Below, one piece after another: positions 1 through 64,000 of a stretch of 64,000 nt of DNA. Below the pieces are notes generated by a model. It saw nothing but the letters and a program-made list of their open reading frames with translations. It had not been told where the DNA came from and did no database searches. The stretch's first letter is position 1, and every line of letters starts with the position of its first letter. Source of the stretch: Oscillospiraceae bacterium (GTDB lineage Bacteria > Bacillota > Clostridia > UBA1212 > UBA1255); the NCBI GenBank assembly GCA_015069185.1, contig SVJB01000005.1:55958-119957 (forward strand), given 5' to 3'. The translations under genes were made by a program, and so were the position numbers.

Positions 1-20
1 ATTATAAGGGAGATTTTGCT

Positions 21-239
21 ATGGAAACGAAACAACATATAGAATTTTCGACTCCGCCTACAGAACAAACGATATCACGATTTGACCATTGTCCGTGCTT
101 TGCAGCAAGGAGGAGTCTTCTTGCCGCAGAACCAATATGCTGGTTTTGTCGCTTTGCTAAGTTTGACTTATTTGCCGACCAACTGCCGGAGAGTGGTATT
201 TGCAAGTATCCCCTTGAACAAACGGAAATAAAAAGATAA
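21..239 (+). CDS. hypothetical small cysteine-rich protein (72 aa)
   Basis: ORF with an AGGGAG RBS about 7 nt before the ATG. Cys pattern is HCPC..CWFC..C. No family recognised. Confidence 0.4.
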   Translation: METKQHIEFSTPPTEQTISRFDHCPCFAARRSLLAAEPICWFCRFAKFDLFADQLPESGICKYPLEQTEIKR

Positions 240-299
240 CAGGATATCATTGTATTTATAGATATAGTTAATAAATAGAAAGAAAGAGGTAGCCCTATT

Positions 300-1043
300 A
301 TGGAAAAAGAAAAGTCATCCACAACGCATAAAGTGCTTACAATTATAGGTATAGTGCTTTGTGTGATCCTTATACCGATTCTTATTATCAATGTAACCCT
401 TATTATCAAGAGTTACACTAATAAAGATGAAGTACCAGGTATTGGAGGCATCTGTCCGCTTATTGTACTTACAGATTCAATGGATCCCAAAATTAAAAGC
501 GGAGATTTGATATTTGTTCATACTATAGATGGACAGGATGTCAAAGAAAAAGATATTATCGCATTCTTTGATCCTGCCGGCAACGGTACTAGTGTCGTTA
601 CCCACCGAGTTATTGAGATAATTGACGACGGAGATGGCACTGTTTCTTTCCGCACACGAGGTGATAACAACAACACAGACGATAAAGTGTTAGTTCCTGA
701 AGAGAATCTTGTAGGCGAGTATAAAACTCGTATCCCACTGGCCGGCCATGTTGCTATGTTTATGCAAACAACACCGGGCCTCATAGTATGCGTCGTACTT
801 CCTATTATATTATTAGTTGCATACGATATCATTCGTCGCAAAATGTATGAAAAGACGAAGCAAGATGATACTCAGGCTCTGCTAGCGGAACTTGAACGTC
901 TCAAGGCTGAGAAAGCAGCTCAAGAGGCTATGGCTACTGTAGTTAGTGATGCACAGTCTGTAGAGGATACTGTTAGTGTTCCTAACACAGAGGAAACTGC
1001 CGAGGCACAACCTACGGCTGATGCACCTAATGGTGAAAATTAA
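300..1043 (+). CDS. sipW: signal peptidase I, SipW / ER-archaeal (S26B) type, copy 1
   Basis: N-terminal TM, catalytic Ser box LTDSMDP, GDLIFV, THRV (His) and an RGDNNNTDD box. A second TM is followed by a ~70-aa charged/acidic tail. Confidence 0.85.
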   Translation: MEKEKSSTTHKVLTIIGIVLCVILIPILIINVTLIIKSYTNKDEVPGIGGICPLIVLTDSMDPKIKSGDLIFVHTIDGQDVKEKDIIAFFDPAGNGTSVVTHRVIEIIDDGDGTVSFRTRGDNNNTDDKVLVPEENLVGEYKTRIPLAGHVAMFMQTTPGLIVCVVLPIILLVAYDIIRRKMYEKTKQDDTQALLAELERLKAEKAAQEAMATVVSDAQSVEDTVSVPNTEETAEAQPTADAPNGEN

Positions 1044-1063
1044 TTAAACTGTTTATTTCTCCT

Positions 1064-1093
1064 TTGGAAGCCACGTTCCGAGGATGATATAAA
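1064..1093 (+). promoter_or_regulatory. putative sigma-A promoter for the 216-aa subunit gene
   Basis: TTGGAA (1064-1069), 18-nt spacer, then TG (1085-1086) and TATAAA (1088-1093), an extended -10. Confidence 0.4.
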
Positions 1094-1213
1094 AAATGCC
1101 GCGGCATTCTCTGCGGATGGGTTCCCACGTATAGGTAGGATGCCCGGTAAATGTCTTTCTCGGAAGGGGAAGAAATAAAAATATTATTTTATTATGAAAG
1201 GGGTTTTTCGATT

Positions 1214-1864
1214 ATGAAGAAAAACAAAATGATGAGACTTGCTTCCGGTCTTTTGATCGCAGTTCTCCTTACTACATGCGCAATCGCCGGTACATTTGCG
1301 AAGTATACAACAAGTGCAACTGGTAGTGATTCAGCAAGAGTTGCTAAGTGGGGTGTAACAATTACTGCAAATGGCGAAACATTTAAGACCAATTATGATA
1401 ACACTGCTATTAGTGCTGTGGTTGAAGAAGATATTGTTGCTCCTGGTACATCAGGTGACTTAGTTGCTATGACAATTGGAGGAACTCCGGAAGTTAAGGT
1501 TGAAGTTAAATATGAGTCTGTATTGACATTAACAGGTTGGCAATTGGCTGATAGCACAGAGTATTGTCCTATCGTATTCACTGTTGGCAGCCAAACATAT
1601 GGTACAAATGATACTGATGCAACCAATAAGTCAGCAAATATTAACGAGCTGATTACTGCTGTTCAAGGTGCTATTAATGGTTATACAGCAGACTATGATG
1701 CGAATGTTAATCTTGCAACTTATGCTGAAACTCCTGTAGTTTCTTGGGCATGGGCTTATGCAGGAAATGATTCGGCTGATACATATTTAGGAAATCAAGC
1801 TTCTATTGGTAATGCTCCAATTATTTCACTAAGTATTACTACTACTATAACACAGATTGACTAA
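1214..1864 (+). CDS. TasA/camelysin-superfamily secreted protein with SipW-cognate type signal (candidate major fibre subunit, 216 aa)
   Basis: I prefer the internal ATG at 1214 (AAAGGGG RBS) over the track start at 1151. Signal reads MKKNK..LLTTCAIAGTFA|KYTTSATGSDSARVAKWGV. Also has an APGTSGD strand motif, W-x-W-x-Y..ND..D..LGN, and a terminal ITQID resembling the M73/TasA C-terminal f-x-a-t-Q strand. Confidence 0.7.
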   Translation: MKKNKMMRLASGLLIAVLLTTCAIAGTFAKYTTSATGSDSARVAKWGVTITANGETFKTNYDNTAISAVVEEDIVAPGTSGDLVAMTIGGTPEVKVEVKYESVLTLTGWQLADSTEYCPIVFTVGSQTYGTNDTDATNKSANINELITAVQGAINGYTADYDANVNLATYAETPVVSWAWAYAGNDSADTYLGNQASIGNAPIISLSITTTITQID

Positions 1865-1987
1865 TTTCTTTTCACAGAAATTAACAATTAAACGATGATT
1901 ATTCCGCCTGTGCCTACGTGGCCGGCATGGGTGGGTATTATCAAACAAGGACAATTAATTATTAAACTAAGGAAGGAGGGATTGTCC

Positions 1988-2950
1988 ATGAAAAAGAATA
2001 AAAATAGATACTGGATAATACCTCTGATAATTATTTTAGTAATTATTGTTTTTATCAGCGGTATTTTAGTTGGCTCCAGACTCAAACAGTTCACATCTGT
2101 TCAGATGAGTACTGATTTCTACATTAAGCCAAATGTAGCTGGGCAGATTAAAATCACATCTTCAAATAGCGCTGATAAAGGCAATAATAGTACTGCCGCA
2201 CCTGTAACGCCTAAGCCAGATGCTGCTGGAGCAACTGCTAAACCGCAGATTGGTGTAGATATTATGGGTGAGAATCCTGATGGGTCTCTAACAGAAGAGT
2301 TTATTCTCTTTAAGGCACAATATGAGAACGCAACAGGAGAAACTACTGTTAAGTCACTTACCGGAGATAATATAATCGCGCCTGGTACAGAAAATGAATA
2401 CAAAATGCGTATTATTAACACTGGTAACGTAGCTATCGATTACTACATTGATATAGGATCTATTTTCACATACAGTGAAGACTCATATGTATCTCCTCTG
2501 GAGGTTCGCTTGATTGATGCTAGTGGTAAATATCTTATCGGTAGTGAGTCATCTTGGGAAAGGGTAGAGGACTTTAAGGGTGTTACTGATATGGGCACTT
2601 TGGGTCGTAACTCATACTCCTATTACACTCTCCAGTGGAGATGGCCCTTTGAACGAGGCGAAGGCGAAGAAGTTGGGCTAAACGACATGTTAGATACTAT
2701 TATCGCCAATGCAACTGCAAATGTTAACATTGAGGTAGGACTTGAAGTAAACATATATGCTGCTCTTAATCCTGATCCGGATAGCCCAGGAGGAGTAGAG
2801 ATGCCGGAGACCGGCGACAGCAGTTTCTTCTTTATTTGGTTCCTGGTAGCCGGACTTGCATTGTTATTGCTCATCATACTGCCCTTTATCAAGAGGCGCT
2901 CTGACGACGAGGAGGAAGATAACGAAATGGCGGAGGGTACAGTAAGTTGA
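1988..2950 (+). CDS. TasA-like domain protein with N-terminal TM, Pro/Thr/Ala linker and C-terminal LPXTG-like (MPETG) sorting signal
   Basis: ATG at 1988 follows a GGAAGGAGGG RBS. Contains APGTENEY and LQWRWPFERGEGEEVGLNDMLD motifs like its neighbours. MPETG lies at 2801-2815, followed by a hydrophobic stretch, KRR and an acidic 15-aa tail. Confidence 0.6.
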   Translation: MKKNKNRYWIIPLIIILVIIVFISGILVGSRLKQFTSVQMSTDFYIKPNVAGQIKITSSNSADKGNNSTAAPVTPKPDAAGATAKPQIGVDIMGENPDGSLTEEFILFKAQYENATGETTVKSLTGDNIIAPGTENEYKMRIINTGNVAIDYYIDIGSIFTYSEDSYVSPLEVRLIDASGKYLIGSESSWERVEDFKGVTDMGTLGRNSYSYYTLQWRWPFERGEGEEVGLNDMLDTIIANATANVNIEVGLEVNIYAALNPDPDSPGGVEMPETGDSSFFFIWFLVAGLALLLLIILPFIKRRSDDEEEDNEMAEGTVS

Positions 2951-3525
2951 AGAAATTTAGTCTTAAGTCAATTAAAGTCTCTCGTGTCTTACAGATACTG
3001 GCTGTTTGCGTGTGTGGCGCCATACTTGGTGTTAATATTTATCTTGCAAATGCAAAGACTTTTACAAGAAACAGATTGCCTATGCCCTTTGGTATAGGAG
3101 CGGCTACTGTGTTGTCAGGCAGTATGGAGCCCGAGATGTCTAAGGGCGATTTGATATTTGTTAAGAAAACAGATGATATCGCAGTTGACGACATAGTTGT
3201 ATACGATAACGGCAGTGAGCTTATTGTTCACCGAGTTATTAAGATTGAAGATGATATGGTAACTACGCAGGGAGATGCAAATCCTTCTGCTGACGCACCT
3301 ATCAACATCAAATACATTAAGGGAGAGATAGTTTTTACCGTGCCGTTTGTTGGCAAGATAATAGACTTTATCAAAACTCCCGTTGGTACCATTATTATCC
3401 TTGCTCTTGCAATTGCACTGCTTGAGATACCGAGGTTAAGAGAAAAGAAGAAAGATACAGAAGAAATCGATAAGATAAAGGAAGAAATTCGTAAGCTTGA
3501 AGACGAGATAAAGAAAATTGTATGA
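2947..3525 (+). CDS. sipW: signal peptidase I, SipW / S26B type, copy 2
   Basis: TTG start overlaps the previous TGA stop (2947-2950). Has an N-terminal TM, LSGSMEP Ser box, GDLIFV, VHRV and QGDANPSAD, then a C-terminal TM and a K/E-rich coiled tail. Confidence 0.85.
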   Translation: MKKFSLKSIKVSRVLQILAVCVCGAILGVNIYLANAKTFTRNRLPMPFGIGAATVLSGSMEPEMSKGDLIFVKKTDDIAVDDIVVYDNGSELIVHRVIKIEDDMVTTQGDANPSADAPINIKYIKGEIVFTVPFVGKIIDFIKTPVGTIIILALAIALLEIPRLREKKKDTEEIDKIKEEIRKLEDEIKKIV

Positions 3526-3535
3526 GGAGAGCTAA

Positions 3536-4027
3536 ATGGCTGTCATAAAGAAATCAAAATTAAATATTCCTATGACATTGGGCCTTGCTCTACTTTGCCT
3601 TACTCTTGTTTCTATGCATTTTACAGGTGGACTATATGCTCGCTATACAACTAATTCTACAAGCGGAGACTCTGCTCGTGTTGCTGGATTTGACGTGGCT
3701 GACTTAATTAAGCAGGGTGAAAATGAAATAAAAGTGGGTGATCCTATTTACTTGGTGGATTTCAAGCCCGGAGATAGCATTACTTATGATATTAAGCTTA
3801 CTAACAGTAGTGAGGTAGCAGTACAGTATACCATCAGCTATACAACGACAGGTAATCTGCCTCTGGAATACTCGGAAATTTCAGGTACGATGCCGGCAAA
3901 AACTGACGGACAAGTTGAGTCGGATATAGAGTATATAATCAAGTGGGATAGCACTAAGAATGATATCTCACACATAGGTAAGATAGACGTTATACAAATT
4001 ATTGTAAAGATAGAACAGATAGATTAA
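3536..4027 (+). CDS. small TasA-like secreted protein with SipW-cognate type signal (163 aa, candidate minor subunit)
   Basis: GAGGAG RBS. Signal region reads ..HFTGGLYA|RYTTNSTSGDSARVAGFDV. Has an FKPGDSITY motif and a terminal IEQID, the same ending as the 216-aa protein. Confidence 0.65.
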   Translation: MAVIKKSKLNIPMTLGLALLCLTLVSMHFTGGLYARYTTNSTSGDSARVAGFDVADLIKQGENEIKVGDPIYLVDFKPGDSITYDIKLTNSSEVAVQYTISYTTTGNLPLEYSEISGTMPAKTDGQVESDIEYIIKWDSTKNDISHIGKIDVIQIIVKIEQID

Positions 4028-4042
4028 CATTAGGAGCAAACA

Positions 4043-4864
4043 ATGAACGTAAACAGTGAGAAAAAAATAAGAACATATATGTTTTTAATAATAATGTCGT
4101 TGTGTCTGCTTCTTGTTGCAGGTATTGTAGCCAAATATATTCATAACAGAGTAGTAGACGGCAAAATTAATGCGCCTTATTTTTATTTTACAAGTGATAA
4201 ATTAACGGAAACACAAACTACATATACTATGAATTCTGATATAACGTCAATTTCTTTTGATATTGCGAATTGCGCAGATGAGATCAGATATTCCGACATA
4301 GATATTAATTACACAATAACAGTTACAGGTGAAAATCTTGGCTCTGCCATACTGAATGATGGTAGTAATACGGGTACTCAAATAAGTGGCACACTTCAAG
4401 GTAGTATAGTATCTCGTAAGACAATTACACTTGAGAATATGGCGCCCGGTATTACATATACTGTGACAGCTGTAGGTTCAAATGGATTTTCACAGACAAT
4501 ATCTGCTAAGTTTAAGGTAATGGAAGCAGGTGGGGTGTATAAGAATACTGATAAATCCAACGGTGCATATGTGTTGCTTACTGTTTGGGCTATTAAAAAT
4601 GATGGAGTATTGGAAATTAGTTTCCCTGCAGGATTGATTCCGGATAATACAGACCCTGTTATGGCAAGTATATATAATTTTGCAGATGATACGTATAAGG
4701 CAGGAAGTTTTTCTGATAGTATTTCATTTGCTGAGGCAGATAAATCAGCATCTCATGTGTACAGATTCTTTAAGACCGCAGATTATACAGGTGCTACCGA
4801 GTTTACCGTAAAGCTAAAAAAGGATGGAAATGAGATAGAAGCTGTTGAGACGGGGCTAAGCTAA
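4043..4864 (+). CDS. hypothetical exported protein with related N-terminal module (273 aa)
   Basis: TAGGAG RBS. TM/signal reads LLLVAGIVA|KYIHNRVVDGKINAPYFYF, matching the [AG]-G-x-x-A-[KR]-Y pattern of the neighbours. The rest looks beta-rich, and no family is recognised. Confidence 0.5.
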   Translation: MNVNSEKKIRTYMFLIIMSLCLLLVAGIVAKYIHNRVVDGKINAPYFYFTSDKLTETQTTYTMNSDITSISFDIANCADEIRYSDIDINYTITVTGENLGSAILNDGSNTGTQISGTLQGSIVSRKTITLENMAPGITYTVTAVGSNGFSQTISAKFKVMEAGGVYKNTDKSNGAYVLLTVWAIKNDGVLEISFPAGLIPDNTDPVMASIYNFADDTYKAGSFSDSISFAEADKSASHVYRFFKTADYTGATEFTVKLKKDGNEIEAVETGLS

Positions 4865-4877
4865 GAGAGGATAATAT

Positions 4878-7800
4878 ATGAAGAAGAATAAGAGATATTT
4901 ATTATATACATTAGTTTTGGCTGGGTTGATATTCGTCTTGGCGCTAATCAACATGGTATCAGCCGAGGAAGTAAACTATATATATTTTGACTTGGCAGCA
5001 GGTAATGTTGATATTAACAATTCTACATATACAGGGTATATATATGATAGAGAAAACGGTAATAGTAAGGTAACAGTAACAGGAACGCACCATGAATCAA
5101 ACCGCTATTATATCTATCAGTCGTGCTCATATAACACCTCATTTGATGAACACGGGGTGCCACAGTATGAGGCAGTAACATATGATAATAAATCTTGGGG
5201 GGACTATATAACAAATAATACTGATATTACAGGTATTATAGATGCGTGGGATAGTGCTGTAAGCGGAAAGAGAACCCCTACTAAGAATCTGATTAATATA
5301 AAAGTATCCGGTAAGCGTTGTGATCTGACACTGGATAATATTTGGGCTACGTATCAAAAACAAGGAGCTTCTGGGGAAACTCCTCGTAGCGGACTTAATG
5401 TATATAAAGGCAGTACTTTGGGAACTCATGTTCTTGTCCGATTAAAAGGTGATAATCGTTTTGGAAGTATACACTATTACACGGGTAGTTTATCAACGAA
5501 AGATGGTAGTACTCTTGCGTTTACCAGTGATGCCGGTAACGGAAGTAGTTTGGGCACATTGACAGTAATTGGTAGTCAGTCTTTGACAAATTCTAATGGC
5601 AACTACACAGCAGTGCCGGGTAGTAGCAATAACGTAATGACAAACCATTGGGATTCAGTTATTGGTGGCAGTGACAGTACGGATCATGTAAGAGGACTAC
5701 ATTTCTATGGTGGTACGATATATGCAGGATCTACTCCAAGAGAAAACTGTACGACTATCGGCGGTGGCGGTAATGGTATGGGACAGGTGACAATAACAGG
5801 TGGACGTGTTACCGCCGTGGCTCATACTACAGGAACTGCAATTGGTGGTGGTATTGCCCATACATCTTACGGTGGAGACTCTGATGTACTAATCTCAGGC
5901 GGTAAGGTATATGCTTATAATTTTGGACAGCCGGCATACGAAGTTGTTTCTAACTTTGGTACTTCTGATACGGCGGTTATTGCTGCTGCAAAGCATATTG
6001 CAGGTACGGCAATCGGTGGAGGCAGCTCTATTCTTAGCAGTGGTAACAAAAATGCGGCAAAAGTTACAATTACAGGTGGAGAAGTATACGCGCAAAGTCT
6101 TGGTGGTTGTGCTATCGGTGGAGGAAACAGTGTTAATACTACTGCAGGTAGTGCTAATGTTGTTATATCAGGTGGTGTAGTACATGCTCAAAGTACATCT
6201 GAAACTAACTACCAAGGTATAGAAGGATATGACGTAAAGTCATCAGTTGCTATAGGTGGTGGCCGTGGTGGTATCAACGGTAATGGTGGTAATGCTACTG
6301 TTACTATTTCTAACAACGCAGTAGTATATGCCGGTTCAATCGGTGGTGGCGGCACAATAAGCACAAATTCTACAAATAATATTGGTTTTGCAGAGGTAAC
6401 AGTATCCGGCGGTAGCGTCCAGGGCCAGATTATTATGGCAGGCGGTGCTAGTAAAGGATGTACCTTCAAAATGACAGGTGGTACTATTGATAATAAGGAT
6501 CATTTATATACGTTTGTTCAGGATAAGGGTGGCGCCGTATATATTGATGATAACAACGGTGTTGCTACTATCAGCGGTGGTACGATTAAGAATTGTGACG
6601 CGCTGCAAGGCGGCGCTATGTATATGACAGCCGGTAAATTTAATATGTCAGGAGATGCTAAGATTACAGATTGTACTGCAACCCAAGAGGGCGGTGCTGT
6701 ATACCTTGGCGGTGGAACATTTACAATGACCGGTGGATTGTTAAATAACAATGTCTCTAACACAGAAGGCGGTGCCGTATTTGTTACAGGTGGAGAAGTT
6801 ACAATCGGTCAAGCAAACTGTACAGCTGATTCACATCCTGTTATTACAAACAACTATGCACAAAATGGTGGCGCTTTCTATATAGAAGAAAGAACACCTG
6901 TTATGTACTGCGGTACAATTCAAAGCAACCATGCTGATGTAAACGGTGGCGGTATCTGTGTTGAGTCTGGTGGATTCGACCTGTACGATGGTAATATTAT
7001 CGGAAATACTGCAAGTATTGGTGGTGGCGTATACGTTCATGGTGGTAACGTTAATATGACAGATGGATCTGTTTCGGGAAATACTGCAAGTATTGGTGGC
7101 GGTATTGCTGTTAACGGTGGTAACGTGACTATTAGAGATGGAAACGTTGATAATAACAGAGCTACAGCCGGCGCAGGCGGAGGAATATACGCTGCTTCTG
7201 AAGGAAATGACGTATCAATCTTAATCACAAGTGGCTCTGTAAGTGGTAATACTGCTTTTGCAGATGGAGGCGCGGTTGCCGTTCTTGGAGACAAGAATGA
7301 TACTGAAGACATCACTGTTACAATTGGTTTAAATGAGAATCACAGACTGGTAGATTGTCAGCACAATTCTGAAAATGCGGATTACAAGGATTGCCCTGTG
7401 ATTGAGAATAACCGTTCCGGAGCAAGTGGTGGTGCTTGCTATATAACGGGTAGTATAAATGCAAGGCTGAATTTGTTCTGTTTGACTGAAAATAATAACG
7501 CATGTGAATCTGATGGCGGACTTAGTAATTTCCTTATGGTAGAGGGTGGTAAAGTTATATTAACTACATCCAAAAAAATAGAGGAGGATAATCAAGACGA
7601 TGATCATGGAAATGCTATTATACACAACACGATTCATATTGTAGGCGGACAGATGGATATTTATGGTTCGATGCTCAACCCTAAGACCGAAGGAGATATA
7701 ACAGTTGAGGTGCAGGAAGTAAATAATGATGATGCCGCAAAGAATGACTATTATTGGGATCATCGATTTAATATAGATGAAAACAATAAGATATATAAGG

Positions 7801-10451
7801 TACATTATTTTGAGAACTTCAAGGCAGATGGTGGCACGGCTATCGGTAGATATACAGCGATATTTATACCTCAAAATACAAACCATGCTATCCGAAGTGG
7901 TATGTATTACAGGCCCGGATATGTAATTCTTGGTTGGAATACAGATCCTGATGGAAATGGTATTGAATATAAAATTAATGATGTATATTACTTTGACCAG
8001 AATGAAGATGTACTAGTAAATCAGGTTAAAGGTTTTGATACAGAAAATGACGTGTTGGTTTTATATGCTATATGGTCACAAAATAGCTACAGCGTAATTT
8101 TTGATGCAAATGTTCCCAACGGCATGCATTATGATGGTTCCATGGCAGAACAAGGATTCTTGTATAATGTACCGCAAGCACTCAGCAAGAATATGTTTTC
8201 ACGTAAAGGCTATAATTTCTTAGGCTGGAGTCATGATAAGGATGCTACTGTTGCTACTTATCAAGATGAATATTTGATCGAGGAATCCCTCACAACAGTG
8301 GATGGTGCTAAGATAACATTATATGCAGTGTGGGAAGAGTGTACTCACCTAGAGCATAGTATAACGTATACAGCACAAGATAATATTATTACTAAGACGT
8401 GCTCTTGTAATGGATTTACAGAGACTGCTACTGTTACGGCTACTGATACAGTCTATAACGGCACAGTTCAGAAAACCGGCACTGTTCAATATTCCGGTGC
8501 TAACTGGGGGATTGCTATTACATACATGGAAGACGACACTGTTGTCGATCCTATCAATGCAGGTACATATAAGGCTTGTATAACAATAGGTGGGGTTACA
8601 GCTTATACTACTTACTTTATCGATAAAGCAAGCCAACCTGCTCCTGGACAACCTACATATAATGTTACTACGCAAGAAGATATAAACTCTATTGTTGTTT
8701 TACTTCCTGGAAATATTGATACAACTAAAGATGTGGAATACCAGATTGCGTATATCGACAACAATGGTTTTCTTGTGGATCAGGCTTGGCAAGCAAGTAA
8801 TATTTTTGAGTTAAACATATCTCATACTACTTATTTCGTTTATATCAGATATGCAGAGAGTCAGAACTATTATCCTTCAGACCGTACTATTGCTGACGCG
8901 GGCTATTATTTTGAAAGTAACAAGGTTGCTATTTTCATTCGGAATGGTGATGGAGTTATAGCATATCCTACACAAATTAAAGAAAATGATGAGGTAAAAT
9001 ATTATGCTGTTGTTGTAGTACCTAATTCAGGCTATTATATTCCTGAGAATATTGGTCTTACTATTGAAGCTACATATGAAAAAGAGAATATTACTTATGC
9101 TAGAATTGATAATGATGGTAAGTTTACGTATGCCGTGTCTGGAATACACGTTCCTCCGGATGGAAGCGGTATTGCTACAAACGTAATTACTATCACCACA
9201 GGTAATGCTCGATTGATTCCTTCAATCTCTGCTAAGATAGATCCAGATGAAGTATTTGGCAGTGTTGTTGGTACACCTACTGTAATCAGCCGCGATTCAG
9301 CATTTACTGTGAATTACCGTATAGAAAACTACAATATTTACGATTACAGTAATCCGAAGATTGTTTTTAGTGCTGCATTACCCAAAGATACTACAATAAT
9401 ATTTGTTGATAAGATAAATAACACATATTGGTATAAGAATATAAGTGCTTCGACAAGCACAATTAATCTGGTTGGTTTTATTAAAATGGGAACAGCTTCT
9501 ACATATTACCAGATTACAGGAGCTACACAGGAATATCAATTTATAATTGATTTTTCTGATGTGGATGCCGGTGAAGTCATTCCTAATTTTCTTTCTGTAC
9601 AACTTCAGGTAACCACTGCTACTTCAAACGGTGCGCCGGATATTTTCACAGATGAATCAAATACTAAGGTGAGTACAGATATTGCGACTGTTACATTCGA
9701 TATTATGGATAAAACAGGTGATGTTTCTAATGACGTAGAACGTCTGACAAATACTGTTAACGTAAAGTATGCAGTGTCTAATGTTGCAAATATTGTTTCG
9801 TCTAAATGGAACGGACGTAAAGCTGCTCTCGTGCTTACTCCTACAAGTTCAATTCCTTTGGATAGTACAATTGAATTTACAGAAGGAAATACTACTGTTG
9901 TGCTTAATATTGTAAACGGATACTTCATCATTCCGTTACAATATACAAATTCTGATGTATATATTACACTGAAGTCACAGTTGTTCCCGGAAAACGGCGG
10001 CACATTCACGTTCAAATGTGAGTTGTATTCATCTGAGTCTATGGCAGGTAAAGCTCCTGAAAACGGTGAACTGATGGATACGATTGATACACTTACTTTT
10101 GTAAAGGTTAAGGACACTACTCCTTCTGCCGGATTTAGGGAAATTGACACAACTAAACAGGTTCTAAAGGCTACTGAATTAATAGAGATTGGTGTTATGA
10201 CCAAGAATACGCCCGTAGACAGATACACTGTTACAGTAACAATCATGTATAAGAATCCAAATGGCGGATACAGTAGTACAGCACAATCCGCGACTGTAGC
10301 GCCACCGCAAAATAGTGATTCTATTAACACAAATATTAGATTCGCCCTGACAACATACAGTGCAGGTAGTTACTGCTTGCTCCTTGAAGTCAAAGAGCCA
10401 ACAGGCTATTCAGTTGTCGCTACACCGTATTATTTTATCATCGAAGAATAA
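4878..10451 (+). CDS. giant secreted surface protein (1857 aa): parallel beta-helix, InlB-B/Flg_new repeats, MBG-like domain and a long Ig-like tail
   Basis: Sec-type signal ending VSA|EE. IGGG...[IV][ST]GG-x-[VI]-x-A repeats and PMP-like GGAVY/GGAMY/GGAFY/GGGVY/GGGIY/GGACY repeats lie at about 5660-7565. Two G[YW]-x-[FIL]-LGW..D...Y....LYA[IV]W repeats lie at about 7840-8340. A VYNGT..INAGTYK MBG-like module lies at about 8440-8630. No C-terminal anchor was seen. Confidence 0.8.
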   Translation: MKKNKRYLLYTLVLAGLIFVLALINMVSAEEVNYIYFDLAAGNVDINNSTYTGYIYDRENGNSKVTVTGTHHESNRYYIYQSCSYNTSFDEHGVPQYEAVTYDNKSWGDYITNNTDITGIIDAWDSAVSGKRTPTKNLINIKVSGKRCDLTLDNIWATYQKQGASGETPRSGLNVYKGSTLGTHVLVRLKGDNRFGSIHYYTGSLSTKDGSTLAFTSDAGNGSSLGTLTVIGSQSLTNSNGNYTAVPGSSNNVMTNHWDSVIGGSDSTDHVRGLHFYGGTIYAGSTPRENCTTIGGGGNGMGQVTITGGRVTAVAHTTGTAIGGGIAHTSYGGDSDVLISGGKVYAYNFGQPAYEVVSNFGTSDTAVIAAAKHIAGTAIGGGSSILSSGNKNAAKVTITGGEVYAQSLGGCAIGGGNSVNTTAGSANVVISGGVVHAQSTSETNYQGIEGYDVKSSVAIGGGRGGINGNGGNATVTISNNAVVYAGSIGGGGTISTNSTNNIGFAEVTVSGGSVQGQIIMAGGASKGCTFKMTGGTIDNKDHLYTFVQDKGGAVYIDDNNGVATISGGTIKNCDALQGGAMYMTAGKFNMSGDAKITDCTATQEGGAVYLGGGTFTMTGGLLNNNVSNTEGGAVFVTGGEVTIGQANCTADSHPVITNNYAQNGGAFYIEERTPVMYCGTIQSNHADVNGGGICVESGGFDLYDGNIIGNTASIGGGVYVHGGNVNMTDGSVSGNTASIGGGIAVNGGNVTIRDGNVDNNRATAGAGGGIYAASEGNDVSILITSGSVSGNTAFADGGAVAVLGDKNDTEDITVTIGLNENHRLVDCQHNSENADYKDCPVIENNRSGASGGACYITGSINARLNLFCLTENNNACESDGGLSNFLMVEGGKVILTTSKKIEEDNQDDDHGNAIIHNTIHIVGGQMDIYGSMLNPKTEGDITVEVQEVNNDDAAKNDYYWDHRFNIDENNKIYKVHYFENFKADGGTAIGRYTAIFIPQNTNHAIRSGMYYRPGYVILGWNTDPDGNGIEYKINDVYYFDQNEDVLVNQVKGFDTENDVLVLYAIWSQNSYSVIFDANVPNGMHYDGSMAEQGFLYNVPQALSKNMFSRKGYNFLGWSHDKDATVATYQDEYLIEESLTTVDGAKITLYAVWEECTHLEHSITYTAQDNIITKTCSCNGFTETATVTATDTVYNGTVQKTGTVQYSGANWGIAITYMEDDTVVDPINAGTYKACITIGGVTAYTTYFIDKASQPAPGQPTYNVTTQEDINSIVVLLPGNIDTTKDVEYQIAYIDNNGFLVDQAWQASNIFELNISHTTYFVYIRYAESQNYYPSDRTIADAGYYFESNKVAIFIRNGDGVIAYPTQIKENDEVKYYAVVVVPNSGYYIPENIGLTIEATYEKENITYARIDNDGKFTYAVSGIHVPPDGSGIATNVITITTGNARLIPSISAKIDPDEVFGSVVGTPTVISRDSAFTVNYRIENYNIYDYSNPKIVFSAALPKDTTIIFVDKINNTYWYKNISASTSTINLVGFIKMGTASTYYQITGATQEYQFIIDFSDVDAGEVIPNFLSVQLQVTTATSNGAPDIFTDESNTKVSTDIATVTFDIMDKTGDVSNDVERLTNTVNVKYAVSNVANIVSSKWNGRKAALVLTPTSSIPLDSTIEFTEGNTTVVLNIVNGYFIIPLQYTNSDVYITLKSQLFPENGGTFTFKCELYSSESMAGKAPENGELMDTIDTLTFVKVKDTTPSAGFREIDTTKQVLKATELIEIGVMTKNTPVDRYTVTVTIMYKNPNGGYSSTAQSATVAPPQNSDSINTNIRFALTTYSAGSYCLLLEVKEPTGYSVVATPYYFIIEE
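7002..7151 (+). repeat. tandem 75-bp (25-aa) duplication inside the beta-helix region
   Basis: The units begin at 7002 and 7077 and share an identical 23-nt start, ggaaatactgcaagtattggtgg. They encode GNTASIGGGVYVHGGNVNMTDGSVS and GNTASIGGGIAVNGGNVTIRDGNVD. Confidence 0.8.
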
Positions 10452-10527
10452 TCATTTTATATTGCAACCTCACCATGAAAATGTTACACTGAGTCTAATA
10501 TAGACTACAGTGTTTGAGGTGTTATGT

Positions 10528-12777
10528 ATGATAAGTAAAACAAGAGACGGTTCGTCTATCATTGGCAAGAAAAATATTTATTTTTGTTCGCATCCGGAGG
10601 ATAGAGAATACTATCTAAAAGAGATAACAGAAGACATTTTTTACGTAATAAACTGCGCTGTATGGCATGACGACGGAACTGAAATATCTGAATCCAATAG
10701 ACTGTTTTTCTGTGAAAATATGGATTTGGTTGTAATTCCTGTTACAGACAAGTTTCTTTATGATGATAATTACGCCAAAGATACTGAAGTAGAGATATTC
10801 AAGAAAGCACGAATTCCGATTCTTCCCATAATTACCGATGAATCACAGTTTACAGCAGCAAACGCGCTTTTCGGTAATCGACAGGTACTGGAACATACCG
10901 TTACCGACAAGACAAAGCTTGGATATTACAATAAATTAGAGCGATTCTTACGAGGATTTCTGATGGGAGAGACACTTTTCAAAGAGTATAGCAAAGTGTT
11001 TACAGATACGCTGTTTATAAGTTATCGCAAGAAAGACAGAAGTATAATACTTGATTTGCTAGCTAAAATTCACTCCAATCCTAATCTTCGTACTGTTGGC
11101 GTATGGTATGATGAATTCCTGACGCCGACAGAAGTTTTTACAAAAGAAATAGAAAATTCTATTGTTGGCAGTTCGTATGTTGTTATGTTAATCACACCAA
11201 ATACACTAGAGCGAGGCAACTACATAATTACTGATGAATACCCGTATGCAAGTGAGAACAAGAAGAAAATCATAGGCGTGCTCAGTGGTGTCAGCCGAGA
11301 ACAAGCGACACAAATGTTTCCGAAAATAAAGGAATTTGTAGACATAGAAGATAAGAACCTGCCTGTGAAAATAGAAAGCTATTTCCAATTAAAGCCGGTT
11401 GATATTGATGACCTTCATAAACTCTACTGGCTTGGCCTTTGCTATATGAGCGGCATTAATGTGGAGAGAAATAGTGAATATGCGATAGAATATCTGACTA
11501 AGTCATCTGATAAAGGGAATATGGATGCGGCTGCTATCCTGAGCAGTATATACGCAGATGGTATTGGAGTTGAGCAGGATCCGGAAAAGGAAATAATGTG
11601 GGCGCAGAAATATGTGCAGAATGCAAAACAGTCCGGAAATATTAAGAAAATAACGGAGAGTATGCTCATACTGTCTGACAGCTATGACAGACATGACCTT
11701 ATAGAAGAATCCAACCGGACTCATACAGAACTGATGGATTATTTGACAAGACAAAATGATGCAAAGGAAGTGCTCAGTGATGTGGCACAGGCAGTACTGT
11801 ACTTTGGCAACAATTTACTTAGAAGAGGCTTGTATCAGCAGGCAACAGATGCTTTTGTTAATGTAAAGAATATGTATAGCCAACTTGCAGTTGATAATAC
11901 GCAGGAGTACGGAGAAGACAGTTATTTGCTGACTCAGCTAAAATATAACCTGGGCACAAGCTTGTTTAAGACAGGTAATTACATGGAAGCTAAGAAATAT
12001 TTTGAGGATGTTGTTCACGACTTGGGCCAGTACACGAGACTTGATCCTGAAGGGTATAACGATATTTACATCAAGGCTCTTGACAATCTGGCGCTGGTGT
12101 ACAGAAATATAGGGTATATGAATCATGATAATCAAAAGCTGTGTGAAGCAGAGCAACTTATGCGTCGTAGTGTGGAGATTGCAGACGATATGCTGCTGAC
12201 TCGCAGGCGTATATATGAGCCGCTACTTGCATCAAGCTGCCAGATTCTGGCAACCTTTTATATGAGTGTCTCAATGTACGATGAAAGCAGCGTATACTTC
12301 GCAAAAGCCATAGACTCTTACAACAATATACTCAAGTTCAAAGATTCAGATTGCAGTATTGAACTGGCACAGACCTGTAATAATTATGCAGTACTTCTGA
12401 GACAGCTTGGAGAGAATGATAAGGCACTTCAATATGCTGTACATGGAGCCAAAGAAATTAAAGACCATTGGCTCAAAGCTCCTACGGTATATAATCTTAT
12501 GTATGCAAAAGCACTGACAAGTGTTGCCATTATTTTCACTGCCATGGATGATTATGAAAATGCAGCGAAACATTTTATGAGTGCTATCGACCTATATAAA
12601 GTTAGTCAAAGGAACTCTATTGAAGCATACGAGGGTACTGCCGAATGTTATATGGAATTTGGCGTTATGTTTATGAAGGACGGACAACAGGAGAATGCAG
12701 TAAAATGTCTTGATTATGCTAAAAATATTACCAAATACTGGCAAAGAATGGCTATAACGATTATAGCCTGCAATTAA
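10528..12777 (+). CDS. TIR-like / TIR / Sel1-repeat / TPR-like multidomain cytoplasmic protein
   Basis: I prefer the ATG at 10528 (GAGGTG RBS 6 nt upstream) over the GTG at 10510. TIR_2-like block reads LFISYRKKDR..VGVWYDEFL..EIENSIVGSSYVVMLITPNTL..ITDEYPYA (about 11005-11320). A degenerate TIR-like N-domain reads NIYFCSHPED..AVWHDD..MDLVVIPVT..RIPILPII. Two Sel1 repeats lie at about 11410-11620 (YWLGLCYMSGINVERN.., AAAILSSIYADGIGVEQD..). The C-terminal half is helical-repeat. Confidence 0.65.
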   Translation: MISKTRDGSSIIGKKNIYFCSHPEDREYYLKEITEDIFYVINCAVWHDDGTEISESNRLFFCENMDLVVIPVTDKFLYDDNYAKDTEVEIFKKARIPILPIITDESQFTAANALFGNRQVLEHTVTDKTKLGYYNKLERFLRGFLMGETLFKEYSKVFTDTLFISYRKKDRSIILDLLAKIHSNPNLRTVGVWYDEFLTPTEVFTKEIENSIVGSSYVVMLITPNTLERGNYIITDEYPYASENKKKIIGVLSGVSREQATQMFPKIKEFVDIEDKNLPVKIESYFQLKPVDIDDLHKLYWLGLCYMSGINVERNSEYAIEYLTKSSDKGNMDAAAILSSIYADGIGVEQDPEKEIMWAQKYVQNAKQSGNIKKITESMLILSDSYDRHDLIEESNRTHTELMDYLTRQNDAKEVLSDVAQAVLYFGNNLLRRGLYQQATDAFVNVKNMYSQLAVDNTQEYGEDSYLLTQLKYNLGTSLFKTGNYMEAKKYFEDVVHDLGQYTRLDPEGYNDIYIKALDNLALVYRNIGYMNHDNQKLCEAEQLMRRSVEIADDMLLTRRRIYEPLLASSCQILATFYMSVSMYDESSVYFAKAIDSYNNILKFKDSDCSIELAQTCNNYAVLLRQLGENDKALQYAVHGAKEIKDHWLKAPTVYNLMYAKALTSVAIIFTAMDDYENAAKHFMSAIDLYKVSQRNSIEAYEGTAECYMEFGVMFMKDGQQENAVKCLDYAKNITKYWQRMAITIIACN

Positions 12778-12822
12778 ATTATATCGAAGAATGGCGGGAT
12801 AAAATTCAATAAGGAGTTACAT

Positions 12823-15219
12823 ATGTTTGACGAAAGAGAACTTAGTTATATTAAAAGTGCTAATCCGATATTCTTGCATGGACTTGCAAATGAAGAGAAT
12901 ATACAGGCGGGATTTGCCAGAACTGTGTGCCTGAACAAGGCACAAATCAGTGATGTTAGGGTATATGTAACAGCCGGTACTTTTTACAGGTTATATGTAA
13001 ATGGTCATGTTGCTGCCCATGGTCCGGCAAGAGCCGCCGAGGGAGACTTACGCGTTGATCTTGTTGATGTAAGCCCGTTTGTTTATGCCGGTGAAAATAT
13101 CTTTGCCTTTGAAGTTACTTCTCACGGTAATCCCTTTGACTCTTATTCAAACGAGATTGTGTGCGCACCAGGACTGCTGGCTTGCGCTATTGTATCAGGT
13201 GATGAAGTAGTAGACAAAACAGATGAGACATGGAGAGGTATACACTTGGCGCAACGCCGCCGGTTTGCAGAACGCATATCACATTGTAGAGAAAATGCAG
13301 AGATTTATGATTTGGACGCAGCCTATGAGGCGTGGAAACTAGCTCCTGAAATGTGCAAAATGCCTGTTGGAGTGCAGCAGTGGATACAACAGTTGCTTCC
13401 TCGTGGTATGAGTATGCCTACGCTTGATAGAGTAGGAACACCCAGACTGGTTTATTACGGAGGCGCATATATAGACAAAAACATAGAAGTACCATTACCT
13501 TGGTTTGAGAATCCTCATAAAGCACATTTTGACAAACTGACTGAAAGGCCGGGCGTGGAATATGTACAAACGGTAGAGACTGCTTTGTGTCGGGGCTCCT
13601 GTGTAAAGATTGACAACAAAGCGGTACACGCAACCAATATTCCTGAAGATAAAACTGTTTATCTTCACTATGATTTTATGGAAAACAACGTGGCATTTAT
13701 TGGGATAGACTTTGAAACGAAATGCGGCGGCGTTGTGGATATTGTACATCTGGAAAATTATGGATTATACGATAATAAGGAGGGAAAACCTCTCAGTACT
13801 AATCCTGTGACCCGCCTTCATGTATCTGCCGGTAGATTCCGTTTTCTCACTATGGAGCCCGGATTATTCAGATATATCAAGTTGTATTTCAGAGGTACAG
13901 GTGATTTTCACATAAATGACCTATACGCACTGGATTATACTTATCCGGATACAGAAAATGGCAGCTTCCAGTGTAGTGATGATGATTTGAACAGATTGTA
14001 CATGGCAAGTCGCAGGACTCTCAAATTAAACACTTTGGATATTTTCATGGACTGCCCTGAAAGGGAACGGGGCGGCTGGCTCTGCGATTCATTGTGGACT
14101 GCCCGTGCTCAGGCGCAGATGCTTGGTGATAGTACAGTAGAGAAAGCGTTTATTGAGAATTATCTCAGAGCAGACCCTGACAAGACGTGGAATAGCTTCT
14201 TTCCAGAGGTATATCCGGCTACCAAGAAGCCTTCAAAAGAATGCAATGCCATCACTACATGGTCTTTCTGGCTTATGGTAGAACTCTGTGAGTACACTGC
14301 CCGTACCGGAGATACGGAGCTGGCGCTCAAATATCAAGACAGGGTAGAGGCCTTTGTGAATAGCAGCATGAATACCATTGGATCATCTGGTTTGCTGGAA
14401 AATATGCCCTGCATTTTTATAGATTGGTCTACATCTAATAAATCAGAACACACTCAGCCTATATCAACAGCTGCAAATGCGCTGTATATCAAGATGCTTT
14501 GTGACTTAGGTGCGCTGTATGGCAGACAGGATTGGATAGAAAAGGGTAACTTGATGCGTCGGATCCTTTGTGGCGCCCTGTTGGCAGACAGCGAGAAATC
14601 TCCGTGGTCTCGTCCGGCGTTCCCTGACTCTATAAGCTACGATAATGGAACTTTCCGCTTGAATGGATATTATTCAGAAGCCGCACAGTATCTGATTTTC
14701 TGGTCTGAATTGTTTGACGGTATAGAATTAACACCTAAAATGCAACAATCAGTGTCAAAATTAAGAGAAAAAACTGTGAAAAGCATGGGTGTTATCCCGG
14801 AATTTGCTCCGTCAACCAATGTGGGTGGCGCAAACTTATTTATTGGTCTTTGCATTCGTCTTGACATGTTGGCAAAGATGGGACAATATGACATTCTGCT
14901 CAAGGAATTAAAAGCCCTGTATTATCCGCAGTTGCAGGAGGGCCCCGGCACATTGTGGGAGACTCGTGATATACATACTACCAGCAGATGTCATGGTTTT
15001 ACAGCTCATGCAGGAGTACATCTGACTCGGGATATTCTTGGCCTTGGTATACCTAATGAAAAAACAAAGACAATCCGTATCGTGCCGCATCCTTGTGGCC
15101 TTAGATGGGCTCGTGGCGTTGTGGCTACTTCTGATGGCCTTATATCACTTATGTGGACAACAGACGGAGGTTTTGAATGTAAGTCATCTATGCCTGATGG
15201 CTGGAAAATTGAAATGTAA
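12823..15219 (+). CDS. GH78-like alpha-L-rhamnosidase family protein (no signal peptide)
   Basis: The N-domain pattern VRVYVTAGTFYRLYVNGHVAAHGPAR..GENIFAFEV is rhamnosidase-N-like. MDCPERERGGWLCDS resembles the GH78 DCPxRxERxGWxGD box. Confidence 0.6.
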   Translation: MFDERELSYIKSANPIFLHGLANEENIQAGFARTVCLNKAQISDVRVYVTAGTFYRLYVNGHVAAHGPARAAEGDLRVDLVDVSPFVYAGENIFAFEVTSHGNPFDSYSNEIVCAPGLLACAIVSGDEVVDKTDETWRGIHLAQRRRFAERISHCRENAEIYDLDAAYEAWKLAPEMCKMPVGVQQWIQQLLPRGMSMPTLDRVGTPRLVYYGGAYIDKNIEVPLPWFENPHKAHFDKLTERPGVEYVQTVETALCRGSCVKIDNKAVHATNIPEDKTVYLHYDFMENNVAFIGIDFETKCGGVVDIVHLENYGLYDNKEGKPLSTNPVTRLHVSAGRFRFLTMEPGLFRYIKLYFRGTGDFHINDLYALDYTYPDTENGSFQCSDDDLNRLYMASRRTLKLNTLDIFMDCPERERGGWLCDSLWTARAQAQMLGDSTVEKAFIENYLRADPDKTWNSFFPEVYPATKKPSKECNAITTWSFWLMVELCEYTARTGDTELALKYQDRVEAFVNSSMNTIGSSGLLENMPCIFIDWSTSNKSEHTQPISTAANALYIKMLCDLGALYGRQDWIEKGNLMRRILCGALLADSEKSPWSRPAFPDSISYDNGTFRLNGYYSEAAQYLIFWSELFDGIELTPKMQQSVSKLREKTVKSMGVIPEFAPSTNVGGANLFIGLCIRLDMLAKMGQYDILLKELKALYYPQLQEGPGTLWETRDIHTTSRCHGFTAHAGVHLTRDILGLGIPNEKTKTIRIVPHPCGLRWARGVVATSDGLISLMWTTDGGFECKSSMPDGWKIEM

Positions 15220-15313
15220 TGTTTTGTCCATCTGCATTTAGTTTTAGTGTATTTTCACAGATGGACAAAACAGTTAAAATGCCATCAATATTAAGAAAAA
15301 AAGGTGATATACC

Positions 15314-17200
15314 ATGCATAAAGAATATAAGAAATATGATATTGAAGAAATATATTGCGTAGGAAATGGAAAAGCTGCTGCATACATCAAAAACGGAAAT
15401 ATTATTGAGCTGTTTGCGCCTTTCTATACAATGCCGCCGGTACTTTCTATGAACAGAGAGCAAAGCGAGGGAGAGAAAGTGTCTACTTATCGTCTGGCTA
15501 ACACGGGTATATATCAGACAGTTATTGAGAAAGAATCACAAGAGATTGCTGTTATTACTGACTTTACTGTACCTGAGGATGCTGTGTATGTTCGAAATAT
15601 TTCATGCAAAGAGCCTATTTCTTTTAAAATAAGCAGTGGCTATATTTGTAGATACGATTCTTTTAACTGTCGCGCTGCTGCTGGCTACGGCGACATGATG
15701 TTTTATATCAGGGAGGGAACCCCTGTTCATGGTTATTGTAATGTAGATAAAGCAATATATTGTAGACTTATATATGATACAGAGATAGACAGCCAGCCTG
15801 TAGAGGGCGGCTGCAGGCTGACTTTTCCCGCCGGAGAATCCCGCATTATGTTTATCGGTGGAGATGGTGGCGCGTCCGAGCTTGACAGCTTTTATAACTG
15901 TATGGCATTGAGTGACAAGTATACTAAAATTAGCACACAGACTCTGTTTGAAGAATCTGTGTCGGCTTGGTATGCCTTTTCTGCGAGAATCAAGGACTTT
16001 TCACCGATTATTAAAAATCATCCGCGTGAAGCAGAACTTAGAGAGATTATTGATAATGTTGCAGTTTGTATCAAGACGCAAACATCAGAGCAGGGCGGAG
16101 TACTTGCCGGTATGTTTTATCATCTGGCATACGGCAGGGATATGTACGGTGTCATTCGCGGTTATCTGCTGCTTGGTCTGTACGAAGAGGCACGTAGATG
16201 TATCGAGTTCTTTATCACTGAGTTCAGAAAACGCGGTAGAATGCCAAATGCAGTAGGTATGGGCGCGTATGGTTCTCATTGTTGGGAGAATGACGATGTG
16301 GAGCAAACAGGTTACTACCTGATGGAACTGACAGATTATTACAATGCAACCGGAGATAGTCAATTTATCAAAGCTGCACAGGACTATATTGAATTCCTGT
16401 TAGAAGCTCAAGAGCGCAATCTTATGGCCGGTATGCTGCCGTTTAACGGTGATGAGACATATATTGCCGGCAATCTGCTCCCGCGTACTTGCATTACCAA
16501 CGGCTCTATGGAAGCTACAGCTCTATATATTACAGGCGCAGAACGTATACTTGACTTATGCGAGGAGCTGTCAATTCTTTCCGGTGAAAAGATAGCTGCA
16601 AGCCGCAGGATTCTTAAAGATTGTATGGATAGATATGAAGAAAATTTTGTGCGTGATGGTTATGTTGCGGTCAATAATCCCCATCGCGTAGAGCATGGTG
16701 TGCAAAGGGAGTATATACATGGCGTATGTCTTGGTTGCTTTAAATTCGATTATCTAAAACTGACTGAAGATGGCGGATACTTATGTATGCATTGCTATGG
16801 ACATAAAGAGATGTCATATTGCAAAGATGAATACAGACTTGACTGCGCACAGCTCATGACAGGTTTTGTTAACAGTAAGTATCCTTCTCCTGAATCTACA
16901 CTAAAAATAGTACTTGATACATGGAAAGAAAAGCTTGAACATCCTACAGAAGGAAATGTCGTAGGTTATGAAAACGGACTGCTATTATATGTACTGGCAT
17001 GTCACGGAATATCAGGAGGGGAAACAGATAAAATACTTGATAACCTTCTTGATACAAGGAAAAGCGGCGGTGTATGGTCTGAGTATTATAGGGATGGTAA
17101 GGTAAGCCTCAGATCATGTCCACACAGACCTTGGGAAAGCGCAATAAATCTGTGCGGAATAATAAAGATGTTGGAAATAAACACAGAATTTTGTGAGTAA
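15314..17200 (+). CDS. six-hairpin (alpha/alpha)6 glycoside-hydrolase-like protein (GDE_C/GH15-like), cytoplasmic
   Basis: Motifs GGVLAGMFYHLAYGRDMYG, WENDDVEQTGYY and GGVWSEYY..PHRPWESAIN resemble debranching-enzyme/glucoamylase-clan barrels. The assignment is loose. Confidence 0.45.
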   Translation: MHKEYKKYDIEEIYCVGNGKAAAYIKNGNIIELFAPFYTMPPVLSMNREQSEGEKVSTYRLANTGIYQTVIEKESQEIAVITDFTVPEDAVYVRNISCKEPISFKISSGYICRYDSFNCRAAAGYGDMMFYIREGTPVHGYCNVDKAIYCRLIYDTEIDSQPVEGGCRLTFPAGESRIMFIGGDGGASELDSFYNCMALSDKYTKISTQTLFEESVSAWYAFSARIKDFSPIIKNHPREAELREIIDNVAVCIKTQTSEQGGVLAGMFYHLAYGRDMYGVIRGYLLLGLYEEARRCIEFFITEFRKRGRMPNAVGMGAYGSHCWENDDVEQTGYYLMELTDYYNATGDSQFIKAAQDYIEFLLEAQERNLMAGMLPFNGDETYIAGNLLPRTCITNGSMEATALYITGAERILDLCEELSILSGEKIAASRRILKDCMDRYEENFVRDGYVAVNNPHRVEHGVQREYIHGVCLGCFKFDYLKLTEDGGYLCMHCYGHKEMSYCKDEYRLDCAQLMTGFVNSKYPSPESTLKIVLDTWKEKLEHPTEGNVVGYENGLLLYVLACHGISGGETDKILDNLLDTRKSGGVWSEYYRDGKVSLRSCPHRPWESAINLCGIIKMLEINTEFCE

Positions 17201-17229
17201 ATACTTGAAAATGTAGGTGATATTTTCTG

Positions 17230-17258
17230 TTGACAACTAAAAGCACGTGATGTATAAT
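17230..17258 (+). promoter_or_regulatory. consensus sigma-A promoter for tRNA-Gly
   Basis: TTGACA (17230-17235), 17-nt spacer, TATAAT (17253-17258). Confidence 0.7.
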
Positions 17259-17286
17259 GTCAAACGTTCGACAGGATATGTCGCAC

Positions 17287-17357
17287 GCGGGTATAGTTCA
17301 GTGGCAGAACATCAGCCTTCCAAGCTGATTATGAGGGTTCGATTCCCTTTACCCGCT
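17287..17357 (+). tRNA. tRNA-Gly (anticodon UCC)
   Basis: Hand-folded cloverleaf. Acceptor GCGGGTA/TACCCGC, D arm GTTC-AGTGGCA-GAAC, anticodon arm TCAGC-CTTCCAA-GCTGA, T arm GAGGG-TTCGATT-CCCTT, discriminator T. No encoded CCA, and a T-run follows. Confidence 0.9.
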
Positions 17358-17435
17358 TTTTTTTATTTCTAAAATAATTTAGTCATCTGTAATATTCTAC
17401 GTAAGAATAAGGTTTATATAGTAGGAGGGGATGAT

Positions 17436-17996
17436 TTGTTACTCTATGTTGCAGGAACTTTGTTCGCTTTTGATGATGATGAACAAAGACAGCAAGAAAA
17501 ATTTGAGAAAATATACTTACAGTATGGAAGACTCATGTATAGCAAGGCATATGAGATATTAAAAGATCATGCCCTTTCCGAAGATGCTGTAAGCGAAGCT
17601 TTTATACGCATTTTTAAGAATTTATATAAGTTAAGTGATACAGTTCCTTGTCCTGAGACAGCATCGTTTGTAGTGGTTGTTGTACGGAATGTTTCTTTGA
17701 CGATGATTGAGAAGCAAAGATATTCACTGCAAGTATCTATTGAAGATGAAGAGTTTAATATACCTGATGGTATTGATATGGAAGAGGACATACTGTCACA
17801 GATATCATCTCAAGAAATTATGAATCTTGTTGAGAGCCTTGGAGAAGATATACGTCAGGTTTTCTTACTGTATTACGGATACGATATGAGTCTGGCTCAG
17901 ATAGCTCAGACATTGGATATTACAGCAAACCTTGCCGGTGTACGATTACATAGAGCCAGGAAGAAGCTGGCAAAGATGATTGGTAAAGAGTTTTAA
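17436..17996 (+). CDS. sigma-70 family (ECF-like) RNA polymerase sigma factor
   Basis: TTG start 6 nt after AGGAGGGG. Region 2 reads SEDAVSEAFIRIFKN. Region 4 HTH reads MSLAQIAQTLDITANLAGVRLHRARKKL. Confidence 0.75.
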   Translation: MLLYVAGTLFAFDDDEQRQQEKFEKIYLQYGRLMYSKAYEILKDHALSEDAVSEAFIRIFKNLYKLSDTVPCPETASFVVVVVRNVSLTMIEKQRYSLQVSIEDEEFNIPDGIDMEEDILSQISSQEIMNLVESLGEDIRQVFLLYYGYDMSLAQIAQTLDITANLAGVRLHRARKKLAKMIGKEF

Positions 17997-18022
17997 TCAA
18001 AGGTTATAATAGGAGATTAGCA

Positions 18023-18664
18023 ATGAAGCAAGAGAAGAATGATAAGCTCTTTAAGCAAATAGCAAGTGAATATATCAAGAATACAGGAATAGTACTTGAT
18101 GAAGAGGCGACGCAACTTAATCATAATATGTCAGCGATGCCATCAAGACCGACAAAGCCATCTCGCAGGCGTTGGATACCGTGGGTGTCGGCTATAGGCA
18201 CAGCAGCTGTAATCTTATTTATGGTTGTAAATATAATGGTGTTACAGTTTGCTTTCAACAGAACGAATAAAAATGATTCTTCTATGCCTGATAATAATCA
18301 TCCTGTACAGACTGCAGATCCCGAGTGGCAAGGTCCGGAAATGACATTAGTAAATAACAATCGTTTTTCAGTAGAAGAAAGATTGATAGATAACGGACAA
18401 TATATTTACAAAGTAAACGACACAACAAATGATGATGTAGTTGTTACGTTCATATCTCATGACGACTTTGATCCGTCAACAATGAGATACACATATAAGA
18501 ATGAAAAGAAAATTTACTATAAAAACGAGGTAGGATACAAGATTATAGCATTGTCATTAGAAGAGGATTGGATTATCACTCTTTCTTGTGCTCATGATAT
18601 AGAAACACTAAATATAATCTTTGATTTGATAAAAATAAATTCAGAATATTTAGGTGACCTGTAA
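18023..18664 (+). CDS. putative anti-sigma factor / single-pass membrane protein
   Basis: Lies directly downstream of the sigma gene. It has one TM (WIPWVSAIGTAAVILFMVVNIMVL) and no other recognised motif. Confidence 0.4.
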   Translation: MKQEKNDKLFKQIASEYIKNTGIVLDEEATQLNHNMSAMPSRPTKPSRRRWIPWVSAIGTAAVILFMVVNIMVLQFAFNRTNKNDSSMPDNNHPVQTADPEWQGPEMTLVNNNRFSVEERLIDNGQYIYKVNDTTNDDVVVTFISHDDFDPSTMRYTYKNEKKIYYKNEVGYKIIALSLEEDWIITLSCAHDIETLNIIFDLIKINSEYLGDL

Positions 18665-18703
18665 TATTTCTCATCTTTGCAAAGTTATATAGGTGAGAAA
18701 CAC

Positions 18704-20230
18704 ATGAAAGGACTGAAATTAATGAAAAAAATAATCAGTGTTTTATTGGCATTATGTATTTGTTTGGGTTTGGCGTCTTGCGGAGCTCCGATGTATGATA
18801 ATATGAGTGAGGGATATCCATCATTTTCATATCAAGGTGAAAATAATGAAACATATAATGAAATAATTCAGAATCAGTTTATCTCCACAAGCGAAGAAGC
18901 TACTAAAGCTTTTTCCCTCAAAGTAGATACTGCTGCTTATACAAATATATCACGATATATAGAAAATGGCAGCCTGCCTCCGGTAGATGCGGTAAGGACA
19001 GAGGAACTCATTAATTATTTTGAGTATGATATGCCGATTGATGAAAATAATGATCATCCTTTTTCTGTTATTACTCAAGTAGCCCGTTCACCCTTTGCTG
19101 CAGGCAAACACATGGCATATATAAGAGTCAAGACACCGGATATCGCAACAGAAGATTTACCGGCAAGCAATCTTACTTTCCTTATTGATACATCAGGGTC
19201 TATGTACTCTTACGATAAATTACCCCTTGTTATGAAGGCTTTCTCACTTCTTGTTGAGAATCTGTCTGAAAAAGATATTGTCAGCATCGTTACTTATGCA
19301 GGTTCCTCAGAAGTTATGTTAGATAGCGTCCGCGGTGATCGAAAAGAAATTATTATGGATGCTATAAACAGTCTTACTGCCGGAGGTTCTACTGCGGGTA
19401 GCAAAGGTATTGAGACCGCATACAATCTTGCTGAAAAGAATTATATAGAGGGTGGCAATAATAGAGTTATTCTGGCAACAGATGGAGATTTTAATGTTGG
19501 TATATCTAGTACTAGTGCACTTGAAGCTTTTATATCAGAAAAGCGGGATGAGGGTATTTACTTAAGTTGTCTGGGTTTTGGTACTGGTAATTTACGTGAT
19601 GATATGATGGAAACTCTCTCTGAACATGGCAATGGTAACTATTCGTATATTGATTCTCTTTATACTGCGCAGAAGGTACTTGTAGATGAGATGGGTGCCA
19701 ACCTTTTCACAGTGGCAAAAGATGTTAAGGCAGAGTTACAGTTCAATACTGCTACTGTATCCGAATTCAGACTAGTAGGATATGAAAACAGAATTATGAG
19801 TTCTGATGAGTTTGATGATAGCAACAAAGATGCAGGAGAGATTGGTGCAGGTACAGACGTTATTGTATTGGTTGAGCTGATATTATCGGAAGGATATACA
19901 GAAGGTACGCTGTTTGATGTTTGCATCAGATATAAAGATCCGGAAACCGAGGAGCAGGGTCAGGCTATATATCAGGCGGCTGCTATTACAGAAACACCGG
20001 ATACAGACTATAACTTTGCCTGTGCTGTAGCGGCGTTTAGTGAGTTGCTCAGAGGTTCAGAGTTTATTGATAATACTACTGCAGAGCAGATAGCACAATG
20101 TGCCAACGCCAATAAAGGCGCCGATATTAAAGGCTACAGGGCAAAATTTATTGCACTTGTGGCAGAATATATTAAATTAGACTTGCATACAGAATCTGAA
20201 ATTGGTAAAATAGAACAGATGTGCATTTAG
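18704..20230 (+). CDS. von Willebrand factor A domain lipoprotein (YfbK-like)
   Basis: ATG at 18704 follows AGGTGAG. Lipobox LGLASCG. MIDAS motif DTSGSM, plus TAGGSTAG and ATDGDFNVG motifs. Confidence 0.75.
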   Translation: MKGLKLMKKIISVLLALCICLGLASCGAPMYDNMSEGYPSFSYQGENNETYNEIIQNQFISTSEEATKAFSLKVDTAAYTNISRYIENGSLPPVDAVRTEELINYFEYDMPIDENNDHPFSVITQVARSPFAAGKHMAYIRVKTPDIATEDLPASNLTFLIDTSGSMYSYDKLPLVMKAFSLLVENLSEKDIVSIVTYAGSSEVMLDSVRGDRKEIIMDAINSLTAGGSTAGSKGIETAYNLAEKNYIEGGNNRVILATDGDFNVGISSTSALEAFISEKRDEGIYLSCLGFGTGNLRDDMMETLSEHGNGNYSYIDSLYTAQKVLVDEMGANLFTVAKDVKAELQFNTATVSEFRLVGYENRIMSSDEFDDSNKDAGEIGAGTDVIVLVELILSEGYTEGTLFDVCIRYKDPETEEQGQAIYQAAAITETPDTDYNFACAVAAFSELLRGSEFIDNTTAEQIAQCANANKGADIKGYRAKFIALVAEYIKLDLHTESEIGKIEQMCI

Positions 20231-20270
20231 CACGTATAGTATCATTTTATTTATTAAGGAGATGTCTTTT

Positions 20271-21206
20271 ATGCCATTAGTTACATCAAAAGAAATGTTC
20301 AAAAAAGCATATGAAGGCGGATACGCAATCGGTGCGTTCAACGTCAACAATATGGAAATTATTCAAGGTATCACAGAAGCTGCTAAGGAAGTTAATGCTC
20401 CTTTGATTCTTCAAGTATCAGCAGGTGCTAGAAAATATGCAAACCACACATATCTTATGAAGTTGGTTGAGGCAGCTATTATTGAGACAGGTCTGCCGAT
20501 CTGCTTACACTTAGATCATGGTGATTCTTTTGAACTTTGTAAATCATGTATTGACGGTGGATTTACATCAGTTATGATCGATGGTTCACATCATTCATTT
20601 GAAGATAATATTGCTCTTACAGCTAAGGTTGTTGAATATGCTCACGCAAAGGGTGTTACAGTAGAGGGCGAGCTTGGCCGTCTTGCAGGTATTGAGGATG
20701 CTGTTAACGTAAGCGAAGAGGATGCTTCTTATACAAAGCCTTCACAGGTTCAGGAATTCGTTGAGAAGACAGGTGTTGACTCACTTGCTATCGCTATCGG
20801 AACAAGTCACGGTGCTTATAAGTTTAAGCCTGGTCAGAAGCCTCAGCTCAGATTTGATATTCTTCAGGAAGTAGAAGAGAGACTTCCCGGATTCCCGATC
20901 GTTCTTCACGGTGCTTCATCAGTTATTCCTGAATATGTTGACCTTATCAATAAATATGGCGGCGCTATGCCTGATGCTATCGGTATTCCTGAAGATATGC
21001 TTAGAAAGGCAGCTTCTATGGCTGTATGTAAGATTAACATCGACTCAGACCTGAGACTTGCTATGACAGCCGCTATCAGAGAGCACTTCGCACAGGAGCC
21101 TTCACACTTCGATCCTAGACAATATCTCAAGCCTGGTAGAGAATATATCAAGACTCTCGTTAAGCACAAGATCGTTAACGTTCTTGGTTGTGACAACAAG
21201 GCTTAA
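20271..21206 (+). CDS. fba: class II fructose-1,6-bisphosphate aldolase
   Basis: I prefer the ATG at 20271 (AAGGAG 9 nt upstream). Motifs LHLDHG, GTSHGAYKF and VLHGASS. Confidence 0.9.
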   Translation: MPLVTSKEMFKKAYEGGYAIGAFNVNNMEIIQGITEAAKEVNAPLILQVSAGARKYANHTYLMKLVEAAIIETGLPICLHLDHGDSFELCKSCIDGGFTSVMIDGSHHSFEDNIALTAKVVEYAHAKGVTVEGELGRLAGIEDAVNVSEEDASYTKPSQVQEFVEKTGVDSLAIAIGTSHGAYKFKPGQKPQLRFDILQEVEERLPGFPIVLHGASSVIPEYVDLINKYGGAMPDAIGIPEDMLRKAASMAVCKINIDSDLRLAMTAAIREHFAQEPSHFDPRQYLKPGREYIKTLVKHKIVNVLGCDNKA

Positions 21207-21233
21207 TTAATCTGATAAACAAAATGTTTTTAG

Positions 21234-21266
21234 AAAGCGATTCATATAATATGAATCGCTTTTTTC
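21234..21266 (+). terminator. intrinsic terminator after fba
   Basis: Stem AAAGCGATTCAT / ATGAATCGCTTT, 5-nt loop, then a T-run. Confidence 0.8.
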
Positions 21267-21372
21267 TTTCATAATCTATTAACAAACTATTCATATGGCC
21301 ATGTTGCTAAGTAAATAATCAAATTGTATACTGTAAATACAGTTTAGAAATTAATACAGGGAGGCATTTTGT

Positions 21373-22170
21373 ATGACAAAGAAGAAACTAATTATTCTCA
21401 TAATTGTATTAGCTTTATTGGTAGTTCTATTTACACCTGTTCCAACCGGTACATATGGTAATACAAAAGAATATACAGCACTTACCTATAAAATCATTAA
21501 GTGGGATGAACTAGTATCAAATGGCAGATATCGCGATACGGATTTCTACTTTTTCCCAAAAAATTATACATCCATATATAAATTATGGGATATAAAAATG
21601 GAAGAAGATGATATAAAAATGCCTGTCATGGATAAACCTGTTCTGTATCTTTATCCTGAGGAAGAAACCACAGTGGATGTTAAGCTTGATTTAGACGGAG
21701 AACTAACTTGTACTTATCCTGAGTACACTAATGGTTGGAAAGTAACTGCAATGCCCGATGGTACTTTAATTGATGGATCAGGAAAGGAATATAACTATTT
21801 GTATTGGGAGGGCGTGTCAAATATACAATACGATATGTCTAGAGGCTTTTGTGTAAAAGGTGAGGATACTGCCCAGTTTTTAGAAGATGCATTAGAGCGT
21901 CTTGGCCTTAATAGACGTGAAGCAAATGAATTTATTGTATATTGGTTACCATTGATGGAACAAAATAATTATAATATTATTTCTTTTCAGTCTGATGCAT
22001 ATACTGACGCAGCAAAGTTAGAGATTAGTCCTATGCCAGATACAATAATTCGTGTTTTCATGACATGGTACGGATCAGAATCATATGTTAATATTGACGC
22101 GCAAGATTTGTCAGCCCAAGTAAGAGAAGGCTTTACAGTAGTAGAGTGGGGCGGTAGCGAGCTTAAATGA
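21373..22170 (+). CDS. hypothetical membrane-anchored protein (265 aa)
   Basis: GGGAGG RBS and an N-terminal TM. No family recognised. Confidence 0.5.
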   Translation: MTKKKLIILIIVLALLVVLFTPVPTGTYGNTKEYTALTYKIIKWDELVSNGRYRDTDFYFFPKNYTSIYKLWDIKMEEDDIKMPVMDKPVLYLYPEEETTVDVKLDLDGELTCTYPEYTNGWKVTAMPDGTLIDGSGKEYNYLYWEGVSNIQYDMSRGFCVKGEDTAQFLEDALERLGLNRREANEFIVYWLPLMEQNNYNIISFQSDAYTDAAKLEISPMPDTIIRVFMTWYGSESYVNIDAQDLSAQVREGFTVVEWGGSELK

Positions 22171-22191
22171 TCATTTAATTTAGATCACATA

Positions 22192-22228
22192 AAATCAGCC
22201 CGGCAGTAATGCCGGGCTGATTTGTTTT
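22192..22228. terminator. bidirectional intrinsic terminator between convergent genes
   Basis: Stem ATCAGCCCGGC / GCCGGGCTGAT, with T-rich flanks on the + side. Confidence 0.8.
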
Positions 22229-22252
22229 ACATTAAAAACTTTGTAAAATTCC

Positions 22253-23068
22253 TTATTTCTTGTCGTTTACAATGTGAACATCCATCTGAGGATAGGGGAT
22301 ATGAATACCATTTTCATCAAAGGCATATTTTGTAGCTTCTGAGAGACTACCCATTACATCCCAGTAATCTGCGTTCTTGCACCAGGCGCGAAGTGTGAAG
22401 TCAAGTGAACTCTCGCCTTTATTTGACAAAACAACAACAGCAGCTGGATCCTTGAGAACCTTTTCGTTCTTGTTTGCCACTTTAAGAGCCAATGCTTTTA
22501 CTTCATTGATATCAGTGTCATATGAAACTGACAGAGGGACATCAACACGACGAAGATCCTTTGCAGAATAGTTTACAATTGCAGCATTTGACAGACCACC
22601 ATTAGGGAGCATAACACTCTTATTATCTGCAGTAACAATCTTTGTGTAGAAGATTGAGATATCTTCTACTGTGCCGGAATATCCGCTACCTTCGATAAAA
22701 TCACCAATTTTAAAGGGACGGAAAGCGATAATCATAATGCCACCTGCAAAGTTTGCCAGTGAACCCTGTAGTGCTAAGCCGATTGCGACACCTGCGGATG
22801 TAAGTATTGCCATAAATGATGTAGCAGGTACACCAATGTAAATCGCAACACTGATAAAAATAATGGAATAAAGCGCAACCTTGAGAATATTACACAGGAA
22901 GTTTGCCAGTGAACTCTCCATACGCTCAAAAAGCTTTGACTTTCTAAGAAACTTTAATACCCATTTTGCTAACTTGAGACCTACAAACAGCATAATAAGA
23001 GCGAATATAATCTTAATGCCGATTGATGTTGCCAAATCAAATAGGAAATTCCATAATTTCTCTAACAT
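22253..23068 (-). CDS. small-conductance mechanosensitive channel (MscS family)
   Basis: Three N-terminal TMs. Pore-helix-like GVAIGLALQGSLANFAGGIMII and the conserved FRPFKIGDFIE beta-domain start. Confidence 0.85.
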   Translation of the reverse strand: MLEKLWNFLFDLATSIGIKIIFALIMLFVGLKLAKWVLKFLRKSKLFERMESSLANFLCNILKVALYSIIFISVAIYIGVPATSFMAILTSAGVAIGLALQGSLANFAGGIMIIAFRPFKIGDFIEGSGYSGTVEDISIFYTKIVTADNKSVMLPNGGLSNAAIVNYSAKDLRRVDVPLSVSYDTDINEVKALALKVANKNEKVLKDPAAVVVLSNKGESSLDFTLRAWCKNADYWDVMGSLSEATKYAFDENGIHIPYPQMDVHIVNDKK

Positions 23069-23119
23069 TTTTTATCCTTCTTTCATAAATATAATATTTG
23101 AAAATGACCCGTGAGAAGA

Positions 23120-24865
23120 TCATAAATCAACATAATTTCCTTGGCCTGCTTCGATCTGTTTCTTAATCTCTGCTCTCTTTATTTTGATACCGTTTGCAAG
23201 AGGCAGGCTGTCATTTGTAACAAGTATACGAGACAACTTCTTGAATACAGGCAATCTGTTATTGCGCTCCTTAACCTGACCTAAGAGACGAGCTAAATAT
23301 TCTTTGTCAGAAACATCTTTAGATGATTGCATAACCAGCGTGATGTCTTCATATTTATTTCCGCCACCCTTTGATATGCCAAGAACTGTAAACTGTGTTA
23401 CTCCTTCAAGCTCTGTAAAGTAGTCTTCCAGTTCATCAGGATATACATTTTCACCGGATTCATTAACAATAACTTCTTTAAGACGTCCCTCAATATAAAG
23501 GGCACCATCTTCCAGTCTGCCGATGTCACCTGTCTCAAACCAACCCTCACTATTGAGCGCAGTAGAGAGGATCTGGCCATTCTTAACAACGCCGCTGTGG
23601 AGTGACTTACCACGAATCTGAAGTTCACCAACATCTGGATTGGACGGATCCATTGGCACTATCCTATATTCTATGCAACTAACTGGTGCACCGACTCTGC
23701 TGGCAAGACGTTTCTTAAGACTCTTATTTCTTTCCATTGAGCTGATACCTGTCTCAGTCATACCAAAACCGCAGATAGTATAATATCCGATACCGCTGAT
23801 GACTTTAAGAGTCTCAGGAAGAAGATGTCCGCCACCACTGATGATAATCTCAATGCTATCTCCTGCAAGATTACTCAGAACTGACTTCTTGAATAATTTC
23901 TTGGCAACCTTAGTACCCCAGACAGGATTAATTCTCTGGCACAATAAGCTTGTCTTCAGCATAGCGTTAAACATAAAGCGCTTAAATTTCTTTTCTTTTG
24001 ATAATTTTCTCTGCAAACCATTAACAATATTATTAACAAGCAGCGGTACTGCCAAAATATGAGTTACTTTATGTTCCTTACAAGCAGCAAGTAGAGAAGA
24101 AGGGGCCTTGTTTGCCGGGAAAACCATAGAAGTTGCGAAGAATGAATACCAGAAGTAGTTTGCCATGAAACCAAAAATATGATGTAATGGCAGGAATGCC
24201 AGATTACGCTTGGGACTGTCTGAACAGATAATTTCGTTCTCAATAATAACTTGACGGGCACTGAGTACCTGGTTACTCATAGCTTCTCCGTTGTATGTGA
24301 AAATCTTCGCAGTACTCGTAGTACCGGAAGTACACAAAGCAATCTCATCGCCCCATGAATATTTACGAATTCTATCTCCCGGAGTACTGTCTGTTGGGAT
24401 CGGTAGTGCTGCCAGATCTAAGATCTGACGCTTATCCATCAGAATAAGGTCATTTGCGTCAATTATAAGGGTGTTTTGTATATCAAGTTGTTCTGTTGTG
24501 ATTATAGCAACTGCTTTTGCTTGATCAATAAAGAATTGTGTTAGCTCAAGTGCATGTCTGTAGTCAATAAGGAACGGTTTATATCCAGCCATCAGAACAC
24601 CCCAGAAAAGTGCCGGCCATTCAGGTGCATTATCAACTTTAATAGCAACGAAGCCTTTATTTATATCTCCTAATTTATCTATAAGATTGTCTGCTACATG
24701 TTTAACTACATTTTCAAATTGTGCATATGTAATTATTTTGATTTCACCGTCAAGCGTGTATTGGATGCACGGTCTGTTGCCATGACTACAATAAATATCA
24801 AAAATATTAACATATGATAATTCTTTTGCCATTTTGTCTAAACATTCAAGTGAATATTTAATCAT
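23120..24865 (-). CDS. AMP-dependent synthetase/ligase (long-chain acyl-CoA ligase-like)
   Basis: AMP-binding signature CTSGTTSTAKI, GFGMTETG and TGDIGRLEDGALYIEGRLKE. Confidence 0.8.
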   Translation of the reverse strand: MIKYSLECLDKMAKELSYVNIFDIYCSHGNRPCIQYTLDGEIKIITYAQFENVVKHVADNLIDKLGDINKGFVAIKVDNAPEWPALFWGVLMAGYKPFLIDYRHALELTQFFIDQAKAVAIITTEQLDIQNTLIIDANDLILMDKRQILDLAALPIPTDSTPGDRIRKYSWGDEIALCTSGTTSTAKIFTYNGEAMSNQVLSARQVIIENEIICSDSPKRNLAFLPLHHIFGFMANYFWYSFFATSMVFPANKAPSSLLAACKEHKVTHILAVPLLVNNIVNGLQRKLSKEKKFKRFMFNAMLKTSLLCQRINPVWGTKVAKKLFKKSVLSNLAGDSIEIIISGGGHLLPETLKVISGIGYYTICGFGMTETGISSMERNKSLKKRLASRVGAPVSCIEYRIVPMDPSNPDVGELQIRGKSLHSGVVKNGQILSTALNSEGWFETGDIGRLEDGALYIEGRLKEVIVNESGENVYPDELEDYFTELEGVTQFTVLGISKGGGNKYEDITLVMQSSKDVSDKEYLARLLGQVKERNNRLPVFKKLSRILVTNDSLPLANGIKIKRAEIKKQIEAGQGNYVDL

Positions 24866-24949
24866 TAAAATACCTCCGTGTAATTATTAAATAAACATTA
24901 CAAGTATAGCATAACAAAAAAAACATGGCAATTTAAAATGGTCAAAATG

Positions 24950-24977
24950 TTGAAAAAGCATCTTATTATGATATAAT
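24950..24977 (+). promoter_or_regulatory. putative promoter with extended -10
   Basis: TTGAAA (24950-24955), 16-nt spacer, TGaTATAAT (hexamer 24972-24977). Confidence 0.5.
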
Positions 24978-25014
24978 TTTGCCATAAAAGATAAATATTT
25001 TGGAGGCAGCTTCT

Positions 25015-25197
25015 ATGTCTGAACAGAGTGATTGCGACAAATGTATGTATTATGAATACGATGAAGATTACGACTGCTACATATGCACAGTATATATGGA
25101 TGAGGATGAAATGGCCCGTTTTATGAATCTAAAATCTCGTAAATGTCCGTATTTCAGGCTTGGGGATGAGTATCAGATTGTAAGAAAACAGATATAA
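25015..25197 (+). CDS. small acidic cysteine-rich protein (60 aa)
   Basis: ATG at 25015 lies 8 nt after TGGAGG. Cys pattern CDKC..CYIC..C. Confidence 0.5.
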   Translation: MSEQSDCDKCMYYEYDEDYDCYICTVYMDEDEMARFMNLKSRKCPYFRLGDEYQIVRKQI

Positions 25198-25278
25198 TTT
25201 CAGAATAAATATCCTGTTAGAATAATTGCGAAAAATGCCTCTGTGTTGTATAATCTCAAAAAACACGGAGGTGCTTTT

Positions 25279-26022
25279 ATGATACAGGATTTACATTCAC
25301 ATACATATTATTCCTTCTGTGGAGCAGACACACCGGAACAAGTTGTTGAGACTGCCATTGCAGGTGGTATTGAGCTTCTTGGTATTACAGACCATCAGTA
25401 TGGTATAGGTAACGCCAGAGGAGATGTCTTTAATACAGATAAATCACTTCTTACAGATGATTACGGACTTACTCTTCGCAGATATTTTGATCATATTAAT
25501 TTAATTAAAGAAAAATATGCAGATAAAATAACTGTATTACGTGGTATCGAGATATGTACAGTGAATCAGGGAAGATTGCCATTACCTGAGTCTGCGGATA
25601 TTTCATTCTTTGATTACTGTATTATTGAGAATCTTGATTTAAAAGGAAATACAATAACAAACGGAGATTTATTCAGCTTTGCCGAGAGATGTGCTTGCCC
25701 ATGCGGTATAGCTCACACAAATATGTTTGCCTTTATCAACTCAATAGGAGAGGATCCGTTGGAATATTTCAAGAAAATGGCAGATAAAAACATTTTCTGG
25801 GAGATGAATGTTAATCTGGATACTATACATAGAGGAAATCAGCACAAATATATGTTGGACTTCTTTGAGGATGAGGCACAGCAGGATATTGTAAGAAAAT
25901 CAGGTGTACGTCTTAGTATTGGTTTTGACGGACATCGGGTATATGACTATAAGCCTGATAGAATTAAGGACTATTGCCGCAAGCTTACAGCAATGGGCAT
26001 CAAAATGGCCTTTGAAGAATAG
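25279..26022 (+). CDS. PHP-domain (histidinol-phosphatase-like) metal-dependent phosphoesterase
   Basis: ATG at 25279 follows GGAGGTG. Motifs DLHSHT and GITDH. Confidence 0.65.
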   Translation: MIQDLHSHTYYSFCGADTPEQVVETAIAGGIELLGITDHQYGIGNARGDVFNTDKSLLTDDYGLTLRRYFDHINLIKEKYADKITVLRGIEICTVNQGRLPLPESADISFFDYCIIENLDLKGNTITNGDLFSFAERCACPCGIAHTNMFAFINSIGEDPLEYFKKMADKNIFWEMNVNLDTIHRGNQHKYMLDFFEDEAQQDIVRKSGVRLSIGFDGHRVYDYKPDRIKDYCRKLTAMGIKMAFEE

Positions 26023-26031
26023 GAGTAAATA

Positions 26032-26754
26032 ATGTCTATAAAAGCAGTTTTATTTGATTTGGATGCAACATTGCTTCCTATGAATCAAGATGAGTTTCTT
26101 AAAACATATTTTAAATTACTTGCCACAAGAATGGCAAGATACGGTTATGATCCCAAGGAAGTCGTTGATGGCATTTGGAAGGGTAGCTATGCTATGATAA
26201 AAAATGACGGAAAGTGTTCGAACGAAGAACTTTTCTGGAAAGTGTTTGCACAGGCTATAGGCGAGAAAGTCTTGGATGACAGATATATTTTTGATGAGTT
26301 TTACCAACAGGAATTTGACAACTTAAAGGAGCTTTGCGGCTATAATCCCAAGGCAAATATGATTGTTAAGAAACTCAAAGATGCGGGAGTACAGAATGTA
26401 CTGGCAACAAATCCTATGTTTCCCAGCCTTGCTACTGAAAAACGTGCTATGTGGGCAGGCCTTGATATAAATGATTTTATATTCTATACCACTTATGAAA
26501 ATATTGGCTACAGTAAGCCTAATCCGGAATATTATAAGGAGATTGCAGATCGTCTTAGTATACTGCCTGAAGAGTGTCTGATGGTAGGAAATGATGCTTC
26601 AGACGACATGATTGCATCCACTCTGGGTATGAAAGTATTCTTACATACAGACTGTCTCATAAATGCGAAAAATGCGGATATTTCGCAATATCCGCAAGGA
26701 AATTTTCACCAACTTGATGAATACATCAAACATCAAGTTCCATCGTACTCTTAA
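26032..26754 (+). CDS. HAD-superfamily hydrolase
   Basis: Motif I FDLDATL and motif IV VGNDASDD. Confidence 0.7.
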   Translation: MSIKAVLFDLDATLLPMNQDEFLKTYFKLLATRMARYGYDPKEVVDGIWKGSYAMIKNDGKCSNEELFWKVFAQAIGEKVLDDRYIFDEFYQQEFDNLKELCGYNPKANMIVKKLKDAGVQNVLATNPMFPSLATEKRAMWAGLDINDFIFYTTYENIGYSKPNPEYYKEIADRLSILPEECLMVGNDASDDMIASTLGMKVFLHTDCLINAKNADISQYPQGNFHQLDEYIKHQVPSYS

Positions 26755-27244
26755 GTACACTAAAGCCACAGTGCTTATAAAATTCAATAGCAGATTTATT
26801 AAAATCCCACACATTAAGTTCGATGGAGCCGGCTCCTATCTCTTGTGCGTGGGATTGCACTTTTTCCATTAATTTTCTGCCGATACCTCTGCCTCGTATA
26901 TCAGGGTTCACACACAGATCGTCCAAGTACAACACTTTGCGATCGTGCAATAGAATATTATTCTTAGTTTCCTTAACAACACAAAAAGCATATCCCAATA
27001 CGCGCTCTGTACTGTCTGCTGCTACAAAAACAGGCGTTTTTTCATCACTTAATATTTTTTGCAGATCCTCTTCGCAATATTTACTAGAACCCTTATCCTT
27101 GAAAATATCCGGTCTGCCGTCATGATGTAGCTTGGCTATATAAATAAGTAGCTCCATCAAGTACGGAATGTCATTATTTGTTGCAAGTCTGATTTTAATT
27201 TCTTCTATCATATTAATCTCGTCCAGCGTATATTCTGTAATCAT
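26726..27244 (-). CDS. GNAT family N-acetyltransferase
   Basis: Acetyl-CoA binding motif RGRGIGRKLM. The 3' end overlaps the convergent HAD gene by 29 nt. Confidence 0.8.
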   Translation of the reverse strand: MITEYTLDEINMIEEIKIRLATNNDIPYLMELLIYIAKLHHDGRPDIFKDKGSSKYCEEDLQKILSDEKTPVFVAADSTERVLGYAFCVVKETKNNILLHDRKVLYLDDLCVNPDIRGRGIGRKLMEKVQSHAQEIGAGSIELNVWDFNKSAIEFYKHCGFSVLKSTMELDV

Positions 27245-27370
27245 GAAATTTTATATCAATCAGCCAAATTATGCAATAAAAGGATATCTGTAAGAATAAG
27301 ATGAATGTTGAATTTAACAAAAAGTTAATGTTATAATACACTAAAACATAACAAATAAAGGGAATATATT

Positions 27371-28234
27371 ATGAAGAAAAACAGAACAATAAGTTTCATT
27401 ATAATTACAATCATTTATATATTGGCTGCTATATGCGGTATTGTTACTTACAGGTTTCTGCCGATAAGCGGTATGTGGCTAAGGTTGCTTATTGCAGATA
27501 TCGCAGCTACAATTCTCACGTTTATTTTCAGCGTTATATTCAAAAATGCGTCTGTGTATGACCCGTATTGGAGCGTGCAACCTATCGTTATTTTGGCGGC
27601 ATTTGCAGCAGTAAACACAATATCGCCTGTGAAAATATTGTTCCTCATTGCAGTTTGTTTGTGGGGAATAAGACTGACTGCCAATTGGACGTATACATTT
27701 CACAGCTTTGAGTATCAGGATTGGCGGTATGTTATGCTTCGTGAAAAGACAGGGTGGCTATATCCTTTTGTGAACTTTACAGGGATACATATGGTGCCGA
27801 CACTGGTAGTATATGGTTGTACTATTCCTGCTGTATATGTAATGATTCAAAATCCGAAGCTTAACTTGCTTACCTGTGTATTCTTACTGCAATCGGTATG
27901 TGCCATGTTGCTACAGGGCAGTGCAGATATCCAGATGCACCGATTCAGGAAAGCAAAGAGCCAAGGCAAGGCCAGTGGCTTCATACGTACCGGATTATGG
28001 AAATACTCAAGGCATCCTAATTATTTGGGAGAGATACTTATGTGGTGGGGGATTGGACTGGCTGCTGTATTTTCTTTGGGCTTCAAATGGTATTTTCTGG
28101 CAGGAGCTATTGCCAACACTCTCTTATTCCTGATTGTCAGCATTCCAATGGCAGACAAACGCCAGTCCGCAAAAGAGGGCTTTGCTGAGTACAAGAAAAA
28201 CACTCGTATGTTACTGCCTATAAGGAAACGATAA
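27371..28234 (+). CDS. DUF1295 / steroid-5-alpha-reductase-like polytopic membrane protein
   Basis: Multi-TM protein with the conserved C-terminal motif YSRHPNYLGEILMWWG. Confidence 0.65.
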   Translation: MKKNRTISFIIITIIYILAAICGIVTYRFLPISGMWLRLLIADIAATILTFIFSVIFKNASVYDPYWSVQPIVILAAFAAVNTISPVKILFLIAVCLWGIRLTANWTYTFHSFEYQDWRYVMLREKTGWLYPFVNFTGIHMVPTLVVYGCTIPAVYVMIQNPKLNLLTCVFLLQSVCAMLLQGSADIQMHRFRKAKSQGKASGFIRTGLWKYSRHPNYLGEILMWWGIGLAAVFSLGFKWYFLAGAIANTLLFLIVSIPMADKRQSAKEGFAEYKKNTRMLLPIRKR

Positions 28235-28386
28235 AATATTGACAGATAGTCCTACATATGTGTAAAATGTAATTGGGAAGAAGCGTGGAGCCGAAAATAG
28301 AATATCGATATTTTATATTATAAGTGTCATTGTAATGAGAAGCGACATACTTCTTTTCGAAAATATTAAGAGACGAGGAGGAATTT

Positions 28387-29268
28387 ATGAGAAAAATCGC
28401 TTTATTCATCATTATTACTATAATGGTTTTTCTGGTTTCCTGTGATACGAATGTGGCGTCAAAGCCTGATTCAACTCCCGGAACCACTCTGCAATTAACT
28501 GAATATTCCTGCTTTGCTACGGAGAATGGCTGGAGGGTAATACTCGGTGATTATCCCAAGATAGACCACTCTGAGTCCGGCTGCAGTATTCATCATGTAA
28601 TAGTAACATTTACATCTCTTATTGATTTGCGACAACGCTTTATGGATGGTTCGTTTGATAGTCGTGAGAAGGAATCTCTAGAAGTGTATCTTCCGTATGA
28701 TACAGAGAATAGACTGATGATACTTGATTTGGACAATATTGCATATCCTGTTTTTCCTGATGGAATAACTTGGAACGATAATGAAGAAATACAGCTTACA
28801 AGAGAAATCCATCAACCTAGCTTTAGCTCGATTTTTCACAACGATTTATACGAAGGAATTGTTTACATGTTCATTACTTCAAGTGATATGGAACAAAATA
28901 TCAGTGATGTGCGTATTACAAGAGAAAACACGGAGAACTACCAGGAGATAAAAGTTTTAAGAAATAGTGATGAATTGCAAAATAACGAATCTGCAATACC
29001 GATTCTTGTGCAGGGTGTTCAGTATATCAATTCTTACGGAGATGAAGGAATTCAAATCTGCTATGAGTTTACAGAAAACAATCTGCGATATTCTGTTTTC
29101 GAAGAATTGGATACAGATGACAAGACTCTCAAATATGTGAAAATATATGTAAATAATGATAATCATTATTTCTTATATTATGTACCTGCAGAGATGTTTA
29201 CAGGTAAGTATCCTACAAGAGAAGAAATTATGGCATTTGGCATCAAAATAGAAGCAATACACCAGTAA
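28387..29268 (+). CDS. hypothetical lipoprotein (293 aa)
   Basis: GAGGAGG RBS and a lipobox-like FLVSCD. No family recognised. Confidence 0.5.
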   Translation: MRKIALFIIITIMVFLVSCDTNVASKPDSTPGTTLQLTEYSCFATENGWRVILGDYPKIDHSESGCSIHHVIVTFTSLIDLRQRFMDGSFDSREKESLEVYLPYDTENRLMILDLDNIAYPVFPDGITWNDNEEIQLTREIHQPSFSSIFHNDLYEGIVYMFITSSDMEQNISDVRITRENTENYQEIKVLRNSDELQNNESAIPILVQGVQYINSYGDEGIQICYEFTENNLRYSVFEELDTDDKTLKYVKIYVNNDNHYFLYYVPAEMFTGKYPTREEIMAFGIKIEAIHQ

Positions 29269-29318
29269 TTGGATTTTAGCATTAATAGATATAAAAAAAC
29301 AATTATATTGCTTATGTA

Positions 29319-29348
29319 AACAGTCCGGATTATTATATCCGGACTGTT
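29319..29348. terminator. hairpin between convergent genes (probable terminator)
   Basis: Stem AACAGTCCGGA / TCCGGACTGTT. Flanking U-tracts are weak. Confidence 0.55.
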
Positions 29349-29370
29349 GTTGGATTTATGAGAGAAAGCA

Positions 29371-30108
29371 TTATTCCTCAATCACTTTCTCCACAACCGT
29401 TACAATTTTATTCATCAGATCAACATCAAAGTTCTCAAACTCTGTTACTTTAATTTTATTGCCGGTTACGGCTCTGTACATTGTTGCTGCCGCTGCATAT
29501 CTTCCATAATTCATCAATAAATGGAATCCGTCGCGACAAAGAGACATACCTCCATTTGAATAATCAAATTCAGGCACTTCTCGTCGCAGAGTTTGTATTA
29601 CATCGCCGGTAGGTATTATACGGGCATTAATCAGCTTAGCTACAAGCTCACTGCAATCGCATATTCTCCTATACATTTCGTCCTGACTTTTGTTATATAA
29701 ATCAAAGCCAGGATGTGTAGAATCTATTTCATATGCCCATGTTTTAATAAACATCAGCTGGGCTTGCGGCTGAGCGCGGCGTACGACATCTGCAAGCTCC
29801 ACGATGTACGGATAATATGACTGTGGCACACCGCTGTGGCGGCTTGCTTGCTGCAAAGTAATTACATCATATGTGTCCGTCTCAAGTGCTTCTGTTAATG
29901 AGATTTTTCTGATGGCGCTACCGCCGTTTATCTCAAGGTCGTAGTCAGCTGAACCATTTTTATATTCATTCCAGTGTTGTTCTAAACTGCAACCCCCTAT
30001 ATAAAGATTTACCGCATGTAAATCAAAATTATTTTTTTCGGCTAGTTTATGTAGCCATTTATGCGAGTCCTGTGAAAAGCTGTTTCCGATAGACAAAATT
30101 TTCACCAC
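29371..30108 (-). CDS. SGNH/GDSL-like hydrolase (DUF4886-like)
   Basis: I prefer a GTG start (30108 or 30105) 5-8 nt after AGGAGG over the track ATG at 30150. Block I reads ILSIGNSFS and block V-like reads CRDGFHL. Confidence 0.5.
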   Translation of the reverse strand: MVKILSIGNSFSQDSHKWLHKLAEKNNFDLHAVNLYIGGCSLEQHWNEYKNGSADYDLEINGGSAIRKISLTEALETDTYDVITLQQASRHSGVPQSYYPYIVELADVVRRAQPQAQLMFIKTWAYEIDSTHPGFDLYNKSQDEMYRRICDCSELVAKLINARIIPTGDVIQTLRREVPEFDYSNGGMSLCRDGFHLLMNYGRYAAAATMYRAVTGNKIKVTEFENFDVDLMNKIVTVVEKVIEE

Positions 30109-30220
30109 AAATACCTCCTGATTTTTTTCAATGGGTGCAGGATAAATCAAAAAAAGGTTGCTGTCAACTATAAATTTTAGTATACTTGATTGTCATTATT
30201 ATTAAAAGTAGGAGACAAAA

Positions 30221-31963
30221 ATGATTGTTTTAGGGTGTGACGAAGTATCATTATCATTTGGCGGCGAGGTTGTTTTAAATGGCCTCACTTTTTCTGTGAA
30301 TGATGGTGACAGGCTTGGCATTGTGGGAGCCAACGGCGCAGGCAAAACATCACTTTTCAGAATAATAACAGATCAAATAAGCTACACAGGTCGTGTGTTT
30401 ATATCAAATAACAGCACTCTCGGTATGCTGGATCAGAATCCTATTGTAAATTCGGAGCGTAGTCTGTTTGATGAGATGATTTCTGTTTTTGAAAATAAAA
30501 TGGAACATGACTATGAGCTGTATGATTACAAATATCAGGTAGATACAATTTTGCATAAATTGGGCTTTAGCGATCATGACTTTACAAAGAGCGTTAATAC
30601 TTTTTCAGGTGGACAGAAAACAAGAATTGCTTTAGGTAAGCTTCTTTTGATAAAACCTGATATTTTACTTCTGGACGAGCCTACAAACCATTTGGATGTA
30701 GATACATTATATTGGCTGGAAGATTATCTGGCTTCTTTTAAATCTACAATTATTGTAATATCTCATGACAGATATTTTCTTGATAAAGTTGCTACAAAGA
30801 TTCTTGATATAGAAAACGGAAAAGGAAAGCTATATAACGGCAATTACTCCTCATATGTAACTCAGAAGGAAAAGGACAGAGAGATACAACAACATCACTA
30901 TGAGAATCAGCAACGAGAAATAAAGCGTCTGGAGGAATTTATTACACTCCAGCGTAAATGGAATCGAGAGCATAATATTGTTGCTGCCGAGAGTCGCCAG
31001 AAATATATCGACCGCATGGAGAAGATAGATGCGCCTGATGCCCCCACTGAACTTATACGCCTTACTTTTGATGCAGGTAGAGAGAGTGGCAATGATGTTC
31101 TCAGTGTAAAGAAGCTGTCTAAGAGCTTTGGTGATAAGAGTGTATTTGAGAACCTGAATTTTCAAGTACAGAAAGGCGAATTTGTATTCATAACGGGTAA
31201 GAACGGCTCTGGTAAGAGTACATTGATGAAAATATTGAATGGTAGGGAACGTCCTACATCAGGTAATGTTTTCTGGGGCGCCAATGTGTCAGTAGGTTAC
31301 TACGATCAGGAAAATCAGAATCTAAATCCTGCTAATACAGTGCTTGACGAAATGTCAGAATATTATAGGACGCATACCTTGACGCAAGTACGCTGCGCGC
31401 TGGCCCAGTTTCTTTTCAAAGGTGACGATGTACACAAGACTGTCAGCGTGTTATCCGGCGGTGAAAAGGCACGGCTGACTTTGGCAAAGCTGATTCTTCG
31501 TAAGAATAACGTACTTGTCCTTGATGAACCAACGAACCACCTGGATATCGGATCAAAGGAAGCACTGGAAACTGCACTGAGCGAATACAAGGGCACTCTT
31601 ATAGCTGTTTCTCACGACAGATATTTCATACAGAAATTGTCAACTCGCATGATCAACATATCAGATTATGCAGCTATGAGTAATCAAGGAGATATGACAG
31701 CTTACGATAAGCCTGAGATTTCAGAATCTAAAATGGCCTATGAGGAGGCAAAGAAAGCGGCAGCAGATAAGCGAAAGTTAGAAACAGCAAAGAAACGTGC
31801 TTTGGAGCAAATTACTAAGCTGGAGACGCGCCTTGAGGAAATTGATACGCAACTACATCTTGAGCAGAATCAGACAGACTATATTCTCCTGGCTCAGCTT
31901 GATGGAGAGAAAAACCAAATAGAAGATAAGCTTCTTGAATTATATGAGCTTACTATAGAATAG
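30221..31963 (+). CDS. ABC-F family ATPase (two ABC domains, no TM, C-terminal coiled coil)
   Basis: Walker A GANGAGKTS and GKNGSGKST. Two signature motifs, SGGQK and SGGEK. Confidence 0.85.
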   Translation: MIVLGCDEVSLSFGGEVVLNGLTFSVNDGDRLGIVGANGAGKTSLFRIITDQISYTGRVFISNNSTLGMLDQNPIVNSERSLFDEMISVFENKMEHDYELYDYKYQVDTILHKLGFSDHDFTKSVNTFSGGQKTRIALGKLLLIKPDILLLDEPTNHLDVDTLYWLEDYLASFKSTIIVISHDRYFLDKVATKILDIENGKGKLYNGNYSSYVTQKEKDREIQQHHYENQQREIKRLEEFITLQRKWNREHNIVAAESRQKYIDRMEKIDAPDAPTELIRLTFDAGRESGNDVLSVKKLSKSFGDKSVFENLNFQVQKGEFVFITGKNGSGKSTLMKILNGRERPTSGNVFWGANVSVGYYDQENQNLNPANTVLDEMSEYYRTHTLTQVRCALAQFLFKGDDVHKTVSVLSGGEKARLTLAKLILRKNNVLVLDEPTNHLDIGSKEALETALSEYKGTLIAVSHDRYFIQKLSTRMINISDYAAMSNQGDMTAYDKPEISESKMAYEEAKKAAADKRKLETAKKRALEQITKLETRLEEIDTQLHLEQNQTDYILLAQLDGEKNQIEDKLLELYELTIE

Positions 31964-31973
31964 GAGGCGCGAC

Positions 31974-32609
31974 ATGGGAAAGTTATGTTGCATCATAGGT
32001 GCAGGTGATATCACAAATACAACTATTAATATTCCGGATTGTGCTTTTATTATCAGTGCTGACGGCGGCTACCAATATTTGGCAGACTTAGGCATCATAC
32101 CGGATCTTGCTATGGGTGATTTTGATTCCCTTGGATACGTTCCGGATAACACAGAAATAATTGTTTTTCCTTGTGAAAAGGACTATCCCGATATGATGCT
32201 TGCAGTGCTTGAAGCCGTTAAGAGGGGTTATGATGACATACTTATTTACGGCGCTATGGGCGGCAGACTTGACCATACAATAGGAAACCTTCAGATGTTA
32301 TGTGCCTTCTCACAGAAGGGTATCAGAGTAAAGCTTGTGGATGATGTTGTTGTTGTTACTGCAATAACTGATTCGTACATGGAGTTGGCTGCCAGAAATA
32401 AAGGGACTGTTTCTGTGTTTGCATTTGCTTGTGACTATGCTGAGGGAGTTAGTATAGAAGGACTAAAATATCAGCTTACAGATAGTATTCTCAGGGCAAA
32501 TGAACCACTGGGAGTAAGTAATGAATTTATTGGAAAAAGTGCCAGAATAAGTGTGAGGAATGGCACCCTTATAATAATATATCCGTCAAAGGAAGGAGAT
32601 TTAATATGA
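31974..32609 (+). CDS. thiN: thiamine pyrophosphokinase
   Basis: Motifs GDFDS and GGRLDHTIGNLQ, with a C-terminal thiamin-binding beta domain. Confidence 0.75.
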   Translation: MGKLCCIIGAGDITNTTINIPDCAFIISADGGYQYLADLGIIPDLAMGDFDSLGYVPDNTEIIVFPCEKDYPDMMLAVLEAVKRGYDDILIYGAMGGRLDHTIGNLQMLCAFSQKGIRVKLVDDVVVVTAITDSYMELAARNKGTVSVFAFACDYAEGVSIEGLKYQLTDSILRANEPLGVSNEFIGKSARISVRNGTLIIIYPSKEGDLI

Positions 32610-33319
32610 TCAAAGTAACGGTATGGAATGAATTTATTCACGAAAAGACACATGCTGATGTGCAGGCTATGTATCCTAAAGCAATTCATGGTACAATACG
32701 TGATTTCCTCAAGACAAACGAGGATATGGAAGTAAGAGTCTCAACAATGGATGATCCTGAGCAGGGACTTTCTGAAGAGCTGTTAAATGATACAGATGTT
32801 CTTATCTGGTGGGGACATGTAGCGCATCATATGATAACTGATGAGACATGTCAGAGAGTACAGGATCACGTTTTGCGGGGAATGGGTCTGATAGTTCTTC
32901 ATTCTGCACATATGTCCAAACCATTCATGAGACTTTTAGGTACTTCAGGTACACTCAAATGGGGCGAGCCGGACCGTGAACGTATATGGTGCTGCAATCC
33001 GGGACATCCTATTGCCCAGGGTATTCCGGAACAATTTGTATTGGAACCGGAGGAGATGTATTGTGAATTCTTTGATATCCCACAACCGGACGAGCTTGTT
33101 TTTATAAGTTGGTTTAAGGGTGGAGAGGTATTTAGATCAGGATGCACTTTTAGAAGAGGAAATGGAAAAATTTTCTACTTCCGCCCCGGTCACGAGACAA
33201 ATCCTTCTTACCATAATGAAAATGTTCAGAAAGTTATTACAAATGCTGTAAGATGGGCATACACTCCTCAAAGAGCAAAGCGCCTTGATGCAGTGTATAC
33301 ACCTGCTTTTGAATCATGA
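32606..33319 (+). CDS. ThuA-like (trehalose utilisation) domain protein
   Basis: ATGA overlap with thiN. N-terminus VTVWNEFIHEK.. and the LIWWGH pattern are typical of the ThuA family. Confidence 0.65.
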   Translation: MIKVTVWNEFIHEKTHADVQAMYPKAIHGTIRDFLKTNEDMEVRVSTMDDPEQGLSEELLNDTDVLIWWGHVAHHMITDETCQRVQDHVLRGMGLIVLHSAHMSKPFMRLLGTSGTLKWGEPDRERIWCCNPGHPIAQGIPEQFVLEPEEMYCEFFDIPQPDELVFISWFKGGEVFRSGCTFRRGNGKIFYFRPGHETNPSYHNENVQKVITNAVRWAYTPQRAKRLDAVYTPAFES

Positions 33320-33336
33320 AGAAAATATGGTATAAT
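33309..33336 (+). promoter_or_regulatory. putative promoter for the ABC exporter/aconitase operon
   Basis: TTGAAT (33309-33314), 16-nt spacer, TGgTATAAT (hexamer 33331-33336). Confidence 0.45.
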
Positions 33337-33371
33337 ATTTAGGTTATCACATTTGAAAGGAACAGCTTCTA

Positions 33372-34109
33372 ATGCTTGAACTCAGGAATATAACTAAATG
33401 TTACGATAAACGTAAAACTGCGGCTGTAAGTGATCTCAATCTTAAAGTAAATAAGGGTGAGATATTTGGCTTTATCGGTCCCAACGGAGCCGGTAAGACT
33501 ACTACCATTAAAATGATTACTGATATTATTAAGCCAACAGCCGGGGATATATTGATTGATGGCGTAAATATGCGCGATGATCCTATTAAATGTAAACAAA
33601 GCTTTGGCTATGTACCGGATAACCCTGATGTTTATGAGAAGCTTACAGCAAGAGAATATCTTGAATTTATGGGTGACATTTACGCTGTGCCGGCAAAAGA
33701 AAGACAGGCTCGTATACAGAAGTATTCTGCTATGTTTGATATATCCAATGCATTAAATGACCAGATTAAGAGCTTCTCACATGGTATGAGACAGAAGCTT
33801 GTGTTAACCGGAGCATTGATACATAATCCTAAATTATGGATCCTGGACGAGCCTATGGTGGGTTTGGATCCGATGTCTGCTCACTGTCTCAAAGAAGAGA
33901 TGAAAGACCATTGCAAGCAGGGGAATACTGTTTTCTTCTCAACCCACGTATTGGAAGTAGCAGAGAAGCTTTGTGATAGAATTGCTATTATTTCTAAGGG
34001 TGTTATTGCTGCTATCGGTACTGTAGAGGAGCTCAAAGAGCAGGCAAAGAGCGGCGATTCTACTCTCGAAGATATATTTATAAATATTGTAGGAGGTAGC
34101 GGTGAATAA
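33372..34109 (+). CDS. ABC transporter ATP-binding protein (ABC-2/NatA-like)
   Basis: Walker A GPNGAGKTT, signature FSHGMRQK and Walker B LWILDEP. Confidence 0.85.
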   Translation: MLELRNITKCYDKRKTAAVSDLNLKVNKGEIFGFIGPNGAGKTTTIKMITDIIKPTAGDILIDGVNMRDDPIKCKQSFGYVPDNPDVYEKLTAREYLEFMGDIYAVPAKERQARIQKYSAMFDISNALNDQIKSFSHGMRQKLVLTGALIHNPKLWILDEPMVGLDPMSAHCLKEEMKDHCKQGNTVFFSTHVLEVAEKLCDRIAIISKGVIAAIGTVEELKEQAKSGDSTLEDIFINIVGGSGE

Positions 34110-35778
34110 GTTCTTAAGGTTATTCAAATTTAAATTGAACAACCAGTTTGGCTTGTCCTCGCTCAAAGCCAATCTTGCTGTACCATCAATGCGCAGAAAA
34201 GCATATTTCACGATATTGATTGCGCTGATTATCCTTGTATGCCTTATCGTACCGTATACAATGATGATGGTAATGCTCTACCAGTCTTTTGCATATCTGG
34301 ACAGTGCTGACATGTATCTTAAATCCATGATGACAATTGCTCAGATAATGGTATTTTTCACAGTGATATTAACTTCGTTTAACTCGATGTTTAACGGTCG
34401 TGAACAAGAACTTCTCAGACCACTGCCTGTGAAAAGAGAACATATTTTCCTTACTTCGTATGTTGTTTTATATGTGACAGCACTTGCTACATCTCTGATG
34501 GTACTGATACCGGGATTTGGCGTCTACATGTACTTTGAGGGCGTATCTATTCCGATGATCATAAAAGGATTGGTAGGCGCGATAATGTTCCCGGCTTTAC
34601 CTACCGCCATTGGTACTCTGATAATGTTTCTGCTTATGTCAGTTGCAGGCAGGTTCAAGCATAAAGAATTAATATCCACTATATTGAGTATAGCTTTTTT
34701 GGCAGGCTATATTGTTTTTTATACATTGATGTCTTCGGAAATATCAGATATAACTACAGAATCTCTGGCCGGTATTCTGGATAGTAATATTGGACTTATA
34801 GATGTTGTAGCAACATATATGATCAACGTATTCGTATATATGAAGCTAATGGGCACCGGTACAGATATGCTTATAGGACTTGTTGCCTCTTTGGCTATAT
34901 TTGCAGTAGCTTCACTGATAATGTACTATCTGGGTGGATTTCTTTTTGAAAAAGTTACAGACAAGCTGGCAAACAGCGCAGTTCGTAAGAAAGTGAAACA
35001 TATTGAATCCAAAGCCTCGTCTGCTCGTGTGACAATTATAAAAAAAGAGTTCAAAACAATGCTTCGTACACCGACTTACGTGCTTAATTGTATGATTAAT
35101 GTGATTATTGGTCCGCTTATAATGGTGATGCTGGGACTTCGTATGAAAGAGAGCACCGTTGAGGGTGATACAGATATAATTGATTTATTGAGTAAGCTTC
35201 TTAAAGATAATCAGGATATGTCATATGTGGTATGTGCTGTAATTACTATTTTGACACTGTTTATTATTGCAACAGCATTAGTTGCATCGACTTGTGTATC
35301 CAGAGAAGGTAAATCATACTGGCTTACCAAAATAATGCCGGTATCGCTTAAAGATCAGATAAACGCCAAATTAATATGTGCCTTGATTATAAATGTGGTT
35401 TGTGTTATAACTATGATGGCCATAGGTGGGGTTATGTTTGAACTTAGCTTCTTACCGGTGCTTATAGGTATTATAGTATGTGTGATTGCTTCCATAACAT
35501 TTGGCGACGTAGGAGCAATTGTTGATGTTATAAGACCTAAAATATATTGGGAACGTGAGACAGAGGCGGTTAAACAGAATTCAAATGGTATGATTGCCAT
35601 GGCTGTTTGCGCCGTTATAGCAGTATTTGACATTATTCCTGTCGTATTATATATTGCCGGAATACTGACAAATATTGTTATTGTTGTTGTTCTGACATTT
35701 GTTATTGAGCTTGCTTTTTTGATTGCAGGCAAAGTTTTATTGAATAAAATAATTCGAAATAAGGAGAGTCATTTATGA
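34102..35778 (+). CDS. polytopic membrane protein, putative ABC exporter permease
   Basis: GTG start overlaps the ATPase stop. At least 10 hydrophobic segments. No other motif recognised. Confidence 0.55.
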   Translation: MNKFLRLFKFKLNNQFGLSSLKANLAVPSMRRKAYFTILIALIILVCLIVPYTMMMVMLYQSFAYLDSADMYLKSMMTIAQIMVFFTVILTSFNSMFNGREQELLRPLPVKREHIFLTSYVVLYVTALATSLMVLIPGFGVYMYFEGVSIPMIIKGLVGAIMFPALPTAIGTLIMFLLMSVAGRFKHKELISTILSIAFLAGYIVFYTLMSSEISDITTESLAGILDSNIGLIDVVATYMINVFVYMKLMGTGTDMLIGLVASLAIFAVASLIMYYLGGFLFEKVTDKLANSAVRKKVKHIESKASSARVTIIKKEFKTMLRTPTYVLNCMINVIIGPLIMVMLGLRMKESTVEGDTDIIDLLSKLLKDNQDMSYVVCAVITILTLFIIATALVASTCVSREGKSYWLTKIMPVSLKDQINAKLICALIINVVCVITMMAIGGVMFELSFLPVLIGIIVCVIASITFGDVGAIVDVIRPKIYWERETEAVKQNSNGMIAMAVCAVIAVFDIIPVVLYIAGILTNIVIVVVLTFVIELAFLIAGKVLLNKIIRNKESHL

Positions 35779-38057
35779 TTGATAAAATTAACGAGGGTGT
35801 TTTCCTGATAAACGGAGAGCTTATTACAGATAATAGCGATCCTCGTGTTCAGAACATTGATAAGAAGACTGCAAGTAAAGGTACAATTGCGTCTAAAATT
35901 ATTTGCGCCCATGCTCAGGAAGATTCATATGAAGCAGAGCGTTTTCACATTAAATTTGATGCAATGGCATCACACGATATTACATATGTTGGTATTATTC
36001 AAACAGCAAGAGCCAGTGGACTTACAGAGTTTCCTGTTCCATATGTTCTTACTAACTGTCACAACTCACTGTGTGCAGTAGGCGGCACTATTAACGAAGA
36101 TGATCATGTATTCGGTTTGTCTGCTGCTAAGAAATATGGTGGCATTTATGTTCCTCCGCATCAGGCTGTAATTCATCAGTATATGCGTGAGATGATGGCA
36201 GCTCCCGGTAAGATGATTATTGGTTCTGACAGCCATACACGTTACGGTGCCCTTGGTACTATGGCAGTAGGAGAGGGTGGACCGGAGCTGGCAAAGCAGC
36301 TGCTTAAGAAACCATACGAGATTAAGAAGCCTCAAATTGTTTGTATATATCTGAAGGGTGAGGTTAAGCCGGGTGTAGGTCCTCAGGACGTGGCACTTGC
36401 CATTATCAAGGAAGTTTATGACTGTGACTTTGTATATAATAAGGTTATGGAATTCCAGGGCCCAGGCATTGATAATTTATCTATTGACTTCAGAAATGGT
36501 ATTGATGTTATGACAACAGAGACCCGTTGTCTCAGCTCTATCTGGAGAACAGATGATAAGGTACGTGAATATTTTGCGATTCACGGCAGAATTGATGAGT
36601 ATAAGGAACTGAATCCTGACAATGTTGCATATTATGACAGTGCTTTAGTTGTTGATCTGAGCAAGATAGAGTCAATGATTGCTATGCCTTTTCACCCGAG
36701 ACATGCTTATAAGGTAAGCGAATTCCTGCAAAATGCAGATGAAATATTAAATATAACACAACAACGTGCTATTGATATTTATGGAAATAAAATCGCAGCT
36801 TATACACTGCGCGATAAGTTTAGAGACGGCAAGATGTATGTTGATCAGGGAGTTATTGCCGGATGTTCAGGTGGTACTTTTGAGAATATTTGTCGTGCAT
36901 ATGAGTATATTGATGGCAAATCAACAGGTAACGGTGCGTTTACATTAAGCGTATATCCTTCGAGCCAGCCTGTATTTATGCAACTTGTTAAGAATGGCAT
37001 GATAGAGGAATTCTTAAGATGTGGTGCAGTAGTACGCTCTGCTTTCTGTGGACCATGTTTCGGTGCAGGAGACGTACCGTCAAATAATGGATTCAGTATA
37101 CGTCACACAACAAGAAACTTTGAGAATAGAGAAGGTTCACGTCCTGCGGATGGTCAGATATCATGGGTTGCTCTTATGGATGCACGTTCCATTGCAGCTA
37201 CTGCAGCAAACGAAGGTGTGCTTACTTCTGCAAGTGATTTTGCCCGAGACAATGGTATCGAAGAAAAGACATATGAGTATCAGTTTGATAAAGAGGTATA
37301 TAATAGACGTGTGTATAACGGATATTCAAAGCCTCAGAAAGAAGCAGCTCTCCAGTATGGTCCTAATATTGCAGATTGGCCTAAGCAACAAAGATTACAT
37401 GAAAATATGTTGTTAGAGGTTGCTTGCGTGATAAACGATCCGGTAACAACAACAGATGAACTTATACCAAGTGGTGAGACATCATCTTATCGTTCCAATC
37501 CTATTAAATTAGCTGAGTTTACTTTATCACGTAAAGATCCTGATTATGTAGGACGTGCCAAGGAAATTAAGGCTGCTGAAGAGGAGCGTCTTGCATATAT
37601 CAGCGGACAACCTGAAGGGGACAAGCTTAAGAAAGCTTTTGATGGAATTGATGACGTAATTAAGCTTGCATACACAACACAGATTGGTAGTGTAGTTGTA
37701 GCTACATCTCCCGGTGATGGTTCTGCAAGAGAACAGGCAGCATCATGTCAGAAGGTATTAGGTGGCCTTGCTAATATTGCAGTTGCTTATGGTACCAAGC
37801 GTTACCGTAGTAATCTTATTAACTGGGGATGTTTACCCTTTACTGTTGGTAGCTTAGCAGAGCTTGATTTGCACAATGGCGACAGAATTTTCATTAAGAA
37901 TGTAAAAGAAGCCGTTGCTGCACAGGAAAATAAGATAGATGCTGTGATTTATCGCACAAATGGAAGTGTTGATAATTGTACATTGACACTGGCAGATATT
38001 TCCAAAGATGAATCGGAAATTTTATTGGCAGGTTGTTTAATTAATTATTATAATTAA
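35775..38057 (+). CDS. aconitate hydratase (clostridial-type aconitase family, 760 aa)
   Basis: Motif IGSDSHT, Fe-S ligand regions GCSGGTFENI and FCGPCFGAGD, and swivel domain PGDGSAREQAA. Confidence 0.8.
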   Translation: MIDKINEGVFLINGELITDNSDPRVQNIDKKTASKGTIASKIICAHAQEDSYEAERFHIKFDAMASHDITYVGIIQTARASGLTEFPVPYVLTNCHNSLCAVGGTINEDDHVFGLSAAKKYGGIYVPPHQAVIHQYMREMMAAPGKMIIGSDSHTRYGALGTMAVGEGGPELAKQLLKKPYEIKKPQIVCIYLKGEVKPGVGPQDVALAIIKEVYDCDFVYNKVMEFQGPGIDNLSIDFRNGIDVMTTETRCLSSIWRTDDKVREYFAIHGRIDEYKELNPDNVAYYDSALVVDLSKIESMIAMPFHPRHAYKVSEFLQNADEILNITQQRAIDIYGNKIAAYTLRDKFRDGKMYVDQGVIAGCSGGTFENICRAYEYIDGKSTGNGAFTLSVYPSSQPVFMQLVKNGMIEEFLRCGAVVRSAFCGPCFGAGDVPSNNGFSIRHTTRNFENREGSRPADGQISWVALMDARSIAATAANEGVLTSASDFARDNGIEEKTYEYQFDKEVYNRRVYNGYSKPQKEAALQYGPNIADWPKQQRLHENMLLEVACVINDPVTTTDELIPSGETSSYRSNPIKLAEFTLSRKDPDYVGRAKEIKAAEEERLAYISGQPEGDKLKKAFDGIDDVIKLAYTTQIGSVVVATSPGDGSAREQAASCQKVLGGLANIAVAYGTKRYRSNLINWGCLPFTVGSLAELDLHNGDRIFIKNVKEAVAAQENKIDAVIYRTNGSVDNCTLTLADISKDESEILLAGCLINYYN

Positions 38058-38074
38058 TAATTGAGAGGAACACT

Positions 38075-38677
38075 GTGAAGAAGAAAATAATTACTATTAC
38101 ATTATTATTAATGATTGGAGTGTTTATGATTATGAGTACAGGTTGCAAGAATAAAGTTTACCATCCTGTAGCTACTATTGAGGTAGAGGGATTTGGTACA
38201 ATTGTTGTGGAGTTATATGATGATGTAGCACCTAACACAGTTGCAAATTTTGTTACTTTGGCACAAAGCGGTTATTATAATGGCCTTATTTTTCATCGCG
38301 TTATTGAAGGATTTATGATTCAGGGAGGATGTCCCGAGGGTAGCGGATTCGGTGGCCCCGGATATTCTATCGAAGGTGAATTCTCAAGTAATGGACATAA
38401 GAATGATTTGAAGCATACCCCTGGTGTTATTTCTATGGCTCGTTCAGGACATCCGGATAGTGCTGGTTCACAGTTCTTTATTTGTACAAGTACACCGTAT
38501 TGGCTCGATGGTGATTACGCTGCATTTGGTAAAGTAATTGAGGGCCTTGATGTTGTGATGGCTATTAGTCATGTTGATACAAATAGCAAAGATAAGCCTT
38601 TTGAAGATGTTGTCATTAAGAGCATAACCATCGACACAAAGGGTGGAGACTTCTCTGATGTTGAGAAAATTAAGTAA
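38075..38677 (+). CDS. cyclophilin-type peptidyl-prolyl isomerase, lipoprotein
   Basis: Lipobox MSTGCK. Motifs FHRVIEGFMIQGG and GSQFFI. Confidence 0.85.
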   Translation: MKKKIITITLLLMIGVFMIMSTGCKNKVYHPVATIEVEGFGTIVVELYDDVAPNTVANFVTLAQSGYYNGLIFHRVIEGFMIQGGCPEGSGFGGPGYSIEGEFSSNGHKNDLKHTPGVISMARSGHPDSAGSQFFICTSTPYWLDGDYAAFGKVIEGLDVVMAISHVDTNSKDKPFEDVVIKSITIDTKGGDFSDVEKIK

Positions 38678-41261
38678 CATAAGAGCCTCTCGCAAGGCAA
38701 AGAGAGCAGAGAAAAAAGCTCAAAAGGTACGGATTCCATTGAAAACAAGATGGAATAATTTGGTCATAGACTTTTCTGATGATGTAAAGGGCTTTTTTAA
38801 GAATGATGCAAAGACTTTCTTGCGTTGGTTTGGATTATACTTTTTGTTGGCAATTTTTTCAGTTGTTATAACTGAAGCAAGCAGTTCTCTTAAGATTGAT
38901 CAATTCCCGCAGGTTTTCTTACTAGTGTTCCTGCGATTAATTATGATGTTTGCCATTACTGTTCCGGTATTACATACAAAGCGCAGTAAAATGTATTCAT
39001 CTATAATATTGGGACTTTGGTTTGTATGGATGTCAATTACTTGTGGCAGACTTATGGTTGGTCTGGCTATTTTCTCTATTGCTGTTGTAGTTGCTTTTGC
39101 TATGTATTACTTTGGTGATAGGGAACAGCCGTCAAGACACATAAAACTATATAAGAATCTTTCTTTTGTTATTTGGATAATGATGGCAACAGTATTTGTT
39201 AGCCAGATGTTCCAGACCAGAAGTGTATTCAAGCCATTCTCATTATTCTTCATGAATCCTGATATTCTGGCAGTTAACTTTACATTTGTCATGTGTATTG
39301 GTGCGTTTATTCTGTTTACAAGACGTCCAAAAACATTTGCTTTTTTGTATTCTCTTTTATGGATTGCGCTGTCTTTTATAAGTTACGTAAAATATACCAG
39401 TTTATGGCAGCCGGTGCTGTTACTTGATGTGTATCAATTGTCTGATGCTCTGACTGCAATGTTTGCTTACTATAGCTTACCAGCTATTATTGGTGTGTTT
39501 GTTGCTTTCATTGGTGTGATAATATTAATTGTGGCTTTATCAAGACTGGAGAAGCCTGTTCGCTTTTCACTTACGAATGTTGTTGTTACTTTACTTCTGT
39601 GTATTACCTGTGTGTTTGGCCTGGAGGCAGTAACAAAGCTGGATGTCTTCAAGCTCAATGACAATGAACTAAGCGATACGTATAACAATAAGGGATTTAT
39701 TTATAGCTTTATTTCATATGCGTTTTCATCAGGTGTAGACCGCCCGGACGGATATGAAAATATTAATTTTGATTCATATCTTGGCAATGTTGAAAATGAA
39801 TATGAAAAATTTGCAGACCGTTTTGGTATAGACAGTTCTGTATTTGACGAAGTTGATAATGTTATTGTTATTCAGGTAGAATCTTTTGTAGATCCGTATC
39901 TATTTTCAGAGATGGGGGCAGAAGCATACGAAGAGGATCCTATACCGTTTTTGAGATCTCTCTTTGAAAATTATACTTCAGGTACAGTCCGTGTTCCGGT
40001 TTTCGGAGGCAGTACAGTTAAAAGTGAATTTGAGTTTCTTACAGCTCTTAATATGGACTATGTACCTGTAGGATATAATCCATATACAAAACAGCTGTTA
40101 AAGACTGGATCTGACAGCGTTGTCAGAATGTTTAAGGATGCAGGCTTTACGGCCACAGCAATGCATAATTACAGAGGCGAATTTTTCAACCGTAACGATG
40201 TTTATAGAAATCTTGGATTTGATAGATATATACCTTTGGAATATATGGCAGGTATTCAGAAGAAACCGGGACGTATATGGGCAAACGATTCAATATTGCT
40301 GGATCAACTGAAGCTTGTGTTAGACGAAGAAGAAAATGATAAGAATTTTGTTTTCACAGTTACAGTTCAGCTTCATGGAGATTACGAACCGATAGCGAAG
40401 TCTGAGTATACAATGGAAATATATGACAAATTTGCAGGTAGCTCAATTAGCGATCCTATGGGCTCTGTTGCTTACTATATTAGCCAGGCTCAGGAAGTTG
40501 ACAAAGTGTTCCGCGAATTAGTTTCATACCTTGAGTCAAGAGATGAGAAAACATTTATGTTATGTTACTCAGATCATATGCCAACTCTGTATGCTGATAT
40601 TCACGGAGAAGAAACATATGTGACTCAGTTCTTTACATGGAATAATTTAGGGCTGGACAAGCAGATAGATAAAGATATGGAGCTATATGAGTTATCAACA
40701 TATATGTTTGATTTGCTACAGACAGATGGAATTCTGACAAATAAGCTTCAACAGAATTATGCTTTTCTCAAAGAGTATGAGAGCACACTCGAGCAGCTGG
40801 AAGCAGAAGGATTGACCTCAAGTGAAGAGTACATTACGCTCAAAGCATTACATAAAGAAAAAAGTGAAGAGTATGAATCTGTGTATAAGATAATTCAGTA
40901 CTACAAGCTGTATGATGAATATAAGAAGGGCAAGTTTGATAACAAAGATTATACAATCGGTATAATTCCGTTTGTTATTGAGAATATTACAGCAAGCACA
41001 ATGCAGAAAGATATTTTCACAATTACAGGCACTGGTCTTACTTCTGATACATACATTGTTTTGAACGGCAAGAGATACTCACTTGTATATGTTGATGGAA
41101 ATACACTGACATTTAATGCCAATGATGTAAAGGTAAAAATCACTGATGAAACAAAAGTCAAGTTGCAAATTGTGGGAGCTCAACATGTAGGCTCTGCCAG
41201 AGAGGTAATACTTGGCGAGACTGAGGAGCAGACCTGGGGAAAATTATTTGTTGCAGAGTAA
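38658..41261 (+). CDS. LTA synthase (LtaS)/sulfatase family membrane protein with extended C-terminus
   Basis: I prefer the ATG at 38658 over the GTG at 38643. A long polytopic N-region is followed by a sulfatase-type block, NVIVIQVESFVDP. About 200 extra C-terminal residues include a TIG-like segment. Confidence 0.65.
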   Translation: MLRKLSNIRASRKAKRAEKKAQKVRIPLKTRWNNLVIDFSDDVKGFFKNDAKTFLRWFGLYFLLAIFSVVITEASSSLKIDQFPQVFLLVFLRLIMMFAITVPVLHTKRSKMYSSIILGLWFVWMSITCGRLMVGLAIFSIAVVVAFAMYYFGDREQPSRHIKLYKNLSFVIWIMMATVFVSQMFQTRSVFKPFSLFFMNPDILAVNFTFVMCIGAFILFTRRPKTFAFLYSLLWIALSFISYVKYTSLWQPVLLLDVYQLSDALTAMFAYYSLPAIIGVFVAFIGVIILIVALSRLEKPVRFSLTNVVVTLLLCITCVFGLEAVTKLDVFKLNDNELSDTYNNKGFIYSFISYAFSSGVDRPDGYENINFDSYLGNVENEYEKFADRFGIDSSVFDEVDNVIVIQVESFVDPYLFSEMGAEAYEEDPIPFLRSLFENYTSGTVRVPVFGGSTVKSEFEFLTALNMDYVPVGYNPYTKQLLKTGSDSVVRMFKDAGFTATAMHNYRGEFFNRNDVYRNLGFDRYIPLEYMAGIQKKPGRIWANDSILLDQLKLVLDEEENDKNFVFTVTVQLHGDYEPIAKSEYTMEIYDKFAGSSISDPMGSVAYYISQAQEVDKVFRELVSYLESRDEKTFMLCYSDHMPTLYADIHGEETYVTQFFTWNNLGLDKQIDKDMELYELSTYMFDLLQTDGILTNKLQQNYAFLKEYESTLEQLEAEGLTSSEEYITLKALHKEKSEEYESVYKIIQYYKLYDEYKKGKFDNKDYTIGIIPFVIENITASTMQKDIFTITGTGLTSDTYIVLNGKRYSLVYVDGNTLTFNANDVKVKITDETKVKLQIVGAQHVGSAREVILGETEEQTWGKLFVAE

Positions 41262-41268
41262 AAATCTA

Positions 41269-41297
41269 TTGACAGTGATGTTTTAAAGCGCTAAAAT
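41269..41297 (+). promoter_or_regulatory. promoter of the leu leader
   Basis: TTGACA (41269-41274), 17-nt spacer, TAAAAT (41292-41297). Confidence 0.6.
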
Positions 41298-41319
41298 GCA
41301 TACCAAACTTAATATTTAA

Positions 41320-41597
41320 AGGCTGTGACGAAGAATGTTCAAGGCTAGTTACTTTTCAGAGAGTCGGTGTTTGGTGCGAGCCGATATGTGAATCCTGAAT
41401 GAACTCTCACTTCTGAGCTGGTAACCTGAATCATATAAAGTGTTTAGGGTAACCCGTGTGTGCTACGTCAGTGCATAGAGGTTGATAGACTTCGAAGAGG
41501 TGGCAGATTTGATATCTGCAATTTGAGTGGTACCGCGAGTGCAAAAGTTATTTACACCCGTCTCAAAGCAAGAGCTTAGAGGCGGGTTTTATTTTTT
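41320..41597 (+). promoter_or_regulatory. T-box riboswitch leader (probable Leu specifier) with terminator
   Basis: AG bulge AGAGAG at 41358-41363 and distal loop GGTGCGA. Candidate specifier GAA-CUC is at 41401-41406. T-box core is AATTTGAGTGGTACCGCGAG (41520-41539). Terminator CCCGTCTC..GAGGCGGG plus a T-run spans 41557-41597. Confidence 0.8.
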
Positions 41598-41674
41598 GCC
41601 TAAAAACGGAATTTATCTTATAATATATAAGTTATATTTCAGACAGTATAAAAGTATGAAAGGAACAGATAAGT

Positions 41675-43348
41675 ATGATGGATTCAACAAAATATCGAGT
41701 AGGATATTTTCCAGTATCTGATAAGTATAACAAATGGGTGACAAGAGATCATATCGAGAAGCCACCGGTGTGGTGCAGTGTAGATATGAGAGATGGTAAT
41801 CAAAGCTTAGTTATACCAATGAGTCTTGAAGAAAAGCTGGAATATTACAAGGTACTTTTAGAGGTAGGCTTTAAGGAAATTGAAGTAGGTTTTCCGGCAG
41901 CAAGTGAGACAGAGTACGAATTTCTGAGGACTCTTATAGACAATAATATGATACCACAGGATGTTACAGTACAAGTATTGACACAATGTCGCGAACATAT
42001 AATCCGAAAGACTTTTGATGCATGTAAAGGTGCTCCAAGTGCTATTATTCATTTCTATAATTCTGTAAGTGTAGCGCAACGTGAACAGGTATTTAAAAAA
42101 TCAAAAGAAGAGATAAAGCAAATTGCCATTGATGGAGCCGAGTTAGTAAAGAAGTTAGCCCGTGAGTATGAAGGAAATTTCCGCTTTGAGTATTCACCGG
42201 AGTCTTTCACCGGTACTGAGCCTGAATTTGCACTGGAAGTTTGCAATGCAGTACTGGACGTATTAGAGCCCAGTGAGAATAATAATGTTATTATTAATTT
42301 ACCCGTCACAGTTGAGATGAGCTTGCCGCATGTATACGCATCGCAGGTAGAGTACATGAGCAATAATCTTAAGTATAGAGAGCATGTTACATTATCTCTC
42401 CATCCTCACAATGATAGAGGAACAGGTGTCGCAGATACAGAATTAGCATTGCTGGCCGGCGCAGAGCGTGTAGAGGGAACTTTATTTGGCAACGGAGAGA
42501 GAACAGGTAATGTGGATATTATTACGTTGGCTCTTAATATGTATTCTCATGGTATTGATCCGGGACTTGATTTATCCAATATGAATTATCTTGTAGAGAA
42601 ATATGAACGATGCACCAGGATGCATGTTTACGAGAGAGCTCCATATGCGGGTGCACTTGTCTTTGCTGCTTTCTCAGGTAGCCACCAGGATGCAATCGCA
42701 AAGGGCATGAAGTATAGGAGCAAGAATAAACTTAAAACATGGAATGTTCCGTATATTCCTATTGATCCCCAGGATATTGGTCGCACCTACGATGCGGATG
42801 TTATCAGAGTTAACTCACAGTCCGGCAAAGGTGGTATTGGATATCTGTTGGAACATACATACGGATACAATTTGCCGCCCAAAATGCGTGAACATTTCAG
42901 TTACTTATGTAAAGATATTTCTGATCATGAGCATAAGGAGCTGAAGCCTGATGATGTATTAGAGATTTTCACAGCAAATTATCTGAATATAGATGGCAAT
43001 ATTTCCGTTACTGATTTTGATTTTATGCGTGAAAATGACGCCGTTAAGATTAATATTACATTTATGCAAGATGGAGTTGAGACTGAGATGGAAGCAGAGG
43101 GTAATGGTTCACTCAGTGCTATCAATAATGCTCTTAAGGCATACACCGGTCAGGAGTACACACTGCAGGTGTTCACGCAGCATAGTATGCAGGGCCAAGG
43201 CTCACGAAGTGTGGCTGCTTCATACATCGGTTTACAGACAGAGACTGGAGAAATGTTCTGGGGTGCCGGTACAGACACAGACGTCATTACAGCCAGCACC
43301 AAAGCGTTGCTCAGCGCTTTTCACAATATGACTAAAGGAGGTAAATGA
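41675..43348 (+). CDS. leuA: 2-isopropylmalate synthase (long form)
   Basis: Motifs RDGNQS and HPHNDRGTG, with a C-terminal LeuA dimerisation/regulatory domain. Confidence 0.9.
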
Positions 43349-43349
43349 A

Positions 43350-44609
43350 ATGGGAATGACAATGACACAGAAAATTTTGGCTGCACATGCAGGCTTGGAC
43401 CATGTGGTAGCAGGACAACTTATTAATGCAAAGCTTGATATTGTTCTTGGCAATGATATCACAACACCAGTTGCTGTTAATGAATTTAACAAAGCAGGTT
43501 TTGATAAGATTTTTGATAAGGATAGAGTCGCTATTGTTCTTGACCATTTTGTTCCTAATAAAGATATAAAAGCTGCTGCCCAATCTAAAACATGTCGTGA
43601 ATTTGCATGTAGTCATTGTGTTAGCCATTTTTATGATGTAGGTAAGATGGGAATAGAACATGCTTTGCTGCCGGAGCAGGGTGTGGTAACTGCCGGAGAC
43701 TGTATTATAGGTGCTGACAGTCACACTTGTACTTACGGAGCACTGGGTGCTTTCTCCACGGGTGTAGGCTCTACTGATATGGCAGCCGGCATGGCAACAG
43801 GTATGGCTTGGTTCAAAGTACCTGCGGCAATCAAATTCAATCTTATGGGGAAACTGCCATCTAATTGTAGCGGTAAAGATGTTATTCTTACCATTATTGG
43901 TATGATAGGTGTAGATGGTGCATTATACAAAAGTATGGAATTTACAGGAGAGGGCGTTGCGAATCTTTCTATGGATGACAGACTGTGTATTTGCAATATG
44001 GCTATAGAAGCCGGCGCTAAGAACGGAATCTTCCCGGTGGATGATGTGACAATGGCATATATGGCAGGACGATGTGAACGTAAAGCAGTTGTTTACAGCG
44101 CAGACAGTGATGCTGAGTATGAGAAAACAATTGATATTGATTTAAGTAAGATTGTACCGACTGTTGCATGTCCTCATCTTCCTGAAAATACAAAACCTGC
44201 AAGTACACTTGGTAATATTAAAATAGACCAGGTAGTAATAGGTAGCTGCACAAATGGTCGTATGGAAGATATGGAAGCAGCTTATAATATATTAAAAGGC
44301 AAACAAATAGCAGACGGTATACGTTGCATTGTTATTCCAGGTACTATGCAGATATTACGTGAATGTGTAGAACGTGGATGGTATACCGCATTCATCGATG
44401 CAGGCGCAGTAGTATCAACTCCGACTTGTGGCCCGTGCCTTGGAGGTTATATGGGCATCCTTGCAGAAGGTGAGCGTTGTGTTGCTACTACAAATCGAAA
44501 TTTTGTAGGACGCATGGGTCATGTGAAGAGTGAGGTTTATCTTGCGTCTCCTCACACAGCCGCTGCAAGTGCTCTGACAGGATATATCACAGAATACAAG
44601 GAGGCATAA
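43350..44609 (+). CDS. leuC: 3-isopropylmalate dehydratase large subunit
   Basis: Motifs GADSHT and CGPCLG, typical of the aconitase family. Confidence 0.9.
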
Positions 44610-44611
44610 TT

Positions 44612-45100
44612 ATGAATACACAAGGAAAAGTTTTTAAATACTACGATAATGTAGACACAGATGTTATTATACCTGCACGTTATCTCAACACACCTGATGC
44701 CAGGGAACTTGCCACTCATTGTATGGAAGATATAGACACAGAGTTTGTGAAAAAAGTCAATAAAGGTGATGTGATTGTAGCCGGATGGAATTTTGGTTGC
44801 GGATCATCACGTGAACATGCACCTCTTGTTATAAAAACATGTGGTACAGGATGCGTTATCGCAAAGAGTTTTGCACGCATTTTCTATCGAAATGCTATAA
44901 ATATAGGTTTGCCGATTTTAGAATGTGAAGAGGCGGCTAAGGAAATAAATGCAGGTGATAAAGTGAATGTTGATTTTGATACAGGTGTTATCACTGATAT
45001 TACTACAGGCAAGACATACAAGGCACAGCCGTTTCCTCCGTTTATACAGAATATTATCAGAAAAGGTGGACTCCTTGCATCCTTGAAGGAGAGTGACTAA
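44612..45100 (+). CDS. leuD: 3-isopropylmalate dehydratase small subunit
   Basis: Motif GCGSSREHA, and position between leuC and leuB. Confidence 0.9.
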
Positions 45101-45101
45101 A

Positions 45102-46181
45102 ATGGTGAAGAATATAGCAGTCATACGCGGCGATGGAATTGGTCCTGAAATTGTAAATCAGGCCATTCGCGTACTTGATAAGATTGGAGAATTGTATGGT
45201 CATACATTCAATTATGTAGATGTAGATATGGGTGGCTGCGCTATTGATAAATGGGGTGATCCACTGCCGGAGGCAATGCTGCAAAAATGTATTGAATCTG
45301 ATAGCGTACTGCTGGGTGCTGTAGGCGGTAATAAATGGAATGATGTTCCCGGCCATATGCGACCGGAAAAGGGATTGCTAAGACTGCGTGCAGGAATGGG
45401 TGTTTACAGTAATAATCGTCCCGCTAAGATCTGGCCACAGCTTGCAGATGCTTCGCCTTTGAGAAAATCAATTGTAGAACAGGGTATTGATTTTATTATT
45501 GTAAGAGAACTTATCGGCGGTATTTATTTTGGTGAACATAAGACTGAAGTAATTGACGGTATACCTACTGCAATAGATGTACTCACATATAGCGAGTCGG
45601 AGATAGAACGTATTGGTAGAATAGGCTTTGAGACTGCTATGAAAAGAAACAGGAAACTTTGCTCTGTAGAGAAAAGTAATGTACTTGATTCAAGTCGATT
45701 GTGGAAGAAAGTAATGCATAAGCTTTCAGAAGAGTATCCCGAAGTAGAACTATCTGATATGCTGGTAGATAATTGTGCAATGCAAATTGTTAAGAATCCC
45801 GCACAGTTTGATGTAATAGTTACAGAAAATATGTTTGGTGATATATTATCAGATGAGGCTTCTATGATTACCGGTTCTATTGGCATGATACCATCATCCA
45901 GTCTGGGAAGTTCCTCTTGTGGCTTATATGAGCCTATACATGGTTCTGCTCCCGATATTGCAGAAAAAAATATAGCAAATCCAATAGGGACTATCTTATC
46001 TGTTGCAATGATGTTAAAATATAGCTTTGATATGCAGCTTGAATCGACTGCTATTGAGAAGGCAGTATCTGATTATCTGGACGCAGGCTACAGAACGGCA
46101 GATATTATGAGTGATGGTATGACTCAGGTAAGTTGTTCAGAATGTGCTGATATAATTATAGAGAAATTAAAGAAGGAGTGA
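45102..46181 (+). CDS. leuB: 3-isopropylmalate dehydrogenase
   Basis: I prefer the ATG at 45102 after GAAGGAGAG. Motifs [10 protein letters not shown] and [12 protein letters not shown]. Confidence 0.9.
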
Positions 46182-46185
46182 CAGA

Positions 46186-47853
46186 ATGCTCTTATCAGGT
46201 GCAGACATTTTAATTAAAACTCTCATAGAACAAGGTTGTGACACGGTGTTTGGATATCCCGGTGGTCAGATACTTGATGTATACGACAGTCTGTATAAGC
46301 ATCAAAATGACATCAGACATATTTTAACAGCTCATGAGCAGGGTGCAGCACATGCTGCTGATGGTTATGCAAGGGCTACAGGAAGAGTAGGTGTAGTGAT
46401 ATCAACATCAGGTCCCGGAGCTACGAATCTGGTTACAGGAATTGCAACTGCATATCTTGATTCTGTCCCACTGGTTGCTATTTGCGGAAATGTACCTACA
46501 TATCAGATCGGTACTGATAGTTTTCAGGAAATAGACATAACAGGTATTACTTTGCCTATAACAAAACATAATTATTTTGTAGGATCAGTAGATCGCTTAG
46601 CAGATATAGTCAGAGAAGCTTTTACTCTGGCTATGTCGGGAAGACCGGGGCCTGTACTCATAGATATACCCAAGGATATACAAGCCGCAATGTGTGAATA
46701 TTTGCCACAGACATGCTCTGTTCCTATAGAACCTTTTCCTGCCAAAGACATTCGTATTACAGAAGCTGCGGAATATATCAATAATGCAAAGCGACCATAT
46801 ATTTATTATGGTGGCGGTGTGGTTAGTGCAAATGCCCAGAAACAAATGTTGCAGCTTGCGGATAAAATAAATGCACCTATAGGATGCTCTATGATGGGCT
46901 TGTCCGGTATACCTACAGATCATCCAAGATTTATTGGAATGCAAGGTATGCATGGTCATTACGCATCATCTGTAGTCATGAGCCATGCAGATGTAATAAT
47001 TGCTATGGGTGTAAGATTCAATGATCGTGTTACAGGAGATAGAACAAATTTTGCTCCGGGAACTAAAATAATTCATATTGATATTGATGGATCCGAATTA
47101 TCTAAGTCAGTTATCGCTACTTGTGGCCTGCGTGGAGATGTAAAGAAGACACTGGAGAAGATGTTACCTTTAATAAATGAACGTAACAATCCATTATGGT
47201 GGGATACTATAAATTATTTCAAAAAACAGGAAAAAGACAATCTGGATACTAGACCGGGAATGACACCCCGGAATGTGATTACAAGGCTCAATAATTATCT
47301 GGGTGAGAACACAGCAGTTGCTACAGATGTAGGGCAGCATCAGATGTGGTCTGCTCAGAATCTTGTTTTCAAGAAAGAAAGACGTTTTATATCAAGTGGT
47401 GGCCTTGGTACAATGGGATTTGGCCTTGGAGCTGCTATTGGAGCAGCTTTTGGTACGAAAGAGCGCAGTGTACTTGTTACCGGAGATGGTAGCTTTGGCA
47501 TGAGCTTGCAAGAGCTTGCTACAGCAGTGACATATAAGGTACCGGTTGTTATACTTATAATGAATAACGGAGTACTCGGTATGGTAAGACAGTGGCAGAA
47601 GCTATTCTTTGACAATCACTTCTCCCATACAATATTAGATCGTAAAACAGATTTTGTAGCAGTGGCAAAGTCATTTGGCGCAGATGGCATTAGAGTTATT
47701 GATATAGAAGAATTGGATGTTGCTTTACAACAGGCATTTAATTATGATGGTCCTTTTGTGATTGATTGTCAGATCGACAAGGATGAGCTTGTTCTTCCTA
47801 TGTTACCACCGGGTGGTACAATGGATGACATTATTGTAAAGGTGGATGAATGA
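46186..47853 (+). CDS. ilvB: acetolactate synthase large subunit
   Basis: TPP-binding motif GGLGTMGFGLGAAIGA..GDGSF..NNG. Confidence 0.85.
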   Translation: MLLSGADILIKTLIEQGCDTVFGYPGGQILDVYDSLYKHQNDIRHILTAHEQGAAHAADGYARATGRVGVVISTSGPGATNLVTGIATAYLDSVPLVAICGNVPTYQIGTDSFQEIDITGITLPITKHNYFVGSVDRLADIVREAFTLAMSGRPGPVLIDIPKDIQAAMCEYLPQTCSVPIEPFPAKDIRITEAAEYINNAKRPYIYYGGGVVSANAQKQMLQLADKINAPIGCSMMGLSGIPTDHPRFIGMQGMHGHYASSVVMSHADVIIAMGVRFNDRVTGDRTNFAPGTKIIHIDIDGSELSKSVIATCGLRGDVKKTLEKMLPLINERNNPLWWDTINYFKKQEKDNLDTRPGMTPRNVITRLNNYLGENTAVATDVGQHQMWSAQNLVFKKERRFISSGGLGTMGFGLGAAIGAAFGTKERSVLVTGDGSFGMSLQELATAVTYKVPVVILIMNNGVLGMVRQWQKLFFDNHFSHTILDRKTDFVAVAKSFGADGIRVIDIEELDVALQQAFNYDGPFVIDCQIDKDELVLPMLPPGGTMDDIIVKVDE

Positions 47854-48361
47854 TATGAATAAATATACATTAGCAGTGCTTGTACGCAATCAGTTTGGTG
47901 TCTTGAACAGAGTCACAAGTATGTTCAGAAGACGTCAGTTTAATATCAGCGCGTTAACAGTTAGTGAGACGGAATCAAGCGATTTTTCCCGAATAACAGT
48001 TGTTTTTGAGGGTGAGGAAATATATAAACAACAATTAGTAAATCAGCTATATAAATTACCGGATGTAGATTCAATAAAAGAATTTAATGTAGAGAATTCT
48101 ATAAGTTGTGAATTGTTACTGATTAAAATGCGTAATGATCCTGAAACAAGAGAGGATATACGAGCAGCAGCAAACGCTTTTGGTGCAGTTACTGTGGATT
48201 ATTCAAAGGATTCACTAATGTTCAGACTTACAGATGATTCTATAAAGATAGATGACTTTATTAATCTCATGCGTGATTATAAAATACTTGAGATCTGTCG
48301 TACCGGTAGTGTTTCACTGGAAAAGGGAAGTACCACAATCAGACAAACAATAAATTTTTAA
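47846..48361 (+). CDS. ilvN: acetolactate synthase small (regulatory) subunit
   Basis: ACT-domain N-terminus LAVLVRNQFGVLNRVTSMFRRRQFNI. Overlaps the ilvB stop. Confidence 0.85.
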   Translation: MNDMNKYTLAVLVRNQFGVLNRVTSMFRRRQFNISALTVSETESSDFSRITVVFEGEEIYKQQLVNQLYKLPDVDSIKEFNVENSISCELLLIKMRNDPETREDIRAAANAFGAVTVDYSKDSLMFRLTDDSIKIDDFINLMRDYKILEICRTGSVSLEKGSTTIRQTINF

Positions 48362-48377
48362 AGGATAGAATAGCTTT

Positions 48378-48944
48378 ATGAAAATACTAATACTTTTGTC
48401 AAACGGATTTGAAGAAACAGAGATTATCGCACCTGCGGACATTTTGGTGCGAGGTGGTGTACAGGTTGAGATTTGCAGTATAACAGGCAAACGCGAGATG
48501 ACAGGTACACATAACTTTATATTATTAGCTGATTCTGTATTGCCCAGCGTAGTAGGCGAAGAGACTGCGGAGTTGATTGCAAGCAAATATGATGGTGTTT
48601 TTCTGCCAGGAGGTCAACCGAATGCAAGCAATTTACAGCAAGATTTACGTGTTATTGAGCTTGTAAGGGCATTTCACAAACAGGATAAGCTGGTGTCTGC
48701 TATATGCGCAGCTCCTTGCGTATTAGAAAAAGCCGGCTTGCTGACAGATAAGCGTGCTACATCGTATCCCGGTTGTGTAAATTCTGATAACTGCAGGGAA
48801 TATACAGATGAGAAAGTTGTTCGTGACGGCAAGGTTGTTACAGGCAAAGCTGCAGGCGCTGCGATAGACTTTGGTTTGGAACTTCTTTGGGCTCTTGATA
48901 TGGGTGAAAAGGCTATAGAAGTAAAAAAACAGATATTTTATTAA
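48378..48944 (+). CDS. DJ-1/PfpI family protein
   Basis: Nucleophile elbow SAICAAP and a class-I glutamine-amidotransferase-like fold pattern. Confidence 0.8.
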   Translation: MKILILLSNGFEETEIIAPADILVRGGVQVEICSITGKREMTGTHNFILLADSVLPSVVGEETAELIASKYDGVFLPGGQPNASNLQQDLRVIELVRAFHKQDKLVSAICAAPCVLEKAGLLTDKRATSYPGCVNSDNCREYTDEKVVRDGKVVTGKAAGAAIDFGLELLWALDMGEKAIEVKKQIFY

Positions 48945-49053
48945 AAAAGTTAATATAATTTATAAATATGTCATAAAAAAGACAAAATCATATTGTATCC
49001 TGTAAGGTAGAGCACAGCTTTTTATAGCTGAAATGCTCTCTCCCTCAATGTAA

Positions 49054-49091
49054 GCTGCGCATACCGACAAATGCGCAGCGCTTTTTTTTTT
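49054..49091 (+). terminator. intrinsic terminator
   Basis: Stem GCTGCGCAT / ATGCGCAGC followed by T10. Confidence 0.85.
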
Positions 49092-49135
49092 GCATATAAT
49101 ATGGCTGTACTGTATTTTACATGTGGTGCTATTTA

Positions 49136-49978
49136 ATGAAAACCGATAGAAATATTCTGATAGCTTTTTTTCTTAATTTATTTTTTTCCATATTAGAGAT
49201 ATTTGCAGGCCTTTTCACAGGCAGCATAGCGATCTTATCTGATTCTGTACATGATTTTGGAGACAGTGTGAGTATCGGGCTTGCATATATGCTGGAGAAG
49301 AAGAGCAGAAGGCATCCTGATGAGATGTATACGTATGGATATACAAGATATTCAGTGCTTGGAGCTGCTATAACAAATACAATTCTGATAATTAGCTCTG
49401 TAATGATAGCTGTTAATAGTATTATGAGAATAATGCATCCTGAGAAAATCCAATACAACGGCATGATTTTATTTGCAGCTTTTGGTGTGATTATAAATTT
49501 TATTGCGGCATTTTTTACCAAAGGAGGAAAGTCACTGAATGAAAAAGCTGTGGGATTGCATATGCTGGAGGATGTGCTGTGCTGGGGGATAATATTAATT
49601 GGTGCAGTGGTGATAAAATTCACGGATATTACCATGATAGATGCACTCCTGTCCATCGGGTTGGCTATATTTATTTTTATAAATGCTTTGCGCGGATTTA
49701 AAAAGATACTGGATCTGTTTCTTGAAAAGACACCAGGAGGTATCAGTGTGCCAAAGCTAAGGTCGCAATTAATGGCGATAAACGGCGTTACAGATATATA
49801 TCATATTCACGTAAGGAGCGTGGATGGTGTGATAAACAGTGCTACTATGCATGTGGTGACTACACGTACAGATCATGTTATACTCAAAAAAGAGCTACGG
49901 CGTGTGTTGGAGGAAAATGGAATAGGGCATGCTACGTTAGAGCTGGAAGATGGGGGAGTACGAACAAAAAATACTTGA
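49136..49978 (+). CDS. cation diffusion facilitator (CzcD/ZitB-like) transporter
   Basis: Six TMs. Metal-site motifs SDSVHDFGD and HMLED. Confidence 0.8.
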   Translation: MKTDRNILIAFFLNLFFSILEIFAGLFTGSIAILSDSVHDFGDSVSIGLAYMLEKKSRRHPDEMYTYGYTRYSVLGAAITNTILIISSVMIAVNSIMRIMHPEKIQYNGMILFAAFGVIINFIAAFFTKGGKSLNEKAVGLHMLEDVLCWGIILIGAVVIKFTDITMIDALLSIGLAIFIFINALRGFKKILDLFLEKTPGGISVPKLRSQLMAINGVTDIYHIHVRSVDGVINSATMHVVTTRTDHVILKKELRRVLEENGIGHATLELEDGGVRTKNT

Positions 49979-50009
49979 TATGAAAAAATAAGATATTATT
50001 TAATACAAC

Positions 50010-50044
50010 AAAAACCCCGGCTCTATTGAGCCGGGGTTGATTTT
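50010..50044. terminator. bidirectional intrinsic terminator (CDF gene / gap)
   Basis: Stem CCCCGGCTC-TATT-GAGCCGGGG with an A-run upstream and a T-run downstream. Confidence 0.85.
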
Positions 50045-50060
50045 CACCTGTGAGTCAATA

Positions 50061-51071
50061 TTAGTCTAACTCTGCGAAGTACTTAATTGTTCTAACCATC
50101 TGGCTTGTGTATGAGTTTTCATTATCATACCAAGAAACAACCTGTACCTGTGAAAGTTTGTCATCAATCTTTGTAACCATTGTCTGTGTTGCATCGAAGA
50201 GTGAACCGTATTTGATACCGATGATATCAGAAGAAACGATCTCGTCTTCGTTATAACCGAATGACTGGTTAGCTGCTGCCTTCATAGCTGCGTTGATGCC
50301 TTCTTTTGTTACAGCGCCTTCAACTACTGCAACGAGGATTGTTGTAGAACCTGTAAATGTAGGAACTCTCTGAGCAGAACCGATGAGCTTACCGTTGAGT
50401 TCAGGAATTACAAGACCGATAGCCTTAGCTGCGCCTGTTGAGTTAGGAACGATGTTAGCAGCTGCTGCACGTGAACGACGAAGATCGCCTTTTCTCTGAG
50501 GACCGTCAAGAGTCATCTGGTCACCTGTATAAGCATGAACTGTTGTCATGATACCGCTGAGAACAGGAGCGTAGTCGTTAAGAGCCTTAGCCATAGGAGC
50601 AAGACAGTTTGTTGTGCATGAAGCAGCTGAAATGATTTTATCTTCTTTTGTTAATGTGCCTTCGTTAACGCCGTAAACGATTGTAGGAAGATCATTGCCT
50701 GCAGGAGCTGAAATAACAACTTTCTTAGCACCAGCTGTGATGTGAGCGCTTGCCTTTTCCTTAGATGTATAGAAACCTGTACACTCTAAAACAACATCTA
50801 CATCAAGCTCGCCCCAAGGAAGGTTAGCTGCGTCTTTTTCTGCTAAGATAGTGATCTTCTTGCCGTCAACTGTGATTGAGTTATCATCTGACTCAACTGT
50901 GTGACCTTCGTATCTACCTTGAGCTGTATCATATTTAAGAAGGTGAGCAAGCATCTTAGGGCTTGTCAAGTCGTTAATAGCAACAACTTCATAACCTTCT
51001 GCAGCGAACATCTGTCTGAATGCAAGACGTCCAATTCTACCGAAACCGTTAATAGCAACTTTTACTGCCAT
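50061..51071 (-). CDS. gap: type I glyceraldehyde-3-phosphate dehydrogenase
   Basis: True start is [15 protein letters not shown] at 51071, after a GGAGG RBS. Active site is SCTTNCLAP. Confidence 0.9.
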
Positions 51072-51166
51072 ATTAAAAACCTCCAAATAAATATATAGTT
51101 TTAACCTCGCTATTATACCGCGAAGCAAATAAAAAAACAATTAATATTTTTATACATAAAAAAGTT

Positions 51167-52231
51167 TTACTGTTTATTAATATATGATGGAAAAACGTAC
51201 TTTGTTATATAGTGACAAGGCTGATTTGCTTTAAGTAACGGGCTGTCCCATGTGGGATGATTGATACTATCAGGTGCAAACTGTGTCTCTAAGCAAAAGG
51301 CGTGGCGATAGCCATATGTCTTACCGTCTTTACCCGTAATATTATCCTTCATAAAGTTTCCGGAGTATAGCTGAATACCAGGCTGAGTTGTGTACACATG
51401 CATTTTAATGCCGCTGATGTCGCCAATAGCGGTAGCGGCAAGTTTCATCTCACCATTGTGTCCCAGAACATAGTTACAATCATAACCACCACCTGCAACA
51501 ATATCAGGATCATCAGCCTTGCATATAAGCCCATCAGCCAGGGCCTTACCGCTTTTAAAGCTTATTGCAGGGGTTACTTCTTTTATCTCTCCAGTGGGGA
51601 GACAGGATGAATTGATCGGAGTAAAGTAATCCGCATATATTTCCAGATAATGGTTATAAATAGTACCACTACCTGCACCGTTCAGATTAAAATAAGAGTG
51701 ATTTGTTGGATTGAATACAGTATCCTTGTCCGATACAGCCTTATAATCAATTGTAAGCTCATTATCGTCAGTAAAGGAATAAGTCACCGTTACATTAACA
51801 TTGCCGGGATAATTCTCACGCATATCAGGATCAAATAGATGCAACACAAGAGCGTTTCCATTGGGATCATACTCATCTACATCCCATATATACGACTCAT
51901 ATCCCTTAATGCCACCGTGAAGATGATTCTCGCGATTATTGATTGCCAGTTGATATTCCTTGCCGTTTAACGTAAAACGGCCGAAAGCAATTCTGTTAGC
52001 ACATCTACCGATGAGTGCACCGAAATACGATCCATGGTAGTCAATATATTCCTGAATGCTGTCAAACCCTATCACCACATCTGTGGCTTTGCCGTCTTTG
52101 TCAGGTATAACGAGGGAACGGATAATGCCACCGTAATTTAATATCTCAACAAAGCCATTCTGACTTTCGATTTTATAGCAAATAATTTTATTTCCGTCTT
52201 TTGTTACGTCAAATATTCTCTCACTGATCAT
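51167..52231 (-). CDS. galM: aldose 1-epimerase (galactose mutarotase)
   Basis: Motifs NHLHGG and TNHSYFNL, with the final CLETQ catalytic Glu region. Confidence 0.8.
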   Translation of the reverse strand: MISERIFDVTKDGNKIICYKIESQNGFVEILNYGGIIRSLVIPDKDGKATDVVIGFDSIQEYIDYHGSYFGALIGRCANRIAFGRFTLNGKEYQLAINNRENHLHGGIKGYESYIWDVDEYDPNGNALVLHLFDPDMRENYPGNVNVTVTYSFTDDNELTIDYKAVSDKDTVFNPTNHSYFNLNGAGSGTIYNHYLEIYADYFTPINSSCLPTGEIKEVTPAISFKSGKALADGLICKADDPDIVAGGGYDCNYVLGHNGEMKLAATAIGDISGIKMHVYTTQPGIQLYSGNFMKDNITGKDGKTYGYRHAFCLETQFAPDSINHPTWDSPLLKANQPCHYITKYVFPSYINKQ

Positions 52232-54068
52232 TCATTAATACCCCTTTGATATCTTTATACATATACAGTGAACCCAGGGCGCAAATAACATCATCTTCTC
52301 CTGCTAATTCAAACACATTGTTGATAGCATCAGAAATATTATCAACAGACATCACATCATCGTTTGTGATATTTCCTGTGGCTATAAATTTATTTGCCAG
52401 ATCAGCAGATGCCATTGCTCTTGGATTGTCAGGTCTTGTAGTTACTACTTTCTTGCAGTAGGGTGACAACATTTTCACCATATTATCTATATCCTTATCT
52501 GCCATCATGCCTGTCAGCAGAATAAACTTCTTGCCTGCAAAATAAGTATTAAGACTTGCTAATGTGCTTATAAGTCCATGCATGTTATGTGCTCCATCAT
52601 AGATGAACATAGGGTTTCGATGCATAATCTCAAATCTGCCCGGCCACTGTACATGACTCATTCCTGTGAAAATATGTTGGTCTGTTATATTCATTTTCTC
52701 TTTGAGAACGCTCAGCACCTCCAATGCAATTGCGGCATTGGTTGGTTGATAGAGACCTGCCAGTGGGATTGATATATTATGATAATCCTTATAACTCAAA
52801 ATATTTCCTGTGATTGTAGATTCATGTATTTGAATTGCATCATCAGACATTGTATGCAGAGTACAATTGTGAGCTCTGACTGTCTCTTGTATGACTCCTG
52901 TGCTGTCACTGCAGGCAACAACAATACCACCATTCTTGATAATACCTGCTTTGGCTTTTGTGACATCTGCCAGTGTGGGTCCAAGTTCCTTTATATGGTC
53001 CATGTCAATCTTTGTGATAACGGCTACCTCCGGGGTGGATATTACGTTTGTTGAGTCAAGCTCGCCGCCGAGACCTACCTCAAACACAACTATGTCGCAG
53101 CCTTTTCTTTTGAAATATTCCAATGCGATAGCCGTGATTAATTCAAACTCCGTAGGTGAATCTTTCATGTCATCTGCGTATGAACGTACGTATGATGTTA
53201 CCTCTGCCAGTTCTTCATCTGTGATAGGTTGTCCGTTTAATTGAATCCGCTCGTTAAATCTGAACATATAAGGGGAGGTGTAGAGACCTACTGTATATCC
53301 TGCATCAAGCAATACTGAATTAAGCATTGAGCATACCGAGCCTTTGCCGTTGGTGCCTGCAACATGAATAAATTTAAGACTGTCCTGGGGGTTGCCAAGC
53401 TTTGCCATAAGCTCCGTAATACGTGACAATCCAAGACGGCTACCTTTCCAGCTGACAGAGTGTATATATGAGGTAGTAGCTTCGTAAGACATTTTATAAG
53501 CCGGATTCATATTCTTTATTTTCACAGCTCTGGCTTTAAGTAAGGCAAATATAGCAAAAGCTTCTATTATTGCAGTACAGATGTAAATAAGACCGCGCAG
53601 TCCCAGAAAGGTCAAATATGCTTTTCCTTCAAAATTCATGAAGAAATAATTTAGTATAGGAGTGGTCACAAGTATAGATGTAAATATATGGGTGATTGTT
53701 GTAATTGATATAAGTGTGGGTAATGGATGTTTTACTCTCTTTCTATCAAAAGCGATCTTACGTATTAGTCCCGGAATTATACCTATCAGGACAGGCCCGA
53801 TTGTGAGAAAGGGATTAAAATCTGCCGGAGTTGTTCCTGTGAGTACTGTGGCACCAAGAAAATCTGCGGCAAAGCCCACTATGGCGCCTGCAAAAGGACC
53901 ATACATAAGGCTGGCTATTATGATAGGGAGATTGCCTAAGCTGATTCTGATACCCATACCAACCGAAATAGATAAGAATCTTGATAGTACTATGCTTAAA
54001 CTGATAAGTACGGCGCAATATACAATAATAAGTAAACGCTTTGTTGTTTTGTTCTGTTGCTTTTTCAT
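52221..54068 (-). CDS. folC: fusion protein: folate-family ECF transporter S component (FolT-like) plus folylpolyglutamate synthase (FolC)
   Basis: The N-terminal ~185 aa are polytopic, with the FolT-like motif LSIVLSRFLSI..GNLPII..GPFAGAIVGFAADFLGA. A Mur-ligase region follows with P-loop HVAGTNGKGS. The ORF is single and uninterrupted. Confidence 0.75.
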   Translation of the reverse strand: MKKQQNKTTKRLLIIVYCAVLISLSIVLSRFLSISVGMGIRISLGNLPIIIASLMYGPFAGAIVGFAADFLGATVLTGTTPADFNPFLTIGPVLIGIIPGLIRKIAFDRKRVKHPLPTLISITTITHIFTSILVTTPILNYFFMNFEGKAYLTFLGLRGLIYICTAIIEAFAIFALLKARAVKIKNMNPAYKMSYEATTSYIHSVSWKGSRLGLSRITELMAKLGNPQDSLKFIHVAGTNGKGSVCSMLNSVLLDAGYTVGLYTSPYMFRFNERIQLNGQPITDEELAEVTSYVRSYADDMKDSPTEFELITAIALEYFKRKGCDIVVFEVGLGGELDSTNVISTPEVAVITKIDMDHIKELGPTLADVTKAKAGIIKNGGIVVACSDSTGVIQETVRAHNCTLHTMSDDAIQIHESTITGNILSYKDYHNISIPLAGLYQPTNAAIALEVLSVLKEKMNITDQHIFTGMSHVQWPGRFEIMHRNPMFIYDGAHNMHGLISTLASLNTYFAGKKFILLTGMMADKDIDNMVKMLSPYCKKVVTTRPDNPRAMASADLANKFIATGNITNDDVMSVDNISDAINNVFELAGEDDVICALGSLYMYKDIKGVLMNDQ

Positions 54069-54100
54069 ACACCGTCACCTCCAAAAACAATTACCGCTAA

Positions 54101-54128
54101 AGTATATCACAACAAAACGGAACTTCAA
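54101..54128 (-). promoter_or_regulatory. putative promoter of the folT-folC fusion gene
   Basis: On the minus strand: TTGAAG (54128-54123), 16-nt spacer, TGaTATACT (hexamer 54106-54101). Confidence 0.5.
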
Positions 54129-54267
54129 GATGCTGATATGACAGTGCCAAATTTTTATTGGGATTTATTTATTTTACTATAACCGTGTCCTATCTCACTC
54201 TTAGTTTTTGAAATTTGCCCATGAAAATTCAAAAACTAAGAAAAAATTCACACTGAACTGTTTTTTG

Positions 54268-54297
54268 TTGACATTTAAGCGCCATTCAGTTTATCAT
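54268..54297 (+). promoter_or_regulatory. putative addA promoter
   Basis: TTGACA (54268-54273), 18-nt spacer, TATCAT (54292-54297). Confidence 0.45.
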
Positions 54298-54344
54298 GTA
54301 CCACATATCAATTATGATAAATACACGCGATAGAGAACGGGGAT

Positions 54345-57300
54345 TTGGCAGTTGTGGATTGGACAAATGAGCAAAGACAAGCAATAGAAACCAGAGGAAA
54401 AAATATGCTGGTAGCTGCTGCGGCAGGTTCCGGCAAGACTGCTGTGCTGGTTCAACGTATCTTTGATGTTATAACACAGAGTACTGATGTTGACCGCCTA
54501 CTTGTAGTAACATTTACTAAAGCAGCTGCAAAGGAAATGAGCGCCCGCCTATATAACAAGTTGTCCGACGCTATGAAGAGCGATGAGCTTGACGATATGA
54601 AAAAAGAACGTATAATGCGTGAGATTATACTTCTGTCCAAGTCTAATATAACCACTATACATTCTTTCTGCCAGAAAATTATCAAAGCTAACTTTAAGGA
54701 AAGCGGCGTAGATCCTTCTGCAACTGTCAGCGACGATAAGGAAACTGAAATACTCAAGCAGGAAAGTCTGGATAATGTTTTCGATAAATATTATCAGCAG
54801 TACAGTCATTCTTTTCGACGATTATTAGACACATATGGCACATATAATTCTGATAGAAGCTTAAGAGAATGTGTACTTTTGGTAGACAAAATAGCTGCCT
54901 CCTGTGTGAATCCTTCCCAGTGGCTTACATGCCAGGCAGATACTTTTGATGCTGACAAAATAAATGACTTTATTGACACAAAATGGGCTACAGAACTTAT
55001 AAAAACCACTAGTGTAGCTATAGATGCATATTGTGATGAGTATAATAGGCTTATAGATTATGCACTGGCAAACGGCGCAGATATGTACGCAGACTGTCTA
55101 CGGAGTGATCTTGCCGGCGTACAAAGATTTGGCAATATTTTGGCAAGCAATGTACAGACATGGAAGAGCTTGTTTGAGGCATCAGGTGCCATATCTTTCA
55201 TAAAAGCTCCTACGCTTAGCAGTAAAATGAAAAGCAATATGCCATCCGCGTGTGTAGATGCCTGTGAATATGTAAAGACGCAGAGAACATCTATAAAGGA
55301 AAAAATAGTAAAATTAATTAAAACAACTTTTGGACCTGACAGCAGCATTCCGACAGACGATATGAAGCTATTATGTGGCGATATGTCAACACTGGTTCAA
55401 TTAGTTATAGATTACAGAAACGAATATAAAGCACAGAAGAAAAAGAATAACATTCTTGATTTTGACGATCTGGAGCATATCGCGTATGAGACGCTGGTTA
55501 ATAATCCTGATGTAGCCGAATATTACAGAAATCTCTTTGATGAAATATATGTGGATGAATATCAGGATACAAGTGAGATACAGGAGGCAATTCTTACATT
55601 CGTATCAAGACAACAGCACAATATGTTTATGGTAGGAGATGTAAAGCAAAGTATCTATTCCTTCAGACAGGCACGTCCGGATATCTTTGTGTCAAAATAT
55701 AGAAAATACGCAAAGGCTACATCTACCGACAAGGATTTGTTGATTCTTCTGAGTAATAATTTCAGAAGTTCAAGAGGAGTGATCGACAGCGTCAACCATG
55801 TGTTTAGCAATATTATGAATGATATTACCTGTGAAATGGATTATTCCCAGGCAGAATACTTATATTGTGGTGCGTTGCTATATGATAACAAAGACGATAA
55901 AAATCCTGTTGAGATACATGTCATACCTAAGGATAATCCTGTTTCAGAGCCTGTATTTGTTGCAAAACAAATAAAAGAACTTGTTGATAGTAAATACCAG
56001 ATAATGGACCTGAAAACGGGTAATACCCGCGATATAACGTATGCAGATATAGTAATTTTATTAAGAAGTTTTTCTAAGAAAGCACCGGACTATGCCTCTG
56101 CTTTGACTGCTATCGGAATACCTGTATATTATCAGGAAGACAGTGGATTTTTCGATTGCGGAGAGATAAATGTATTGATGTCTTTTCTTCATGTTATTGA
56201 TAATCCTTTACAGGATTTACATTTTATATCTGTTATGAGAAATATATACGGCTTTACAGATAGTGAACTTGCTCGGGTGAAAATATTTTTCACAGATAAG
56301 ATAGGTGAAGATGGTCTGGAAAAAGGTAGTCAATTTTTCTTCGAAGCTGTAAAAGCATATACAGAGGGAGAAAATGGCACTGATGGTTATCTCAAAAATA
56401 AGTTAAATGTATTTTTAGACCGACTTAGCTGGATTATGCAACAATCAGCCGGTATGAATGTGTCAGAACTTCTATGGATGATTATGCATGAAAATGACTT
56501 TTATAATACTTTGATGCAATCACAGGATGCAAACGCATATCGCGGCAACATTAATGTGTTACTTAATAGAGCTATTAATTACGATAAGAGTACCAACAAA
56601 GGATTATACAGATTTCTTACTTATTATGATAACTTGAAGAAACGTAATATAGATATAAGCGGAGGCGGCTATAGCGCCGGAGGTAATAACGTAAATATCG
56701 TCAGTGTACATAAAAGTAAAGGACTTGAATTTCCTGTTGTGTTCTTATGCGACACCGGTAAGGAATTTAATTTTATGGATATACGTAAGCGGCTGGTAGT
56801 GCATCGTAATCTTGGCCTGGGTCCTACGTGCTATAACGTCGATAAGAGAGTTACTTATCCGTCTATAATGAAAGAGTGCATAAAACTGCGATATGACTAT
56901 GACATCAGAGCAGAAGAAATGCGTATTCTGTACGTTGCTATGACAAGAGCAAAGGATAAGCTTATCATCACAGGTCGCACATCTAATACTTTTGAGGATT
57001 TCATAATGGAATCCAAGGGGAAGTGCAGCAGTATTACCGGCAAACCTCTTAACTATCATATAATGAGAGCCAGCCGTTTCTTGGATTGGATATCAATGTG
57101 TTATGCAAGTGAAGATAGCAATATTAGAATTAATTGCGTCAAGAGCCTGGCTGACACAGATTTACTTGTTAATGAAACAGATCGTGACGATTCCAGGACA
57201 GATGGAGAGGAACCAAATATCCATATATCTTTCTTGCCGTATATGCCTGAGTATACAGGAATCAAGGAAACAGATAATATAAAAGAGAATGAACATCAGA

Positions 57301-57980
57301 AAATGCTCCCGACAAAGGTTTCTGTTACAGAGATAAAGCGTCTGCTTGATGCATTTGAGAATGAAGATACAGTGATAATTCCTGAAACACAGATAGAAAT
57401 GCATGAAATAGAAAAAGTATTTTCAACAAAGGAACATATAGGCAATTCTGTGAAAAACCAGGGAACTTTATTACATTTATGTTTACAGATGCTTGATTAT
57501 AAGCAAGTAGAGATCATCAAAAGTGAAGCAGACCCAAAAAAATCAGCAATGGATTACACGGATGCGTTAGTTTTAGAGCTGGAAGATAGGCAACTTATTA
57601 CACACGAAGAAGCAAACAGCATAGACAGATATGTTATTGTACAATATATTCTATCTGATTTTGCCGGTAGATTGGCTGCTTCTGAGCAAATGATAAGAGA
57701 AAAACCTTTCACCATGAATACAGAGATTGGTGGACAAAGAGTTACAGTACAGGGTATAATAGACTGTATCATTCAGGAAAGCGACAAGCTTATATTAATT
57801 GACTTCAAAAGTGATTTTGTTGATCCTCATCCTGATATTGATAAGCTGAGACTTCATGCTGAGCGATACAATATTCAAATGGAAATGTATGCTACTTGCC
57901 TTAAAGAACTTACAGGTAAGGAGCCTGAAAAACTGATATACTACCTGAGACACGGACAGTGTGTAGATATGAACGAATAG
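54345..57980 (+). CDS. addA: ATP-dependent helicase/nuclease subunit A (AddA)
   Basis: UvrD motif I AAAGSGKT. C-terminal RecB-type nuclease motif GIIDCII..LIDFKSD. The start is TTG 54345 or the in-frame GTG 54354. Confidence 0.85.
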   Translation: MAVVDWTNEQRQAIETRGKNMLVAAAAGSGKTAVLVQRIFDVITQSTDVDRLLVVTFTKAAAKEMSARLYNKLSDAMKSDELDDMKKERIMREIILLSKSNITTIHSFCQKIIKANFKESGVDPSATVSDDKETEILKQESLDNVFDKYYQQYSHSFRRLLDTYGTYNSDRSLRECVLLVDKIAASCVNPSQWLTCQADTFDADKINDFIDTKWATELIKTTSVAIDAYCDEYNRLIDYALANGADMYADCLRSDLAGVQRFGNILASNVQTWKSLFEASGAISFIKAPTLSSKMKSNMPSACVDACEYVKTQRTSIKEKIVKLIKTTFGPDSSIPTDDMKLLCGDMSTLVQLVIDYRNEYKAQKKKNNILDFDDLEHIAYETLVNNPDVAEYYRNLFDEIYVDEYQDTSEIQEAILTFVSRQQHNMFMVGDVKQSIYSFRQARPDIFVSKYRKYAKATSTDKDLLILLSNNFRSSRGVIDSVNHVFSNIMNDITCEMDYSQAEYLYCGALLYDNKDDKNPVEIHVIPKDNPVSEPVFVAKQIKELVDSKYQIMDLKTGNTRDITYADIVILLRSFSKKAPDYASALTAIGIPVYYQEDSGFFDCGEINVLMSFLHVIDNPLQDLHFISVMRNIYGFTDSELARVKIFFTDKIGEDGLEKGSQFFFEAVKAYTEGENGTDGYLKNKLNVFLDRLSWIMQQSAGMNVSELLWMIMHENDFYNTLMQSQDANAYRGNINVLLNRAINYDKSTNKGLYRFLTYYDNLKKRNIDISGGGYSAGGNNVNIVSVHKSKGLEFPVVFLCDTGKEFNFMDIRKRLVVHRNLGLGPTCYNVDKRVTYPSIMKECIKLRYDYDIRAEEMRILYVAMTRAKDKLIITGRTSNTFEDFIMESKGKCSSITGKPLNYHIMRASRFLDWISMCYASEDSNIRINCVKSLADTDLLVNETDRDDSRTDGEEPNIHISFLPYMPEYTGIKETDNIKENEHQKMLPTKVSVTEIKRLLDAFENEDTVIIPETQIEMHEIEKVFSTKEHIGNSVKNQGTLLHLCLQMLDYKQVEIIKSEADPKKSAMDYTDALVLELEDRQLITHEEANSIDRYVIVQYILSDFAGRLAASEQMIREKPFTMNTEIGGQRVTVQGIIDCIIQESDKLILIDFKSDFVDPHPDIDKLRLHAERYNIQMEMYATCLKELTGKEPEKLIYYLRHGQCVDMNE

Positions 57981-57998
57981 GACAAGGAATGGTATAAT

Positions 57999-58727
57999 AT
58001 GGAAGAAATTAGATTACAGAAATTTATGGCTCTATGTGGAGTTGCTTCGCGTCGCGAGAGTGAGAAGATAATTGCCGCAGGAAGAGTATATATAAATGGT
58101 AAATGCGTTACTGAGCAGGGCACAAAGATACAATACCCTAAGGACACTGTTACTGTTGATGATATAGTTATTAAACCTGAGAAAACAAAGCATTACATTA
58201 TGTTAAATAAACCTGAGGGAGTATTGTCTTCGGTCAAAGATGACAGAGGTAGAGAATGTGTTGTGTCATTAGTTGATGGTATTGATGCAAGACTGTATCC
58301 TGTTGGCAGACTTGACTATGATACAACAGGCTTGCTAATACTAACAAATGATGGAGATTTTATGAATCGCGTCACTCATCCATCTGCTGAAATATGGAAA
58401 ACTTATCGTGCTGTAGTTCGCGGCGTGCCGGACGAATCGGATGTAAAACATTTTGCCCAGGGAATCATCCTTGACGACGGCAAGACACTTCCTGCAGTAC
58501 TTGATGTGGTGGGATATAAAGGCGAGAATGCAATTGTAGAGGTTAGTATTCGCGAAGGTCGCAACCGTCAGATACGCCGAATGTTAGATAGAATAGGTCA
58601 CGGAGTAAAGAGTCTTCACAGAGTATCATACGGAACGCTAAGACTGGAAGATCTAAAGCCCGGAAAATGGCGCAGATTGTCTCCGGAAGAGGTAAATGAA
58701 CTGCTTAACTGCACAGAAAGAGAATAA
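57999..58727 (+). CDS. rluB: pseudouridine synthase (RsuA/RluB family)
   Basis: S4 domain at the N-terminus. Catalytic motif GRLDYDTTGLL. Confidence 0.8.
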   Translation: MEEIRLQKFMALCGVASRRESEKIIAAGRVYINGKCVTEQGTKIQYPKDTVTVDDIVIKPEKTKHYIMLNKPEGVLSSVKDDRGRECVVSLVDGIDARLYPVGRLDYDTTGLLILTNDGDFMNRVTHPSAEIWKTYRAVVRGVPDESDVKHFAQGIILDDGKTLPAVLDVVGYKGENAIVEVSIREGRNRQIRRMLDRIGHGVKSLHRVSYGTLRLEDLKPGKWRRLSPEEVNELLNCTERE

Positions 58728-58804
58728 AATTTATATTTTATGTGAAACTTAGTTTTATTTTGTACGTTAATGTGGTATTATTAGTCTTTGAGGAGATGAT
58801 GAAA

Positions 58805-59918
58805 ATGTTTGAACTTGAGCAGTTCGGTCCAGAACTGGAAAGTTTATTAAAAAACTTAAACGAATTAAGGGATTCACTTTGACACAGAGGGCATTAAGAA
58901 ATTAATCGGCGAATTAGAAGCAAAGGCTTCTGAACCCGGTTTTTGGGATGACCAGAAAGAATCACAAAAGACTCTCAGACATCTTAAGCAACTTAAGACA
59001 AAGATTGAGAAGTTTACAGAACTAGAGAATAAATACGAAGAGATACAGCTTACCATTGAGATCGGCAACGAAGAAAACGATATGGGCGCTGTTGAGGTCG
59101 TTCAATCAGAGATAGAAGCATTCAAAGATTCATTTACTATACTCAAGCTTGAGACACTGCTTAGCGGAGAATATGATGCGAATAATGCTATTTTAAGTAT
59201 TCATCCTGGCGCAGGCGGTACAGAGTCTCAGGATTGGGCTTCTATGCTTATGCGTATGTATATGCGTTGGGGAGAGGATCACGGATATAAAGTTGAGGTT
59301 GTAGATTACCTTGATGGTGACGAGGCAGGACTCAAGAGTGCGGTTATACGTTTTGAAGGCGAGAATGCATATGGTTTCCTTAAGAGCGAGCATGGTGTTC
59401 ACCGTTTAGTTCGTATATCACCGTTTGACTCGGCAGGTAGACGTCATACATCATTTGTTTCTGTAGAATTACTTCCTGAAATTGACGATGATATTGAGAT
59501 TGATATCAGACCGGAGGACCTGGAGGTAGGCACATACCGTTCCAGTGGTGCCGGTGGCCAGCATATTAATAAAACAGACTCTGCTGTACGTATTGTACAC
59601 AAACCCACAGGTATTACTGTTGCGTGCCAGAACGAGAGATCTCAGCTTCAGAATAAAGAGCAATGTATGAAAATGCTCAGATCCAAACTCTTTGAAGCAA
59701 AGCAACGTGAAAATGTTGAGAAAATTTCGGATCTTAAGGGCGTGCAAATGGAAATTGCATGGGGTAGCCAGATTCGTTCCTACGTATTTTGTCCGTATAC
59801 TCTTGTTAGTGATAGACGTACAGGATATGAGGAAGGTAACATTGCAAAGGTAATGGATGGTGGTCTTGACGGATTTATCAATAGTTATCTTGCGTTTGAG
59901 TATAACAAGAACAAATAA
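58805..59918 (+). CDS. prfB: peptide chain release factor 2, requires programmed +1 frameshift at CTT TGA C (58877-58883)
   Basis: Frame 0 runs from ATG 58805 for 25 codons to TGA 58880-58882. The +1 frame from GAC 58881 is continuous with the track ORF 59082..59918. An SD-like AGGGAT lies 3 nt upstream of CTT. SPF and GGQ motifs are present. Confidence 0.9.
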
Positions 59919-59933
59919 TTAAGAGGGCAATAT

Positions 59934-60899
59934 ATGAAATTAGGAGTTTTGACTGTAGTTCTTCAAGAAATGGAATTTAAGAAAGCCATGAAATATCTGG
60001 CTGACAATGGTGTTCAGGCCGTAGAGATAGGTGCCGGCGGATATCCCGGTAAGGCTCACTGTGACCCTGAGATACTTTTAAATGATCCTACCGCGTTAGA
60101 AGATTTTAAAAAGACTATTGAGGATAACGGGTTAGAGATAAGTGCTCTTAGCTGTCACGGTAATCCTGTACATCCTAATAAAGAAATTGCAGCAAAATTC
60201 CACAATGATTTTATTAACACAATTCTACTGGCTGAGAAGCTGGGCGTTGATAGAATAGTTGGTTTTTCAGGCTGTCCGGGTGACTGCCCCAAGTCTAAGA
60301 ATCCCAACTGGGTTACTTGCGCATGGCCCAGCGAATACCTTGATATTTTAGATTATCAGTGGAATAAAGTGCTTATTCCTTATTGGAAGAAAACAGCAAA
60401 ATTTGCCAAGGCACATGGTATTAATAAAATTTGTTTTGAGATGCACCCAGGCTTTTGCGTATATAACCCGGAAACCTTGCTTAGGTTACGTAATGCAGTA
60501 GGTGATATTATAGGAGCTAACTTTGACCCCAGTCATCTCATATGGCAGGGAATTGATCCGGTAGAGGCAATACGCACATTAGGTGATGCAATATATTTTG
60601 TTCACGGCAAGGATGTGAGACTCGACAGCAGTAATGTTGCCAAGAATGGAGTCCTTGATACAAAGAATTACGGTGACATTGCAAACAGATCGTGGGTATT
60701 CAGAACAATGGGCTATGGACATGACACAATTATGTGGAAAGATATTGTCAGTATGCTCAAGACAGTTGGATATGATGATGTAATCAGCATAGAACATGAA
60801 GATGCTCTTATGTCAGCACAGGAGGGACTCCTTAAAGCGATAGCTTTCCTCAAGGATGTTCTGGTTTTTGAACAAGCAGGTAAGATGTGGTGGGCATAA
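59934..60899 (+). CDS. sugar phosphate isomerase/epimerase (xylose-isomerase-like TIM barrel)
   Basis: Pattern typical of the AP_endonuc_2 family (..CFEMHPG.., ..ISIEHED..). Confidence 0.7.
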   Translation: MKLGVLTVVLQEMEFKKAMKYLADNGVQAVEIGAGGYPGKAHCDPEILLNDPTALEDFKKTIEDNGLEISALSCHGNPVHPNKEIAAKFHNDFINTILLAEKLGVDRIVGFSGCPGDCPKSKNPNWVTCAWPSEYLDILDYQWNKVLIPYWKKTAKFAKAHGINKICFEMHPGFCVYNPETLLRLRNAVGDIIGANFDPSHLIWQGIDPVEAIRTLGDAIYFVHGKDVRLDSSNVAKNGVLDTKNYGDIANRSWVFRTMGYGHDTIMWKDIVSMLKTVGYDDVISIEHEDALMSAQEGLLKAIAFLKDVLVFEQAGKMWWA

Positions 60900-60900
60900 T

Positions 60901-62067
60901 ATGTGGTCAGATATAAGATTAAGACAAGAAGAACAGCTGTCTCCAATAGCTGCAAAGTCAGATAAGAGTCTGGGTCGCAAGATTCCGGAAGAGCCTTGTC
61001 ATATTCGTTCTATATACGAACGTGATGCGGATCGTATTCTATACTCAGAGGATTTTCGTAGGCTCAGACATAAGACACAGGTGTTCTTTAATGCCAAGAA
61101 TGACCATATATGTACACGAATGGAGCATGTGCTATATGTAAACGCCATATCAAATACTATTGGCAGGACTCTTGGTCTGAATCAGGACCTTATAACAGCA
61201 ATTGCACTGGGACATGATATAGGCCACGCTCCTTTTGGCCATAGCGGAGAGCGTGCATTAAGCAGATGTGTCAAGGCTGTGAATCCTGAGCTATCTTTCA
61301 GACATGAATATCACAGCTTGAGAGTTGTAGATAGATTGTCTACAAGAATATCTCACGAGAAAATCAATGAAAAATGCGGTCTTAATCTTACATATGAGGT
61401 GCGTGACGGTATTGTAAGTCATTGCGGTGAAAATTATGACGAATATATACTGACGGCTGATAAGAATAAAGATCCGGAAAAGATTTATATAACTGAACAC
61501 AGAGATTGTATGCCGTATACAATGGAAGCCTGCGTTGTGAGATTAGTGGATAAGATTGCGTATGTAGGCAGAGATATAGAAGATGCAGTAAGAGCCAAAA
61601 TGGTTGACTACAAAGATATATCACAGGAAATACGTACAGAATTAGGCGAGACTAATGGAAAGATAATATCAACTCTGGTAGAGGATATTATTGAAAATAG
61701 TTTCGGTACAGAATATATACAGTTAAGCAAAGCAAAAGCGCAAGCGCTGTCTGAAATGATTAAAACTAATAATAAGTTGATTTACGGCGCACCTATGATC
61801 AAGCGTTACGAAAACAGCACCAACAATGTTGTAGAGGGCTTGTTCGAAAAGCTTTACGAACAGATATGCCGCATTGACTATTCAGATCTGAAGAAACTTG
61901 CTGCAAGGCAGCATTATGATAATAAGATACAATCAAAGCTGGCAGAGTATATTATTGATAAGAACTATGATGCACAGGATCTGCCTGAGCAAATCGTAGT
62001 AGATTACATAGCTGGAATGACAGACGGCTATGCGTTAAAAACTTTTGAGGATATGTATTGGATATGA
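60901..62067 (+). CDS. dGTP triphosphohydrolase-like HD-domain protein
   Basis: I prefer the ATG at 60901, immediately after the upstream stop. HD motif reads ALGHDIGHAPFGHSGE. Confidence 0.75.
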   Translation: MWSDIRLRQEEQLSPIAAKSDKSLGRKIPEEPCHIRSIYERDADRILYSEDFRRLRHKTQVFFNAKNDHICTRMEHVLYVNAISNTIGRTLGLNQDLITAIALGHDIGHAPFGHSGERALSRCVKAVNPELSFRHEYHSLRVVDRLSTRISHEKINEKCGLNLTYEVRDGIVSHCGENYDEYILTADKNKDPEKIYITEHRDCMPYTMEACVVRLVDKIAYVGRDIEDAVRAKMVDYKDISQEIRTELGETNGKIISTLVEDIIENSFGTEYIQLSKAKAQALSEMIKTNNKLIYGAPMIKRYENSTNNVVEGLFEKLYEQICRIDYSDLKKLAARQHYDNKIQSKLAEYIIDKNYDAQDLPEQIVVDYIAGMTDGYALKTFEDMYWI

Positions 62068-62666
62068 GTAAGGAACAGTATAATTTTTATGCATATATCA
62101 GTCGCATGAAATATATCATGCGTTGGGGTCTTATGCGCAATACTGTAAGTGAGAATATTCAGGAACACAGCCTGCAAGTGGCTATACTGGCACATAGCCT
62201 TGCATATATTCATAATAGCCTCAATAAAGATAATCCTTTAATGCAGCTTGATCCTGCTAAGGCTTGTGTTTATGCTGTTTTTCACGATGCAAATGAGATA
62301 ATAACAGGCGATATGCCTACACCTATAAAGTATTACAACCCGGTAATAAAAGAACATTACCATAAGATAGAAGATATTTCTAAGGATAAGCTGCTGTCAA
62401 TGTTGCCGCAGGAAATGGAATCATATTACAGAGATATAATGTTTTATGAAGAACGTGATCCTGAATACTATCCGATAGTTAAGGCGGCTGACAAGCTGAG
62501 TGCTTATCTGAAATGTGTTGAAGAAGTTAAGGCTGGAAACAATGAATTTACTAAGGCTAAGGAATCTATATATGCAGGCCTACAGGAAATGGATTGCCCG
62601 GCATTAAAATATTTCCTTGAGCATTTCACAGATAGTTTTGAACTTACCTTAGATGAACTAGAATAA
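62064..62666 (+). CDS. YfbR-like HD-domain 5'-deoxynucleotidase
   Basis: ATGA overlap with the upstream stop. Motifs EHSLQVAILAH and FHDANEIITGDMPTP. Confidence 0.7.
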   Translation: MSKEQYNFYAYISRMKYIMRWGLMRNTVSENIQEHSLQVAILAHSLAYIHNSLNKDNPLMQLDPAKACVYAVFHDANEIITGDMPTPIKYYNPVIKEHYHKIEDISKDKLLSMLPQEMESYYRDIMFYEERDPEYYPIVKAADKLSAYLKCVEEVKAGNNEFTKAKESIYAGLQEMDCPALKYFLEHFTDSFELTLDELE

Positions 62667-62678
62667 AAGGAGTTAGAA

Positions 62679-64000
62679 ATGGGACTTTTTGAGAAGATTT
62701 TCGGTACAAACAGTGAGAGGTCAGTAAAGCAGATAAGACCTATAGTAGATGAGATTAACAAATTAGAGCCTGCTATGGTTGCTAAGTCGGATAGCGAATT
62801 GAAGGCTATGACAGATATTTTTAAGCAGCGTATCAGCGATGGCGAAGACCTTGATGATATCCTTCCTGAAGCATTTGCCGTTGTGCGCGAAGCTGCCAAG
62901 CGTGTACTTGGTCAGAGACATTATGACGTACAGTTGATAGGCGGTATTATTCTACATCAAGGACGTATTGCCGAGATGAAAACAGGTGAGGGTAAGACTC
63001 TCGTATCTACTTTGCCGGCATATTTAAATGCACTGACAGGAAAAGGTGTGCATCTTGTTACTGTTAACGATTATCTGGCAAAGCGTGACAGCGAATGGAT
63101 GGGTAAGATATATAACTTCCTGGGACTTAGTGTAGGTGTTATTGTGCACGGACTCACATCCGAGCAAAGACGTGCTGCTTATAATTGTGATATTACTTAT
63201 GCTACTAATAATGAACTTGGATTTGATTATTTAAGAGATAACATGGTCATATACAAACAGCATCTGGTACAGCGTGAACTTAACTTTGCTATCGTAGACG
63301 AAGTGGATAGTATCCTTATAGATGAAGCACGTACGCCTTTGATTATTTCAGGCCCGGGTGCCAAATCCAGTGAAATGTATGAAAAGGCAGATGCTTTTGC
63401 CGCTACTCTCAAGTGTCTTGTTATAAAAGAAACTAACTCCAAAGAGCTTATGGATGATGTAGAGGAAGATTATATTGTAGATGAGAAGGCAAGAAGCAGC
63501 GTGCTGACAAAGCACGGTGTTGAGAAAGCTGAGAAATGGTTTGGCGTAGATAACTTATCAGATCCGGAAAATAGCGAGCTGTCACATCATATTAATCAGG
63601 CTATTAAGGCCCGTGGTATTATGAAGAAGGATATTGACTATGTTGTTAAGGACGGCGAAGTTATTATAGTTGACGAGTTTACAGGACGTCTTATGTTTGG
63701 TAGACGATATAACGAAGGCTTGCATCAGGCAATTGAAGCCAAAGAGAGAGTTAAGATTGAGAAAGAAAGTATGACTCAGGCAACTATTACTTTCCAGAAC
63801 TTCTTCAGAATGTATCATAAGCTTTCCGGTATGACCGGTACAGCACTTACAGAAGAAGGCGAATTCAATGGTATCTATTCTCTCGATGTTGTGGCAGTGC
63901 CTACAAATAAAGCTGTTGCCAGAATCGATCAGCCGGATGCCGTGTATAAGACGGTAGCCGGTAAATATAAAGCATTAGTACAGGATGTTAAGGAAGCTCA
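62679..64000 (+). CDS. secA: preprotein translocase ATPase SecA (5' partial, runs off the window)
   Basis: AAGGAG RBS, ATG at 62679. Sequence reads [38 protein letters not shown] (Walker A). The frame is open to the window end, and the ORF is absent from the supplied track. Confidence 0.9.

Follow-up and report, generated by a model that had tools for sequence, protein, structure and literature searches.

Gene Organization of the Locus

Seven genes follow one another on the forward strand of the window, meaning the whole 64-kb stretch of DNA that was analyzed (Table 1). The distances between them, from g1 to g7, are 170, 123, -4, 10, 15 and 13 nt in order, and on a JGI metagenome contig with an identical locus the genes were called in the same way by an independent gene caller. 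The seven co-directional genes of an earlier note on this DNA were confirmed just as given there. The layout, the peptidases, the tail of g3 and the InlB-B-type repeat of that note were borne out, but its TasA-like labels, MBG domain and promoter-like element were not confirmed as stated.

Table 1. Genes and sequence elements of the locus, with positions in the window.
Feature	Position	Strand	Size or sequence	Assignment
g1	300-1043	+	247 aa	SipWa; SipW/archaeal-type signal peptidase I
Promoter-like element	1064-1093	+	TTGGAA 1064-1069, 18-nt spacer, TATAAA 1088-1093	
g2	1214-1864	+	216 aa from MKKNKMM start	Presumed major (shaft) subunit
Hairpin	1894-1942	+	Core 12-bp stem at 1903-1935	GC-rich, between g2 and g3
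g3	1988-2950	+	320 aa	g2 paralog; presumed cell-wall or membrane anchor subunit
g4	2947-3525	+	192 aa, TTG start	SipWb; second SipW-type signal peptidase
g5	3536-4027	+	163 aa	Minimal g2 paralog; presumed minor/adaptor subunit
g6	4043-4864	+	273 aa	Secreted; presumed second minor/adaptor subunit
g7	4878-10451	+	1857 aa	Giant secreted protein; presumed adhesin

The promoter-like element that had been assigned to g2 is present, with the g2 ATG about 115 nt further downstream, but it is weak; it fails the rule of the promoter scan and is absent from the scan list, and the 43 promoter-like matches in the region are no excess over the 39.6 expected from shuffled sequence. An Rfam search of positions 1-2100 returned no match, and folding of the g2 leader RNA gave z=-2.6. 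The hairpin between g2 and g3 folds at -31.6 kcal/mol (z=-2.6) and was not called an intrinsic terminator by the terminator scan; it may possibly serve as an attenuator or stabilizer favoring g2 expression.

Among related loci, which come from gut and rumen Clostridia, a SipW gene directly precedes g2 in 67 of 68, the order sipW-g2-g3-sipW-g5 (2-3-sipW-5) is kept in 51 of 58, and in 41 of 45 the core is followed by a protein of 900 aa or more. By this synteny survey the gene order of the block is conserved in dozens of species, which is more than chance would give. Altogether, the locus is a coherent, previously unannotated cassette that occurs in hundreds of Clostridia species of the gut and rumen.

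Two SipW-Type Signal Peptidases

The claim of two SipW-type peptidases was borne out by TIGR02228, the NCBIfam model for archaeal/SipW-type signal peptidase I, whose curated cutoff of 51.85 bits was exceeded by both g1 (103 bits) and g4 (80.5 bits). Additionally, g4 scored 34.7 bits against Peptidase_S24. The g1 product is hydrophobic in a segment near each terminus and has a long, charged tail at its C-terminus, and the motifs DSMDP, THRV and RGDNN can be read in its sequence. The TTG start of g4 overlaps the stop codon of g3 (TTGA), with GGAGG 9 nt upstream of the TTG, and g4 is probably translationally coupled to g3. In related loci, all 73 peptidases preceding g2 were nearer to g1 than to g4, and 63 of the 64 following it were of the g4 type; g1 and g4 belong to separate orthologous groups, each with a fixed position.

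The Small Secreted Proteins

The g2 protein combines a signal peptide, a GTFA|KY junction, the strand DSARVAKWGV, an invariant YCP and a C-terminal TQID, and its AF2 monomer model (pLDDT 78.8) has a beta-sandwich core with helices. Its family comprises 5761 representatives at 50% identity; 4969 homologs were without a Pfam domain, and 'hypothetical protein' was the sole name among the 120 matches listed. Among g2 homologs, A[KR]Y was found in 70/71, DxARV in 67/71 and a C-terminal QxD-COOH in 70/71. One related locus (L043) carries four tandem g2 paralogs.

The g5 protein carries a GGLYA|RY junction, a DSARVAGF strand, the motif KPGD...N.SEVAV and a C-terminal EQID, and its mature form was modeled by AF2 as an all-beta sandwich (pLDDT 84.2). 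A[KR]Y occurs in 33 and DxARV in 38 of 56 position-5 proteins. In both g2 and g5, conservation is highest in the N-terminal segment that follows the predicted cleavage site; residues 27-48 of g2 hold 12 of its 33 invariant columns. In the monomer models of the two proteins, pLDDT drops under 50 within this segment (residues 27-41 for g2, 1-13 for mature g5), and this conserved yet apparently disordered N-terminus fits the pattern expected of a donor strand.

The g3 protein consists of a g2-like core, sharing the motifs APGT and WxWxF...DT.LG with g2, a low-complexity linker and a sorting-signal-like tail. The claimed MPETG-TM-KRR ending was read directly in the sequence as MPETGDSS, a hydrophobic stretch and KRR. 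The motif is non-canonical, and g3 reached the LPXTG family NF053819 at E=4e-5, under cutoff, and Pfam Gram_pos_anchor only at E=0.1. The sorting-signal-like tail is conserved among relatives: about 47 of 70 position-3 homologs end in xPxTG, with D as the usual next residue, a TM helix and a basic stretch; position-3 proteins of the alternative form, without a sorting signal, have a TM helix too. The junction and strand of g2 are missing from g3-type proteins (A[KR]Y in 1/53, DxARV in 0/53). No sortase was found in the window, and a TLxTC sortase lies near the locus in only 3 of 80 related loci.

The g6 protein carries a GIVA|KY junction, and A[KR]Y is present in 17 of 18 g6 homologs; those of its 71 homologs that bear names are 'hypothetical protein' only. 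The gene occurs in 16 of the 80 loci, in no case alongside the BsaA-like terminal gene described below (0/9 vs 28/41); it is presumed to be specific to the class of giant protein to which g7 belongs and to encode a second minor/adaptor subunit. The signal peptides of g2, g5 and g6 are all predicted to end at an A|[KR]Y junction.

Profile comparisons by hhalign gave probabilities of 99.4% for g2-g3 (197 columns), 99.2-99.4% for g2-g5 and 97.4% for g3-g5, and HMMs built from the g2, g3 and g5 families each retrieved the other two window proteins. The g5-g6 alignment (95.7% over 81 columns) was limited to the signal peptide and N-terminal part. Thus, g2, g3 and g5 are paralogous secreted beta-sandwich proteins, with g6 more distant.

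The TasA-like label that these proteins had been given was not sustained by curated families. No such family of any kind was matched by g2, g3, g5 or g6, and none of the four reached a TasA, camelysin, Peptidase_M73 or BsaA model, the best score being that of g5 against Peptidase_M73 (E=0.097), and TIGR04088, the SipW-cognate signal, was not matched at the E-value limits used. Nor was a TasA fold demonstrated: Foldseek with the g2 and g5 AF2 models returned nothing at E<=0.001, with neither TasA nor AbpA in the top 50 and g5 appearing as a generic Ig-like sandwich, and hhalign against TasA gave only 4-11% probability. A PDB sequence search with g2 and g5 profiles returned nothing significant, TasA appearing only at E about 0.85.

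Relatives provide an indirect connection. Two close g5 homologs, P0123 (39% identity to g5, 28.5 bits) and P0127 (34% identity, 29.2 bits), score above the 22.5-bit cutoff of Pfam Peptidase_M73, covering the N-terminal third of the model. The last gene of related loci, encoding roughly 190 aa, matches the BsaA-family model TIGR04090 at E=1e-11, under cutoff, and hhalign of g5 against the BsaA-like protein gave 96%, but only 29% with window-type g5 homologs alone. Additionally, in a weak, co-linear alignment the A|R junction of g5 (GLYA|RY) falls where TasA is known to be cleaved (TWA|AF). The M73 homologs, the BsaA-like terminal gene and the cleavage-site alignment suggest, indirectly, that the small proteins are linked to TasA.

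The Giant Protein

The g7 protein comprises an ordinary signal peptide, a G-rich repeat region with one 75-nt tandem unit, Listeria-Bacteroides repeats and a beta-rich C-terminal region. Among the labels it had received, the InlB-B-type repeat was confirmed by Pfam Flg_new, the Listeria-Bacteroides repeat (30.3 bits vs cutoff 27), but no MBG domain was found and the beta-helix has only the G-rich repeats as its basis. A PDB sequence search with g7 gave no match. Giant proteins are extremely divergent from locus to locus, and of 42 that were compared with g7 by BLASTP only 4 matched it. In one related locus (L066), two 5-6-giant modules stand in tandem.

No anchor motif was found in g7, nor was the A|[KR]Y junction or the DSARV-type strand of the small proteins. 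The earlier assignment of g7 as distal adhesin was overstated; attachment to the fiber as a distal adhesin is presumed from gene position only.

Proposed Function and Alternative Explanations

We consider that the locus most likely builds a cell-anchored protein fiber carrying a giant adhesin. With modest confidence, it can be described as a SipW-dependent multi-subunit surface fiber distantly related to the TasA/BsaA superfamily, a reading in which polymerization, anchoring and g7 attachment are all inferred. After Sec export, SipWa and SipWb would cleave at A|[KR]Y and free the conserved strand (K/R)YTT..DSARVA(K)(W/F)GV, which could then enter the beta-sandwich of a neighboring subunit by donor-strand exchange, with g2 polymerizing into the shaft. 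The g3 protein, having the same core without the strand, may fasten the fiber to the envelope with the help of a sortase whose gene lies outside the locus, or through a plain TM anchor in some relatives. Because the locus holds no pilus-type sortase, the role of sortase would be to anchor the fiber and not to polymerize it. As minor/adaptor subunits traveling with the class of the giant, g5 and g6 might connect or present g7, the putative variable adhesin. The two peptidases would be non-redundant, possibly with SipWa serving g2 and SipWb the downstream subunits. Of the division of labor previously proposed, the cassette, the paralogy and the anchor tail are supported; its TasA-fold parts and the role of g7 are not.

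The absence from g7 of the junction, strand and anchor of the small proteins, together with the extreme divergence of the giants, is also compatible with a bsa-like biofilm-matrix operon and no tipped pilus, in which g2 (perhaps with g5 and g6) would form loose SipW-processed matrix fibers, some tethered by g3, and g7 would be secreted independently as a matrix or adhesin protein, like BsaC, co-regulated but not physically in the fiber. The C. perfringens sipW-bsaA-bsaB-bsaC operon likewise combines TasA-like proteins with the large secreted BsaC. We regard this as unlikely, albeit deserving serious consideration, as the minor subunits co-vary with the giant class (g6 with one, the BsaA-like terminal gene with another) and the 5-6-giant module of L066 was duplicated as a unit, which together suggest physical partnership, and the conservation of the anchor subunit speaks for a structure attached to the cell. 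It is rather improbable that the small proteins do not polymerize at all and are individually displayed or secreted Ig-like proteins whose special signal peptide needs SipW, the N-terminal motif serving recognition or processing instead of strand donation. The generic beta-sandwich of g5, the lack of significant structure or sequence matches to filament proteins, and the position of the motif beside the predicted cleavage site, which might be conserved because the peptidase recognizes it, are in keeping with this. However, conservation reaches about 20 residues beyond the junction (DSARVAKWGV), farther than signal peptidases normally require for recognition; close g5 homologs belong to Pfam M73, and the strandless anchor paralog, the four g2 copies of L043 and the post-g2 hairpin better fit a stoichiometric polymer.

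A giant protein is almost always encoded downstream, and secretion of C. perfringens BsaC depends on pilus-like machinery, so that the small subunits might be pictured as a short, pseudopilus-like scaffold exporting or presenting the giant through the thick wall and not as a long adhesive fiber. We find this explanation very improbable: ATPase, platform protein and prepilin peptidase are all absent from the locus, and it is passive self-assembling fibers that are marked by SipW-type processing and an anchor subunit. The least probable is a spore appendage or spore-surface fiber of spore-forming gut Clostridia. The first description of TasA was of a spore-associated protein (PDB 5of1 names it 'Spore coat-associated protein N'), and Firmicutes, whose Clostridia are the hosts here, make several appendage types; against this, no sporulation genes or context adjoining the locus were found within the window, no similarity to Ena-type proteins was seen, and a sortase-type anchor implies a vegetative cell wall.

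Comparison with Known Systems

The earlier statement that no described example was known is outdated. TasA and BsaA polymerize via donor-strand exchange (PMC9674648; 10.1101/2024.11.04.621531), and Kivimaki et al. described a bsaB bearing LPXTG with an adjoining srtB, as well as operons that combine several paralogs and LPXTG proteins with a signal peptidase and a sortase (10.1101/2024.11.04.621531). Since multi-subunit, LPXTG-anchored loci of the TasA superfamily and the Tafi pili have already been published, the cassette analyzed here represents no new principle. Like this locus, the C. perfringens operon sipW-bsaA-bsaB-bsaC pairs TasA-like proteins with a large secreted one, BsaC, a 70-kDa vWA protein. 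As a precedent, the AbpX preprint predicted for a Clostridium that an LPXTG anchor protein joins donor-strand oligomers (10.64898/2026.01.04.697558). Another is given by the archaeal Tafi pili (PMC12337348), in which major and minor proteins occur with a tip protein, an anchor protein and a signal peptidase dedicated to the system.

Organization of the locus and its neighbourhood

All seven genes that the earlier note had assigned to a fibre locus were present in the ORF list on the forward strand, and they are compiled below together with the other features of interest. In order from g1 to g7, the gaps between them are 170, 123, -4, 10, 15 and 13 nt. Two metagenome contigs from JGI carry an identical copy of the locus, and there too a separate gene caller arrived at the same genes. 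The TTG start codon of g4 overlaps the stop codon of g3 (TTGA) and lies 9 nt past a GGAGG, which suggests translational coupling of g3 and g4.

Features of the locus and of its surroundings in the window
Feature	Position	Strand	Remark
Cys-rich ORF, 72 aa	21-239	+	just upstream of g1
g1, SipWa peptidase	300-1043	+
Promoter-like element before g2	1064-1093		TTGGAA, 18 nt, TATAAA
g2, presumed shaft subunit	1214-1864	+
GC-rich hairpin	1903-1935		3' of g2; z=-2.6 (RNA folding)
g3, presumed anchor subunit	1988-2950	+
g4, SipWb peptidase	2947-3525	+
g5, presumed minor or adaptor subunit	3536-4027	+
g6, presumed minor or adaptor subunit	4043-4864	+
g7, giant protein, 1857 aa	4878-10451	+	presumed adhesin
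Hairpin	10467-10520	+	directly 3' of g7; -19.1 kcal/mol, z=-3.3
TIR-domain protein, 755 aa	10510-12777	+	58 nt past g7
tRNA	17287-17357	+
ECF-type sigma factor	17436-17996	+
213-aa protein	18023-18664	+	no family match; possible anti-sigma factor
vWA/YfbK-type protein	18677-20230	+
T-box leader RF00230	41316-41568	+	99.6 bits vs 93 (Rfam); upstream of ORF 41675-43348

The promoter-like element reported earlier in front of g2 is present, but it is weak, and such elements are as frequent in the region as in shuffled sequence; the counts of the promoter and terminator scans equalled the shuffled expectation and were uninformative. No riboswitch or known RNA element was found in the leaders of g1 and g2. 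The hairpin 3' of g2 would fit a higher expression of the shaft subunit. The hairpin 3' of g7 overlaps the GTG start called for the following gene, g8; the operon may end at this hairpin, and g8 may really begin further downstream.

The protein encoded past g7 combines a TIR domain (TIR_2, 32.7 bits) with Sel1/TPR repeats, and its PADLOC match to SAVED_TIR is weak (E=0.0013). A role in defence or signalling is possible, and the absence of this protein from all 80 related loci indicates that it is not part of the cassette. On the other side, the small ORF preceding g1 (…CPC…CWFC…C…) is found in the same place in L073, the nearest fetched relative of the locus, and in none of the other loci; it may encode a small zinc-binding protein or a regulator, or be a mere neighbour.

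Distribution and conservation

A search of a 90%-clustered protein collection returned 4969 homologs of g2, and amongst the 120 listed none carried a Pfam domain and the few that were named were all called 'hypothetical protein'. In an exhaustive profile search with g2, the number of representatives in 50% identity clusters was 5761 at E<=1e-3, 3583 at 1e-10 and 1351 at 1e-30, and a scan of one genome per species confirmed at least 373 g2 loci. The 80 related loci that were fetched come almost entirely from MAGs, with taxonomic labels of Acutalibacteraceae, Oscillospiraceae, Ruminococcaceae, Lachnospiraceae, Eubacteriales or Clostridia; their sources are the guts of humans, goats, buffaloes, yaks, deer and horses. 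The matches listed included no cultured carrier.

For the synteny survey, ORFs were called in these 80 loci and labelled with HMMs seeded from the window proteins. The genes proved to be conserved as a block in relatives, with the order position 2, position 3, sipW, position 5 (the places of g2, g3, g4 and g5) in 51 of 58 loci, a count that admits a g2-like protein in position 5. Additionally, a SipW gene directly precedes g2 in 67 of the 68 loci with room upstream, and a forward-strand ORF of at least 900 aa follows the core in 41 of 45. Identity between the locus and L073 is 33-60% over the seven proteins, against 76% for the unrelated 72-aa ORF upstream of g1, a difference in sequence that fits rapid surface-protein evolution. 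The locus is real and strongly conserved, and its function is what we infer. The family has many members, is confined to gut Clostridia, lacks any annotation and lends itself to direct testing.

Two SipW-type signal peptidases in fixed positions

The assignment of g1 and g4 as SipW-type peptidases was upheld by TIGR02228, the NCBIfam model of the archaeal/SipW-type signal peptidase I (MEROPS S26B), with 103 bits for g1 and 80.5 bits for g4 at a cutoff of 51.85. Scores against the Bacillus SipW equivalog NF046067 (104.8 and 67.6 bits, respectively) were under its cutoff of 190, and g1 and g4 are thus SipW-type proteins rather than SipW orthologs. Both proteins have hydrophobic stretches at the N- and C-terminus and Ser, His and Asp box motifs, read from the sequence as DSMDP, THRV and RGDNN in g1 and as GSMEP, VHRV and QGDAN in g4. 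From established family knowledge, we take the Ser and His motifs to hold the catalytic residues (Ser-His type). Across the 80 related loci, a peptidase encoded before g2 is closer to g1 in all 73 cases, and one encoded after g2 is closer to g4 in 63 of 64 cases. The existence of two orthologous peptidase groups with fixed positions points to an old duplication of which both copies were retained.

Paralogy and shared motifs of the small subunits

Profile-profile alignment (hhalign) related the small proteins to each other, with probabilities of 99.4% for g2-g3 over 197 columns, 99.2-99.4% for g2-g5 over 168 columns, 97.4% for g3-g5 over 100 columns and 95.7% for g5-g6 over 81 columns, the last covering the signal peptide and N-terminal part only. 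Motifs common to the small-protein families are APGT or KPGD followed by an x-N-x-(G/S) strand, and PEV or SEVAV; WxWxF…D..DT.LG is found in g2 and g3 only.

At the end of the signal peptide, the junctions (marked by a slash) are GTFA/KYTT in g2, GLYA/RYTT in g5 and GIVA/KYI in g6. An A[KR]Y junction occurs in 70/71 g2, 33/56 position-5 and 17/18 g6 homologs. The strand that follows it in both g2 and g5, DSARVA(K)(W/F)GV, is present in 67/71 and 38/56 homologs, and a C-terminal Q-x-D-COOH in 70/71 and 32/56. The C-termini in the window are TQID (g2), EQID (g5) and GLS (g6). Neither the junction (1/53) nor the strand (0/53) is a feature of the g3 family, and g3 has a long low-complexity linker ahead of its core. 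In the homolog alignment of g2, 12 of the 33 invariant columns fall in residues 27-48. The alignments of g2, g3, g5 and g6 could yield four new family models.

The presumed anchor subunit

The C-terminus of g3 carries the sorting signal noted previously, which was read from the sequence as MPETGDSS, a hydrophobic stretch of ~24 residues and KRR; beyond KRR there is an acidic tail of 17 aa, which is unusual. An xPxTG tail, usually continued by D and then by a TM helix and basic residues, is found in ~47 of 70 position-3 proteins. Sorting-signal models scored g3 below threshold (Pfam Gram_pos_anchor, E=0.1; NF053819, 24 bits vs 47). The TLxTC search detected no sortase ORF within the 64-kb window, and a sortase nearby in only 3 of the 80 related loci, so that a sortase acting on g3, if any, could be encoded elsewhere in the genome.

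In seven position-3 genes (L021, L023, L025, L044, L049, L070 and L073, in the last at 10838-12013) the sorting motif is replaced by a TM helix, a Pro-rich linker and a ~90-aa domain that passes the Pfam model Ribosomal_L27A/uL15 with 40-51 bits vs 21.5. Judging from its place after the TM helix, this uL15-like domain is presumably cytoplasmic. The C-terminal membrane element retained in both position-3 forms supports a putative anchoring role. Past the TM helix, many g3 homologs also show a short G-x-I-x-L/I-S/T segment that recalls SGTLDLS of TasA.

The giant protein and the distal cassettes

The giant protein g7 has an ordinary signal peptide. Of the features attributed to it from the sequence, the Listeria-Bacteroides (Flg_new/InlB B) repeats were recovered at residues ~1071-1153 (PF09479, 30.3 bits vs 27; TIGR02543, 24.4 bits vs 20.95), and the MBG domain was not found in the family scans. 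The giants are highly divergent, with only 4 of 42 matching g7 by BLASTP.

Related loci fall into at least two types by the genes that accompany the giant. Type B, to which the locus in the window belongs, has g6 ahead of the giant and accounts for 16 of the 80 loci. The commoner Type A lacks g6 and has a ~190-aa gene 3' of the giant, which starts with an …LAYMF… junction and matches the BsaA-family model TIGR04090 at E=1e-11 (43-45 bits, under the cutoff of 60). The g6 gene and this BsaA-like terminal gene were never found in one locus (0/9 vs 28/41). Many Type A giants share a C-terminal domain, GxYTVTQ..WSWRY…WLNGNS (e.g., L078, 3553-8540), and in some Type A loci position 5 and the giant are separated by a gene of ~200-250 aa that has an AKY junction. 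The locus L066 (5053-13471) contains, in tandem, two copies of a module made up of a position-5 gene, a g6-like gene and a giant, and L043 has a single SipW followed by four tandem g2 paralogs; as gene arrangements, these suggest modular exchange or variation of fibre parts.

Predicted structures and probable distant relation to the TasA/BsaA superfamily

The AF2 monomer of g2 (mean pLDDT 78.8) has a confident core at residues ~80-216, a beta-sandwich with three helices, and pLDDT values <50 at residues 27-41 and 54-61. Mature g5 is modelled as an eight-strand sandwich (pLDDT 84.2) with residues 1-13 at <50. For both proteins, the segment of lowest confidence in the model is the most conserved segment in the alignment, and we infer from this pattern that the N-terminal segment may be a strand that packs on another subunit and not on its own.

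Foldseek comparison of the g2 and g5 models with the PDB gave nothing at E<=0.001, and no TasA-superfamily entry was among the best 50 matches listed for either model. TasA (8aur, 5of1) was in the PDB library, as its query sequence matched its entry exactly. The best matches were chaperone-usher pilins for g2 (SafA, Caf1, FocH and PsaA, E >=0.1) and complement MG domains and other Ig-like sandwiches for g5 (E >=0.008). Since both models are beta-sandwiches, a distant relation to the TasA jelly-roll is possible.

The description of the small proteins as TasA-like was not sustained by family models: no small window protein reaches the TasA, camelysin or BsaA model. The best score amongst the small proteins was that of g5 against Peptidase_M73 (PF12389; E=0.097, 12.9 bits vs a cutoff of 22.5), and g2, g3 and g6 matched neither PF12389 nor TIGR04090 in the Pfam and NCBIfam scans. 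Single-sequence scans of 56 position-5 homologs with the same collections gave sporadic weak matches only (2/56 to M73 and 2/56 to TIGR04090, E<=1). Two close g5 homologs, P0123 and P0127 (39% and 34% identity), pass Peptidase_M73 with 28.5 and 29.2 bits vs 22.5, in matches that cover profile positions 5-80 of 196 only. For the SipW-cognate signal model TIGR04088, no match was reported by NCBIfam for the window small proteins or the position-5 homologs; the junctions of g2, g5 and g6 resemble the signal of this type, GT[FWY]A/[AFY]F[ST]D.

Searches against PDB sequences gave nothing significant for the sequences of g2, g5 and g7 or for the profiles of g2 and of the terminal-gene family. With g5 profiles, TasA appeared at E ~0.85 over the PGD…N.GS motif in one search and was absent in another, and hhalign of g5 profiles with TasA gave 4% and 11% probability. 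The low-probability alignment of g5 with the TasA precursor is co-linear, placing hydrophobic region on hydrophobic region, the TasA cleavage site TWA/AF on LYA/RY of g5, and PGD…N.GS on KPGD…N.SEVAV. The alignment of g5 with the BsaA-like terminal gene reached 96% with a heterogeneous locus-derived profile and fell to 29% with window-type g5 homologs, and due to this fall the link is treated as weak and is not leaned on. The indirect links to the superfamily, namely the M73 matches of P0123 and P0127, the BsaA-like gene closing related loci and the co-linear alignment, are better than the direct comparisons. Altogether, these sequence comparisons suggest that the small proteins function in the manner of the TasA/BsaA superfamily and are probably related to it very distantly, membership itself not being established.

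Alternative modes of assembly

Several other ways of building or stabilizing a fibre were weighed against strand donation by the small subunits. A sortase-polymerised (SpaA-type) pilus would agree with the sorting signal of g3, but that signal is confined to g3 and there is no class C sortase in the locus, and this candidate was rejected. Donation by the N-terminus of g7 was discarded because the matching motif is internal in g7 homologs.

Covalent locks were considered as well. The isopeptide lock of the BsaA type uses an N-E-K triad, of which an invariant Glu is present (E93 in g2, E58 in mature g5); the conserved residue of the putative donor strand in the g2 and g5 families is Asp, not Asn, and the core of g2 or g5 holds no invariant Lys, which makes such a lock unlikely. 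The g2 family has a single invariant Cys (C118, in 'YCP') and a near-invariant TQID-COOH (Q214-D216, 70/71). A Thr-Gln ester or Cys-Gln thioester lock was rejected on the lack of an invariant Lys or His and on g5, which is devoid of the Cys but keeps the QxD end.

Proposed assembly and significance

In the assembly that we propose in place of these alternatives, the subunits would be exported by Sec and then cleaved by a SipW-type peptidase at the A/[KR]Y junction predicted from the sequence. The g2 subunit would polymerise by inserting its exposed N-terminal strand in a neighbour (donor-strand), g3 would anchor the fibre, g5 and g6 would serve as cassette-specific minor or adaptor subunits, and g7 would be a variable adhesin. 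We tentatively propose, with a confidence somewhat below even, that these loci represent a distinct and very widespread Gram-positive fibre class in gut and rumen Clostridia. This class would be defined by maturation through two SipW paralogs, sortase- and chaperone-free donation of (K/R)YTT..DSARVA, an anchor that is a shaft paralog with either a sorting signal or a TM helix and cytoplasmic uL15-like domain, and interchangeable giant adhesins joined via cassette-specific adaptors.

If this is true, commensals possess a modular adhesin-display system that current annotation has missed, and many poorly cultured gut commensals carry a fast-evolving fibre showing giant adhesins, which would matter for how they colonise, how they aggregate and how they attach to mucus or fibre particles. 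Additionally, the donor-strand principle of TasA/BsaA would reach a heteropolymeric, wall-anchored and tipped bacterial architecture.

Comparison with known systems

The earlier note knew of no described example of a fibre with such a division of labour. Published precedents do exist in BsaA, AbpX and Tafi, and the architecture it proposed thus has parallels already. In the literature searched, we found no description of this sequence family, of two fixed-position SipW paralogs, of a near-universal giant with cassette-specific adaptors, or of an anchor variant with a uL15 domain.

The sipW-bsaA-bsaB-bsaC operon of Clostridium perfringens resembles the locus in that several TasA-like paralogs and a large secreted protein are encoded together with a SipW dedicated to the operon. 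BsaA assembles by N-terminal donor-strand exchange with an isopeptide lock (Kivimaki et al., 10.1101/2024.11.04.621531), and most C. perfringens strains carry an LPXTG-bearing bsaB with an adjacent srtB (10.1101/2024.11.04.621531). The present locus differs in its two peptidases in fixed positions, in the lack of an adjacent sortase and, because the core is without an invariant Lys, of the N-E-K triad, and in subunits that reach neither the BsaA nor the M73 model. The large protein also differs, being a 70-kDa vWA protein in C. perfringens and a variable repeat protein of 1400-2300 aa here.

In Bacillus subtilis, TasA assembles by donor-strand exchange and TapA acts as initiator and anchor (PMC9674648, PMC10151520). 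As in tapA-sipW-tasA, a SipW-type peptidase adjoins its predicted substrates, and the predicted cut likewise comes after a small residue, with an aromatic residue and then the putative donor strand following. The B. subtilis fibres are held at the wall by an accessory protein (PMC9674648, PMC10151520), a role that g3 would play here. Unlike in B. subtilis, the subunits have no significant sequence or Foldseek similarity to TasA, the anchor is a shaft paralog with a sorting-signal tail and is not TapA-like, and the subunit types are more numerous and are joined by a second peptidase and a giant protein.

A preprint on AbpX describes a cross-domain TasA superfamily (10.64898/2026.01.04.697558). 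Bacterial loci of the AbpX type, such as that of Clostridium amylolyticum, encode a fibril subunit, AbpX-like minor subunits, a dedicated signal peptidase I and LPXTG/SLH anchors, and in AF3 predictions the anchors become part of donor-strand oligomers (10.64898/2026.01.04.697558). By its published description, the AbpX-associated peptidase is a 10-TM form with an accessory subunit (10.64898/2026.01.04.697558), whereas the present loci have two ordinary SipW paralogs with one hydrophobic segment at either end.

With SpaA-type pili, the locus would share the logic of shaft, base, minor subunits and tip adhesin as well as wall anchoring by a sorting signal; it differs in that one subunit alone bears the sorting signal and that a class C sortase, a pilin motif and an E-box are all missing. 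Chaperone-usher pili share the donor-strand exchange proposed for the locus and a shaft/tip logic; no chaperone or usher is found here, and the hosts are Gram-positive. Archaeal Tafi pili comprise the pilins TafA and TafE, the tip TafC, the anchor TafF, the peptidase TafD, and TafG (PMC11821415, PMC12337348). They are archaeal, often secreted in a Tat-dependent manner, and held by a membrane anchor instead of a sortase. By description, the locus is likened to them for their division of labour into major and minor pilin, variable tip, membrane anchor and dedicated peptidase, combined with strand donation (PMC11821415, PMC12337348).
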